A stretch of DNA of 60,920 nucleotides, the filler included, from Basidioascus undulatus (taxonomy: Eukaryota): the NCBI GenBank assembly GCA_000826855.1. It is 7 parts of 7 records of this genome, joined end to end, with 100 filler letters (N's around TTAATTAATTAA, not from the genome) between each part and the next. Parts side by side here need not be neighbours in the genome. Positions count along the whole stretch, not along the records: positions 52,325 to 60,920 come from JTLS01001367.1; 6 more parts are not named here. The stretch is one strand, 5' to 3'. A program made the translations under genes and the position numbers. Positions 1 to 60,920 of the stretch are shown in pieces; position 1 is the stretch's first letter, and each line of letters begins with the position of its first letter. The notes under the pieces were generated by a model. It made no database searches and was not told the origin of the DNA. It was given only the letters and a program-made list of their open reading frames with translations.

Positions 1-1015
1 TTGATGATGCGCCCGCCGGGGCCGGAGCCCTTGATCTGCGCGAGTGGGATGCCCTTCTCCTGCGCGATCTTGCGCGCGATCGGGCTCGCGAAGACGCGCT
101 CCCGCGGCCCGGACGGCTCCTCCTGTGCGGGCGCGGGCTCCGCCGCCTTGGGCGCCTCCGCCTTGGGCTCCTCCTTCGGCGCGGGCGGCGCCTCCTCCTT
201 CTTCTCCTCCTTCGGCGCCTCCTTCTGCTCGGACGGGGCCTCTTCCGCGAGCTTGTCCGCGCCCGACAGGTCGTCGCCCTCCTCCGCGGTGACGGCAATC
301 GCCTTGCCGACAGGGACACCCTTGGCACCGTCTTGAACCTGCGGGAGGATGCGCGTTGATGAGTTGAAGAGGTGCGGGTCGGGTAATGGGGGAGGGAAGG
401 CACGGAAGACGCACAATGATCTTCGCCAGGATACCGTCCTCCTGAGCCTCAACGTCCATGGTGGCCTTGTCGGTCTCCTACAAGCCAGCAAAAGTGCATT
501 AGCAAGCGCTCGGTATAAACTGACTGCGTAACGTGTAAGACGCCCAGCAGAAGCGAGAAGGCGGATCCAGCCTTCCTGCTGGGGTTCTTCGCCGTACACT
601 CCTCAAAGCACCAGATTACACCTTTCTCAAGCCGTAATACCAGCCTAACAGACTCTCTCCCGCCATACGTGTGCGATAAAAGGCATAGACTCACGATCTC
701 GAGAAGGACGTCACCCGCCGTGAAGGACTCGCCCTCCTTCTTCTTCCAGCTCGAGATACCGCCCTCCGTCATGGTCGGGCTCATCGCGGGCATCGCGAAC
801 TTTGCCAGCGCGTCCGCAGTAGCCGTTGCGTGGAACGCTGTTCACCATCAACAAACCCGCAAAGCAAGCCCAGACGATTCCCCTCCCAGGATGAGCAAAT
901 GAAGCTTCTGAGAGACGAGAAGGCGCAATGACGCACCGCGCGGGGTGACCGCCGCGCGCCGGGAGACGGCGGCGGAGGCGATGTGCCGGGAGGCGGCGAG
1001 GCGGACGGCGTGCAT
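1..1015 (-). CDS. LAT1: Pyruvate dehydrogenase complex E2, dihydrolipoamide acetyltransferase (5' part; truncated at window start)
   Basis: Exons 1015-937, 837-695, 477-415 and 338-1 with GT-AG introns. They encode a mitochondrial presequence ([14 protein letters not shown]...), a lipoyl domain ([54 protein letters not shown]), an Ala/Pro/Glu linker and an E3-binding domain ([32 protein letters not shown]). PDX1 (protein X) cannot be fully excluded. Confidence 0.88.
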
Positions 1016-2399
1016 GGCGTGGGAGTGGACGGCGAGAGCAGAGGGGTCGGTGAGGAGGACGAGGAAAGGAGAGCAAGAGAGAGCGCGCGGCGACACCGAG
1101 AAGACGTTCAAGTCCGCGGAGCAGCCTGGCTGGCCGGCCCGCCGCGCCCCACGCGCTGCCCATCTGCCCCCAGCCCGTCGGCAGCGCGCTCGATGGCTTA
1201 TCGACATCAATCGACTCTGATCGCGGCCTGTTTTTGTCCCGTTTCTTATGCTTGCAAACAATTTTCGATAGCTCTTTCACCGCACGATACGCCGTCCAAG
1301 TTAGCAGGCAGCATCCTGTATTGATCACGAGTGCTCGAAAAGCAACAGCAAAGTCTTACGAAGGCAGGTTGAAAATACTTCTAAGTACTGACGGCTGGTC
1401 GGCAGCAGGGCGGGGCAGCGAAATTTCGAGGAGTCTGACCGTCGGCCGGCTGCGTCCGCCGCCGTTGGGATGCCACACAAAGACTAGCTAAGGCTGCCTT
1501 CAGCTTCTTTGTTTCTTGACAAGGAACCTTTTCACACAACACACAGCACCGAGCTGGTCGAATGGCAGGCGTGAATACCAACCAGAGCAAGGTTGAAAAC
1601 CCATCTTTCAAGAGTGTGCTGAGATTTGTGACGGAGCTATTGAATTTGCCGGACCAAAGTGTGCAGTATCTCCCTTTCAACGACGTTCCTGGATGTATGA
1701 GTATATATCGAGGTACTGGTCAACCTGTGTAAAACAGTTGACTTAGAAGGGGACAGACTCGCGTAGCAGAGGCAACCGTACAGTCGCTCAGCAGGATGAG
1801 ACGTGCCTGAGGCGTTTTCAACAAGTCTTGCATTAGCTCTCTTAGAGAAGTTGAACAACACATGTAGCAAAATATGCAATTCTATTACATAATATCACAG
1901 CCATAAAGCGACCGACGATATACGACTGGTGGAGAGCGTGTTCGGCAGCAAGCTGGTAAAACTGGGTTTTGACCCCCGTTTACGCCCCACGCAAATTTCC
2001 TACTGCTGCCCCTTCACACCACAAACCTCCAAATTCGTGAAAAGCGCCCTGCACATGAAAAGCTTTTGCCATACCGGTTCACCATTATCAGGCAAGCCGC
2101 CATTAAATAGTAATCACAATCAAGCCACTCTCAGCTTGATGGCGCAGGGGAAGCGCGGTGGGCTCATAACCCACAGGTCTCTGGATCGAAACCAGATCAA
2201 GCTATTTTTTACTTGCTTTTTACTCTCCGGAGACCTCCGTCGAGTCTCCTGCAGAGATGGATGGCGGAGCGCAGCACTCTAGCATTGTGTATCATGCACT
2301 AAGTGAGGGAACCAAGTACACAGATAAGGGGATGAGATATTGGGCCAGGAACTTGGCAGCCGGGACGGAAACAAGTAGTTATTCGGTGAGAGAACTTGA

Positions 2400-3900
2400 A
2401 GGGAGAGACATTAAGAAAGACCATCCTTGGGTTGATTGCACAGGCATTCATGAAACAAATCAGCCTTCAAGCTGCTGTATTGATGTCATGGCATTTGCGT
2501 GCTCTACAATCAGCACCAACTGAGGATAAACAAATAAAAAGCACAGCATGCTCTTGTGTCAAACACCCGTACCTGGTTCTGCAGCAGTTGCGGGCTGTCA
2601 CAGGGACATGCTTCAGGCCTTCCCTCCAGAGTGCCCAGTACAAGGCTGGCCCAGCCTTCCTGCTTGCAGTCATTCTCTACCTTTCGCACTTGAGGGGAGT
2701 GGGCTGACATGGTCGCGCTGCAGATTCTGATTCCCCTGTGGAGGAGAGACCAGGTACAGTGGTTGTGGGTAAAGAAATTGGAAGTCAGGCCTGTACATTG
2801 GAAGAGGTAACATACTGAACACGAGGATGCATGTTTCATGGTTTCAAGCCACTGACTTAAGCTTCTTAATTTCACAAACAAAGAGCGACCCAGGAGATAC
2901 CTGGAAAACAAATCTTTCCCAACATGGTCAGAAATGATCCTTGGCATTGTAAGAGTAACTGTCACCCTTCCAGAAACTTTACTTCAAATACATGCATGGC
3001 TGCAGGTTAAAGTACAGTTTCAAAGAATATTGGACATTGTTCATTCCCTGTCCTGTCTTTTGCACAAGCACCCCAGTCTTCTCCAAGCTGGCTGGCAGTT
3101 CTTCCACCTTTCCATCCTTCCAAGCCCTTAATCATGCATGGCTCTACAAAACGAGTTCTTACCCTTAGAGTAACAGAGAATAGAAAGGTGCTGCAATTCA
3201 TGGTGAGATGTAGCAAAACCCGGTTGGGTGGGTGTAAGTGCAATGTGCAAAGGTGGGAGGAGGAAAGATAATGAAAAGAGGCTGCAGGAAGGGGACTAGA
3301 GAGGCAGGCAGAGTTAGGTGACTGGGAGTTTGCAGGAGATGTGTTCAGCCTGATGCTACTTGAGAACACGTAATAAGAAGGGTGTGGCATGCACAGGCTG
3401 TCCTAGCTACCAACCTGAGTGCATCAGGGACCAACCCCTTCCCTTCAACTCCATAATTGCATCCAGGCTCTGCGGATTTGCATTCCTTCCCACTAAAAAC
3501 ATGCTCTGTCTCCACACCCACATTCCCATGGGCACTATATCAAATGCAATGAAGTTTCATGCAAGACAGTGAGGCGGTTGAATGCAAGGTGAAGAGAGTT
3601 AAAGAGGAAGCTGTCACGGGGCAGTGTCCAGTCGGTCTGTGAAGGTATAGAGCAACAAAAGGAGAAAATGACAGATTGAATAAACTTGGACGGGTAGATC
3701 TTGTTGCCCGTCAGCCTCTGTGTACAGTCTCAAACGGGGTGCAGAGTGCTGAGCAACGTGCTGAGTGACGCAGCCTGGCACCGATTGCTCCTTCTTTCTC
3801 CCTGGATCCGATGAGGCTATGTTCACTCTAAAGTCAACCCATGTTGTACTCGATACAAACTCAGTGCATTAATTGCAACAGTTCAAAATTGGTTCGTTCC
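2400..3900. repeat. CpG-depleted, TG/CA-rich tract; probable decayed (methylated) repeat or transposon
   Basis: CG dinucleotides are visibly rare and TG/CA abundant compared with the CpG-rich genes nearby. Only short, stop-riddled ORFs are present and no family is recognised. Boundaries are approximate. Confidence 0.35.
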
Positions 3901-3958
3901 TGAACACAGTCCCAGTGTCTCCTTCCTGAACACACATCAGGGTTCCAGGTGGGAGTTT

Positions 3959-5438
3959 AGGAAGCGTTCCGGGGTTTAGAAACCTGTCGTGACTTTCGAA
4001 AGCTTTCCCAAGCATTCTTTTCTTGAGGTCGAAACTTTTTAAGCCTTTTGAATGATCTGCTGCGGGACTCTAAAGGTTTGTAAACTTGTTCTCTGCTTTC
4101 CTATCCATGCGATACTTGGCAGCTTGCGAACGAGCATGGGCGGCCCACGTACGTTCAAATATTTAAAGGGGAGGGAAAGGGATGGCCGATATAGTCTTGC
4201 GGCAGACCTCACCCAGGCAATCATACACTCGACAGTAATGGATTTGCCGAAGGTACAGGCCTAGTTTCCCTTGCGGTCACTAAGGAAACAATCCATCCAA
4301 GTACGGTGTAAAGGGAACTGCGAGCGTGCGCGGGAAGGCCATCGCTGCCGCTGCCCGTTATTACCGATATAGTACTTGCTTTGATTTGTCGACTTGCATG
4401 TACACGAAAGACAAATTCTGCTTCTTTCGGTTCCTTGTTTTCATGTCCTGGTGTAGGCAGCGCTGGAGGAGAATGCCCATCTCAACGTCATCTCCGTGTC
4501 TTGTCCGCTGCTGCTGCATATATATATCTCTTCCCGCTCGCCTCCCCTTTCGCCACTCTCTCTCTTGTCACCCTGTTACCTTCGTCATTAGAGTCCAAAG
4601 GTAGCGGCTGCTCAAGTCCACCTCTTCCCATGCTGGGTGAGCCCCAACCTGCCTCACCTGATGAGAGTCGAGTGTGGCGGCCCTTGACCAAAGCTCGCAG
4701 GTCTCGCACCTTCACCCAGCCAACGTTTGGAAGGTGCGCACTCAAACTATAGAGACGAGGGGTGGGTGAGGATGAGGGGATTTAAGTCCTGTAAATCACA
4801 TTCTCATGCTCGAGAAGTGGGGAAGAGTGAGTGAGTGCATCCCCATGGGCGGGCGGGCACGAGCTTTCAAGGGTGACCAATTGAACTGACTTTCCCCTTC
4901 CTGCATCCAGTCACAAGGTCACGCAACCGCTTACCTGTAAGCTTGAGCGTTGTCATTCTTATCTCATACAGGACTGATTTTGAAGTGGTTGCATAGGTTG
5001 CCACCTGAGATGGAATGATTGTCGTGGATGGTATTGTTGGGCCAGACTTGGAGTCGAGATTGCTGTGTCGCGCAAACGGTGTTTCACATCTGTAATATAT
5101 GTTCTGATGCATTAATTTGAATGAAGCATGAGCGTTGTGGCGTACAAACAGCGCCAGCAGGATACCGGGACAGTGTTATGGGCGAGATTCAGTGCACACA
5201 TACCCCCAAACCTTCCAAAGGTTGTGCTTGCTTTGGAAAGGATTCAGAACTCCATCCAAAGGCTTCTAATCCCTGGCCTAGAAGTTTCGTATCCTGCTGC
5301 CCAAGTTGCAAAACTTCAGATCAAGTCCGGAAAAAGGGCGGACATGTGCGGAAAGCATCGGTAAGCTTTCGAACCCCCGGAGCGTCGTTTGCTTTCCCGG
5401 GTTTCCAAAGGTTTCTAAACCTTCCGAATACGCCTCCT
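3959..5438. mobile_element. Region bounded by diverged long inverted repeats (possible non-autonomous TIR/foldback element)
   Basis: Colinear inverted blocks: GGTTTAGAAACCT 3973-3985 / AGGTTTCTAAACC 5409-5421; TTCGAAAGCTT 3995-4005 / AAGCTTTCGAA 5363-5373; CGAAACTT 4030-4037 / AAGTTTCG 5282-5289; AAGCCTTT 4041-4048 / AAAGGCTT 5258-5265. Confidence 0.45.
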
Positions 5439-6262
5439 GGTTTCACTGATGCAGGTGACGGTTTTCCTCCTTGCGACCCAATAGGCTCTCACCTGCCACC
5501 ACCCACTACCACTCTACCATGAACCCAATCTCCACTAGCGACACAGCCTCTTGCGAGAAAAAAGTCCCTCTCCGCATCCGAAAGTGTGCGAAGAAAGGTT
5601 GAATGCATGAGCCAAGGTAAAGCCGAAAGAGAAAGACTGATAATGCCTAAATCACCGAAAGGAAAGATTCCGTTACCCGCGTAACGAGTGCGCAAACCGC
5701 ATCCCCAAGCCGATTCAGGGGAATCGGAATTACACAAAACTTGACCTCATATGATCCAGGTCGCCGTTCACAAGAAACAGCGTTCAGAGCAAAGTTCGCT
5801 CTACACTGTAGAGGTAGAGTGCCCTGTCGAATTGCCTAGGGTGGACTCGTCAACGGACCCAGGTACAAAATGCCGGATTTACGTATTGTTGATTATGTAC
5901 GTTCGGGTCTTTGCGGGTCCGTGGCGTCCGTGGCGCACACTTCGGCAACTTGGCTGGCCTCTTGCCTCGACGCTCACCTTCGCGCATTTTTCCTGTTCTG
6001 CACCATGCACATATTCTCCTGGCCCTAAATCTTGTATATAATCTGTAGAACCGAGATCGAACGCAAGTAAATTTATTGTTTCAGGTTAGCCGCAAGCGGC
6101 GAAGCGACTACCAAGTTCCGCTGCCAGTACTACATGGAGCAAAGGCCCATGGCGCTGTACAACAAGGAGCCCAATCAGACACTGATAGACTGATGCGAAA
6201 GAACAATAAGAAGGGAGAAGGGAGACCTACCTGGAAAACGTCCCACGCCTCTTCCATGCATC

Positions 6263-6293
6263 GTCAGGTTAGCCACGTTGGGGCTAACCTGAC
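6263..6293. repeat. Perfect 12-bp hairpin (GTCAGGTTAGCC-7nt-GGCTAACCTGAC)
   Basis: Read directly from the sequence. The same arm recurs at 6081-6091 and at 30166-30177 on another contig. Confidence 0.7.
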
Positions 6294-7265
6294 AACCGCG
6301 AAATGCACCAAGATGCACCGGTGCAAGGCTGTTGATTGTCCGCAGAGTATACTAATCTGCATATAGATTTGTTTGAATCTGGACTGGACATATATTACCA
6401 CCATAGTCCTCATGCTCCACCGCCAGTACATACAGCGCGAAGGACCAGGTGCGTCAACTGTAAGGAGTCCTGCCCTGCATTGTAAGGTGTTGAGGAGGCA
6501 CAGTATTAATGGAAACAAGGGAGACCTGTCTGGCAAAATACGATCCGTCTTCCATACATTGTCATGTGAAAAGCAGGAATCGGCTGCGCGGGTCATTTTG
6601 AACTTGAGGGAGAATAAAGGGCGGGCCACATCCATGAGTCCCTTTGTACTTCTGGAACTGATTTATAAAAAGACTGGAACGGTGGTTGGTCTGGCAAGTG
6701 CGATGACCTGAACTCTGTGTGCAAGACTTTCGAGGACGGTCGGCTTCAACTCTTGTTGTCGACACTCAACCTGTTCCAATGTATTCCAGGCCGCTTCTGT
6801 AATTCCCCGCATGCCTTTATTGACCCAAAAATTCCTCTAATATAGTGGCTGCTTGTGACATCTTCCAGTTGCAGCCACGCTCGTCGCGAGGGGTGCCAGG
6901 GGGTGGTGATGAGTCGCTCTCGCTCATTTCTCCCGCTCATTTCTACCGCTCAATACTTGCTTCAGGACACGTGGCTTATGTGGCAGACGGGTATAACATG
7001 CAGTTTCTCTCTGGAGAATCCTCTGATTGCTCATACAAGATCAACGAGATTTAAACGCTTCAGACTGCCCACATGCCCGTTTTCCCACGCTTCCTTGGCG
7101 ATTCACGGTGACGTGCAATGGAGGCTCGTTGCACGCCTGCTGCCCCTGTTGCTGCTCGACCGCCTGCATCCCTCCTCGCATCCTCAGCTCTTCACTCCTA
7201 GGCCTGCATATCTACAGAACGCCCAGCACCTCATCTCCGACCTAATTCAAGAAACAACGAGAGCC

Positions 7266-8634
7266 ATGGCCAGCGCGCCCTCGTCCGCGTCGCTCGTACA
7301 GTCCGCGTACCTTGACGAGCAGTCGGCTAAGACGAGGGGGAAGGCAATTCCGTGGGAGGTGAGTGGGCGGCGAGACCAACAGACAGGGTATAGGGTGTGC
7401 AGGAAGGCCTTTCGGCGAATAGCATGAGGGTTAGGGCGGGCGGATGTGGGCCGATCGAGCTGCTGCTGTCCGGGCGAGGTGGTGTCCCATCTCCTCAAGC
7501 CTCGCCGCCTTGGGCACCATCAATCGCACTCACACCCAGCGCACTGAACTGCTGAAACTCATCGCTGACTCCCCTTCCTCGCCTCCGCGCGACCACAGGG
7601 CTACCAGCGCGCGAACCTGCTCACGCCGGAAGAAGTGTCGCTCATCAAGCGCGTCGACCGCCAGCCGCGAGCGAAGGTCGAGCAGCTCTACGCGTCCACG
7701 GGCGAGGTGGAGCAGTACGCGCGCCTGTACCTCACCCTCCTCAGCAAGCTTGTCAAGGTCGACACGCTCCAGAGCGTGCTCGTCTTACTCGACGATCTGG
7801 TGGATGGTGCGTTGAGTGGGAAGGAGCGGAGGTGTTGGAAGGGGAGGAGCTGCGTGGCTCACGAGATGAGGGGGTGGGTGGGGATGAAATAGACAACCCT
7901 GAAAGGCTCAAGCTCCTCCTCGAATGGAGCAGGGTCGAACCGTCCTATCCCTGGGGTCCCCTCATCAAGTGCGTCCTTTCCCTCTCGCTCACCCCAGCAT
8001 CCCGCAGCCCCCTCACCCAGTCCCTTTTCCACCAGGGCGCTCGAGACGCCCGACGAGTTCACACAGCTCAAGTCCCTCCGTCTTCTCACGCTCCTGCTAA
8101 CGACCGACGGACTTCCCTCCCTGTCCGACCCTCTCCCGCCGCACATCCAGCAGCCCCTCGTGCGGTACACGACCGACCTCCTCTCCTCCCACTCCATCTC
8201 CCCCGGCGCAAAAGACACCGCGCTCTCCCTCCTCGCGGCGCTGCTCTCGCGCGCGGGCCTCCGGCGCCCGTTCTACGACGCGGGTGCACCCGCCCCGCTC
8301 GTCGCGCTCCTGAAGGAGGAGAAGCAGAACCCGCAGACGCTGTATACCGTTGCGTATGCCCTGTGGCTGTTTACGTTTGATCGTGAGATCGCAAGGGACG
8401 TGGATGGGTGAGTGGGTGCTGCAGAGAGCGGACGCGAGGTCGGGGGGAAGCTGATGAGGATTGGGGGAGCAGGAAGTACCATGTCATCCCCTTGCTCACG
8501 GAGGTGGTCAAGTCCGCGGTGAAGGAGAAGGTTGTCCGCGTCAGCATCGCAACGTTCCGGGTCCGTCTCCCTCCTCGCTCCCTCCCTTTTGCGCGTCTTC
8601 CTACACAGGGCAACTCTTGGTGCTCAGGTCAAAT
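7266..8634 (+). CDS. VMA13: V-type H+-ATPase V1 subunit H (3'-truncated at contig end)
   Basis: Exons 7266-7358, 7599-7806, 7893-7968, 8036-8407 and 8473-8560 splice in frame. Motifs: AIPWE/GYQRANLLTPEEVSLIKRVD, NPQTLYTVAYALWLFTFD, IPLLTEVVKSAVKEKVVRVSIATFR. Confidence 0.93.
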
Positions 8635-8734
8635 NNNNNNNNNNNNNNNNNNNNNNNNNNNNNNNNNNNNNNNNNNNNTTAATTAATTAANNNNNNNNNN
8701 NNNNNNNNNNNNNNNNNNNNNNNNNNNNNNNNNN
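8635..8734. other. Artificial contig linker (N44-TTAATTAATTAA-N44)
   Basis: 100-bp spacer with stops in all six frames, repeated identically six times in the window. Confidence 0.99.
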
Positions 8735-8735
8735 G

Positions 8736-8808
8736 ATCAGGGGGTTGCAGGTTCGATCCCTGCGTCGGTCAAGGCCGGCTGGCTCAATGGTAGAGTATCT
8801 GACTACGA
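8736..8808 (+). tRNA. Putative circularly permuted tRNA-Arg(ACG), copy A: 3' half (38-73) at 8736-8771, 1-nt linker at 8772, 5' half (1-37) at 8773-8808
   Basis: Swapping the halves gives a complete cloverleaf: acceptor GGCCGGC/GTCGGTC+A73, D arm GCTC-AATGGTA-GAGT, anticodon stem TCTGA/TCAGG with loop CT-ACG-AA (anticodon 8805-8807), T arm GCAGG-TTCGATC-CCTGC. T6 follows immediately and no 3' half is seen downstream. Confidence 0.8.
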
Positions 8809-8809
8809 C

Positions 8810-8815
8810 TTTTTT
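8810..8815 (+). terminator. Pol III terminator (T6) directly after the 5' half of the permuted tRNA
   Basis: A37-C-TTTTTT; the same A-C-T6 ending follows the normal tRNA-Val at 57248-57255. Confidence 0.75.
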
Positions 8816-9749
8816 GCACCTTTTGCCCAACCACATCTTAGCACGGAATGACAACGGTCATTGTTGCGACATTACCGCTGCAGCCTGCTCTTTTCGCAAT
8901 TGCCATCTTTATTTCGCTTCGAGACTGCTAACACGCTGCAGCCTTGCCGACAGCGCCGCCACTGAATCTGTTCGCGCACGGCCGGTAAACATCCCTTTTC
9001 CTGCAGACTATTATCTTTGATTGCGTTCAATCCAAAGAACATCTAGGGCTGAGCACCATCAGGTGGAATGTCCAATTAGGTGTGTGCAGTCGGGCCGACA
9101 TGGGGACGATTCGAGATAGCAAGCGGAACAAATAATGCGTTCCGCTGTGAGTAGTAAGGCATAATGGAAGCTAAACGCTGTCACAAGTGATTCAATGAGA
9201 AATTAAAAATACTTTCGATCGTTTTGAAGGGTACTGGATGGCCGGCGGACGGTTCCAGTCTGGAGGCCCTGACCGACAGTTGCACATCACAGCTTATCTG
9301 CCCATAAAGCTCTGGGGATCATTTGCAGGTTACCTCAACGTGGGTGTACGCTTCACATCTCCTATACATCCTCAATTTGAGGTTTTCGGTAGTGGACGAT
9401 GTTGTTCGCTATGAGTATGTGGATGAGCGGGCGACCTTCACGAGCAAAGATTCACTGCTTCCGGTGACCGCTCCAAGGACCTACGTTGCCCTGCGGGGCA
9501 AGACGGCGGCCGCATGAAGCTACAAGCGTGCCAGTAAGGCCTTTATTACCTTACATGGGTTTTTTTGGTAGTTGGAAGATAGACGATAGATCAAGGATAA
9601 GCGAGCGTGCCTCATCACACGATTTGGCAGCTTTGCCTGAAAGGGGTGACTCTTCTTCAGCCAACTTTTCGTCCGACGATGATTCCCACAATATAAGCGA
9701 CCCCGTTGTGGCCTTTCTCTGATCTTCTTGCGCGGCTATCACCTTCTCG

Positions 9750-10756
9750 TTGGCATGGCGCCCCTTCCATGGACAGCGACAATCCACCTTGCGAACCTGT
9801 CCCTCATCCTCGGTCTCACAACGACTTCCCGCTTTTTCTGGCTATAGGTCTGGATACCCCTCACCCTACTTGTCCTCCTGCACATATATTCCCACGACAC
9901 CTACCCGTCGCGAACCCACTGGGTCGAATCCGTCCAGCGAGTACCGCCTTTGGCGTTGCCGTTCGCGCTGTCAAGCTGCTGCTCTGCAGCGAACTGCAGC
10001 GCGACTTTCGGCTCGACGGCCAGGACAAGCCGCCTTCGGGCTTCTTCGGGATTTTACTCTGGGCCTTCCAGATTTTGCCAACTCAGCAAGGCATTGGCTG
10101 GATCTGGCACGCCAAGAACACGCCTCCCTCACTGACGTCGTCGCGTCCGGTCCGGCCGGTCTTCCTCTTCGGTGAGTGCAGCTGCATCGCTCTTGTTGCA
10201 CTCAGCATTTCCTCGCAGGCCGACTGTCTGTCTATGTGGGGTGTATTCTCCAGCATGCACACGATTTTGGAAAACGTTGGCATCAGTGCCTCCGTCTGTG
10301 AGTGTGTGCCAGTTCTTATCGACTGGGGTAGCCGATGCGCTCTAGACAGCCATTCACGATATTTCCCCGTTACATCCTTGGCTTTTCAGGACTCAAGCCT
10401 CAAACAAGCATATCGGCGGCTTTCCTCCTCTCGGCCATTGTAAGGGCTGTCTTCAAACCACCAACCTTCGGCCTGCTGACATTCTTCGACAGTTCCACGC
10501 CGCCCATTCGTACGCAACGTCGTCCGGCAAGCCGTTCAACGGCACTGTCCTTTTCTTTCTTGCTCATCGTGTTGGATTTTTGCTGGAGGATGTCGTGGAC
10601 ATTTCCCGCCAGCCAGCATGGGTCGGCTACCTTTGGGTCTTTTCCTGGTTCAGCATCATTGGGCCGCTGTGGTTTAGCGACATGGTGAACAGCAGCTTCT
10701 ATGACAAGGTGGAGGGTCTGGTACCCGTCTCCATAGTTTCTAAAATTTTCAATTAG
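9750..10756 (+). pseudogene. Membrane-bound O-acyltransferase (MBOAT_2 / wax-synthase-like), probably frameshifted
   Basis: Motifs QGIGWIWHAK, F-GKRWHQCLR (reached only by a frameshift after MWGVFSSMHTI), AFLLSAI/FHAAH (catalytic His, across an intron starting at 10440) and FFLAHRVGFLLEDVV...GYLWVFSWFSIIGPLW. Stop at 10754-10756. N-terminal hydrophobic segments lie in different frames. Confidence 0.7.
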
Positions 10757-11999
10757 ATGTATTGTATATGGAAAGGATCTCCTCGTGTAAACTGCAGTTC
10801 ACCAGCTACGTGTGAATTTGCAAACACTTCAGTAGCCATATCTACCTTCCATTCACTGATGCAATCAGCGAGAAAATTTCGTCGTTCTTCTTTACAATCT
10901 GCACCAGGAGGCCACCCCTCACCCTCGTTTGGGGAGAGAACAGGTTGTCCGGGTACCTTGAACTCACCTGTAGGGCTCGCAGAAGGTATCTGGGGCCCTT
11001 GAAAAGTTTGTGCGACTGATTGATGACATTCCCAAGGTCCTTGGAGACCCGCTATAAGATGGAACAGCTGTAAGCTGGATGCCTTATGGCGGCCGGATTC
11101 GAGGTTGAGCATCGGCATCAACTACAGGCCCAATTCAGTGTACGGCAACCGGTAATATTCTGATCAGATCCAAACTGATAACACCCATACTTGCGGTGTA
11201 AGCAATGGGTAGATACCACATTAACGCCATTGCCGCTTTGGCAGTCTCTAAAGCCCAGGTCACCGCGCAACCTTTGGCCTTCATTTGGCTCAGAGCGCCT
11301 CAAAAGTTCAACATAAGAGAAGATGCATGGTTTCCAAGCCTATCACAAGTCCTGCACCCCAGACCCCACCGCCCGTGGTGGAACAATACCGTATCGCAAA
11401 TCATAAGCACATGAAGAACATTGACCCGCCGAAAGGATCCTGAAGTAAGATCCCCTTCTGCACGAGCAGTAGAGCCAGCTTCGTATGGCCCAAATCTCCT
11501 CTCGTGCATCGTCTCAAGATCTGCGAAGCTGAACTTCTGTAGCTGAACTCGGAGGCGCCTGCGCGTGAGGGTCTGGGAGAATTGCGTAGCTGCCCGAATG
11601 CTCCGACATGTCGTAATTACTGAACGTGAGCTTGATCTCGCCCAAAGCAGAGTGGACCAGGCCTTTGCGAAATCGAGCAGGGGGCCCGATGTCAGACAGG
11701 CTTGGCGTCTCTAGCTTTGGGCATAGCTGGCCGAGGCCCGGTAGGTAGGTCGATTGTGCGTTCAAGCTCTACTCGAACAGGTTGAGCTGCTTCAGCTCGG
11801 ATCGAATGCTGATCAGTAAGGCCGTTGCCGAGAAGCAGGCGCTGGGTAAATTCGCGCCGTGCAGGACGAAGTTGAGCGAAATCAATGCAGGGATACGCTA
11901 TTGTGAAAGGCAACACGCGAAGCTGCCGGCAGAGGCTCAATTTGCGATCCAGTACAAGCGCTGGAGACGAGGCAAGTTCAAGCTGGGGAGCCGATCTGT

Positions 12000-12760
12000 G
12001 TCCGGATCATTGTTTGACCCGTTGAGGGTCAAGCGAGGCAGCTCCCACATGGCATGGCGATCCCGTTGATGTAAAAGTCGTGGTTTTTGGTGTGGACCAT
12101 TGGGGTGAAGAGCTCGAGCGGCATCTTGTGCGCGGCCTTGTACCCGTGGAGAGCTGAGGAAACAGTGTGCGCGGTATCGGAGGGATAGTATTCGAGCGTA
12201 GACGCGATATGGGATTTGCAAGCTCCTGCACCCAATAGCACTTTGGGTTGGTCTGCCTTCCAAATTGTGTGTTCTCATTCCTCACCTGAGAGAAGAGCTT
12301 CTTGACATCCACCATATAGTAGACGTTCCCGATGATGCCGACTTGTCAAAGGGGAGTTGCCCCCAGCCTGAACTCTGTCTGCAGCCGACGCCGGTATGCG
12401 CGTACCTAAGGACCCCAACACCTATAAGATGTGACCAGAATGCAGATAACTCAGTACGAGGCACACTCACACCTTCTTAATAGACAGCCAGTTCTTGATA
12501 CCCAGCTGCTCGATGACCCACGACAATGTTTTCCGAGCGGACAGCGACAGCCGTGGCTTTGGGAGAGACATAAGGATATCGGCCAGGAGAGACTTTGGTG
12601 TGAAGGTAAGATATAGCGAATAGCAACTCAGTGAAGTGCAAACATACTTCGCAAGAAGGGTATGGGTAGCAGCGGTCGGCAAAGCCAAGTCCTAGCCCAG
12701 ATCGTCTCGATAGTCGTGACGCAGATTGAGAATCACTGCGAATACAGAAATACAATGCGC
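12000..12760 (-). mobile_element. Degenerate fragment of a basidiomycete transposase-like protein family
   Basis: Broken frames give YPYPSCE/SLLADILMSLPKPRLS...WVIEQLGIKNW, then QELANPIS, LEYYPSDT and LFTPMVHTKNHDFYI. These resemble the ELANP/FYPED/TPMV/DFYI motifs of a repetitive family common in rust and agaric genomes. Frameshifts and stops are present; superfamily is uncertain. Confidence 0.45.
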
Positions 12761-13705
12761 AGAAAATCATGCGCATTAATCCATGCAGTTGAAGGTACCA
12801 TACACGAGTCACAACCCGAACCTTCATCCCCACCCTCCGCACCCTCTCAGCCCTCGCTCACCAGGCCGACATGGGTTTGAACATTCCTATCTGCTCGATA
12901 CATTTTCACTTAGTTTTCCTGGGTGAAATGCATGTCGAATGCCGTGGCAGGCACCTGCATGAAGAAGGTGAGCGTCACAAGGACCGAAATCATCTTGCTG
13001 CAACGTCCTTCAACAAGGCCAAACAACATGCCCTGCCTGCCCTTGCGCACCAGGGACGTCGAGTGTTGCTGTCTTTCGAGCGGAAAGGGAATCTGTTTAC
13101 CTGTTTCTGTTTACCTGTTACATTTATACTACCCAGTATTTCCTCTAATTCTATAAACTGAGGGCCGCTACCGCAAGCGAATCCATCGGTCCCATCCACA
13201 CCGTCCGACGGCCTTGCTCTTCGTTGGAGGGATGCAAGGCTAGGCAAGGCGTCGCAAGTCATACATCCTGTGCACTCCTCGTTGGCTTTTAAGAAGTTAA
13301 TTATAATACCTTAGGTTATTCTCCAGCTCGCGTGCCCATGTCAGTGTGTAGAACCGACTTCTGTTCGGACAGCTAATGCCGCGACTTCGAGGCGCGAGTT
13401 CAAACGGAGCAAGCCTGAAGCAGGCAGTGCCTCTACTAATAGATATGGAAATTATGAAGCAGTCTTGTCGTTCCGCTGGGGACAAGACTGCCCAGGTCTG
13501 GAGTCGGAGAGACTCTAGTTTGGCGGCACGAGTGTGTGTGTTTGTGTGTGTGTGTTTGAAAGAGGAACAGTGACGGGTCGGTGTCCGAAAAGGCAAATCG
13601 ACGCGGACTCAAGCTGATCGTCCTCCCTTTCTGCCACCATCATCTCTTCCGTCCTCAGTCATTACCAAATAGGCTCTGACTTGTCATCGGCTATACTATT
13701 CGACC

Positions 13706-14686
13706 ATGGATCTCCGCCTTGCCAACGAGACCCTCCGAAACATCTTCGAAGTGCTCCACGACGACGACCAGGTCGGGGATAACGCGGACCTCAAAGCAGT
13801 CCGCCTTAACGAGGCGGCAATTTATTCCTTGTCGTGTTTCGGGATCGCTGCCGACAGAAATGGGTGTACAGGATGTCAGCACACCTGCCTTTTATCGCAC
13901 AGTCCGTCTACGGACACGCGAATCGATCATTGCTCTGCACGATTGTCTTATCGACCTGAGCATCCGCGGAGAGCCTCCCGGATCTCATATCCGTCGGCTC
14001 ATCTTTCCAGACGCAGACCTTAGCGCCGGTCTCATCGACAGTCATATACACGTTTCAAGCATTCTCGCTCACCCAATTTCGCTTCACGTGGTCCTGCCGC
14101 GCTTTATGCGCTGGTTCAGCACGTTCACTCAACCCTCACATCGTTCACGATCTCCGTCGGCTCGCCCGATGGTCGAGTCTTCGATCTACTGTCGAAACTG
14201 TCCTCTCTCAAATACCTGGATCTCACGCACGAGCAAAGGAGCGAATCCACGACCTTTCCTGCGTCCGCCGCTCCTCCTCTGATTCTTCCGCATCTCGAAG
14301 CATTTCGCTGTCTTGCGACACATACACCCACGCAGGGCTTTCTCGACACGCTCGCGCGGGCGCACTTCCCTTCCGTCCTCCAGGTCGACCTGTGTCTACT
14401 GAAGCTTCGTGACCCCGAGGGTATTCTGTCATTCATGAGAAGGCATGGTGACACGATAGAACAGCTCACGCTGCAACTCTATCCATTAGCGGCCATCAAT
14501 ACGGCCCTATCTGCTGTTCGCCGTTTGGCACTTCATGGGCTTCTTCTGCACGCATTCGCCAACTTGCTCTCCACAGGGCAGCTACCGCGAGTGGACCTGC
14601 ATGCTCCTCGGCACCGGGGGCAGCTCCATGATGGGAGCGAACAGGGGCCCCGCCATAGTCCCCCGCAAGCGGCTATTCGCGACTAA
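13706..14686 (+). pseudogene. F-box/RNI-like hypothetical protein, frameshifted
   Basis: MDLRLANETLRNIFEVL (F-box-like start). TPAFYRTVRLRTRESIIALHDCL...PGSHIRRLIF lies in a second frame and LRR-like fragments in further frames. Confidence 0.45.
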
Positions 14687-17365
14687 GGACCAGGCTCGCG
14701 AGGCCTTCTGCTTCAGCATGCGACTGGTGACCGGGGATAGCCCCGACGCGTACGTCCCATGGGAGCCTTACGAACCCTTCTTTACGATCGTGGCACCCTG
14801 TGCCAAAGCGGCGGGAAACGCTTCAGATCTAATGGGGCATGACAGACGCTCCCTTTCATACCGCGATTATGCTCGCACACCTTCGCGTTTTTGTGCAGGA
14901 TTCAGTGCACACGGTCGTGCGTCTCGAAATCACAAACCGTGCGAGCGAGGAGGACCATTCCGGGTTTCTTCATCCGTCGCATGCAAGCATAGGACGGAGA
15001 GTCGGGACACGCAGGGCTCGCGACGGCCTGGGAGACGCATCTGGAGGATCAGAGCATCAGGTGGGAACAGCTATGCCCTGCATTGGTGTAATTGCAGTGC
15101 ATCCGTATCTCACGTAACGCTGATGCGGCGCTGTCTGCTTTCTCCCTTGATCGACAGCAAGACTACATCCTTCGGCCCTCAACCATGTTTAATTTCCAGC
15201 GGTTTGGTACCTCAAGCGACTTCGAGCGCCTTTCGCAGGACCACCGATAGTACCAGCGCTGCCACACCCGGCGGCCCGGGACGACACGCCAGATCGCGGC
15301 TGTGTGTACCCAACTGCGCAAGTGAAGCTGGGTCCAGCTCGGGATATACAGCGAGGGGAACAGGATGCCGCATTCATTCGTCTGGGGAGAGCTCGAAAAT
15401 GGAGGTCAAGTGAGGATGTGGTGGATGCATCCTCCGGCGGAGATGGAATTGCCCGGGCCTCAATACGGAGACACTGTGAGCGATGATGGGAAGTATGGGG
15501 CGGAGTTTGGTTCGTGGTGGGGTTCATTGAAGTGGGACATCCATTTTTTCGCGTTTGCGGATGCATATCTATATGGGTCATCAGCTGTGCCTGTGCTGAA
15601 AGTAACGGTCCCCAACCAACCCTTTGGCGACCTCGATTCAAAAGGCCCGCACCGCTGATCACCACTCTCGATAAGACCCAATGAAAATAATCCGTGGACA
15701 ATTCTTAGGTGTTCTACACAGGCAGGTTCCTGGTGTGCATTGTGCGGCGAGCCCGTCGATAGTCACGCTGCTGTCGCACGCGTGCCGGGTTGTCCGTTTG
15801 GGCGGTGACCGTATGATTCGGCGGAACTACAGAATCAACAACCACATTAGCAAGAGACCTAATGGAGTGTTCTGAGGTTTCTTTCTTTTTGGTTTCTAAC
15901 GCTTGGTGCAAAACCGAGGTTTGTCGGCGGCGGGGCGAGCGATCCTGAGGCGGAACTTCGTCGCGAAGTCCGAACTCGCCCTTCAGCGCGGGCGTTCCTT
16001 GATGATGGGCGAGGAAAAGCACAAGTTAATGCTTCAGCTTTTCCTCCTTACACCATTCAAATGGAATGCCCCAGATCCAGCTACGTTGTCCACTACGCAG
16101 ATGAGCACCAGGCCCGGCTGGGCAACGTTCGCCTCTCGCTGTCTTGTGATGCCTGAACTATCCCTGACAAGTCCGAGAAACTTTTACGAGACTCTTTGAT
16201 CAACAGGTTACAACGTAGACCGTCCCTCGCACGCAAGGCAGCTTGCTCGTCCTCCACTGCAGTACTGCTAAACTTCATAGTCCCGGCAAGCGGAAATTAA
16301 CAATGAGCCTATGTGGTCTCTCCAGCCGCTCGGCCTAAAGGCAGAGCATGGACTAATTCACCTCGTGCCTGTAATTGATCAAGATCCTTTACCACTGCGC
16401 GGCTTCTTCGCCCGGTAGCGCGACCCCCATTCCTGATGAGCCTCCAGACTATCGAAGCCGATGCGTCCGCAAGGGCCCACAGCGAGCTGCATACCAGAAG
16501 ATGTGCTTGATTTGATTCAGAGGAATGGACAACGTTGAGGGGGATAGTGAGGTGTGAGTCGGTATCGAGTCTCCAGCGCTTGCGTGGGGAAGCAGAAACT
16601 TGCAGGTGGAGCTCTAACCGAACTTGGGGTTTCTCCAGTTTCTGTTTCTGCCCGTCCTCTAGCAGCCCACCATTCACCGTATTGTAGCTGACTGTGAAGT
16701 CCACAGTCTGCGCTCCGCGCCTGCGACACGAGTCCTGCCGGACTCTGAGCTTTCCGATGTGCTCTCGAAAGGGTAAGGAGGCACCTGCTCTCTCTTGTCC
16801 ACTCCACTCGACCAGATCCGACTCTGATTCCAAACTACTGTCCATCTCCGGCATCCCTCTGAGCGTGAGCGGGCTCGCGCTCTTGCATCGGCACTGCTGT
16901 AGTTCGCCCGTCACCCCAACGAGGGCAGGTCGCTCGACCGTCGAATCGAGCAGGATGATGAGAATCGCATGTAATGCGGAGATATCAAAATGCATATGTA
17001 TGGCGTTGATGTAGGCTTGTGGGAGTTGGTATGCGTGTTGGGAGGGGAGGGCGTGTATGGTCGAATGTGTCTATCGATGTGTGCGAGTCTAGAGTCTATG
17101 TGCGATACGAGCGTACGAAGAATAAAATAGTGTTCTATGGTCTATGTCTAAGTGGTATGGTATAAAAGTGTCTAGTCTACGTGCGAGGGTACGCAACTGC
17201 AACGGAACGGAAACGAAACCCAGCATGGAAAGCGACGAAAGTGTCCTCATCCCCCAACCGCTACTGGACGAGCCCCCTCTCCCTCCCCATCCCCTCCCCC
17301 CATCCTCCCCCTCCCCCTCTCCCCCAGCCGCAGTACGCTTCTGGCGGGAGGGGTGGCTCGGCGAA

Positions 17366-17465
17366 NNNNNNNNNNNNNNNNNNNNNNNNNNNNNNNNNNN
17401 NNNNNNNNNTTAATTAATTAANNNNNNNNNNNNNNNNNNNNNNNNNNNNNNNNNNNNNNNNNNNN
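17366..17465. other. Artificial contig linker
   Basis: N44-TTAATTAATTAA-N44. Confidence 0.99.
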
Positions 17466-18444
17466 ACCCAAGCGCTCAACAACTTCTCCACCACCACGCT
17501 CTCCCTCTACTTCGAGTCCACCAAAGACGCGCTCTACAACGACTCCGCGGTGTCGCTGCACCGCCGCTCGATCGTCACTGTCTTGCAGCACGTGCGTCTT
17601 CCCCTCCCTCCCCTCTCTGATGCCCTCTTCATCTTCGACCATCTGATGCTGGGGAGGGATCCAGGTACTCCGCATCTACCTCTCCGTCATCGCACCCATC
17701 GCGCCGCACCTGGCGGAGGAGATCGCACACTTCCGGGACACGGACGCGCCTGCGAAGCGCGTGGAGGACGTCGGGAAGCAGAGCGTGTTTGAGGAGGGGT
17801 GGCAGCGCGTCGACCCGCAGTGGCGCGATGAGGCCGTTGCGCAAGAGATGGAGCTGCTGTTGGACGTGCGGAACCAGTTAACCACGCTGCTGGAAGAGGC
17901 GCGGACGGCAAAGTGCGTCTGTTGAACGTCTTGTTTCCCCGGTCGTCGTGGTTGACCTGGCTGGATGGGGTGCTTGGAACCCGAAAAACAGGAAGCTCAA
18001 GACCTCCCTTGAGGCTGAGGTCGACATCGTGCTGTCCGACAAAGTCGCGCCCTCCCACCGCGCCCTGCTCGAGAAGCACGGTACGTGCAGTCCCTGCCTC
18101 ATCTATTAGTCGACCCAAGGAACCCAATCTTGCTGCCCCGCACAGCCCACGTCCTTCCCAAGCTCCTCGTCGTCTCCGACGCTTCCCTCTCCTCCACCCC
18201 GCCCTCCCCAGCCTGGTCCTTCTCTGCACCCGCTCCGGCGCTCCCAGGTCCGTTATCTTCTGCACTTCGCATTCTCCAACTGAGCGATGGCTAACAGCAC
18301 ACGATGTTATGCTGGCCAGGCGTCACCCTCGTCATCCGACCGAGCACACGGCACAAGTGCCCCCGGTGCTGGGCGTTCACGCGCGCAGAAACGGAGGGCA
18401 TGTGTGGGCGGTGTGCGGATGTGCTTCAGGGCAGGAGCGGTTGA
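17466..18444 (+). CDS. ISM1: Isoleucyl-tRNA synthetase, mitochondrial type (3' part)
   Basis: Spliced reading gives LSLYFESTKDALYNDSAVSLHRRSIVTVLQH/VLRIYLSVIAPIAPHLAEEI (anticodon-binding domain), KLKTSLEAEV and a C-terminal zinc finger HKCPRCWAFTRAETEGMCGRCADVL. Stop at 18442-18444. Confidence 0.9.
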
Positions 18445-18841
18445 GCAGGCATGCATTTGTGAGTGAAGAACGAGCGTGCGGTCGCGCCGGGATGGCCGAG
18501 AAGATGCGGAAGATCCTGGCTTTCATTACGTCCACCCTCCGCTTAGATCTCCGAGGCTCAGAGGGACTTTTTCAATACAAACGGGTGCAGCATCGCAATG
18601 GTGTAGCTTGATGCGGAAGAGAGATGAAGGGCGGGAACGGCAAATTTAACCAGTTGCTTGCGTGTGTCGATGGCTGCGTGCAACGGGCTCGTCTGCCTGC
18701 GATCCGGTCCCGCCGTTCCCATCTCATACTGAATTCCGACAGAAAACAGAAATTCTATGTATCCGTTTTATGTATGGTATGCTGGGGATTCTGATCCGAT
18801 CCGCACCACCCTCTGAGCAACCCCAGGCCTGCCCCTTACCT

Positions 18842-19603
18842 TTACTCAGCGCACTTCACTTCCCGCGCCATAACCGGCCACTCGAGCACTTCTCCCTCAT
18901 GTTCCGCCTTGCCCCACGCAGCCTCCGCAAAATCATGCTTCTTGTACAGCCCCTGCCCAGCTGGGCTGCTGCTCAGATAGCAAGGCAGGCCGTCGGCGTC
19001 GGCACGGGCGGTGCCGTCCGCGAGGAGGAGGGAGGCGATGCCCCGCCCTGTGTGCTGAGGAAATGTGCAAGGCGGTCTAGATACCTGTGAGTGAAATCAG
19101 AGGGGTAAATAAGGGTGATGAGGGAGAAAGGGAGGTGTGAAGATAGATGGAACGGATCAGTATGAGCTACGCCCGCCCATCAGTTCTTCTTTCAGCCTCT
19201 TATTCTCGTCCAAGAACCGCGTCCTAAACTCGACATTCACCCCCCCATCCTCTCCTTCCCCCTCCGCCCCCTTCACCAGCACCCCAGGCGGCTTATTCTC
19301 CGCCGCGTCCGGCCCCTTGCCGAGGACCTTCCTCCACTTGGCCATCCCCACGATCACCTCCTCTCCCCCTTCCTCGACCGTCGCCTTGACTAACCGCACC
19401 CCCTCCCGCTCGGCGCTCTTTACCTCCCCCTTCCGTCGGGTGATGGCACGCGCCAGCTGCGTCTGGAATGGTGGGCGACGCGCAGGCGGGGCGACGAGCA
19501 GTGGCATCGTGTCGTCCGCGAAGGCGCGGAGCTCGAGGTGGCAGAGCCAGGAGACGTCTGTTACATTGACGGGGTAGACGCGGACCTTCTGGGGGGAGAC
19601 CAT
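18842..19603 (-). pseudogene. GNAT-family N-acetyltransferase, pseudogene
   Basis: Exon 1 contains IVGMAKW; exon 2 has YLDRLA..FPQHTGRGIASLLL...ADADGLPCYLSSSPAGQGLYKKHDF. The expected donor GTCCGT reads ATCCGT at 19157 (giving an in-frame TGA), and there is a 1-nt frameshift near 19065. Confidence 0.75.
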
Positions 19604-19658
19604 GGTGGCCTTGGTTCGGTGTTGTAGGATGGAAGGAGGTGAGCTAGAGGAGGTTTCA

Positions 19659-20215
19659 ATGTGGAAGCAAAGAGAAGACGTCCGATGCCCCGGACCGGCG
19701 AGGTGGGAAATATACCGCCTGCAACACGGTAGGGCCGCTGCAGTCCTCCCCTTTCATCATCAAGCTCGAGACCTACCTGCGGTTCGCCTCCTTCCCCTAC
19801 AAGACCGCCGAAGTCACGACCTGACCGCGGCCCCGCGCCACAAGGTCCCTACCGCACCATCGACGACACGCACACCTTCTCCGACTCGCAACTCATCATC
19901 GACCGCGTCCTCCGCCCCTTGGCTGTACGGGCACGGCATTGGGCGGTACACCGACGCTGAGATCGTCGAGGCGCCGAGGAGGGCTTCCGGGCGCTCGCGG
20001 CGCTGCTGACGGGGAAGGAGTGGGTGCTGGGGACTGAGGGACCGGCGAGCCGGGACGCTGCCATGTTTGGGGCGGTCGTTATGTACTTGCAGTGGCAGGA
20101 AATCGGAGGGGAGGTCTCGCCTTGAATGAGTGAGGCGGAGGAGGTTAAGCAGCTGAGGGACTGGGTGAGGAAGGTGCTGGTCGGCTGGTTCAAAGAGTTC
20201 GAGGTGGTTTTTTGA
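19659..20215 (+). pseudogene. Failed-axon-connections/metaxin-like GST-fold protein, pseudogene
   Basis: Fragments PFIIKLETYLRFASFPY, APRHKVP, FSDSQLIID, LYGHGIGRYTDAEI and ALAALLTGKEWVLGTEGPASRDAAMFG occur in shifting frames, with an internal deletion and a premature stop. Confidence 0.7.
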
Positions 20216-20229
20216 GCAGACGATCCGCC

Positions 20230-20865
20230 CATGAACATGAAGCCGTGCTTGTGGTATGAAGCTTGTCTGAAGAGCACGGAGACCGGAGTACTTCCTCTTC
20301 CCGGCTATTGCTGCAAATGACCGTCTCTAAGGTGAGTTCAAATGGTCAATTCAATTGGTTATGTCGATGAATCCTTCTATACAGCCCCGCAGCAAGTGGG
20401 ACAACTCGACGATCACAAAGCTCTTCCACAAGTTCGTCCGGACGCCGGTCTCCTCGAAGGCCGCCTCGGCACGTTCACCAGCCACGCTCCTCGTCGTGGT
20501 CCAGCTCAGCACCACTTTATTTACCGGATCGAGTACGGTCTCCCAAACATGTCCTTGCGGCTGTGAAGTGGTGGGGAGCATGGTCGGACGACGACAAGAA
20601 GGTGAGCCCGCCGCTTTCCTCGTACCCCAGCACGCAGCGCAACAGCTTGCACTGACACTCTGCCGTCTGTTTGTAGAAGGATGTTCTCGTCAAGTATTTG
20701 CTCGAGGCCTTCGCAAAGTACGAGAAGTCCCACGGCGACTTCTTCTCGCCGGACCTCCGCAGCAAGAATGGCATGTTCGCGTCCGGCGGCATCGCCGACT
20801 CGCCCGCCACTGCAGCTAAGGTCAAGCACGCGACCGAGCAGGCCGTCGTCCACGAAATACAATAG
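20230..20865 (+). mobile_element. Relic of a tyrosine recombinase (Crypton-like) catalytic domain
   Basis: In order: YFLFPAIAAND, (intron) ITKLFHKF, AGLLEGRLGTFTSHAPRRGPAQHHF (HxxR, His at 20483), SL-AAVKWWGAWS (frameshift), then an intron at 20602-20676 and KDVLVKYLLEAFAKYE (catalytic Tyr position). Confidence 0.65.
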
Positions 20866-23800
20866 GAGAGCAACAAGCTGCTGCGTCATATTGACGCGCG
20901 TCTCAAAGTCCTGACGCAGACGGTCGCGAGCATGGGCGCGATGCTTGCGGATTCGCAGCGAGGCGCAGACGCCTCAATGGTTTCACTCTCTTCTCCGTAT
21001 GTCTATCGACTATCTCTCCCAGTTTCCTTGCTCATTATGTTCACTTGTTGCGCAACAAATAGCGTCCCCTTCCTCCGCTCCCCCGGCCTTCAACCTCCCC
21101 ACTCCCTCCCCTTCAGCCCTTCCCACATCCCCCTCGCTCGAAGCCCTCCTCCCCTCTCCTCGCTCTGCTCAGCACTCCAGCACCCTCAACATCAGGGGAA
21201 GGACTTGAAAGACGGAGGGGAGGATGCGCTAGGCGCCGGGGTCGACGACGGGGAAGCCGTGCAGGGTGAGCGCGGCGGAGCGGAGGTCGAGCGAGGGAGG
21301 ACGGAGTAGGGGTTCTCGTCGACCGGAGGGAACTTGAGCTCTATGAAGTGAAAAGAAAATGAATCAGTAATCCTTCTCTGTTAGGCGTCGCTCGCAGGTC
21401 AGGCTGCCTACCTTTGGCAGACATGTCGATTCAGTTTACGAGTGCGGTGACTGGCGATACAAAAGAAGATGAATGTTTTTTCGTGCTATCAAGGAACGGC
21501 TAAGTACCAGACGAGGGATCGGGCTTCGGTACTCCTGCCACTGGCTCGCCGGCGTACACGGCCGCTCGGTCTCAGAACGCCTTCAGCGAGGCGGTGCGGT
21601 CTTCGGCACTGTTGCACCTTTCACCCTCCAGGGGGGATTCTGTTGGAATATTCATTATACCCAGTCTGTCTACCACACATCGTATTCTCTCGGTATTAAA
21701 TGAGCTGTTGAGGCTCGAACGAGCGCTGCCTGCAGCCTGACATGACCAACACAGAGAGACCAGCGAAAGCAAGGCTGCTAGAGTGGTAGGCGGACAGACT
21801 GTTACATCGTTGCGTAGGATGTATATTTGTTCTTTTTTTAGCAAGTTCCTTTGCGTGTACCTCCGTGCGGCCGGTCGGACGCGATGGTGCGGCATACTGC
21901 ATGCGCATGCGATGTGCACCGGCGCAGGTTGATTGTCAAGCTCGGCGGCCAAAGTTTTCTCCTGAATCTCTCACGAGCTGAAAGGATTAGTTCAGAGACC
22001 CAGAACCGAGACTGGAGGAGGAGGCAGGTGCTCGCCTGGCATGCACGCCGCAGCGCACTCGCAGGGTGCTCACAGCGGCAGTTCAGGTGCTTTTAGGCAC
22101 GATTGTCATGGCCTTGAGTACACGGAAGACGCTATCGTATACCCTTAAGCAGTGATATGTTGACAACAGATGTACCAGACGTCCAGAGCTGAGAGCGCCG
22201 TAACCTGCACCCACTCCCTCGCCGGCTACGGTCGATAACTGTTATGACTTGAACCCAGCGGCTCATTATCGTGACAAATTTGTCCCCAGCCAATCATGTA
22301 CGGAGATCAACGGAGACGACTGCAACGTGACGCATACCATGAATGTACACCGCTGGAAGGGCAGCAAGCCGGCAGTGTTATGACAAGCGGGCCGCGTTTC
22401 TGTAACGACGTCCGCAGATTGCGGAAGGGGTTCACAGCCCGAGCGTCAACAACACCCACATGTCTTCTGGCAACGTCTCAGCTCCATATCCTGAAGGTGT
22501 ATTGCTGTAAGCCTTCCAGAAAACATCGAGAAGGTTCATGATGTAATGAATGTGAAGAAGAAAAACACCACGTGGCCGACGCGCTGCCCTTACCCCACAT
22601 TTTGACCGATAAGCCTTCAAGGGACCAGGGCAGGACGCGGTAGCGTTGCACGAGGAACGACGAACTCGACTCCTTCCTTCTGTTTCTTCTGTAACCAGAA
22701 CGAGAGTGTACAAACAGCCAGAGGACATGAAAAGCTGCACAGGCGGTCCCGGTAGAGATCAACTGCCACGACCAGGCGAGGAGGCTATCATCGAACGCGT
22801 CGGTCGCGTTGGCCGGCGCGACGTAAATTGGCTGCGCGAACTGAGTCGGTCTGCGGTTGCTGTTGTGCAGCGACCCATCCGCGCCGGGCTTTCCGCGATG
22901 GAACGTACGGCGTCCAGCGCAGGATGCAGGTCATCGGCGTGCGTACGCTGGCATAAGGGCCAAGCTTGTGCGTGTTAAATTGGGCAGTTGAGGATCCCGC
23001 AGCTTCCTTTCCTTTGTGAGCACACTACCGGCATCCCCTTGACTCCGCCTTCCTTCTCTCTGCCTGACCCCTCGCTATACTCATATCCTCCCCCTTGTCC
23101 CCTTTCCTTTGCACTCCCATTATCCAGGCGCTCAGCGCGCGACTACTAACTCCCTATCCGTCCACACGGCGGCGATACACACAACTGGGTCGGCTCGGCC
23201 TCCTGTTGCGGCCGATAACATCGCAAACACACTCGCTCGCCAGAGCAACACACCCAACCCCCCTCGTCCGCGCCGGCTTGCACGCACGCCTTCCCAAGGT
23301 CTCCTCCCGCCCTCACACTTCTTCCCGCTCGAGCACACACGACCACCACCCGCTGCCCGCCGCCATTGCCGCCGCTGCTGCTTTTGAGGTCGGCGATCTA
23401 GAGGAGGGTGCTTGACGAGCTTGAGCTGGGGCGTTTCTTCTCAATACAATGTGAGTCGTCCTTATCTGAATGGGCGTGGTGACGGTGCGGTGGGCGACGT
23501 GCTCGCGGAGGGAGACTTGAGCGGACCGGTTGCGGCGGACGCTTCTCTGAGATTCCGAGCCGGGGTTCGTGATGTCGTGCGGACGTCCTCATGATCGTTC
23601 TCCACTTCACCGACCGCCATGGTCCCACAGGTAACGCCCCTAGAACCGTGAATACTGACCCCTCCCTCCCCGTTCTTCTTTTCAGATCTTCTCCCGACCC
23701 ATTCATCCCTACGGTATCTTCGTTTCACCTCCATCGGTACCCCCCGCCCATCCGCGTGAGTCTCCGCTTTCCATCCCCACAAATGGAACACTCTGTCGGG

Positions 23801-23896
23801 CCGTTTCAGCGGCCCGACTGTGGAATGGCTATCCTTCCCATCGGACAAGAGAGGACGCCATCTGACACCCTGCCTCCCCCTAGTCCTATCCCGACC

Positions 23897-26084
23897 ATGC
23901 GTATCGCTCTGCTGCCCCTGGGGCTACTCACCCTTGCCGGAATCGCGTTTGGCCAGGACAGCTCCTCCAGCGGCTTGAGTTCGAGCTCCAGCACGAGCGC
24001 GAGCAGCAGCTCCGCCTCCTTCACATCCAGCAGCGACTCCGCAACCCTCCCCGCCACCACGACCGTCCTCACGTCCGACACGTCCTTCCTCGGCATCGCG
24101 ACCTCCTTCGACGTGACCGTGACGAGCGTCCTGACCGTCACGCCGTCCACCTCGCGGGGGACCCCGTCCCCCTCGCTCCTCACCACTATCATTCCCCAGC
24201 CGACCGCCTCGCTCGTGCTCACTCCGCTGCCCAAAGCGCCCGACCTCCCGCTCGCGATCCGCATCACGCCCGCCTTCGGCGTGCTCGGCGCGCTGCTCCT
24301 CCTCTCCTCCCTCCCCATCGCCATACTCGGTGCGTCCTCCCGCTGGACGGGGATCTTCGGGCCGGCCGTCTACGCAGGCGCGCTCGCCCTCGGCTGCATC
24401 CTCATCTCGGGGGTCGTCCTCCCCAAGCTGCAGAGCCTCAACTCTTCGCAGGCGAGCCCAGGGCTCCAGGGCGTAATCGTCGTCGGGTCCGTCATCCTCG
24501 GCGTCCTTGCCGGCGCGGCAGCGTGGTTCGTCCAGCGCGCGGTCGCGTTTGGCGTCTGCGGGTTTGGAGGACTCGCCCTGGGGTGGTGGATCCAGGCTCT
24601 GAGGAAGGGAGGCGTCGTGCCCACTATGGCAGGGAAGTGGATCTTTTATATTGGCATGGGGACGGTCTTTGTCCTCCTCGCTCTCCACCCGCGCGTCATG
24701 TCCCACCTCATGCGCGTCTCGACCGCCATCCTCGGCGGGTCCGCATTCGTCCTCGGCATCGACTGCTTCGTCCGCTCGGGCTTGAAGGAGGTATGTTTTC
24801 TCCTCCTCCCCTGTTCCGCAATGTTCCTCAGCAGTTCCACTGACGCTCGTGCATTTGCAGTTCTATATGTACAATCTCGGCTACGCCTCCCTCTTCCCCA
24901 AGATCGAGTGTGTCCCACGTCCGATTTTCTATGCATCCACCCTCTCACGCTTTCTTCTGCGAACAGGGGCCCCTTCCCGCTCACCCAAACCGAGATCATC
25001 CTCCTCGCCATCATGGTCGCCGTGACGCTCATCGGCCTCGCGCTGCAGTACCGCCTCGCGATCCTCACGGGGCGGCGCGCCAAGACGGGCCAGCGCGAAG
25101 ACAAGGAGGCGCGGTCGGACCTGGACGACGACGAGCGGGAGTACAAGCGGCAGAGCCGGCGGGCGGACGACCTTGAGGCGTGGGAGACGACGCACGGGCG
25201 GCGGCGGGGCGAGCACCGGCGCGAAGAGTCGAGCGCGACGACGCTCCTCAACGCCACTACGCCCCTGTCGGGCAAGTTCTCCCTCGACGGCGCGGGCTAC
25301 TTCGGCGCAGTCCTTCCCGGCAGCGGCGCGGGGAGCGAGCCGACCAAGAGCGACGAAAGCGTCACGCTCGCTGGTTCCGACTTGCCCTTTACCCGGCGGG
25401 ACCGTACCAAGTCGGTGCAGAGCGCCGGCCCGCTCCCGCTCTTGGACTTGGGGAGCCCGGGGATCCGCGAGGGGCTCGGGGGGCTCGCGGGGAAGGATGG
25501 GGACGGGGAGGGCGCGGGAGAGGGCGTGGGCCCGAGGAAGGAGAGCATCGAGATGGTCAAGCAGGCGAGCGAGGATCTGAGGAGGAAGCAAGAGCTTTTG
25601 GACGAGATCCAGACTATTCGAAGGAGCATCGACGCGCTTAGGAGCGCCACGCCAGGGCCGGTCACCCCGCCCGCGGAGGACGCGAAGGATCGGGAGTGGC
25701 ACGAGTACTTGGGGTCCAGGTGCGTTTCGAGACAGACCCCCGTACTTCGCACTTGAAGGCAAGGTGCTGATGTGTATGATGTAACTTGCAGGCAACTCTA
25801 CGCTCCGCCTGCCCGTACGACCCCGCCCATCAACACCGCCAGCTCGGGCAGCGGCTCAGGGTCGATGGTGGACGTCTCGCCCGCGGTCGCCGCCGCGGTG
25901 CAGCGCCGCCGCGCGTCGGCGCACGAGCTCGACCGCCCGCCGCTCATGCACGCGCAGACGACGAGCTGGTCAGAGATGGACCAGTCCCCCGCGCACGCGC
26001 AGACGTACGGCGCGCGCCCACGCTCCCGCCTCAGCGGCTTCGCGTTGATGCTTCATCCGATTGCCTTCATCCCCTCCCCAACTC
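23897..26084 (+). CDS. DUF4203 / TM7S3-TM198-like multi-pass membrane protein (3'-truncated)
   Basis: Signal peptide MRIALLPLGLLTLAGIAFG, Ser/Thr-rich stalk, ITPAFGVLGALL, several TM helices, STAILGGSAFVLGIDCFVRSGLKE/FYMYNLG (intron 24791-24860), then a long low-complexity cytosolic tail. Confidence 0.8.
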
Positions 26085-26184
26085 NNNNNNNNNNNNNNNN
26101 NNNNNNNNNNNNNNNNNNNNNNNNNNNNTTAATTAATTAANNNNNNNNNNNNNNNNNNNNNNNNNNNNNNNNNNNNNNNNNNNN
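26085..26184. other. Artificial contig linker
   Basis: N44-TTAATTAATTAA-N44. Confidence 0.99.
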
Positions 26185-26250
26185 TCTTAGTCCACGGGGA
26201 AGGGAAAGATTGAACTGGTCTGGGGGGGGGGGGGGGGGGTGGGGGGATAG

Positions 26251-26593
26251 TGTTGCTGGCGGCAAGGCAGAGGCCTTCTTGGAACACCTCCGGCTGTTCA
26301 CCCTCGCTGAGAGCCTCGGCGGCGTCGAGAGCCTCGCGGAGCTCCCGAGCAAAATGACGCACGCGAGCTTGTCGGTGGAGGACCGCGCGACGCTCGGCAT
26401 CGGCGAGGACTTGGTCAGGCTCAGCGTGGGGATCGAGGTGAGTTTACTGCACTGCGCTGCGGGGGTTGCTTGGGCGAGTAGGGAAATGCTGATAGGCAGA
26501 CGGGGTGGGCCGGGGTGGTAGGATGGCGAGGACCTGAAGAGGGATGTGCTGGGGGCGCTGGAGAAAGCTTTTGGGGAGGGGGAGGGGAAGTAG
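26251..26593 (+). CDS. CYS3: Cystathionine gamma-lyase (last two exons)
   Basis: Exons 26251-26437 and 26522-26593 encode LRLFTLAESLGGVESLAELPSKMTHAS...LVRLSVGIE/DGEDLKRDV, the Cys/Met PLP-enzyme C-terminus. Confidence 0.85.
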
Positions 26594-26890
26594 ACCGAGA
26601 AGAGGGGAGAGGTAGAGGGAGAAGATGGGACGACTGACGATCATGGACGTTTATAGCTAGGTTGCCCGCTGAGCTGTTTCGAATCTGATTTTTCTTTGAA
26701 TCTCGTTTGCTAGATTTACTCAATTTTGAAGCTGCTGGACTAATTTGAAAGTGGCCGTCTCGACTTTCTTTGCCAATCTGCTGGGAATCGACCATGCCGT
26801 CACGCCGCTGACGCGCGGCGTCCGGCGCCTTCTCCCTTCTCCCAAGTCCCAGCCTTCCTTGTTCTCTACCTTTCTTCCCACTATCGCACG

Positions 26891-27401
26891 ATGAACTCAA
26901 TCGACCCCTCCTGCAACGACCTGAAGCATCGGTACGACGTGCGTCCTTGTGCCCGGCCTGCGTCGCATTCCTCCTCCGCTTGCTCCTCATACTCCCACCT
27001 CCGTCTTCCCTGCTGGCCGCGTCCGCCTAGTAGCAATGTTTCAACACCTGGTTCGAGTCCTACCTGAACCCCTCTTCCGCCCCGCGGACACCGCAAGAGA
27101 CGCACGCCAAGGCGGACGAGTATGAGCGGAGCTGCGGGGAGCTGTTTAGGGAGTACACGGAGTGCGTGAAGGTGGGTCTTTTCCTCCTCCCTCCCCCCAC
27201 CTCTCGTACCCCTGGTCCTTGAGGAAAGACGAGACTAAAGGGAGAGGGAGGGGACAGCGGGCTATAAAGTCCAAAGAGGGCTTGGAGGAGCTCATCGACA
27301 ACGCGTGGAGCGAACCGCCGTTCGCCGGGTTCGCGTCTGGCGATGGCTGCGAGGCGGACGCGGGAGGAGAAGGGGAGGCAGGGAAGGGCGGGAAACGATG
27401 A
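26891..27401 (+). CDS. MDM35: Mitochondrial intermembrane twin-CX9C protein Mdm35/TRIAP1
   Basis: Exons 26891-26938, 27034-27171 and 27258-27401 encode MNSIDPSCNDLKHRYD/QCFNTWFESYL...CGELFREYTECVK/RAIKSKEGLEELID. Confidence 0.88.
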
Positions 27402-27544
27402 TAGGGAGGGAAGGGGCGTTGGATGGGATGGGATGGAAGGAGCGGAGTGCGCCGCTGGAGACGCACTTACATCGAGCACTTGACCACTCACTCGATTATC
27501 TCGCCTTGGCACTTGTCTTTCGCCGTCATCCGTTATACCCTTCT

Positions 27545-27955
27545 CACCATTCGACCACTCATCTCTATCGGTATCCTGGGCGGCATGACAGCGAACACGG
27601 GCGTCGAATACGCTACCTTAATCGCCTCGTTTCGCGTCAGCGCCTCCGTGGTCGCCCGCCTCACTTCCAGTTTCGATCAACTCATCGCTCATCCGGCTCC
27701 TTCCCCGCGCGTACATTTTGCTATCGCCTCATCCTTCAGCATTAATCCATGCAGCCTGTCTGGGGGCGTCCGTCTTCTTGCCTCCTCGGCGGTCAACTGC
27801 AGCGCCATGTGCACACCTCGCTACTCGGACAACCGCCCTCCGCCCGGTTCATCTCTCCCATCGTGCATGCCCTGATGAGCTTTTGGATGCTGGCTTGAGG
27901 ACAGAGCGCGCGGCTAGTCGCCCTGGTTGCACGATCCGCGCAGATCGATTGCAGT
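27545..27955 (+). pseudogene. Possible aspartate/glutamate racemase remnant
   Basis: ISIGILGGMTANTGVEY resembles the IGILGGM...EY N-terminus of Asp racemases. It is followed by LSGGVRLLASSAVNCSAMCT and, in another frame, SPIVHA...ARLVALVA. No intact start; stops and a frameshift are present. Confidence 0.35.
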
Positions 27956-28710
27956 GAGCTGCTGTGCCGGGCGTTTTTCAGTTCATCTAGCGATCCTTCT
28001 CCGCCCGCTGTCCCAAGTCGTCCTTGCGTGCATTTCGAGCTGGCTGCCAGTTACGTGAAGGAAAGGGTGCTTGCATTTCGCTCTTAAAAGGCTCCAGCTC
28101 ACCCATCGTCCCCATGGGCGCCAGGGGGCGAGAAACGCGAGGTGGGGGGGTGCAGGGCGCTTCACACAGGTCGCCTTTTGGCGCACTGTCTGCACGATCC
28201 ACAAAGATTACTGAGGGGTGCTGATTTGAGGAAGGAGGTATGGCTTCAACTAACATATTTTCAGACGGTGTGTCCAGCTGGCACTGAGGCGGGTTATAGA
28301 CGGATTCAGGCGGGGCCCGCGGGATAATGTTGCGAGCGGTCCTCCGCACTGGCATGCTGTCACGCGTGTTGCGCAGATCGCTACATCCCAACCTGAGCAC
28401 GCAGTGCAGCACAGGCGTTCGAAGCAGGCGCCATTCTGCTTATGTTGGTTATGTTGGGAGGACGTACCACACGACTTAATATTCGAATTGCAGCGACATT
28501 GTGCATAGCCTACAACAGCCCGATCGCGAACGGGTCCTACCTCGGCGTCGAAAGTTGTTCCAGCAACCAGTACCACCAGCCCTCCCGACCGTCTGGTAAA
28601 GGCGGAATGTGACCACGTTAGCGACCGGACCGGCGCAAAGGAACAGCAGCGCCTTCCCATCCCTCCCCCTGGCCAGCTCTGACCAGCCCACGCGGTATCA
28701 GCACCCGGTT

Positions 28711-29288
28711 TCAGCTGGATCTACAGGGACTCAACTCGCCGTCTTCATACAATGCCTGCGCAGGAGAAAAAATGTCGTCTCCTTCGATGCCGCCCAAGAG
28801 CTCCGCCACCCGCTTGAACTTCAACTTCTCGTACGATTGCAGCTCGAAGCCGGGCTGGCCGGCGGCGACAGGCCTGAGATTGAGCCGGAGAGCGTGGCGC
28901 TCGCAGATGGAGCGATCGAGGTGGAGTTTCAAGAACCAGAAGAGAAATCGGCGTAGAGCATTTCGGTGTATGTTCGACCACTTCCCGATAGACGCGAGGT
29001 CGGGCACATACTACGAGTTGGCGGCCGAAGCGAGTATCGTGGCGTTGAGGCCGCAGATCTGCTTGTGATGCGGCCAGTGCTTGCGCTGGCACTCTTTGCA
29101 GCACTAGCACGCTGTAGATCAACTATCAATTAGTATTGGTCTTAAGTGGAGGGAGCGAGGGACGGACGTGCCTTCCATGCAGCGAGTGCAGAACCGACGC
29201 TTTGGGCTACTCAGCGGGGCGGGCGCATCGCACTTCTCGCAGCGGCCGTTGCGGAAGGCCGAGTTGAAGATCTTCCATTTGAGGACAT
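28711..29288 (-). pseudogene. MYND zinc-finger protein, pseudogene
   Basis: CEKC...RRFCTRCME/AC*CCKECQRKHWPHHKQIC with in-frame TAG stops at 29104-29106 and 29011-29013. Confidence 0.7.
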
Positions 29289-30689
29289 GAGTGGAGCCTT
29301 TGTCTTAGTGAAGACTAGATCCGGCTGTCGATGGAGGTGCGAGCTCGTACTGGCAAGAGCAAGGAGTGGCGGTCGGCAGTAGCCCTGGTAGGTTGCGCAC
29401 GGAGTGGGCCGCGCGGAAGCCCTGGACAAAGGGAGAGTTACAGAAAGTTTGAGCAAGTATTCCTTTTTTAGAATCCCCTCTTCGGTACAATAATGCAGTT
29501 GGTGTTGATGTGAAAACCTCTTCAAGCTGTGGGTTTGTATGAAGTTTCTGCCAGGAGATCTGTTACTTCGAGGGCTTGAGGCATGAGATGGGTAGTGTAA
29601 TCATTTCATCGATCTTTTCGCATTGAACATTTGTAGCTACCCTTGCATTACATAGCACGAGCGAGCGTATGTCGTAGTCTTCTCCAGGCACAGGTAGGCG
29701 GTTAGAGAGGGGTTCGAGCATGAACTTCAGGATGACCAGGGCTCATCAATTCCAAGTTGTCAATGTTGTCTTGTTGGGCAATAATTTAATAGATGTTTGT
29801 ACCTTCCTTACCAAGGTGGTGCCGTTCGAGCCTGATCGAGTTCCATCGCTGACCTTCGCCTGTACAGCAAACTCACCTTCATCGAGGAAGTTTCTGGACT
29901 AGGTTGATTGTGAAGACTCTATCTGTATCTACAATCCACCTCCTGGGTAATACCGCTAGTATGATGCCTAATCTTTAACTGACGCGCTGTGGTTTAGCTC
30001 CGTGGCCACCGCGGAACGACGAGGCAGATGTAGTGTCTACAATCCCCTTTGTCACAAGCTTTTCGTGATAATTGTTTCCGTCCATAGGAAGCCGCTCCGC
30101 GCCAACTTGGACCTTGGACCTGCGGTATTCTAGTATCATGTTACGCCAACAGTTTCAGCACCTTCGTCAGGTTAGCCGCCGAACCTGACTCCGGTTGTAA
30201 GGGAAGACAAGGTCTTGACACTTGAGCAGCCTTCCACCTTTTGAAGACCAACAACGAAAGGATAGAGTAGGCATCATTGGCAGTCGAGGGAGGGGCCGAA
30301 CATCATACCCCCGAGCCTCTGGCACTCAGACCATTCCCACTTCAGTCCTCTCTAATTTCAGTTTGCATCTACTGTACAACAAGTCAAAAACAGATTCTTA
30401 AGACCTTGCTGCTGGTGCAAGCCCAAATTATTAGAAGATACTGGACAGACTGTGCAGTTGACAGACTATGCAATGCAGCAGTACATCACCTCGCCACGGG
30501 AATTCGCGAAACATCAAACGTTGGAATTGAGGTCGAATTGATGCTCTGAAGACCTGTCCTAAGTTCCAGGAATATAAGAAGGCCTTGCCACTTTGGCTCC
30601 ACGGGGGAGACGTGAGCAAGCGCACCTCGCAGGAAAACACTGACATGCACTGGGGAACGCCTAGACCGCTTCTGACGTGTATAAACCAG

Positions 30690-31355
30690 GCGCTGCCTGA
30701 ACCACCTCCGCCCCAGGGGATTACTTCTTCTTTTGGAACCGGAGCTTGCTGCTTATTCGGACCCTTCGACCGGGACCGGTCCAGTCATGCGCGAGCTCTG
30801 GCCGAAGTTCTGTGATCTGTGCCGCAAGCGAGGCATAGACGTGTCTCTGCCCTCCAGCAGTGCGTCCTAACATCTCTCATAATGTTTCCCGGATTGTCAA
30901 GCTGAACTAACAATGCATTAATAGTTGAGAAGATCTTCGAGCAGCTGAAGGCTGAAGGTAGAATTGATCAAGGCGCTCAGGTGAAGACCTTCCGGCTGCC
31001 CATCAGCCCCTGGCCAACCGGTTCGTTTTCTCAAATTTCAACCTGCGAACGACCCTGTGTCTTGAATCGCTTCCCGTCCCGCAGACCCGAGGTTAAAAGA
31101 AGTAGGCCGACTGATGGAGATACACGTGCACGCTTTCATCCGGTCTGTTCTACCACGCCCATTCCCAAAGCTACTCATTCGCTGATAATTTACCGCTGTC
31201 GGGTTTATTCGCCTTCTAGGGCCATGATATTGGTCCTCCTTCGAGGTGGTTCCTCCGAGGTCGAGCTTCAGAACATGCACAGCCACATACGGCAAAAGTT
31301 CCGCGAGCTGCGGCCGGAGTGCAGAACCGCCTTTGCTTGGGCCATCAAGGCTTGA
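30690..31355 (+). pseudogene. LaeA/TAM-like class I SAM methyltransferase, C-terminal half only
   Basis: Spliced fragments HLRPRGLLLLLEPE, RELWPKFCDLCRKRGID, VKTFRLPISPWPT/DPRLKEVGRLM and FAWAIKA*. I cannot find the SAM-binding DxGxGxG motif upstream. Confidence 0.6.
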
Positions 31356-31754
31356 CCAGCACTTGTCGGTGCCTGTCGCCTGTTTATTTCTTTGATACGA
31401 TTTGGATTCTGGGATGCAACTTGAACGTCTTCCGAGTGGTCTGCCTACACTGAAGCAGCTCGACTGCCATAGTACATGGAGACATGGCTCTTTTAGGCGT
31501 AGATACTGGCGCACACCCAACACTACTACTTCTTCGCAGAAGTTTGGAATCTTAATATCCTTAAACATAACAGAGCGACAAGTGCAACAAGAGCTCACCA
31601 AGCATGCCATTCCAACCCAAAAGCCGCCGCAGTCCCTACTAAAAATCTTGAAATACAACTTTCCCAGTGAGCACAATGGGTTCATCTTGGCGGATCCTAG
31701 AAAGTACGCTTACCAGTCCACCCTTCCCTGACCAACAGCTGTTCCAAGTCCTCG

Positions 31755-32764
31755 TCAGGCCCCACAGCTGCCACGACGCGCTTTATCCTTGGCGAGCTCC
31801 GAGCGATCTTGAACTTGATGCGCTGGACCAAGCTTGGCAGTCCGATAAGAATGTGCCGTTTGACAGTCTCGCTTTCCCCGAGCGAGACTGCCGCCGGGAT
31901 TTCGGAAGCGCGGTAAACGGCGAGAGCGATGTAGTGCATGCGAAGCGTCCGCAGCATCTCGATGATCCCCGACGGACCGCTCAGCGTCTCCGCCGACCAG
32001 AAGAGATTCCGAAACCGGGGTTTCATTGTGGGAAGAGCCGAATGCAGATGGCGACGTTGAGGACGAACTAGAGGTCGAGGTTGGGGGGCCCGTCATCAGT
32101 GCGAAGCTGAAAGCTGACGGGGGCGGTGAAGGGACTTCGGAGAGTGTACGAGCGAGAGCGTCGATGGGCCGGACGTTGGGAGCCTCGAATGGCAGGGAGA
32201 CGGAGAGGGTATCGAGAGGAGAGCCTTTGACGCAGGCTTGGAGGATCTCCTTGAGATGAAGCGTCCCGCAGTCGTGCTCGAGCTGCCGCACGTGCGTCCC
32301 TAAATGGGCCAGGGAGCAGAGGAGAGTTACGAAAGCGCGGGTTTGGGACGGAGTCGTAAGGATGACAGTGTGTAGCGCGTTTGGTAAGACGACCGTGTTA
32401 CATAGTCGCGAGACGAAGAGGGCGGTGGAAGCATCATGCGGGGCGGTCGCGGCGTGATGAATGATTTCTGACTGCACAGCGTTAGGGAGGCGCTGGAAAG
32501 CGAACAGGCGGTTGGCCTGAAGCAACATAGAAAATGGTTGAGTGGGGATACCGTGGTTGGTCAACAAGCTGTTAAGGACTGGAAGAGGCTGCGCCCGGGG
32601 CCAGTCATGACCCGTCGCGACCTATGGTGACTGGGCAATGGGCACAGCCCGGCAGGCAACGTGGCGGTGTCCATGCCGGCCACGAAAGCGTCCGGGTAAG
32701 GCGAGGCCGCTGCCAGCTCGATGATGTGCTTGTAAATTTCGGCAGGAAAGTGTTCGAAAGGCAT
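31755..32764 (-). pseudogene. F-box-like hypothetical protein(s), probably degenerate
   Basis: Two F-box-like starts (MPFEHFPAEIYKHIIELAA; FQRLPNAVQSEIIHHAA) followed by LFVSRLCNTVVLPNALHTVILTT...LGTHVRQL. The frame is broken downstream. Confidence 0.45.
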
Positions 32765-33216
32765 CTTCGGTACTTAGTTGTGAGTGGGTGGATGGGGAGA
32801 CTGCTCGTGGAATCGAGGAGTAGATGAAAGGGGGAGAAGAGTGGTCGTGCGTCAACTCAGTCCGCTTGGCGCTTGTGGCCGCGACTGTCGGTAGTTCGGA
32901 ATTCAGTTCTGAGGGCTACTACGGCCATACGAGGAAAACGTGTGGGATTTTAGGAGCTTCCAGTTGGGAGCTGCTTTAAGGAGAAACATAAAAGGGACCT
33001 CTTCTAAGCGGGTTAGCAAGTATGCCCTCCGAAGCGCCACTCAAGTAGGTCCCAATCATCCGCACCCGACAACCGCATTCCAGACAAGAACGAGCAAATG
33101 CGAGGCAGCGAGTCCAACAAAGTACATGCAGCACGAAAAAAAGCAATGCGAACACAGAATGCGAGAAGGAAATGGGGTTTTTTTTTAAAAAAAAAAAAAT
33201 CCATTGGTAACAGCGC

Positions 33217-34801
33217 TCAGATTGCGAGCCTTGCGACGGCGGCGCGCTCGTTCTTGTACAGCGCCATGAGCGAGCGTATGTGGTTGATAATCTCGGCTGT
33301 GGCGACACGATGTCAGTTTCAATTTCCTGTGCAGCGTCTCTACAGGTCTAAGGAAGAGGATGGCTCACTGGCTTGCTTCGCCGACTCCGCCTCGAAGTCG
33401 TACCTGCGTTGACGACAGCGCGGTTCAGCAGAAGAACGGAGGGAAGAAGGGTGGGATCGAAGATGAGGGGCATGGTGGAGCTCCGAGGGAAGGTCGGGAG
33501 AGAGGCAACTGGGTAGGTCTGGGATAGAGACGGCGAAACATGACGACGCACCGCTTGACCTTCCCGTTCCGCCACACGTCCAGCTTGAAGTTATTGTCGA
33601 TCTTCTTAACAGGCTTGCATGCCTTGACGGTCTGCTCGTACCGCACCGCCCACAGTCAGTCTCTACTCGCTTACTGAACGTGTGGTTGGACGTACAGTGA
33701 TGTGGAACGAGCTCGTCTTGAAGCTATCCAAGAACGCCTTCTGCTCGGAGGGCATGATCTGTCGCGCCCAACCACCCGCATCAGCATCTCGCCTTCTTAA
33801 CCTCACGATATCCCAGAAGGCCGCACGGCAACGCACGTGGATATAATCCCCGTCGATGGCGAGCACACGCTCGTGCCTGCCAACCAGGCCGAGGATCCGG
33901 CGGTTGACGGTGTATTTCTGTTGCGTGCAGCGTGGGTCAGCCAGAGCCAAAGGGAACAGAACGGAGAGCAAGGAAATGAGAAAACGCACCTTGTATGATG
34001 CAGTAAAGTCCAACCCAGCGCCCATGCGCCGCGGGTCCTTGCTCAGTCGCTTGAAAATGGACGCTGCCAGCCGCTCACCCGGATCAGCTTCTGTAACTCA
34101 CCTCCCGAGCACATACCGAAAAACGGCGGAAGGGAGAAAGAGTCAGCGCACCGTTCGGGTCCGTGCTCCTGGCCAGGGCCATGCCCCGATCGAGGCCGAC
34201 GTCCGCCTCGACGTACTCGCGCTTAACGAGCATGAGGTCCGCGATGCCCTCGAGGGACTCGACGGTCCGGTCGAGGGGCACGACGAGCGATTTGGACTTT
34301 ACGAGGAGCGCCCAGTCGGACGGGTTCGGGAGGTGCTTCTTGGCGCATATCTGCGGGGGAGGGGTGAGGGTTGAGAAGGGGTGAGAGAGGGGATGGGAGG
34401 ATGGAAGGGAAGGACGAACCATCTCCAGCACGTCTTGGAGGTACATGTCCGAGGGGACGCTGACGGCTACCCGCGTTGCACTGGGCATCAGCATGCTCCC
34501 ATCCTCCCACCAAATCAAAGCCTAGCCACTCGCAACTCACTAGTAGTATAACTAACATCTGCCGTCGCATGCACGCTAACCTTCAAGAACACGCTCGGTG
34601 CCAGACTGCTGCTGACACCCGCCGTAGCGCTCTTGCTCAGCCCGCTCGCGCTCGCGCTCGCGGCGAGGCCCCCAACCCCCGCCGGCGGCGGCGCGAGGAG
34701 CGTGTTGCTCGGTGCTGCTGCGCCGGGTGCGGGGGTGGGGGCGGATGTGGGTGCGGGGGGGCGAGCGCGGGGAGCGGCGGCGAGCGTGCGAGAGGGTGGT
34801 G
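33217..34801 (-). CDS. AVO1: TORC2 subunit Sin1/Avo1 (3' part with PH domain)
   Basis: Spliced reading gives VSVPSDMYLQDVLEM/ICAKKHL...VVPLDRTVESL, STDPN/ASIFKR, YK/KYTVNRRILGLVGRHERVLAIDGDYIH/IMPSEQKAFLDSFKTSSFHI and KR/YDFEAES. Stop at 33217-33219. Confidence 0.88.
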
Positions 34802-34901
34802 NNNNNNNNNNNNNNNNNNNNNNNNNNNNNNNNNNNNNNNNNNNNTTAATTAATTAANNNNNNNNNNNNNNNNNNNNNNNNNNNNNNNNNNNNNNNNNNN
34901 N
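34802..34901. other. Artificial contig linker
   Basis: N44-TTAATTAATTAA-N44. Confidence 0.99.
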
Positions 34902-34961
34902 TTTTCCACGTCCTACCCCTGCTTCCCTCATGCAGTGCTGACATGTTGCCACTGCTTTTAG

Positions 34962-35854
34962 GCGGTCTCGCAGCGTACGAATCCGCCCGCCACAACACCA
35001 ACCGCGCTCCCTCCACGCCCCCGCGGGCCTCCAAGAAGCGATCCCGGGCGACATCGACCTCCTCCTTCTCCCCGAGCCCGAAACGCCCCGCACGCAGCGC
35101 CTCAAACGGTGCGGACATCGTTCCCGGCCTCGGGCGTACGCGAGCCCAGCGTGCGCGGGCTGCGACTCTAGGGCTTTTCGACCAGGGCGGGAACTCGTCC
35201 TCGGACGCGGAGGAGAGGGAAGCCGAGGAGCACACCGCTTTCACCGCCCCGTCTCCGGTACGGCCTCAAGTCGACCCGAAGCCGCCGAAGGAAGACGCCA
35301 CGCCGCTGCGCTGCATTTCGTGCGACCACCCGCTCGCGGCGCGCTCCGACGGTCTCCTCCTCCGCGGTCGGCCGGCGGTGTGCGACGACTGCGCCGGCGC
35401 GGACGGATCGGACGACGAGCGCGCTGTCGCCCCGCGGCTCGTTCAGAGGGAGGAGGAAGACGAGGGAGGGGAGGATGAGGATGACGACCAATGGAAGGGG
35501 TCGGACGCGGGCTTGATGGGATTGATGCTCGGATGCAGGTGGGGGAAGCGGAAGGAATGGTCCGGGCCGCAGCTGTCATACGACTTGGAGAGGACGAGGA
35601 CTACCGCGTCGGTACTGGACAGGACGCTGGAGGACGAGCTGAGGCTGTACGTCTCCTCAATCGTTGCCTCTAGGTTCTCACATTCATCTGAAAGCCTCTA
35701 ATTATCTGACTGCCTCCCTTCAACCCGCAGCTTCCAAGGACTCTCCCACCTCCTCTCCACCCCGCACCCATACTACACCTTCTGCCCCTCCCCCTCCCTA
35801 TCCCGTCCCGGCACCCCAGTCGTCCCACCACCCCCTCGCCCACACCGACCCTAG
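34962..35854 (+). CDS. 3' exons of an unidentified low-complexity protein with a CxxC-x19-CxxC motif
   Basis: Acceptor at 34961, GC3-rich frame with CISC...CDDC and an acidic tract, intron 35647-35730, stop at 35852-35854. No family recognised. Confidence 0.45.
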
Positions 35855-36853
35855 CGCGAACGCTCGCGATCAGCAAGCTGCCGGCACTCACGCCCAGGAG
35901 CACCGTCCCCTTCCCGAGCCCGTTTGGGTGGCACACGTCGCCGTCGCCGCAGAAGGCGGGGACGTGGCCTAGGAGGACCGAGCAGCGTGCTTGGACGGTG
36001 GGCCATGGCTTTTAAGGATTGAGAATGAGGGAGTGGGCCGGCTGGGGATTGGGGAGGGTGGCGCAGTCGCGTTACCAATTGTTGTTCTTGTGGCTTTTCT
36101 TTCTTTCGGGACACGCCTTTCGATGGTAATTTATCTTGATCACCTTAATACTCCCACCTATTTGATTGATTATTGCTGTGATGTCCGTTTGGCTGTTGCA
36201 TTCATTCCTCGCAGCGTGCCTGCACCAGGCGAAGCACGAAGCAGTGGAGGCCTATCGACCTTTTTTTTTCGCTTCATGTAGATAATTTGTAGTTCGGTGT
36301 AGTTAGTGTTCTCGCAATGATGATGGGATAGAGCACTCGACGAGTCGCATGTTGCCTATGTGATTCTGCCGATCGTCCGCACTGGCTGCTGTGAGCGACT
36401 AGCGGGGAAACTTGAGTACACCGAGAATGTAATGTACTGATTTTGGCAGCCTTCCATACGCGCGATACTGTCACCTCGGATGCGAGAGATAGCCGGCAGC
36501 CTAAACAACGGTGGCGCCGCTGCGTCACCAGCCAGGCTGTAAGAGGTTTTACAACCCAAAAACACTAGTACTTTGGTTTCCGGGTCGAATGCAGTTGCAC
36601 AGATGTGTATCAGTCTTTGAAAAGGATCACAAAACATGAAATGGTAATCTGAATACGAGTCTAAACGAGCGGTGCATTAAACCTATTGATGGAGCGGGGA
36701 TTTCTGGAGCCGACTGAGGGAAATTCGGGAAACAGTATAGCAAAGAGTCTTGCAGCCGAGTGGAACAGAAATTAAGAGTACTAGTGGGCTTTGCCGCAGC
36801 GCGGCAGCGCCCATTGGCTGGACACCATGAGAAGAATGCTTGCTCAAGCAAGA

Positions 36854-39800
36854 TCACGTCCGCCTGAAGCGAAGAGCAAGGTAGAACCTGCGGACGCGGT
36901 AGGTCAGAGATTATGCAACTATATGAAGCATTACGGCACAAGACTCGCAGAATACGGTAGATGATCACGATGCAGACCAGGATGGCGGCCCACTTGCCGT
37001 AGCTGCGGTTTCCGATCTCAAGGTACTGTGGAAAAGTTGGCATTAGCTTATCAAGAAACGTACTGACGCTCTTGTGAGGCGCGATGATGAACAAATACGC
37101 ACATCCAGCACGTCCTCGCCGCTGACGGTGCACATCTCAGGCGTCGAGCTCGGATATGCGCACACGCAGGGCCCGCTCGGCCCCGTAGGGCGCTCACAGG
37201 TGAAGTCAAGACCGCGAAGATCAGAGTTGACCAGAAGCTCGAATCTGTTGGTGGACATTCGATGCGTACCAGCAAGTCAGAATTAAGACAGTGAAAAATG
37301 CGGTACTGCGGGCTACAGGGACGAAGGGGACGCACGCGTAACGCTGGAAGTCCATCTGGTTTGCACATGCGGATGTCAGAAAGCAATTTAAACGGTACGG
37401 GAGCTCAATTCATAAACTTACTTGGTGGAAGGAGTACCGCCAGAAGTCGGGCAAGCTGCGTGCACGGATGAAGTACCCTTGGACGCACATCCAAAAGCCG
37501 TTCTACCATAAAGTCGGTTGGTTCAGGTGCTTTTCTGCCAGGAAAGTTCGGTGGACTCTTACCAGGAAGGCCGCAATAGCAAGGGCCGCGATGAAGATCG
37601 GGAGGATAGCAGCCTGAGACAGGAAAGGAGAAGGATAAGTTTCGGATGGCAGTGGAGCAGCAGAAACCAAAGACGCACAACCAGGACGACCTGACTTTCA
37701 GCAGCTGTGTAGTGTTCGAATTGAAGCAACCCCAATGATCAGAACGCCCTTGTCAAGGATCGCACGTGGTGAGGGCGGTGAGGCTGGCTGTGAACTCACC
37801 GAACAGTGACAAGAACAGGAACGCAAGGAACCGGAAGAAGTGTGTCGGGCCGCTGTGAAGTCCTATAGCCCAGTAGCAGATGACGGTGAATAGTACGGTG
37901 CAGGCGAAGATGAACGGCAGCGTGACGACGGTGTCCGCCAAAGCAAAGGCACCCGGCCCGCCTGCGTGTTCCAGTGTGTCAGAACAGCTTGAACCACTTC
38001 GATCAGTGTAACAGAGGTTTAAACTAACAAAGACCGTTGTTCCGCTCCCGGATGAAAGTGCTGCGTAGCTCGAGGAAGGCTGGGATGCTGGTGGGAGGGA
38101 GGTCTTCGTTTAGGGCGCGGCGCTCCGAACTTTAGTGATGGTGAAATGTACCCAGCGACACTCATAAAAGAAAGAAAGGCACACGCAAAGAAAGCGGCAG
38201 AAAGACGGTCGTTAATCTTGGAGTCTGCATTGCCGATGCGGACCCTGTATGAGAGCATACAGCGTGAAGGTCAGGAGCGTCGCCGGTTGCGTGGCCGAGT
38301 CAGCTGCTTACCAGATAGTAGCGAGAAGCAGACCAAGTCCCGCATACATAGCAGCTCGTATGCCTGTAAAGATTAGCTTGGGTGTTCAGACAGTCTGCTA
38401 CTGGCAGTGGGAGGGACACGGCATACCGAATGCGAGAATGTTGCGCCTATAGTTGACCAACATGCGAGCGCATAGGATGTACTAACAGGTCCAACAGTTA
38501 AGCCTCCATAATTTTAGGGGATCTTGGGCCGAGGGACTCGCCACTTTCTGGAAGAACGTCGAGACAGTCGCAGCGCCTGACTTGCGAGCTACGTCTGTGC
38601 CCTGGAGGGACGCGATGGCGATGGTGTCCCTGAGTGCCCCCGCTCCTCCAGGAACCGTGGTGCTCTTGTAGAATTGGCTTAGTCCAGCGACGTTGGGCAT
38701 AGTAGATGGCTTTGACGTCTCGGAATCTTCGCGGACGAGAAGGAAGTCCTCGTTCGTGAGGTTGAGCGCGTGGTCGGCACTGTCCGACATTTCGCAGCGC
38801 AATGTCAGCGCCTGGAAGAACGCTGGATGATTGAAAAGTCTGAATGCGTACGGGTTTACGTAGGTGGGTACTGGCTGTCCGAACGCAGCGAAGTATTCGG
38901 CGAGAGCGGGGACTGGACCGTTGAACAGCGGTGCACCCTTGGCGAGGACGAGGAGCGACGAGAAGAGAGACAGCGTGTCGTACGTCGGTTGGTGGACAGT
39001 GGCCTTCCAAAAACACCAGTTACTTTTTTTCTCGCACTCGTAGACGCAAAACATTACAACTCACAATGACAGCAATCCCTTGGTCGCGGGCGATCGTCTG
39101 GATCGCCGTCATGACCTCGTAGCACGCGGTGGCGTCCAGTCCGGAAAGGGGCTCGTCGAGGAACATGATCGGGGGCCTAGAGTAGAAGTATTTGAGTACC
39201 AGTGCCGACTCCGTAGAAGGAAACGAAGACTTACATGGTGACCAAGCTTTGCCCGACAGTGACGCGGCGTCGTTGCCCACCGCTGATGCCCCTCTGAAGT
39301 GGCGTGCCGATCATCGAGTCGGCTACGCTAGTGAGACCGAGCTTGCCGAGAATGTAGTCGGTCCTCTCCTTGATGGTCGAAAGGGGCTCATTCGGCAGGC
39401 TTCGCCATGGAGTACATCAGTACAGCTGGCACAGACTGAGCTCTTTCACGCCCGGTTACCTCAAACGAGCGGAGTACTGGATGCTTTCCCGCACAGTCTG
39501 CGAGACAGTTCGGGATGGTGTCAGAAGATCCTATTTCATGGCGATATGTGAAAGAAGCGTATGGGCCCACAAGGACACCGAGGAGGACATCGTCCTGCTC
39601 GCAATAGGAGGCCAGGCTGCGCATATCGCTGGCGCTGATCGCGCGACCGTCGAACTTTACCGTGCCCTCGACGATACCGCCAGTCTTTCGGCGGGAGATG
39701 ACATCCAGGAATGTGCTCTTGCCCGCTCCGGACGGTCCAATAACTGGGAGCGGATGTCAGGAAGAATGTACATCATGAACTACTCTGAAGTGCGCACCAG

Positions 39801-39972
39801 CGAGCATTTCCCCTGCGCGGACGCAGCCGCTGACGCCTCCGAGAAAGCGTCGAGGTTCCTCACCCCTCTTGATCTGGAGGCTGTACCCGAGGTTCTCAAA
39901 GGTGAGGGCCGACGAGAGCGACCGCGGGTTGGGCGAACGCGACGGCGTGTTGTGCGCTTCGAGATCTTGCAT
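36854..39972 (-). CDS. ABCG (White/ABCG2-like) half-size ABC transporter
   Basis: Many exons splice in frame: Walker A GPSGAGKST, YCEQDD, signature RGISGGQRRRV, MFLDEPLSGLD, TVHQP, NP/ADH, and ABC2 membrane domain FIRERNNG, AESQVVL, NGFWMCVQGYFI...LPDFW, MDFQRYA. The last intron (36888-36948) is GC-AG. Confidence 0.92.
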
Positions 39973-40944
39973 GGCGACGAAGTCGGAGGTGGAAGTGCGG
40001 AGGAAGGTGCCACAGAGGGAAGAGCGAGTGGGTTGCATGGAAAGATGGGATGCAGAGCGATCACATTTCTTTGTCTTCAGCTCTTACAAGTACGAGCGAG
40101 GCTGGCTAACTCCTGAGAAAGTCGCCGGTCTGTCAGAGTCGCATTCCGAATTGAGGTCTTGGTGGCGAACACGTTCGGCGCTGCAAGCGTCGGCGCGAAC
40201 CGCCCGAGATGGGCACCATTATCGAAAGCCGGTCGGGTGCTGCCTCCGAAGTGTACAGACTGGCCCGCCCGTAGCCGCTGAGGGGGTGCATGAGCTCGCA
40301 GACCAACCGTGACAGTCTATAGCCGGACGGTCGCAGTGCAAGGAGACCTTCGCTATTGATTCGGAATCCGGAAGGCTCGGAAATATGCAGCAGGTAAGAG
40401 CGAATTCTGTCCGGTTGCTCTCAAATAAACTCTAAATCATCCCAGTTCAGTACATGTTCAAACAGGCTGCAAGAGAACCAGTTGCAAGGTAACGAGCACG
40501 GCGACAGCGAGCTGAGTGCAGTGTTGCTCGTCACTATAATTCAGCGACACCGGAAGCGGTAGTTCAGAGCTTTATAAAATGCACATTGGGTGTCTTTCTT
40601 CACTCGGCGCAGGAGCCGATGACAAGCGTGCAGCGCGAAAAAGCCGTTCGACTGTGCTGCAGACATGGGTCGTTGAGTCTTTCATTTCCGGCCCTTCCGC
40701 ACAGAATGTTGTCTGGAAGCTGTGTCGGCCTTGAAAATGATGCTTTACCATTCTCACTGGAGATTATTTGGGCGCGTCCTGTGTGTGGACCAAGCCTTAC
40801 CAGCAACTGCCAGTGTCTTCGCAAGAAAGGATCAAGGATCACGTGCAAAATCGAGCGTGACCTCTCGATCGCGTCATCGTTATCGCTTCTCTTTCTACTG
40901 CCATCATCTCGCACCTGATACATTGCTCACACACTCCATAATAC

Positions 40945-41853
40945 ATGAATCCGGTCGGTCAATTTGAGCGCCTTCCGACGGAGGTGGGCACCATCCCGAA
41001 GCCTTGCTGCCAGACCTCCTAGCCGACCGCCCTTACCCTTCACGTGTAGCTGCTCTACGAGATCCATCTGCTCTCACTGAATCCTCACCTCCCGCACGTC
41101 TCCCTCACGCTCTATAACGTCTTTTCCCGTGCACCAAGCTCGATCAAGGCGGCCTACCTCCTGAGCTGCACGGCGGACGACCACTGGGACCGCGTCCTCG
41201 CCCGCGCTGCTTGCTTCCCCATCTGCTCGGTTGAAGTCGTCCAGGCGATCGGGCGGGTTTGGAGGCGGCATTCGGACAGGAAGGGCAGCTCTGAGGGAGA
41301 AGGGGATGGACGGGAAAGGCGAGAGGAGCCGACGGGGACGACGCACCGCCAACTGCCCTGCACCGAGCTGCCACTCCGCCCATTCTTGGCGCTCGCCGCA
41401 CCCTCACCCGATCCGCCATGCACACGCCTTCACCCAGCCTCTTCCCAAAAGTCCTCCCTAGCGCTCGTATCCCACCTCCTCACTCACCACGCTGCCCCTC
41501 CGAACTCGCACTTCGGCGGGCCCCTGATATGGTCCGTCAAAGCGCGCCACACGCCCACCATCGACCTCCTCCTCTCGCACGGGGCCGACCCGTCGTACAA
41601 GAACGGCCTGGCGGTGATCATCGCCATCCAGGCGCGGGACTTGGAGCTCGTGCGGAAGCTGGTCGCGCGCACGGGCTGGAGGGGCGGCGGCGCGGCGGGC
41701 AAGCGGAGGCGGGTCGACGGAAGCTGGAGCGCGGGAGGGAGGGTCAGGGTCACGATTGCTATGGTGCAGACCGCGATGCGGGTCGGCGCGGGAGAGATTG
41801 TGGATTTCTTGCAGGTTGAAAGGGGGTACGTGTTGGATCGGAATGATGGATGA
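40945..41853 (+). CDS. Conserved basidiomycete-type protein with F-box-like N-terminus and ankyrin-like repeats
   Basis: Exons 40945-40983 and 41050-41853 are in frame: FERLPTE/LLYEIHLLSLNPHLP, PLIWSVKARHTPTIDLLLSHGADPSYKNGLAVIIAI, KRRR...RVRVT. Confidence 0.7.
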
Positions 41854-43517
41854 TGTGATGGCTCCGAGGAGGTGTCTCCACGTGCTACGCGTAAGTGTAT
41901 TGTGTTACCAGCTCATGTTACCAGCTCATCGTATGCGCAGGTCCTCGGGTTTGAACAGCGTGCCTGGCTCGCCGCAGTCGTCGTCCAGAGCAGCAACTCA
42001 AGTGACTTTCTTGATAACGATGAACATAGTTGTGGAGAGACGGTCCCTGAGAGGTTTTATTAGCAACAAGTGCGCTGAAAGAGACGAAACTCCGACATAG
42101 GAGAGGAAATTAAAGCCCCCGACTGAGCGCCTGGGTTACATTCACCACCGCTTCAAAAACAGACTGCGCAGACTCGCAGAGCTACATGCAACCTAAACAT
42201 TTTTCTGGGAAAAGATATTTACATAAGGAATGCATTGACCCCTGTTGGATGAAGGCAATGGCGATGAAACGAGGAAAGCCGCAGTGCCCACGTGAGCGCA
42301 TTTTGTAATCCCCAATTGCAACGCCGACGCGTCTTCTTCAACGACTTGTAATCAAGGCAAATCACACAGAGTTCAAAGTTCAAAGCGTCAACGTAGCGCT
42401 CCCCCTTCTTATGCGTGTCTCGCTGTTCATGAAGAATGGGATAGGGTGCGATAAAGTCGACCTGAGGCTTTCTCCGGTGTGCGTGTCAGTCCTGTCGTCC
42501 GCACGGCTTATAAGAGCGCCCTGCTGCTGTCAACGCTCATTCTCACTTCCCTCTAATTCTCCACCAACTCACGTTGCCTCCAAATGTCCCTCGCTGCCCT
42601 CGCACTCTTCGGTATCCGCCCCCTTCGCGGGCATAATCATCGGCTCCCGTTCGCACCTCTGCGCTTATCACGCCAGCGTCCCCGACGCCCCAGAGCAGGA
42701 GGCCAAGTGGGTGCGCCGTCTGAGCCGGGACGGGCCATAATTCAAGACCTATGCTGCTCGGCTCACGATCGCTGTCCTTGGGATCGTTCTGCTCGGAGCG
42801 GTGTTTGGCTTCCAGACCCTGGAGACGCTCGAGTTTGGGTCGGTATGCTTCATCGTCAACGCTATGGTTGGTCACTTTCTCTGATAATAAATAAGTTGGC
42901 TTTGTTTCAGTGGCTTACGAGACAACTGTCCCCCTTATACAGGTCACCCCGCTCCCCTCCATCGTCGTCCAGCTCTCGCTGTCCATCGACAACGCCCCTG
43001 ACACCCTTGCTTCCATTCGTCGCCCTCACCCTCTACCTTGAGGTGACCTACTAGGGCAATCGCCTACTTAGGGGCCTGAGCGTCATAACTCTGGTCGCAA
43101 ACTCGCCGTTCGTCTTCCTGGTGTGCGGGAGCAGATGGATGCTTCCCTTGACTCGGGCCGCTCACCGCAATGCTGAGTGTCATACCGGTAAGGCTCTGAT
43201 TCTGTTCTCGGAGACCCTTGAAAACTTAGGATTAATAACTCATGCCCATAAAAGAGTCTCTACCTGCTTTTCGACGCAGTCGTCTTCGGCTTCAAACCCG
43301 CGCAGCCGGGCACTCTGGAGTTCGCAATCGACACCGCTAATCTTTGAGCCACTCGGCTCCGCCATTCGAATTTATACGCTGAATACCCTCCTTCCTTCGA
43401 TGAGCGTTCAATTCTTCACCGCGCTCGCCTGCCTTGCCCATCGCGTCGACCACTCGCTTTCCCTCCAGCACGACCGCCGACAGCGACCCGTCTATCTTCC
43501 CATCGCTGTCCTCGTCG

Positions 43518-43617
43518 NNNNNNNNNNNNNNNNNNNNNNNNNNNNNNNNNNNNNNNNNNNNTTAATTAATTAANNNNNNNNNNNNNNNNNNNNNNNNNNN
43601 NNNNNNNNNNNNNNNNN
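43518..43617. other. Artificial contig linker
   Basis: N44-TTAATTAATTAA-N44. Confidence 0.99.
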
Positions 43618-46447
43618 TTGGTGGTTGGGTTTTTGAGAAGGAGCTATGGTATTGTTGGTTGTGGCGAGGGAGGAGGCGATCTACTTGTATGGGCCTGATG
43701 GGCGGGGGGCGTGCTACGCTTACGAGGGTGGGTTTCCCATCCTCCCTTTCCATTCCTCCACACTCACGCATCCACTATGCCAGGCCCAAAATCATCCATC
43801 GCCACCCACTCCTCCCACCTCATCATCGTCTCCCCGCCCTTTGCGCCCTCCTCCGCGTCCGTGTCCGCGACCGTGCGGAACTACGTCGCGCGCCAGGCCC
43901 CTCCCACCACCGCAGAAGGTGGAGGAGACATCAGCAAAGTCACGCTGTTCGACCTCGACAACAAGTTCGTCGCGTACTCGGGGACGTTTGCGCAGGGCGT
44001 GCGGGAGGTTTTCTGCGAGTGGGGGCGCGTGTGGATCCTGTGCACGGACGGGAAGGTGTCTCCCCCCTCTACCCCTCTCCCTCTCCTCCTCCTTCCATCC
44101 CACTGACTCAACTCTCACTCCGATCCGCAGCTCTACAAGCTCACCGAAAAGCCCCTCCCCGCAAAACTCGACATCCTCTTCCGCAAGGCGCTCTTCCTCC
44201 TCGCCGTCAACCTCGCGCGCTCGGCTGGCGTCTCCCCCGCGGGGATCGCAGACATCTACAGGCGGTACGGCGACCACCTGTACGCCAAGGGCGACTACGA
44301 CGCCGCGATGGCGCAGTTTGTGCGCACCGTCGGCCACACCGAGCCGAGCTTTGTCGTGCGCAAGTTTTTGGACGCACAGAGGATCCATAATTTGGTTACG
44401 TACCTTCAGGAGCTGCACAACCAGGGGTTGGCGAACTCGGACCATACGACGCTGCTGCTTAATTGCTATACGAAGTTGAAGGTGCGTCCCCTCCCTCCCA
44501 TACCCATTCTTCTCCTATTTTGCCGAAACGACCGACTGAATAAGATTGGGGATGGCAGGACGTCGCCCGCCTCGACTCGTTCATCAAAACCACGCACTCG
44601 CGCTCGCCCGACGACCTCCCCTTCGACCTCGAGACGGCGATCCGCGTCCTGCGCCAGGCGGGGTACGCTTCGCACGCGGTGTACCTCGCAGAGCGGTACG
44701 CACGGCACGAGGACTACCTGCGCATCCAGGTCGAGGACGCGCAGGACTGGGCGGACGCAGTGGGGTACCTCCGCCGCCTTGGCCCCGCCGAGGCCGAGGA
44801 GAACCTCGTCCGCTACGGGCGCACGATGCTCGATAATCTGCCCGAGGAAACGACAACGCTCCTCGTCGAGCTCTGCTCCGGGACGTTCGGCGCTAGCTCC
44901 CCACCCCGCTCCGCAGCCGCCTCCGCTTCCGCTTCCCGACCCGCTTCGCCTTCGAAGGCAGCGGCGGCAGGGTACAACCCGCTCTCGTACCTGGGCGGGC
45001 TGAGCCGGCGCGAGACGTCCGATTCTTTCCCCACCCCCGACGCCTCTGCTCCCGCCGCTGCTGCCGACGCTCCGCCCGCCCTGGCCGAGCCGGCATACGA
45101 CCCCCCCTCGCCGCGCATCTTCTTCGCGCACTTCCTCAGGCACCCCACGCAGTTCGTGCGCTTCCTCGAGGCCGTCGCCGCCGCGCGATGGGGCATCCGC
45201 GTCGCGGCCCCGCCCGCGTCAGCATCCCCATCCGATTCCTCCTCCTCGCCACCGCCGTTCACCGCCGAGCCGGGCCCCGAGCCCTCGGCAGACGAACGCG
45301 CAGTCTGCAACACGCTCCTCGAGCTGTACCTCACTTCCCCCTCCCACACCTCGCGCGACAAGGCGCTGCACCTCCTGCGCCAGCCGCACACGATCCCGTA
45401 CGACCCGACCCACGCGCTCGTTGTCTGCTCCACCGCGCGCTTCACGGACGGGCTCATCCTCCTCTGGGAGCATCTCGGGCTGTACGAGGACGTCGTCCGC
45501 TTCTGGATCGACTCTGCGAACGCCGCGCTCAAGGCGGACGAACCGTTCGAGCCCGCGTCGAGGAAGGTCCTCGAGGCCCTCGCGAAGTACGGCCCGCGCC
45601 ACCCCGGGCTGTACGCGCTCGTGCTCAGGTTCTTGTCGAGCGATGCGCGCGTGCTGGGCAAGCATGCGCAGGACTTGCAGGACGTGTTGAGGGAGGTGGA
45701 TGAGCGCGGGGTTATGCACCCGCTCCAGGTCGTCCAGGTTTTGAGTAGGAAGGGCGCAGCGGGCGTGGGCGTCGGGTTGGTGAGGGACTGGCTAAAGGGC
45801 AAGGTCGCGAAGGAGAGGGAGGCGTCGGACGCGGTGCGTTTTCTTTTCCCACTCCTCTCTGCCATCGTCTCACGCAACTGATGAAACTGGATGCGATGCG
45901 CCGCCCGCCCACACAGGACCGCCAGCTCCTCGAGTCCTACCGCGCCGAGACGGCTAAGAAGGAGAAGGAGATCGCGGAGCTCTCGGACCCGGACAACCCG
46001 CGCGTGTTCCAGAACACGCGCTGCGCAGCGACGGGCGAGCGCCTCGAGTTGCCCGCGATCCACTTTGCGTGCGGCCACTCGTTCAACGTTCGGTGCGTCA
46101 CCGTCCATCAATGTTCCTATTCGCGTCCTTGCTGATTTCTCGGTGCAGATCTCTGGCGGACAACGAGACGGAGTGCCCGATCTGCGCGAGGAGGTGCGTT
46201 CCGCTCGTCCCTCCCCTCTCCCCCTCTTCCGAACTCTCTTCTTTGAGTGCTCCCGCTGACGAGCCACGTACGCATGCAAAGCCACGGCGTCATTCGCGAG
46301 CTGCGGCGGAATCAGGAGCGCCTTGCGGACAGGCACGACCTCTTCCTCGCGGAGGTGCAGGACGGCGGCGGGTTCGCCGCCGTCGCGAGCGCGTTCGGGC
46401 GCGGCTTGCTGGGCGCGTCAACGGGGCGGGCGGAGGAGGGCGGCTGA
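43618..46447 (+). CDS. VPS11: Vacuolar protein sorting protein Vps11 (HOPS/CORVET core; 5'-truncated)
   Basis: AREEAIYLYGPDGRGACYAYE/G, YGDHLYAKGDYDAAMAQF, EPSFVVRKFLDAQRIHNLVTYLQELH, HTTLLLNCYTKLK, a C-terminal RING-like region and a VPS11_C tail (HDLFLAEV...FAAVASAFGRG). Confidence 0.95.
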
Positions 46448-46576
46448 GGATGGCGGCCCATGCATGCGATGTTGGACAGAGTGCGGCGGCGAGGCCTGTG
46501 CACGCAGGCTGCTCCGTGTAAGAATGGAGCCTTGTCTCACCAGCTGAGAGGCCTACACCAGGCAGCTTCAGCAAAC

Positions 46577-48180
46577 TTAGGCAATTATGTGCAGGGCGAG
46601 GAAGGGTGCGAGCCCCGGACTGAGGGAAAGAGCACGATGCAGTACCGCTCCTGTCGCGGGAACAACTTCGCAGTTTACGCTTCGGGTGTGTTTGCGAGCA
46701 TGCTGGACGCCAATTATAGTTCGCTGCATCACGGGTATGTTGGTCATACAGCTTGGACAGAGAAACGTTGGCACATCGTCTGCAAAGTCGCACTCAAGAT
46801 CTGTTGCCCCGCAACATTGAACAAGGTTTTCCTGCAAACTGCTCGGCATTTGAGTCGTGCGCTCAGAAGACTGTATCATGCTATACATCAAGTTCTTCGC
46901 TCTACTGGTTCTGCTCATCCTCATCCTAGGCCTACTGGTTTTGCTCGTCCTGAACGGGCGTCATCGCGCTCCTCGTTATACTCCAAGTCGGACTTCCGGT
47001 CCCCGTTCTTGTCGCGTACTGCTCTCCATCCGGCCATCCAAACGCGTCCTTCGATTAACCCCCAAGGCGGCGAACTCTACCTGATGCAAGACTTGCCCTC
47101 CGTGCGCGCGGAAAAGCGCCTCGCAGGGGCCGGTGATACAGCTCTGGCGCTCGACTGACGAAACATCTCGCGGAAAGTTGAACTTGATTTTGAGCGTGAG
47201 GTCTTCAAGCTCCTTCAGATTGCGACGTAGGAGCATGTGAAGCTTCTGTAAAGGAGGAAGGAGGTCAGCCATCAACATCAAAACGAATGCAAAATGGGAT
47301 AAACAAACGAACCGCAGGCGGACGTATTCCGAGTTCCAAGGAGCACAGTTGAAGGTGGTAGTGAATTAGGCGATCCAAGTCCTCGTAACCAAAGAATCGG
47401 TCCGAAAAGGAGAATTGTCTGAGTGCAGAGTCCTGAAGGTCGCCCAGAAGCAAGTCGACGATGTCCGGGGGATGGGATTCCCTCGCTGCGGGCATCCACA
47501 GACAAGGTTGAAGCTCACGGTCTTCGAGGGATCGAAGCAGAGGCGAATGGGACATATCATCAATGGCGATTATGTGGAAATTGGAGTACCGTCCCTCGAG
47601 TGAACGAAGGCAGTCGGTGCGGACGTCTGGAATGTTGCCGGCGACGGTGAGGTGTCGGATGTTCTTCGAGTTCATCAAAAGCCAGAGGCACTCGTATGAA
47701 CCAGGAAGGTGTCCCGCGAGACAGAGGCTCGACAGTAGGGGTAGACGACCGATCGAAAGTAACATTGACATCGAGATCCGGTCAGCGACGAGCGAAAAGC
47801 AGACGAGGTTCGGCATGTGTCGCAATAGCGCCGAAAGGAGCTCTTCGCCTTCTCCCCAATTGTACGAACCCTTCAGGTCCAAGGAAATTTTCTGCAAGTT
47901 TCACGAAGATGAGCTGAGGCATGCCATTGCCAGCCCAAGGTAGCAGGGCACACTCACTTTACGACGCCAGGCAGCCTGCCATCCTGGATCAGAGAAGCGG
48001 GTCCTCAGAGTCGGGACACACCCTGAGTTAAAAGAAAAGCTGGAAGAAAAGTAGATCCCGCATGCGGGTCGAGGTGCTCGACAACGCGAAGAGGTCGCCG
48101 CGGTCCAGATTCGCCGCGACCTTCAAGATGATCTCTGCCGGCAGAAGGTCGAACAAGGCGGTAATTGGGCTGCAGATCAT
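46577..48180 (-). pseudogene. F-box + LRR/RNI-like protein, probably disrupted
   Basis: LFDLLPAEIILKVAANLDRGDLFALSSTSTRMR (F-box), a stop at 48028, then LLSALLRHMPNLVCFSL and other LRR-like segments in separate ORFs without convincing introns. Confidence 0.55.
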
Positions 48181-50307
48181 GATCAAAGGAAATATAATAA
48201 AAAGTAATGGGTGGGAGGATGTGGCGTATACGAGCGCGAGGTGGGGAAAGTGCACGGTGGTGATGAAGGTACGAGGCAGGAACGGGGCAGAAGCACGCCT
48301 GCAACGGTTGTCGATTTCCGTACACGCCTGCCTGCCGCGTGCGCTCTCCGTAGGTCTGACGTTCCCAAAATTTTCTAATCATATCTCTTTCAGGCTTGGA
48401 TTTTTTCTTCAGAACACTAGCATGAGATGCGTCTTGGTAAGAGTCGGCCCGGAAGATTGGATAAACGCGTCACAGGCGCATTCTTGAATCCAGTAATTGC
48501 TGTACGCGAGACAGGACACTTTCTCATCAATTTTCTTGCGCGTGGGAGGGGGTACCTCCTGGGAAGGGGTACCTCCCTACGCGAGCGGAGCGGCGGGGCT
48601 TCGACTCTCGAGGGTAGGCCACAACATGTCCTGTCACGCCCGGCAAGACTTGGCTTGCCAGTGTCTCCACCGTGCTCAACACGAGGGTGTTTGTAACGAA
48701 AGAAAAGCTTAGTTTGATTCCTTCTGCCCTTGAGAACATTTAGGCTGACCGGTGTTGAAGAGGATCTGGAGCATTACTGTAGACCTTGCCCATTGGGTAA
48801 CTCACACATAATTCACCGTCCAATGCACCCTCCTGTGCAGGGCTGTAACGCCCAAGCGGGGGAGGGAAGGAAGAGATGCGGAGAATTGATATAAATATAG
48901 ATGGCGGACTCACAAATTTCCTCCGGCTGACCGATTGGTAGAGGCGTAAGTTATGGGTCGCAAGCCATTTCCCGAATGGCAGAAAGTGGGGGCCCGCCTG
49001 GCCGGTATGCACACTTTGGTTGGTGATTCTGGGTGACAACATCCCATATCTACCCTTAAAGATCGGATGAAAAGGTGGGGGTTGAATGATGACCACTAAT
49101 GCTGTGAAGAGACCGTCCAAAGGTCTGAAACGGAACGCACCGATGTCGAGCAAGCTGTCGACGGCCAGGGGTTCCCGCTTCTCAGACCTCCTGCCGAGAC
49201 TACTCCCAAAGTGCTCAATGGAGATCTCCATTTAATGTAATGTACCGCTTAGCCGAGGAACCAAGACCCAGCCGAAAAGCACACTTTTGAAGCTGATGAT
49301 CGGGGTGCACTTGGAAAGCCAGCGCGCTCGGTTGTCTTCGTGCACCCACTACTTTCTCGTTTAAATGAGTAGACGTGCTGGGGACCATGTTCTAGACATA
49401 CTGTAGAGTCCGAATACTCTTTCCGAATACTCTTTCATATAGGGGACGCTGGTGGCAGATAGACTGTAAGACTGCGACTGGCAGCTGGTCACTGTAAGTG
49501 AACGTTCAATCCATCATCCCTTATAACACCTCTATATGTTAAAGAGGATCTATGGTGGTCGTACGGCTGTGTAAGTTGTTGAATCTGCCTGTTAGTGAAT
49601 GAGGAGAGCTGTTATATGGTCGCGTTACCGGAAATCATGCGCTTTTGCCCACTGGCAAGGCCGCGGCCAAGCACCCAGGTGGGCGCTTACAGCTAGCCGC
49701 GTGGCGCCGATCTGGTCTCGAAACTGGCTGCGACTGCCAAGCAATATATATTATTGGATCACTTGACATTGTATCTCCCTGTACTGTGTATGCTCAGGAT
49801 GAGTGTCGGCATTGTCATCCCAGTGGTCGCCCGTAGCATCGCGTGTCCGTCTCATGCCCACAGCAATATGCTGCCTGTGATTCGCGGTAAAACTACCATG
49901 CCGGACAATGGAAGCCCTCAATGATATGCCCGGCTGCGGAAAGCCGCGAGGTCTCTCGATGCTAGTGTGCCTCGTCGCCCATGCGCTCACTTCTCAGAAC
50001 CAGAGAGACGAACTCGCAAGGCCATCTTGGTCTCCCGTGACCGCATGGTACCATAAGACCTCGTGAGCAAGGCTACTTTGTCGGTATCATATCGCCCAGT
50101 ATATCCAAAGAGCGAAACGAGAGCCCGATGCACGAGATCAACACGCGATACACGCGCTCTACGCTGCTGTAGCCTCAAACCATCGGAAGGAACGTGCGCT
50201 TGTGCCTTGAGTGTTCGGGGACCATTGGGACAGTATCAAAGACGGCCCTCAGCAGCACCGTCTCATCAAAACATACGTTCCATCCTTCTCCTCTAGACTA
50301 GACAAAG

Positions 50308-50974
50308 ATGCGCTTCACCCTCGCTTCAGCGCCGCCGTCCTCGCGCTCGTCGCCGCCCCTGCCGTGGCGGACACCTGCACGCTCGAGGTCAAGTCGTCGT
50401 TCTCGACCATCCTGAACTTGGACGGCGCGACCTCTCGCGCGTCCTGCCCCGCAACTTCTCCAACAAGAGCCACATCGGGGTGTCGGCCAAGATGATGGAC
50501 CCTGCTGGGGCCGTGGTGGGTGAGGACGGTCTGGACGACAACGCCTGGAAGACGATCCAGTGCTCGAGGTGCGTGGCTGCAAACAGCAACTCAGAACCGA
50601 GCGCAGGTGATGCTGACAAAGGTCCGGGTTCTTGTGGTTAGGTCCTTTGATGGCTGGAACGAGTACAGTGTCCGTCCCGATCGCTGCGGACCCCACTGGA
50701 GTAAGTCATGCCCCACATTCATGCTTCGATCTCGAATCGGAGAACCTGGCGCTTCTTCCGGCTACATAGAAAGGCTTACCCCCCATCTCTCGGGTCCATC
50801 CCCAGTGGAGGGAAACAAGTCGGGCGCTCCATGCAACGCGGTGGAAGTCTCCGTTGGGAACCTCAAGTTCAACGCCGTCGACGACCCGCATTGCACCAAC
50901 AAGAACGAGACGACCCCTGGAGCCCCCTGGGGACCGAGTACACAACGACCTACACTTGCAAGTTTGACTGCTGA
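50308..50974 (+). pseudogene. Small secreted cysteine-rich protein, frameshifted
   Basis: MRFT start joined by a frameshift to signal-like SAAVLALVAAPAVA-DTC. Two intron-like segments, several Cys, ending CKFDC*; at least two frameshifts are needed. Confidence 0.4.
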
Positions 50975-52224
50975 GCCACCTGAGGGAACCAGGTAAGCCT
51001 GGCTTTCCCTGCTTCAGGTGGTTCCGAGACGGTCGCTGACTGTCACCTTGCTGATGCTGACACAGTTGGTGAATGGCGGGTGAACCCGTGTACAACGTAT
51101 ATTTGCTCGAGGGTCATAATTTGGATATTTCATGGCGGTTTATGTGCCGTCCGGCCGTCTGAGGCAATGTTTGGTAGTGAGTTCTCGCGTTCTACGGAAG
51201 CGGACCCCTCTCAAGTGTGTAAATCTTTGGATGAATACCGCATTACTTTTAGAAAAGTTGTGGTGAACGGGGGTTTGGTCAGAAGCGTTTCCTCTGATCG
51301 CTGAAATAAGCGGCCTCAGCGTATGCTGTCCTCGAACGCTGCTGGGCTGTTGCCGATCGAGTGCAAGGGTGTTCCAGGCAGAACCAGACCTAGTAGCTGT
51401 GAAGTCTCCATAAAGCGTTAGGCTTTCACACAAGCTGTCTTGTTCAGGCAACTGCTAGCATGAAGGCAAAACTTGTGCTGCATAGCGGACTGTCGGTACA
51501 TGGTCCCGCTGCTGGTGACCCATTGGTCGCGCCATGCCAGTCAGCCGTAGAGCTGCAAATCCACTCCTGCATTGCAAAAATTTGCATCCGGCGATTCTTC
51601 AGAGAGCAGAACAGTCGGTGCAGCCGTCTTCAGCGGTCAGATTCGATCGCGCTGCAGTCTGGGGCATGTAGTTGCCAAACGCGAGACTTGGCACGGTACT
51701 CTCGCTCTTTCGTCTTGATATTTGCAGGTCTCCATCTGTCTGAACACACACACGCCGCTCATGGCGACCCAATCCAGCTACACATGTGGGCAAGCTTTAC
51801 TAATATATAAGGGCAAGAACAAGCAAGCATACGAGCGTCCGACGTTCCACCGCGAACTACGCGCTACCTAATGTCCATGCAGGCATATCTCGAGAAGAGG
51901 AGAGCAGAAAATCGAAAGTAAAAGCGAAGCAGGCATCAAGCCGCTCCATCACGTCACGAAAGAAAGAAAGAAAGCGTCCCAGTCGCTCGCTGTCGCCTAC
52001 TGTGCGCCCCCAAGCGTGAACCTACCCTTAACGGCCGGCCTCGCCTTCCTCAACATCTGCACCTGCGAAAGTCGCTTCCTCGCGCGCGCCTCCATCTCGG
52101 CCTGCCCTGGCTGCTTGCCGGAGATGCTCCGCCGCGCACTCGCAGCGGCGGCGGCGTGGTTGTTGCGCGCGAGGACGGCATGAGCGTGCAGGCGTCGGAT
52201 CTTCGAGGGAACGTTGCCCTACAG

Positions 52225-52324
52225 NNNNNNNNNNNNNNNNNNNNNNNNNNNNNNNNNNNNNNNNNNNNTTAATTAATTAANNNNNNNNNNNNNNNNNNNN
52301 NNNNNNNNNNNNNNNNNNNNNNNN
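52225..52324. other. Artificial contig linker
   Basis: N44-TTAATTAATTAA-N44. Confidence 0.99.
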
Positions 52325-52388
52325 GATACTCTACCATTGAGCCAGCCGGCCGTGACCGACGCAGGGATCGAACCTGCAACCCCCTGAT
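52325..52388 (-). tRNA. Putative circularly permuted tRNA-Arg(ACG), copy B: 3' half (38-73) at 52388-52353, 1-nt linker at 52352, 5' half (1-28, cut by contig end) at 52351-52325
   Basis: The reverse complement of 52325-52389 is identical to 8735-8799 except the linker base (C vs A). The upstream sequence contains no 5' half. The anticodon is inferred from copy A. Confidence 0.75.
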
Positions 52389-52399
52389 CTCGACTACCA

Positions 52400-52412
52400 C
52401 TAGCTTGCGCCA
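52400..52412 (-). promoter_or_regulatory. A-box-like element (TGGCGCAAGCTAG) in the leader of the permuted tRNA
   Basis: Resembles the Pol III A box (TRGCnnA...G) and starts about 38 nt upstream of the B box GGTTCGATCC (52374-52365), in the normal A-then-B order. Confidence 0.45.
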
Positions 52413-52880
52413 GGTTGTAATCGTTTGTGTTTTATCTTCATCTCGAGAAAGATTTTACCAAAATCATGTCACTGAAGGAAGTCGCAGTGCTGTGTGCTGT
52501 TACCTTTACACAATGCACGGCAACTCACGTTTACGGGTTGGTTGAAAGGTTTGCACCACAGCTAAGATATTCGTACGTTCAAGTTGTTCTTGCAGCGTCG
52601 CAGCTACTTCTTTCGGAGATTTCAACCCACAGCTCCTCCTACCCTGTTGTTTCCCCTCGGTCAACGTCTGTTTTTATCCACCACGGCCCAGGCCTACGTT
52701 TTGGGAACGCAGCAGCCACACCTAGCGCGGCCCATTCCTCGCTCGCTCATCCGGTTCTGCACTCACCTCGCCTCGCCTCGTCTCGCGTCCTTCCCCTTTC
52801 CTTTTTCCCACTAACGTCGTTACTTTCTCCCCTCGCATCTCTCACCACCCGCTTCTCACGTCGACATAGCTACTCCCGGG

Positions 52881-53180
52881 ATGCCTATATGCACTATCGT
52901 TCTGCTTCCTTCCGAGTGCCTCTGTGCACCGTTCCGCCGGGTGCCTCTGCGCACTACGGTTCATTCGTGCCTCTGCGCACGCGTTCCTCTACTTGAAGGG
53001 TGCCTCTGTGCACTCTTATTAGGCTTACATACCATGGTGTGCCTTCGAGCACCATCGTTCGCTCTTTTGTCAGATGTGCAATCGGCACACCACCCTTCAT
53101 CCTTTCTTCTGGTGCCTCTGCGCACAAGCTATCTTTCTTCTTCTTCTTGGTTTCCCCTCTTTTGAAGTGCCTTGTATCAC
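52881..53180. repeat. Interspersed array of a 14-bp motif GTGCCTCTGYGCAC (about 9 copies)
   Basis: Consensus-matching copies at 52916, 52941, 52967, 53000 and 53112; degenerate copies at 52881, 53039, 53076 and 53167. Spacers are unique and 11-41 nt long. Confidence 0.8.
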
Positions 53181-53816
53181 ATCCCTCTTCTCCTTTTCTT
53201 GGATTACTACACCCACAACCGTTCCACCTCTTGCTCTGCCTCCGCGAAAGCTCAGCGAGGGCGGTCTCATGCTGGTGCCACCGTACCCTATCTTGTGTAG
53301 CTCCTTCTGACAGTTTCTCGGGTTTAACTAATTTCCTGTCAAACCTCAAGCCAAAAAGGCCTGTTCACAAACCAGTAAATCTTACATGTTCAGTTCCTCT
53401 CTCGTCGTGTGTATGTTTGCTGACGATGAACCTTATTTTGCGGTTGCGCAAGGCACTCCGGATAGTCTGTAAACCTCAGTCTTCGAGGACGAGTCGGCGG
53501 GATCTCTTCAACATAACGAGAAGCTCAAACATCAATGTACACCAGAATGAAAGCTCCCCCGGGGAGCGGCGTCACTCAGTCCTGCGACGATGACTCGGTC
53601 TCACTTTTGAAGCTGGCGGCCGCTTCCTGTGAGAAGAATAAGTGAGAACTCTCCGTGGTAGCCGATTGTTCCGTTACTGACCTCAAAGGCGCGCCCGTCC
53701 GCCCGCCCTAGACTTGGGCCTGGGGACGACTCGATATCTACATGCGTAGAGAGCTTGATCGCTACCGGATGGTTCGCGTCATAGCGCTTCCTCTGCCCAT
53801 TTCACCGCTGATTAAG

Positions 53817-55520
53817 CTATAGGACATAACCTTGAGTCTGGCTAGGGTAACTCACGTCTCGAAAGACGGAACAGCTTCTGCTCGATGAGCTGCTGTATGT
53901 GCCAGGCTCGCCAAGAAGATGGCGCAGGTCGGACCGGCTGGATGCCGGCGTAAGTCTCAGATGTGGAGAGCAGAAGGAAAGGGGATGAATACCATTGGAG
54001 GTTGTACAGAAGGCAATGCGCATATACGAGAGGCATAGTGATCCAGAAAGCAGCGAAACTGCCAGCTCACAATGTCAATGTGAGCTGTTGAGTTCCTCGT
54101 AGCGTAAACGCTGTGCTCACGAGCTGTTGTGCTCTTTTTCGACCCTACCACGAAAGCCCTACGGGTGAATTCGGTACGCAAAATCACGCGAAATTTGCCG
54201 TACGTAATCAGCACTACAATCACTAGAACCCAGACAGCCATTGCGAACGCGGTCTCCAGCGTCACGCGAAGCAGTTTTTCTGGACAAGGAAGGAATATCA
54301 GCCCGGCCGTACCCAGGCTATGGTGAGTCTGGGATTTACCAATTATGTTGTCCTGAGGGTTTCGAGCAAGGATCAGCATTGGCTTCGTTGCGAGAGTTAG
54401 ACCGATCGAAGCAGCCAGGGAACGGACAGTCTTGGAAAAGCCGGTGCGGCTCTTGACCAAGTGCGTCCCCAAAATGACGAAAATGGCTATGCCAGTCGCT
54501 GTGGCAAGTTCGTACACAATTTCAGTGCTCTTGGGATCCCTGAATGGCTGAACAATTGGGAATATCTCACGCACCCAAGGTCACGCAAAACAGGCCAATC
54601 GTGCCAACACGAAATTCAGCCCGGTCGGTAATCTCTTCCACCGTCTGAAAAATTCAACCCCTCTGTATACTTGTCTAATGTACGAGGCAACGGAAGGACG
54701 CACTTGATTCTTCCAACGCATGCCACTGATACCCACAAAAGCCGAAAGAACGAAGCAAGCTAGAACCGCAAGACCAAGGAAAAGGCCGGCGAATACGTTC
54801 TTCTTGAGGACCTGGATGTAGGTTGATGTGGATCTGTCAACATGAGCTTCGCGAACGGTGTCATGGATGAAGGGCGCACTTTCCAGCAGCGCAAGGCGAA
54901 GACAGACTGCAGACAGCGCGATTGAGCTCTTGATCGGATAGAGAAGTACTTCCCACGAGATACCTGCACAACGAGAACCGGGAAAGAGCTAACGAAGATT
55001 GTGGCTTGACCAATATAGTCCAGTGGCGGTACTGTGTTACGTTCACGTCAGTCGGGGCCTTGGGGATGATACGTTGGCGTATGCATACTTCGCTGGATGA
55101 GCAGCCGCCAGGTGATAGCGAAGACGAAAGACGAATGAATGCTGCTCGGTGGTATTTCAGTCACAAACAAAGTGGGTACGAGACAGGAAAGGAACGCACA
55201 CACAGAATACGAGTAACAGCCATACCACCGCACGGAGAGGCAAGTCGCCAGGAAACTCTTCGCGCCAGGAGGGCCGCCGGTGAGCCTACTCCATTCAATG
55301 AGCTTAGGAGTAGGTGGGCCTGAAAACTCACCCGTAGACAACCGGGCAGTAGAGACGAAAACCCCACCCAGCAGCGCAGCGTTGGCGATGCAGCCCATCA
55401 GCCTGGGTTGAAAACGAAACGAACGTGAGACTGCAACCAAGGCTTTGCGACAGACGATATTGTTACTAACCATGGCGCAACATATGCCTGTTGATAGACT
55501 TGCTCATGAGCGGTAGGCAT
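53817..55520 (-). CDS. Fungal multi-pass membrane protein, DUF6534-like (3' end uncertain)
   Basis: MPTAHEQVYQQAYVAPWL start, GCIANAALLGGVFV, IAIFVILGTHLVKSRTGFSKT, KLLRVTLETAFAMAVWVLV, PLVYAHCLLYNLQ. Many short introns; not all splice junctions were traced. Confidence 0.55.
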
Positions 55521-57166
55521 CGCTGCTGCAGGTGGAATCGCAGGCGACCTCGGACTGAGAGGGAAGAGGTCAAGATTGATCGGCGTCCCGGGGCGCAAGC
55601 GAGGGAATAAAAGGAATCTGCTCAAACTCATCGCGGCTGGCGGAGCTCGTTCGCCGGAAAGCAGCTACCATTCATCTCAGTTGTGGCGTTTTAAGGTTGG
55701 CGGAAGAAGCCCTTCAGAAAGACCACCTACAGAAACACCTGCCATTTGCAGCCTTCAGTATTGCGCGAGAGAAATGGAAGAATTCCGACGACGATCCCGG
55801 CTAGGGCAGTTAGACCGAACGACTGTTGCGCATTCTTAACAGCGGAGGAGCACCCAATTTCCCGGAGAGGGCAATTAGGCCCTGAAAATAACTATGGTAC
55901 ACTGCAGTTCCGCCTGACTGATTATGAAAAGCACGATTATAGTCGAGTCCACGCCTTTTAAGAGTTGCGATCACACTTTTGCAGGCTTTGTTCACAATTC
56001 AGCTGCAGCAGGACAGCCGCTCTGCTCTGGCCAGTCCAACTTACCACTGTGTATTGGCTCTCTCTCCAAAAGTGCTATACTCAGGGGCTAGGCTTGGCTC
56101 AGCCTTCATGTCAGCCAAATTCCACTTGTTAACCGGAACACCCCGGAACGCAGAGTAATAATGACAGCGACGAAGGCGAAAGATGAAAGGACGACCGTGG
56201 TAAGTGAGCCCAATGAACGGCCGGAATTAAGGGAAGAAAGACAGCCGTCTTCCGTGACAAGAGGGCTGGGAGAACCGGCGGGGCGGGGACCGGCGGGTGC
56301 ACTGCAATGCACCGCAGAATCAAGCAGGGAATCACAGGTGACTCGATGTCCATCTTTCAGTTTATTGCTGCAGAAATCATACCGTACTAGAGTGCTATAT
56401 CAAGTGCGCTGTTATCGTTTCTCGGACTGGCACTTGTTACACTAAAGTGAGAGCGGGGAAGAGGGAAAGTCCTGGGTAACGAAAAAGAACAGAAAGGAAG
56501 TTGATTGTCTTGACGATTCCGTTTGTAAAGGACAAAAGCTACCCTCATAGCAGCCTTCATTTAAATGATCATTACATGGAGCATCCTTCACCTTCACCTA
56601 AAGAGACCACCTCTCCAAGCGACGAACCAACTGCACTGCAGATTATCGACGTGCCAGGAGTTGACGGCTTAGAGTAGAACTTCACAACTGCAAAGCGCCC
56701 ACACAGAGATACTTATTCAAGAGAGACATCGGTAAGTCCTCAAAACTGATGCATGTATCCGATCCATATGGGCTAAGAAGGCCAAAAGGTGAAGACAAAG
56801 CGCAGTTGAGAAAACTGCGCCAGCTTGCGGAGTCGGGCCGACCGACTGGTCAGGTAACTACGACGGCTCACTGTTCCCTGAAATAATTATACCAAATGCT
56901 CAATAAACAGAGCATGCTGCGCTACTGCGACACTGAGGTATAAGGTGGAGTAAAAGGCTTGAACACGACCTCGTTCGTGCAGGACCGGCAGGCGCAGGCA
57001 TTGGGGAATAGGGCATCCAGTTTCGACAAAGCTCACCTTGGAATTTGGAACAGGGCTAAACCATCGCAACATCTGGGGTTCTCTTGGCAGCCGATGGATT
57101 CCCTCCTGACTCGATTGTGTCTCAGGCACTTTATTTGTACTGTAGAAATTACAAGTCATAAATGTC

Positions 57167-57248
57167 AGTTGCGTGTTCTAATGGTTATGATTTCTCTTTC
57201 ACAATTTGGAGACAGAGAAGGTTCCCGGTTCGATCCCGGGCGCGACTA
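57167..57248 (+). tRNA. tRNA-Val(CAC) with a 9-nt intron (57204-57212)
   Basis: Acceptor AGTTGCG/CGCGACT+A, D loop AATGGTTA, anticodon stem TCTCT/AGAGA with CAC at 57200-57202, intron ATTTGGAGA at 37/38, T arm CCCGG-TTCGATC-CCGGG, T6 terminator at 57250-57255. Confidence 0.9.
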
Positions 57249-58005
57249 CTTTTTTCCAGAAAACGCATGATCAATGCAGCATTGACATACATAATTCCGT
57301 ACCCTACCCCGTGTTGGGTCCTCAGCCTGTGTTGGCCTGTGGGGTGCTGTTGTCCGTGATTCATTTGCGTCGGTCCCTATGCAGAGGGCAAACAAAAGAG
57401 AGAACGGCACAATGTGTTGCAAGGACAAAAGTTGCTTGAACCGTGAATCGAAAACGGGGCGGGTCGAGATGAAATGGCAACACCCAGGTTACCACTACCC
57501 CACCCAAGCTTGTTGTAGTTCAACCTAAAAATTAATAACTGACGTACTGATGTACACCAATATCCTCGATCCCGCCTTCAGGACGTCTGTGGTCATCGCA
57601 ACGCATGGGCGCCAGAATATTCACCGCACACGGCGATTTATTGTTGGTTTAGAAGTGCCGGATCACCCGCATTGAGTGGGCTTTGTGGTCGGGGCCGCGC
57701 CAGCCTTCTCTGTGGCTTTCAACCACGACGTCTTTTATGTGTACTATGGCTGAAGAATGCGGTTCTTTGGTTCTATTGAAAGATTTTCAAGCGAGGGTTT
57801 GTTTCCAGCAAAGGTTAGCAGCCCGATGTCCAACGAACTAACGCTGCGATGCGTCGCAAGCTCGCGGGTGATTCCATGGACGTTCCGCACACTCAACGCG
57901 TCCAGCTCCTCCTAACTCCTCCAAGCTCCTAGTCCAGCTCCTCGTCTAGGCGCTCTTTTCCAGCTTCCTCCTCTCTCCGCCAGCCTCTCCTCCCTCAGCC
58001 TCAAA

Positions 58006-58852
58006 ATGTCATCCCCTTCCGCCTCGCCATCCTCCCCCGCCGCAGCACCATCCAAAAAGAAGGTGTCGGCGCCGCGCAAGTCGACGTTGGAGCGCGCGCC
58101 CGGCACGTCGCTCCTCCCCGTCGCGCGCGTGCAGCGCATCATCCGCGCCGACAAGGATATGGACAGCTGCGCGAAGGAGTCGGTGTTCTTGGTTTCGGTG
58201 GCGACGGTGCGTACTGATATCGCTGGAGGGAGTGTGGGCTGCGAGGTGGCTGAATGCGCTTGGTTGGGAGAGTAGGAGTTCTTCATTAAGAAGCTGATGG
58301 ATGCGGGCTACGTGGAGGCGAGACTGGATAAGCGGAAGTGGGTGCATCATAAGGACCTCGGTGCGTCTGCTCTTCCCGTATTCAAGCCCGAGCTCTTGCG
58401 TGCTGACCCGGTGAGGTGAATAGCCAACGCCGTCAAGAAGTCCGACGAGTTTCATTTCCTCGAAGGTACCGCTCTCTCCTGTCTCGAGCTTTGGCGTTCG
58501 CTCACAAGTCCTGCACGCCACACCAGAAATCATTCCGCACACCATGCCCCTCTCCACCGCCCTCTCCAAGCGCGCAGCTAAAGCGTCTGGCGCGCCGGAA
58601 GCTGTCGGCGAGGACGAGCCTGCGGGCGGGGGCATCGCGGCGTACATGGAGAGCGGCGCTGCGGCGGGCGGGAAGAAGGGGCGGGCGAGCAAGGGCAAGG
58701 GTCGGGCTAGCAATGGCGGCGGGTCGGCGGCGGTGCGGAAGCGCAGGCCAAGCGCGAAGGCTAAGGAGGCCGCGGGAGATGTTGAGCCGGAGGACGCGAG
58801 CGCTGCAGCAGATGAAGGAGAGGAGGGGGAGGGGGAGGCTATGGATGAGTAG
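58006..58852 (+). CDS. H2A-like histone-fold protein (DNA polymerase epsilon Dpb3/POLE4 / CHRAC-type)
   Basis: Spliced: LLPVARVQRIIRADKDMDSCAKESVFLVSVAT/EFFIKKL...RKWVHHKDL/ANAVKKSDEFHFLE/EIIP, then a low-complexity tail. Confidence 0.8.
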
Positions 58853-59334
58853 CTAGGGACTTATTGAGCGCTAAACGTAGTTCTGTCTGATGTGCGTTTC
58901 TCACATTGGCTCTGGCGTCTCGCAGATGAGCGGTGATTCCCAGGTGGATCTCGCGGCCCGGCGTAACCAACGACGCCTACATCGAACTCGCTTTCGCCTT
59001 CACTGGTGTTGCGATTTCTTTATTCTGAGTCCTCGATCATTTCGTTTCAAGCTGTCGTTTCGATAAGATTTCCAGACCGGCTACGCGCGGCGTTTAAGCG
59101 CTTGGTCGGATGTTCGGCCCGTGACCGATGTTCACCGGGCTTCCCTTCGTCGACCTGCCCTGCACATCGTATGCAGGTTTCTGCATCATGAGTTCACGAG
59201 TTGACAATTCTACCACGTTCGGGCCAAGTTCAGCCCGCTGCTGCCGCGGTTATCAACGGCGGTTGCTGCATGACCTGTGCTTTCCTCGCTCGGCTCGCCC
59301 AACTTGACCCCCATTGCATCTCGTCCACTCATCA

Positions 59335-60920
59335 ATGTCTACTCAAACCTCGAACACCGCCCTCCCAGCCACCTCAGCCCCCCCCCACGCGCCCACGTAC
59401 GAGTGCGGGCTGCTCACGCCTACACCGGACCCGATCAAGTCGATCGAGACTTCCCGCGTCCTCCCGCGCTGGTTGTTCGTCCGGGTCGAGACGGAGTCCG
59501 GCATCGTAGGGTGGGGAGAAGCGACTCTTGAGGGCCACTCAGAGGCGGTCGAAGGCGCTTTCGAGGATTTGCGCGAGCGGTTTGTCGGCGTACGTAGTCC
59601 AGGCTGGCGCTAATTGAGAGATTGGGGAGAGGCTGAGTTCGGAGAGCACTACAGTGGGACTCGGACAACATCGAGGATATCTACCAGTCTGCGTACAGGC
59701 ACCGGTTCTACCGCGGAGGCGAAGTGTTGATGAGCGCCATAAGCGGGCTTGACATCGCACTGTGGTATGTCGGTTCACAGTCTGACCATTCTCTCTAAGC
59801 CAATGCTGACTGCACGCTCGTTCGACACAGGGATATCAAAGGCAAGCGGCTCGGCGTTCCCGTCTGGCAGCTGCTCGGCGGCAAGGTGCGCGATCGAGTG
59901 GCCGTCTACGGCTGGATCGGAGGAGATAAGCCGTCGGATGTATTGGAGGTAAGTCAACGGGAACGGAGAATCCGCAGATCCGCATCCGGCTGGGGCAGAG
60001 CGCTCACGAGCATAGTAGGCTGCGAAGGCCCGCAAGGCGCAGGGGTTTACGGCTGTGAAGATGAACGCCGTGGAATCGGTCAGCGATAATCTTGCCGTCT
60101 ACACTGACTGTAGCTGTGAGGCTGATATCTTTCCGGTTGCGCGCGGTGTTGTTACAGCTCGCTTGGCTCGACTCGCCGCACGCGCTGGACGCCACTGTGA
60201 AGCGCATTGAGGAGGTCAAGTCGGTCGGTCTGGACGTGGGACTGTAGGTGCCATTCTTCTTTTCGAGGGTCCGTACAAGGTCGTTGAAAGTCCTGCCTTC
60301 ACAGTGACTTTCACGGGCGTGTTCACAAGCCGCTTGCAAAGCAGGTCAGTCGGCCTGAGACTGTCGATCTCGCTGCTAGTAGCCACGCTGGTTTAGGTGA
60401 CTGAGGTCTACTGCACCAGCTTGCCCGACTGCTCGAACCCCACCGACCTCTGTTCATTGAAGAGCCGCTCCTGCCCGGGCACGTCGAGGAGCTCAAGAAG
60501 CTCTACCAGCAGACGACGATCCCGATCGCTGTGCGCCTACCAGTCTGACCTATACCTGGCTGTGTACGCTGAAAGGCATGTCTCGGGCATTGTGGCAGCT
60601 TGGCGAACGGTTGTTTAGCCGGCAAGACGTGCGCCCGTACTTTGAGGCGGGGTGCATCGACATCATCCAGTGCGTATCAACCCTGGCAGTGCTTAATCAT
60701 CGCCGGCAGCACTGACAGTCTGGACCCGCTTCATAGACCGGATATCGCTCACGCAGGCGGAATATCGGAGACGCGGCGGATTGCCAACATGGCTGAGTGC
60801 GTGTAGCATCTGTCCTTTTGTGTCATTGCGGGTCGCGCGAGCTGCGTCGCTTCGTTGGTTGACTGTGAGCACTTTCCAGGACATACGACATCGGCGTAGC
60901 CCCGCACTGGTGCGCACGGG
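59335..60920 (+). CDS. D-galactonate dehydratase (DgoD-like, mandelate racemase/enolase superfamily; 3'-truncated)
   Basis: Ten exons splice in frame: [89 protein letters not shown]. Confidence 0.92.

Follow-up and report, generated by a model that had tools for sequence, protein, structure and literature searches.

Circularly permuted tRNA-Arg(ACG) units form a dispersed family in a basidiomycete-like fungus and may be working genes

In the genome of a basidiomycete-like fungus the two halves of a tRNA-Arg(ACG) are encoded in reversed order on one strand, the 3' half being followed by a single base, the 5' half, a C and a run of T residues, and this layout recurs at many loci. As judged from the sequence, we tentatively propose, at slightly less than an even chance, that the element belongs to a dispersed family of about 25-30 working type II permuted tRNA-Arg(ACG) genes. 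An amplified, non-functional tRNA-derived repeat is the most serious rival explanation.

The window, by which the whole stretch of DNA analyzed here is meant (60,920 nucleotides), consists of seven contigs sorted by size (8634 to 8596 bases) and joined through six artificial linkers, all identical, that are each made up of an N run, TTAATTAATTAA and a second N run. The N run that precedes the element in the initial annotation had to be corrected, as it is one of these six linkers and not genome sequence; DNA to the left of position 8735 is therefore unrelated to the element.

8635..8734, no strand: artificial linker between contig 1 and contig 2, non-genomic

The sole similarity among the seven contigs is the overlap between two copies of the element, copy A at the start of contig 2 and copy B at the start of contig 7 (65 bases, 64/65 identical). 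Reading frames in the window match the eukaryotic families VPS11/PEP5, V-ATPase subunit H, Sin1 and TM7S3. The closest relatives of the VPS11 fragment share 41-47% identity with it, and 114 of the 120 matches listed are named; these we take to be Basidiomycota throughout, and two of the species were confirmed as such by taxonomy look-up. With Basidiomycota proteins as the best relatives of this fragment, the fungal origin assigned initially is supported, and the host is most likely a basidiomycete outside the well-sampled Agaricomycotina.

Copy A reads G, A38-A73, one base, G1-A37, C and T6, and is followed by about 8.5 kb of unique DNA. Its parts are:

8735, plus strand: last leader base, G(-1), which is also the first base of contig 2
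8736..8771, plus strand: 3' half of tRNA-Arg(ACG), A38-A73, 36 bases
8750-8760, plus strand: B box GGTTCGATCCC in the T arm of the 3' half
8772, plus strand: one-base intervening sequence (spacer) between A73 and G1, an A
8773..8808, plus strand: 5' half, G1-A37, 36 bases
8780-8792, plus strand: A box in the D arm of the 5' half
8805-8807, plus strand: anticodon ACG in the 5' half
8809..8815, plus strand: one-base trailer C(+1) at 8809 and T6 at 8810-8815, Pol III terminator-like

In order, the 3' half supplies A38, the 3' side of the anticodon stem, the variable loop and the T arm, then the 3' side of the acceptor stem with discriminator A73. The 5' half carries the 5' side of the acceptor stem, followed by the D arm, the 5' side of the anticodon stem and positions 32-37 of its loop. 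A T run stands immediately 3' of the 5' half, and none occurs within the permuted unit or the spacer. Direct reading of 8736-8815 bore out the order of parts described initially, with the break at the canonical position 37/38. The span had been given as 8735-8815, of which the first base has to be removed: 8735 is the end of the leader and lies outside the tRNA. In both copies this base before A38 is a G, where an ordinary gene would have A37.

When the two halves were sliced and joined in a script, ARAGORN returned a tRNA-Arg(acg) of 72 nt in which all four stems are paired, in agreement with the cloverleaf that had been predicted on rejoining. Four of the stem pairs are G-T wobbles, each of which could be a C-to-T change from a perfectly paired ancestor, and the D-loop GG, U33 and the GGTTCGATCC T-loop are retained. 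The DNA of copy A as written gave no tRNA call by ARAGORN or by Rfam at the gathering threshold, just as the initial annotation had anticipated for standard scanners; the 3' half matches positions 36-71 of the Rfam tRNA model with 16.9 bits. Over the whole window, the only tRNA obtained from ARAGORN and Rfam (gathering threshold) was tRNA-Met (2133-2204). A 29-base word of the 3' half occurs twice in the window and the 36-base 5' half once, compared to 0 occurrences of either in 100 shuffles, so that the presence of the halves is not due to chance. Beyond the anticodon, no second 3' half was found in 8.6 kb of contig 2, which confirms what had been stated for this copy.

To place the element in the genome, contigs from three public runs (X1, X2 and X3) were compared with positions 8735-8934. 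X1 and X2 stem from two studies and provide contigs of about 35 Mb each, and the assembly may have been built from one or the other. X3 was obtained from the sample of X2 and comprises 15.7 Mb in 36,764 short contigs; it contains almost no contig 2 words, is labelled 'DNA?' and might be RNA. The depth of the unique flank was 19.8 in X1 and 44.4 in X2, and the short contigs that cross the spacer had depths of 175 and 298 in X1 and of 473 and 650 in X2, there being two main spacer classes per run. Spacer-crossing depth divided by unique-flank depth yields about 24-25 copies, on which both runs agree. Overall the family is put at roughly 25-30 copies, a high number for a single isoacceptor when a basidiomycete has a genome of about 35 Mb. 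Depth summed over the element (1465-4916 in X1, 3686-15273 in X2) overcounts, as neighbouring short contigs overlap. The spacer-crossing short contigs start exactly 30 bases to the left of the spacer, which we infer to be the effect of 31-letter words with the spacer as the variable site.

In X1, 44 contigs matched, 10 of them only in part, with one diverging before 8741 and nine behind 8813-8822. The corresponding figures for X2 were 49 matched contigs and 12 partial ones, and among the rows listed one diverges before 8741 and ten behind 8813-8817. Besides contig 2 there are at least 9-12 distinct downstream flanks, every one of which starts after C and T4-T8, and C(+1) is present at every downstream flank seen in X1 and X2. 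A full copy (8735-8815) lies within a 4.2-kb contig of X1 and an 18.5-kb contig of X2; this copy is decayed, with six differences including a spacer G and changes at G1 and G2. In another family copy the 3' strand of the anticodon stem is replaced. Since the layout recurs at many loci in independent X1 and X2 contigs, a one-off rearrangement or misassembly is ruled out. The initial annotation had assumed one or two loci, which was wrong, the X1 and X2 contigs revealing a dispersed family that includes decayed members. A conventional A37-A38 joint (8808 to 8736) was not listed in X1 or X2, a gap that is uninformative because a 60-base junction contig offers 30 bases per side.

Copy B occupies the start of contig 7; on the minus strand, which encodes it, 8.5 kb of unique DNA runs straight into A38:

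52325..52351, minus strand: 5' half as far as standard position 28 (27 bases from G1), ended by the contig end
52352, minus strand: one-base spacer, a C on this strand
52353..52388, minus strand: 3' half, A38-A73, identical to that of copy A
52389..52395, minus strand: leader -7 to -1, complementary to loop nucleotides 32-37 and the trailer, intron-like
52394..52413, minus strand: vestigial upstream 5' half (-25 to -6), A-box-like, aligning with 5'-half bases 7-21
52428..52436, minus strand: AT-rich GATAAAACA (-48 to -40 from A38), possible TFIIIB/TATA-like site, a weak lead only

All 63 tRNA positions that are shared by copies A and B are identical. Their sole difference is the spacer base, which is A in copy A, C in copy B and G in the decayed copy from the runs. 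It had been claimed that no 5' half precedes copy B, a claim that does not hold, because a decayed A-box-like remnant is located at 52413-52394. In this remnant 14 of 15 aligned positions match 5'-half bases 7-21 around a 5-base insertion, and a score as high was obtained in a fraction of 0.028 among 500 shuffled versions of the 60 leader bases nearest A38, which is marginal taken alone. Its decay consists of one substitution, the 5-base insertion and an acceptor strand that is unrecognisable, and it is situated about 40 bases 5' of the B box. AT-rich stretches are also present upstream of the conventional tRNAs of the window.

A 93-base contig of X3 contains a tandem variant with a period of 63 bases, in which the end of a 3' half, a spacer, 5'-half bases 1-21, TTGA and G are followed by a full 3' half, a spacer and again 5'-half bases 1-21. 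In the 11 bases before A38 this variant reads TGGTAG+TTGA+G and copy B reads TGGTAG+TCGA+G (10/11 identical). As the two leaders are so alike and that of X3 trails an intact 5'-half 1-21, the leader is conserved between copies. From these alignments it appears that the leader descends from an upstream 5' half minus positions 22-37, and a vestigial 5' half in this place points to an origin by tandem duplication. The remnant thereby fits a tandem-duplication-type scenario that was proposed for the origin of permuted tRNA genes (PMC3978253).

The junction of the permuted unit was compared with an intron and with the terminators of this genome's own conventional tRNA genes:

57167..57255, plus strand: conventional tRNA-Val(CAC) at 57167-57248, then C and T6
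57204-57212, plus strand, contig 7: 9-base intron of tRNA-Val(CAC) at 37/38
2133..2210, plus strand: conventional tRNA-Met(CAT) with T6 directly behind

The C and T run that ends the permuted copies is in the style of tRNA-Val (C and T6) and tRNA-Met (T6). Pairing at the junction was assessed on a composite of the copy B leader and the copy A loop and trailer, together with five leader bases of the X3 copy. In the canonical register of the tRNA-Val intron, positions -3 to -6 pair with nucleotides 32-35 at 4/4 positions, with three-base bulges at both cuts. In the same register of the permuted unit, leader positions -3 to -6 pair with 32-35 at 3/4 positions including 32:-3, and three-base bulges, GA/C and AG/A (the slash marking the cut), fall exactly at the two required cuts; of the outer pairs between the U trailer and leader positions -7 to -10, 3/4 are formed. 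A competing register of 7 bp pairs leader -7 to -1 with 32-33 and with 35 to +2, leaving A34 and A38 bulged. Position -4, which is C in copy B and T in the X3 copy and is their one leader difference, lies opposite G36 or U33, and no proposed pair is broken by it: it falls on the mismatch of the canonical register and retains a G-C or G-U pair in the competing one. The leader ends in T-C/T-G-A-G and the trailer begins with C-T-T-T, while the tRNA-Val intron starts with A-T-T-T and ends with G-G-A-G-A, and we infer from this comparison that the permuted unit's flanking sequences look like the borders of a short intron of the tRNA-Val kind. Folded without constraint, the composite precursor has its lowest energy as an extended hairpin (-34.8 kcal/mol), below that of the cloverleaf (-29.4 kcal/mol). 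A spacer of one base would close G1-C72 by a two-base loop, which ViennaRNA disallows.

If the copies are working genes, Pol III would initiate 5' of the 3' half, directed by the B box in that half together with the vestigial A box of the leader, and/or by the AT-rich site at -48 to -40. It would read the 3' half, the spacer and the 5' half and halt in the T run past A37-C. Anticodon-loop nucleotides 32-35 would be paired with the end of the leader and with the C-U trailer, which would mimic the ends of a tRNA intron, so that the tRNA splicing endonuclease could cut before A38 and after A37 and tRNA ligase could join A37 to A38. From the resulting 73-nt circle, RNase P and a 3' trimming activity would excise the single base between A73 and G1, and CCA would be added last. 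Alternatively, RNase P may act first, in which case a nicked two-piece complex would be formed instead of a circle. The ancestor is envisaged as a head-to-tail pair of intron-containing tRNA-Arg genes, of which the upstream gene would have lost positions 22-37 and the downstream gene its 3' half, the leader end and trailer start being the old intron ends.

The identity of the tRNA parts (63/63), next to a spacer that is free to vary and an adjoining remnant that has decayed, looks like constraint or selection on the tRNA parts. The weakest step of the proposed pathway is the opening of the acceptor end, as a spacer of one base and a two-base acceptor loop make the access of RNase P doubtful. 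Further, the B box is positioned upstream of the gene's own A box, an order unsuited to TFIIIC, and the vestigial A box that could remedy this is derived from one leader with a marginal statistic (0.028 of 500 shuffles). Copy number, decayed members and the tandem variant are typical of a proliferating repeat and count against working genes. The non-cloverleaf energy minimum and the four G-T wobble pairs also speak against them.

For a multi-copy family with decayed members and an upstream vestige, a mobile or selfish tRNA-derived repeat is a serious rival, and we regard it as a substantial possibility, if not a probable one. According to this explanation the copies are a non-functional amplified tRNA-derived repeat (a SINE-like retroposon, another selfish element or a pseudogene family) that arose once from a rearranged tRNA-Arg dimer; the near-identity of its members would reflect youth and not selection, and working tRNA-Arg(ACG) would be supplied by conventional genes elsewhere. 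The about 24-25 copies with unique flanks, the decayed members and the variant with a 63-base period are in line with this, as is the doubtful maturation through a one-base acceptor loop. The A-box-like leader followed by the B box has conventional order and spacing and could act as a self-contained Pol III unit, as the heads of SINEs do, and the copies end in T runs of variable length, as expected for retrocopies of Pol III transcripts. However, we know of no mechanism by which U-tailed Pol III transcripts are retroposed in fungi, and the unit has no poly(A), LINE-like tail, LTR-type TG...CA ends, PBS or PPT. A repeat also leaves unaccounted for that the sole difference between copies A and B concerns a base absent from the mature tRNA while the adjoining leader remnant is decayed, that C(+1) is retained in all flanks seen, and that the leader end mimics the genome's own tRNA intron. 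Some Basidiomycota are rich in mobile elements derived from tRNA (Helenus TRIMs, PMC10886601), but the tRNA-like part of Helenus is described as lying in conventional order inside LTRs, unlike the permuted element (PMC10886601).

It is improbable, in our estimation, that the copies encode a working small RNA without a decoding function, either a 5' tRNA half, set free by RNase P at G1 and consisting of G1-A37 and a C-U tail, or an RNA resembling a tRNA whose acceptor end is closed. If TFIIIC used the unit's own A box (8780-8792), the start would be placed near G1 and the stop about 40 bases on in the T run; the rule that relates the A box to the start by distance is established for yeast Pol III genes. 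In Rfam, both copies score highest against the permuted tRNA-like module of YrlA (RF02553), with 30.4 and 30.8 bits (E about 0.0003-0.0004 in 1.7-kb searches). These scores are far under the gathering score of 69, for which reason YrlA was rejected as an assignment; the YrlA family is bacterial, and the match reflects only the succession of T arm, closed acceptor stem and D arm. Nor does the match account for the intact anticodon stem-loop, the 3' strand of its stem and all tRNA invariants.

An assembly artefact, or an ordinary head-to-tail array of complete tRNA-Arg genes broken at a contig end, is very improbable and for practical purposes excluded by continuous contigs and independent assemblies: although both copies in the window touch contig ends and one X3 contig is a tandem, in contig 2 A37 is joined by way of C-T6 to 8.5 kb of unique sequence without a break, as is A38 to 8.5 kb of such sequence in contig 7, no second 3' or 5' half is present in contig 2 or contig 7, the X1 and X2 contigs repeat the junctions with 9-12 different flanks past the T run, T6 would stop Pol III within any supposed intron, and G, not A37, precedes A38 in both copies.

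Several other candidates were considered and rejected. A giant intron after A37 would be terminated at T6, and no 3' half follows within 8.5 kb. An LTR or Helenus-type element was dismissed as LTR ends and a PBS are missing, the 8.5 kb on either side contain neither another copy nor a repeat, and the halves are in permuted order, and the sequence cannot be read as a primer-binding site since it is in sense orientation and a complementary run extends over just 6-7 bases. Local alignment for a 3'-half remnant downstream of copy A was no better than shuffles (p 0.29-0.89), and a B-box-like word at 27050-27060 is without a T stem. The tail of a tRNA-derived SINE is not present either, the unit ending in C and a T run with no LINE-related or A-rich 3' tail; with regard to a SINE-type promoter, the gene's own boxes are reversed (B before A), and in copy B the decayed A-box-like leader stretch lies 40 bases upstream of the B box. 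A metagenome scan with a loose pattern retrieved 118 loci, all of them closely spaced prokaryotic tRNA genes that share just the anchors of the pattern and none matching the element beyond 26 bases, and exact scans for the junction gave 0 matches each in prokaryotic genome contigs and viral contigs.

In eukaryotes the codons CGT, CGC and CGA are read by tRNA-Arg(ACG) once A34 is deaminated to inosine-34. In five Pfam-supported reading frames of the window they make up 86 of 158 Arg codons, and a working source of tRNA-Arg(ACG) must therefore exist somewhere in the genome. ARAGORN and Rfam scans detected no conventional tRNA-Arg(ACG) within the window. That every working tRNA-Arg(ACG) gene of this fungus is circularly permuted, with no conventional copy left, seems rather unlikely on these data. 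In that case an essential tRNA would be made solely by cutting and rejoining at 37/38 and by reopening an acceptor end that is closed by one base. Since standard scanners miss all copies, an annotation of this genome would seem to lack tRNA-Arg(ACG).

Permuted tRNA genes are viewed as a rarity of a few algae with tiny genomes and one archaeon, where their transcription is TFIIIC-independent. Among the papers listed by full-text literature searches, of which those from 2015 onward were judged by title, none describes a fungal permuted tRNA gene. This is in accordance with the initial statement that no fungal case was known and with a 2026 review (PMC13578239), in whose account permuted tRNAs of eukaryotes are rare exceptions and only certain unicellular algae are named. 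Of the interpretation as a permuted gene in a fungus, the layout, the break at 37/38 and the host stood, and the part that had to be given up is that of one or two loci without an upstream 5' half. If the copies work, permuted tRNAs would for the first time be known from outside algae and archaea, in a new host kingdom, and for the first time as a multi-copy family; the spacer would be the shortest in eukaryotes, and the ancestral dimer would still be recognisable by its remnant. The pathway would then be within reach of the ordinary enzymes of opisthokonts (Sen endonuclease, Trl1-type ligase and RNase P), and the family would offer a tractable system for the reading by Pol III of a gene with its B box before its A box, as well as a caught-in-the-act case of the proposed tandem-duplication origin. 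If they are a selfish repeat instead, they would constitute a tRNA-derived element of a new kind, and would show how a match to half a tRNA at the end of a contig can be misleading.

In yeasts, dimeric tRNA genes are arranged head to tail with a very short spacer and co-transcribed by Pol III, as in tRNA-Arg/tRNA-Asp of budding yeast and tRNA-Ser/tRNA-Met of fission yeast. They are a plausible ancestor state of the fungal unit, although both of their units are complete, whereas the outer halves are missing or decayed here. YrlA (RF02553) shares the order of T arm, closed acceptor stem and D arm but, unlike the fungal unit, is bacterial and is without the halves of an anticodon stem-loop at its ends. 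SINEs and the Helenus TRIMs of Pucciniales and some Agaricomycetes likewise occur in Basidiomycota as tens to hundreds of dispersed tRNA-like copies that inflate or confuse tRNA counts (PMC10886601). Helenus is reported there to possess LTRs, PBS, PPT and 5-bp duplications, while the fungal unit measures about 80-110 bases, is permuted and ends in a T run.

The 34 permuted genes compiled in a 2014 review (PMC3978253) all come from unicellular algae and one archaeon. A one-base intervening sequence as in the fungal unit is listed there for the permuted tRNA-Tyr(GTA) of Thermofilum pendens (Chan, Cozen and Lowe 2011, via PMC3978253). This gene differs from the fungal unit in being archaeal and single-copy, with its break at 59/60 and an extra intron, and it encodes CCA and hence has a longer acceptor loop (PMC3978253). 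The closest resemblance in layout is to the type II permuted genes of Ostreococcus, Micromonas, the Bigelowiella nucleomorph and Cyanidioschyzon merolae (PMC3978253, citing Soma 2007 and Maruyama 2010), in which the 3' half is likewise upstream of the 5' half on one strand. Algal genes and fungal unit have in common the break exactly at 37/38, an unencoded CCA, a T stretch behind the 5' half, an intervening sequence without a terminator and a possible intron-like junction of leader and trailer. The Arg(ACG) isoacceptor is absent from the table of PMC3978253, and the intervening sequence is 1 base in the fungus in contrast to 5-74 in the eukaryotic cases of its Table 1. The algal genes are single copy and their hosts algae, whereas the fungal family numbers about 25-30 dispersed copies in an opisthokont. 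Unlike the algal type II genes, the fungal unit has a mismatch in its junction helix (3/4 pairs), and its vestigial upstream 5' half is still visible.

The 60,920-base stretch (1-60920) is a pseudo-molecule of seven contigs linked by N runs around TTAATTAATTAA; along it the contigs shrink from 8634 through 8631, 8619, 8617, 8616 and 8607 to at least 8596 bases. Adjacency over such a linker is without biological meaning. The linkers and the conventional tRNA genes were placed as follows.

Linkers and conventional tRNA genes in the window
8679, 17410, 26129, 34846, 43562, 52269: linkers, N runs around TTAATTAATTAA
2133-2210: tRNA-Met(CAT), directly followed by T6
57167-57255: tRNA-Val(CAC), interrupted at 37/38 by a 9-base intron; C and T6 come directly behind the gene

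The start of contig 2 (8735-8799), which carries copy A of the permuted tRNA-Arg(ACG) unit, and the reverse complement of contig 7 (52325-52389), which carries copy B, form a 65-base dovetail with one mismatch, located at the single-base spacer between A73 and G1. The two contig ends could represent either both sides of one locus, as two alleles or through an error, or two different members of the family. A 93-base contig of a public sequencing run (X3 record 17; the run being DNA or RNA), which aligned to 8735-8793, is built head-to-tail with a 63-base period, each repeat comprising 5'-half bases 1-21, TTGA, G, the 3' half and the spacer. It is a tandem variant of the permuted family without the anticodon arm.

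The conventional tRNA-Val(CAC), whose D stem harbors two non-standard pairs, was not called by ARAGORN in no-intron mode and was overlooked in a first Rfam run at the gathering threshold, while an E-value run detected it with 42.4 bits (gathering score 29). A weak Rfam match to mtPerm-5S at 10277-10385 was most likely due to chance: it scored 17.2 bits against a gathering score of 39, with an E-value of 6.5 when 1.7 kb was searched.

A VPS11/PEP5 gene at 43637-46417 is divided by short introns among at least three reading frames. Its best public relatives were all Agaricomycotina with only 41-47% identity, suggesting that the host is a basidiomycete whose lineage has few closely related sequenced members among the candidates scored. 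In tRNA-Met(CAT), T-loop position 54 is an A (GGATCGAAACC), a mark of eukaryotic initiator tRNA.

Follow-up and report, generated by a model that had tools for sequence, protein, structure and literature searches.

The window, the whole stretch of 60,920 nt that was analysed, consists of seven contigs of 8596–8634 bases each, separated by runs of N around a TTAATTAATTAA spacer. It is not one stretch of a genome: the contigs are near-equal in size, descending from 8634 to 8596 bases, and their GC content varies from 0.54 to 0.61. Contig 7 (positions 52,325–60,920) is JTLS01001367.1 of the Basidioascus undulatus assembly GCA_000826855.1. A short element composed of two tRNA halves in swapped order occurs twice, once on contig 2 and once on contig 7, and two tRNA genes of ordinary layout lie on contigs 1 and 7 (Table 1).

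Table 1. Coordinates of the permuted tRNA element, its flanking signals and the ordinary tRNA genes in the window; numbering in brackets or after 'positions' is that of the tRNA.
Feature	Position	Strand	Remark
Ordinary tRNA-Met(CAT) gene	2133-2204	+	Contig 1
Copy 1, last leader base G-1	8735	+	Start of contig 2
Copy 1, tRNA 3′ half, positions 38-73	8736-8771	+	Rfam tRNA model positions 36-71
Copy 1, linker A, between discriminator A73 and G1	8772	+	
Copy 1, tRNA 5′ half, positions 1-37	8773-8808	+	Rfam tRNA model positions 1-37
Copy 1, anticodon ACG	8805-8807	+	
Copy 1, trailer, C then T6 (T6 at 8810-8815)	8809-8815	+	Candidate RNA polymerase III terminator
Copy 2, tRNA 5′ half, positions 1-28	52325-52351	-	Ended by contig edge
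Copy 2, linker, C in element orientation	52352	-	
Copy 2, tRNA 3′ half, positions 38-73	52353-52388	-	Same as copy 1
Copy 2, leader (-1 to -25)	52389-52413	-	
ATAAAA, TATA-like word	52430-52435	-	Motif search; possible upstream promoter element
tRNA-Val(CAC)-like gene with 9-base intron	57167-57249	+	Contig 7

Alignment of 8735–8799 on the + strand with the reverse complement of 52325–52389 shows the two copies to be equal at 64 of 65 positions. The sole mismatch, position 38 of the 65, is the single base between the tRNA halves, which is A at 8772 and, on the + strand, G at 52352, corresponding to C in the orientation of the element. The sequence-only reading had described 65 bp in common that differ just at the linker base, and the alignment of both strands bears this out; its junction words are likewise present in the window sequence. 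Its observation that both contigs terminate inside the element also holds, with contig 2 beginning at 8735 and contig 7 at 52325. Copy 1 contains the entire 5′ half to tRNA position 37, followed by C and T6, and copy 2, in which the contig end cuts the 5′ half at tRNA position 28, is the only copy with a leader. A blastn-short search detected no third copy of the 82-base unit in the window, and all other matches were of 13 bases or fewer, so the 65-base match is not due to chance.

Neither ARAGORN nor Rfam at gathering thresholds, applied to the window, made a call at the element. Taken alone, 8735–8771 matched positions 36–71 of the Rfam tRNA model as a 5′-truncated hit (16.9 bits), and 8773–8809 matched positions 1–37 as a 3′-truncated hit (16.5 bits). 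Once the halves were rejoined in normal order, ARAGORN returned tRNA-Arg(acg), and the rejoined cloverleaf has a free energy of -23.9 kcal/mol compared with -25.9 kcal/mol for the minimum free energy (MFE) fold. All four stems of the rejoined tRNA are paired, with 7 of 7 pairs in the acceptor stem (two of them G-U) and 5 of 5 in the anticodon stem. The 3′ half of copy 1 comprises the 3′ strand of the anticodon stem, the variable loop, the T arm with GGTTCGATCC, the 3′ strand of the acceptor stem and the discriminator A; its 5′ half comprises the 5′ strand of the acceptor stem, U8, the D arm with GG, the 5′ strand of the anticodon stem, the anticodon loop and A37. Direct reading located U8, A14, G18G19, U33, a purine at 37, G53, TTC and A58, with the invariants intact in both copies. 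Judged on sequence, the halves are complementary parts of one tRNA in swapped order. In both copies the 3′ half precedes the 5′ half on one strand, with a one-base linker between them, which is the arrangement of a type II permuted gene, and rejoining gives the cloverleaf and sense anticodon that belong to such a gene.

The break in the element falls at 37/38, the canonical site of tRNA introns, and the C and T6 that directly follow position 37 match the ends of both normal tRNA genes in the window. The element carries, besides its one-base linker, a T6 run downstream of the 5′ half, and on the upstream side the ATAAAA word, present as a motif only, sits 42–47 bases ahead of position 38 in copy 2. 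In the leader, GTAGTC at -9 to -4 (52392–52397) is complementary to G30–C35 in 6 of 6 pairs. This helix, shifted in register by 3, is attained by 0.057% of random 12-mers, and the MFE fold of the predicted precursor, which pairs the leader with A26 to +2, makes use of it. In the canonical register, one bulge consists of A-2, G-1 and A38 and the other of G36, A37 and C+1; both three-base bulges are correctly placed for cuts at 37/38, and the outer helix is weak. Between them, C32:G-3, A34:U-5 and C35:G-6 pair around a U33/C-4 mismatch, giving 3 of 4 helix pairs, which 6.7% of random 12-mers from contig 7 equal, and in which leader and trailer come from different copies. A local alignment of the leader with the reverse complement of A26 to the T run is weak, its score being reached by 209 of 2000 shuffles. 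The stretch from -25 to -6 of copy 2 weakly resembles tRNA positions 7–22 (score 18, reached by 123 of 2000 shuffles), and the region downstream of copy 1 has no likeness to the 3′ half (1682 of 2000 shuffles reach the score). This anatomy fits a leader and a trailer (C and U's), drawn from different copies, that would stand in for the 3′ portion and a very short 5′ portion of a tRNA intron, respectively.

The ordinary tRNA genes show how such signals are arranged elsewhere in the window. Upstream of tRNA-Met(CAT), a TTAAATAG word is found at about 25–30 bases, and T6 stands directly behind the discriminator. The gene on contig 7 was called tRNA-Leu(cag) by ARAGORN, but it has no long variable arm and reads better as tRNA-Val(CAC); Rfam at the gathering threshold made no call for it. 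Its nine-base intron, ATTTGGAGA, is inserted at 37/38 and forms a three-base bulge with the 3′ cut and 4 of 4 pairs between positions 32–35 and intron positions -3 to -6, and its discriminator is followed by C and T6. Two normal tRNA genes and two permuted units within 60 kb hint at a tRNA-rich genome.

The number of copies and the reality of the junction were assessed in X1 and X2, two public runs that contain contig 2 fully, by comparing their separately assembled contigs with 8735–8934. X1 and X2 may be the source data of the window, which makes them independent of the assembler and not of the library. Single-copy depth, measured over about 8826–8934, is 19.8 in X1 and 44.4 in X2. The first ~80 bases are matched by 44 contigs in X1, 31 of them at least 99% alike, and by 49 contigs in X2, 33 of them at least 99% alike. 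An exact 56-base contig (8742–8797), which spans the 3′ half, the linker and the 5′ half, has a depth of 175.4 in X1 and 472.7 in X2 (8.9 and 10.6 times single copy), and a sister contig from 8742 with one other letter reaches 298.3 and 650 (15.1 and 14.6 times). At least 9 contigs in X1 and at least 10 in X2 exit into other flanks at 8813–8822, after 4–6 or more T's, and among the contigs listed the flanks diverge only after the T run, with 6 of those listed in X1 and 8 in X2 continuing upstream of 8735. Depth drops to the single-copy level from about 8819, just past the T run of copy 1. Over the 5′ half the summed depth rises to about 250 times single copy, a figure in which overlapping contigs are counted repeatedly and which is not a copy number. 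A normal-order joint, 5′ half then 3′ half, was found in none of the listed contigs of X1 or X2, which show presence only, and the 60-kb window holds no normal-order Arg(ACG) gene.

The sister contig is inferred to carry the C linker, because 8742, where both short contigs begin, lies 30 bases ahead of 8772, the distance expected for the arms of a bubble at k = 31, which we take to be the word size of the assembly. With both variants at ~9–15 times single-copy depth and at least 9–10 flanks, sequencing error and a chimeric junction are unlikely, and there is no need to invoke two alleles of a single locus. The depth and flank check that had been proposed for the junction, made here on separately assembled contigs, thus finds it present and multi-copy; the sequence-only reading was right to suspect a multi-copy unit that breaks assemblies, and its bi-allelic alternative can be dispensed with. 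From these contigs we estimate that there are about 20–25 loci, dispersed and near-identical. The two copies in the window probably come from separate loci, which differ in having A or C as the linker, and most simply the window contigs represent the left flank of a C-type locus and the right flank of an A-type locus. As a scattered repeat some 100 bases long, the unit breaks assemblies. That the halves are held by purifying selection while the linker varies freely is plausible on thin evidence, and a young repeat family would look alike.

Diverged copies also occur in both runs. A long contig (4220 bases in X1, 18542 bases in X2) holds a copy in which 6 of 81 letters are other and the full layout of 8735–8815 is kept. 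Another contig, seen in X1 and X2 and covering 8741–8797, has 4 other letters and is alike only from the variable loop (8741); the sequence ahead of it is unrelated, could form a small hairpin of its own and replaces the anticodon-stem strand. This copy may have decayed, or its junction may be a different one.

The host of the element looks like a basidiomycete fungus, a placement that comes from a gene on contig 3, not from contigs 2 and 7. The longest open reading frame (ORF) in the window, 23591–25756 on contig 3, carries a TM7S3/TM198 domain, and its closest Atlas clusters are basidiomycete; 7 of 7 matches at E <= 1e-10 are basidiomycete, the top ones being from three Wallemia species at 44–49% identity. 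Contigs 2 and 7 are taken to be fungal because they share the assembly and have eukaryote-type tRNA genes nearby. None of the 20 stop-to-stop ORFs of contigs 2 and 7 matched a Pfam family, and their translations appear non-coding, with the long ORFs resembling chance frames. The regions beside the element (8816–17365 and 52414–60920) are gene-poor or have small exons. CGT, CGC and CGA together account for 21 of the 50 arginine codons in the single confident gene, so the organism needs tRNA-Arg(ACG).

Permuted tRNA genes are rare, and their origin and purpose are unsettled. A 2014 review (PMC3978253), which knows them from a few unicellular algae and one archaeon, tabulates 34 of them: 11 in Cyanidioschyzon, 19 in Ostreococcus and Micromonas, 2 in the Bigelowiella nucleomorph and 2 in Thermofilum pendens. 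Across these the linkers range from 1 to 74 bases, the shortest eukaryotic ones being 5 and 7 bases, and the genes of green algae are as a rule of type II (37/38) (PMC3978253). According to the same source, the 37/38 junction suits the eukaryotic endonuclease, and permuted genes have an upstream TATA-like word and a downstream T stretch, their A and B boxes being misordered for TFIIIC. It describes a circular intermediate in maturation, leaves the removal of the archaeal one-base linker unexplained and prefers, as the origin, an intron-bearing gene that was duplicated in tandem and then lost its outer halves (PMC3978253). A 2026 review (PMC13578239) describes eukaryotic permuted tRNA genes as confined to certain unicellular algae.

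The closest counterparts of the element are the type II genes of Ostreococcus, Micromonas and the Bigelowiella natans nucleomorph (Maruyama et al. 2010, as covered in PMC3978253), which have the same half order, the 37/38 junction, a T stretch, a TATA-like or AT-rich word and no CCA. They belong to algae and not to a fungus; Arg(TCT) and Arg(CCT) are among those tabulated in PMC3978253 and Arg(ACG) is not, their linkers are 5–64 bases long compared with one base, and the tabulated algal genes are single, save for two Gly(CCC) in C. merolae, compared with about 20–25 copies here. The permuted genes of C. merolae (Soma 2007, as covered in PMC3978253) have the same layout, and the path from circle through RNase P and tRNase Z to CCA addition was shown there experimentally; the C. 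merolae junctions fall at four positions, with linkers of 7–74 bases, in an organism apparently without the box-binding subunits of TFIIIC (PMC3978253). As far as these sources go, the sole other described permuted tRNA with a one-base linker is the tRNA-Tyr(GTA) of Thermofilum pendens (Chan, Cozen and Lowe 2011, PMC3218864), which differs in having an encoded CCA and with it a longer acceptor loop, a junction at 59/60 and an intron, and in being single-copy. We found no report of a fungal permuted tRNA gene in the literature, going by titles and abstracts. A search for the exact junction pattern with a linker of 0–20 bases returned no matches in metagenome_contigs and genome_contigs, collections with few fungi. 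A looser pattern gave one match in metagenome_contigs (L001) and none in genome_contigs; L001 was rejected as a chance match in GC-rich bacterial coding sequence with no tRNA.

In SINEs, the tRNA part is in normal order and is followed by an unrelated body and a tail, with target-site duplications. Fungal tRNA-related SINEs, such as AfuSINE2 of Aspergillus fumigatus (PMC5063351), are like the element in being short, dispersed, multi-copy and tRNA-derived, with polymerase III signals; the element differs from SINEs in being permuted, in consisting of tRNA sequence only and in ending in a terminator. In structure the element fits a type II permuted gene as far as its layout and predicted fold define one, and it differs from the described eukaryotic cases in its host (a fungus), its isoacceptor, its linker length and its copy number.

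With a probability of roughly 0.55, we interpret the elements as permuted tRNA-Arg(ACG) genes of type II that are functional, have a one-base linker and form a dispersed family in a basidiomycete, for which expression is predicted. From the half order, cloverleaf, terminator, leader complementarity and copy number described above, we infer that each would function as a circularly permuted nuclear tRNA-Arg(ACG) gene with its break at 37/38. By analogy with algae, RNA polymerase III would start some 15–25 bases upstream of the 3′ half, possibly via the TATA-like word, and the transcript would run through the leader, the 3′ half, one linker base and the 5′ half, to stop in T6, one base past position 37. 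The acceptor, D, T and anticodon stems would then form across both halves, and the leader would pair with the anticodon loop, as a tRNA intron would. The tRNA splicing endonuclease would cut after A37 and before A38, and tRNA ligase would join the ends, producing a 73-base circle or, if RNase P goes first, a trans-joined tRNA. RNase P would open the acceptor 5′ of G1, the linker base would be trimmed or, if C, could remain as C74, and the CCA enzyme would complete the end. With a linker of one base, only two bases would be available to close the acceptor stem in the circle. Splicing before end-trimming would be awkward if the fungus is like budding yeast, because there the endonuclease is on mitochondria and the ligase is cytosolic (PMC3978253).

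A bolder version of this reading, which we regard as doubtful, would have all tRNA-Arg(ACG) genes of the basidiomycete (20–25 loci) permuted with a one-base linker, so that decoding of CGU, CGC and CGA would need cutting and rejoining before end-trimming; the C linker would be kept as C74, and an upstream remnant of a 5′ half would serve as both an A-box-like promoter element and an intron-like partner of the anticodon loop. On that version, no earlier permuted tRNA would be known from fungi or from opisthokonts at large, nor any that had multiplied into a gene family.

The copy number itself could also be that of a tRNA-derived SINE-like or retro-copied repeat, or of decaying half-gene pseudogenes, without tRNA function, whose ancestor would have been a circular tRNA or two tRNA-Arg genes in tandem, and whose recent spread would explain why the copies are still alike; we consider this possible but rather unlikely. 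Such a repeat would account for some 20–25 or more short copies that are nearly identical, end sharply and sit between unrelated flanks, and for the existence of variant copies, one alike only from 8741 and others with 4–6 other letters; the summed depth is greater over the 5′ half than over the 3′ half, and some copies may therefore be partial. Fungal tRNA-related SINEs with target-site duplications are known (PMC5063351), PMC3978253 includes reverse transcription of a permuted or circular pre-tRNA as a possible origin, and a C linker could be a leftover C74. The make-up of the unit argues the other way: it holds tRNA sequence, a short leader and a terminator only, with no unrelated body and no A-rich or simple-repeat tail, and instead of the normal-order head, body and tail of a tRNA-derived SINE it is permuted, ends in C and T6 and gives way to single-copy DNA within a few bases. 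A T6 end would not be fully regenerated by retro-copying of a polymerase III transcript, the tRNA invariants are all intact in both copies, and a break exactly at 37/38 together with a leader complementary to the anticodon loop is unlike a random break.

It is improbable, in our estimate, that the junction is a mere boundary between tRNA-Arg-like units lying one base apart in a tandem array, with the contigs as array edges. This would agree with a 93-base contig of X3 (depth 32.7, on 8735–8793), which amounts to 1.5 tandem units of 63 bases, and with the leader of copy 2, which ends in the ...GGTAG-T(C)GAG motif of X3 and itself has a weak likeness to positions 7–22 (123 of 2000 shuffles). The 5′ half of copy 1, however, continues into C, T6 and single-copy DNA and not into an intron or a 3′ half, and ahead of the leader of copy 2 there is nothing resembling a T arm; both window copies border on unique DNA. 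In X1 and X2, depth over positions 23–37 and the T run is at least as great as that over the junction, and the tandem joint is absent from the lists of both runs; given this depth profile and the missing joint, arrays are not the main form. As an account of origins, the array merges with the tandem duplication from which PMC3978253 derives permuted genes. Least probable by far is a single real locus, with the 65 bases as a contig overlap and with A and C as alleles or one of them as a sequencing error, or else a chimeric junction. Copy 2 does have a leader that copy 1 lacks, and copy 1 a trailer that copy 2 lacks, as such an overlap would give, but both variants stand at ~9–15 times single-copy depth in two runs and dozens of contigs have different flanks.

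A confirmed fungal case would mean that the layout can arise and persist with an ordinary eukaryotic splicing endonuclease, and that amplification can carry it to many loci in the case of a major tRNA. The one-base linker offers a test of how RNase P and tRNase Z open a closed acceptor stem, and possible remnants of tandem duplication may still be visible in the element. Standard tRNA finders miss such genes, so that a genome can seem to be without an essential tRNA and its assembly breaks at every copy.

The order within the X3 unit is positions 1–22, TTGA, G-1/A38 to A73, the linker and then positions 1–22 again, so that the 63-base unit is tRNA-like, without an anticodon arm. One flank of the family occurs in X3 as well as in X1 and X2; of contig 2, X3 has next to nothing, and it may be RNA or another library type from the same organism. 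The array-like X3 unit and the leader motif together are a hint of an origin by tandem duplication.
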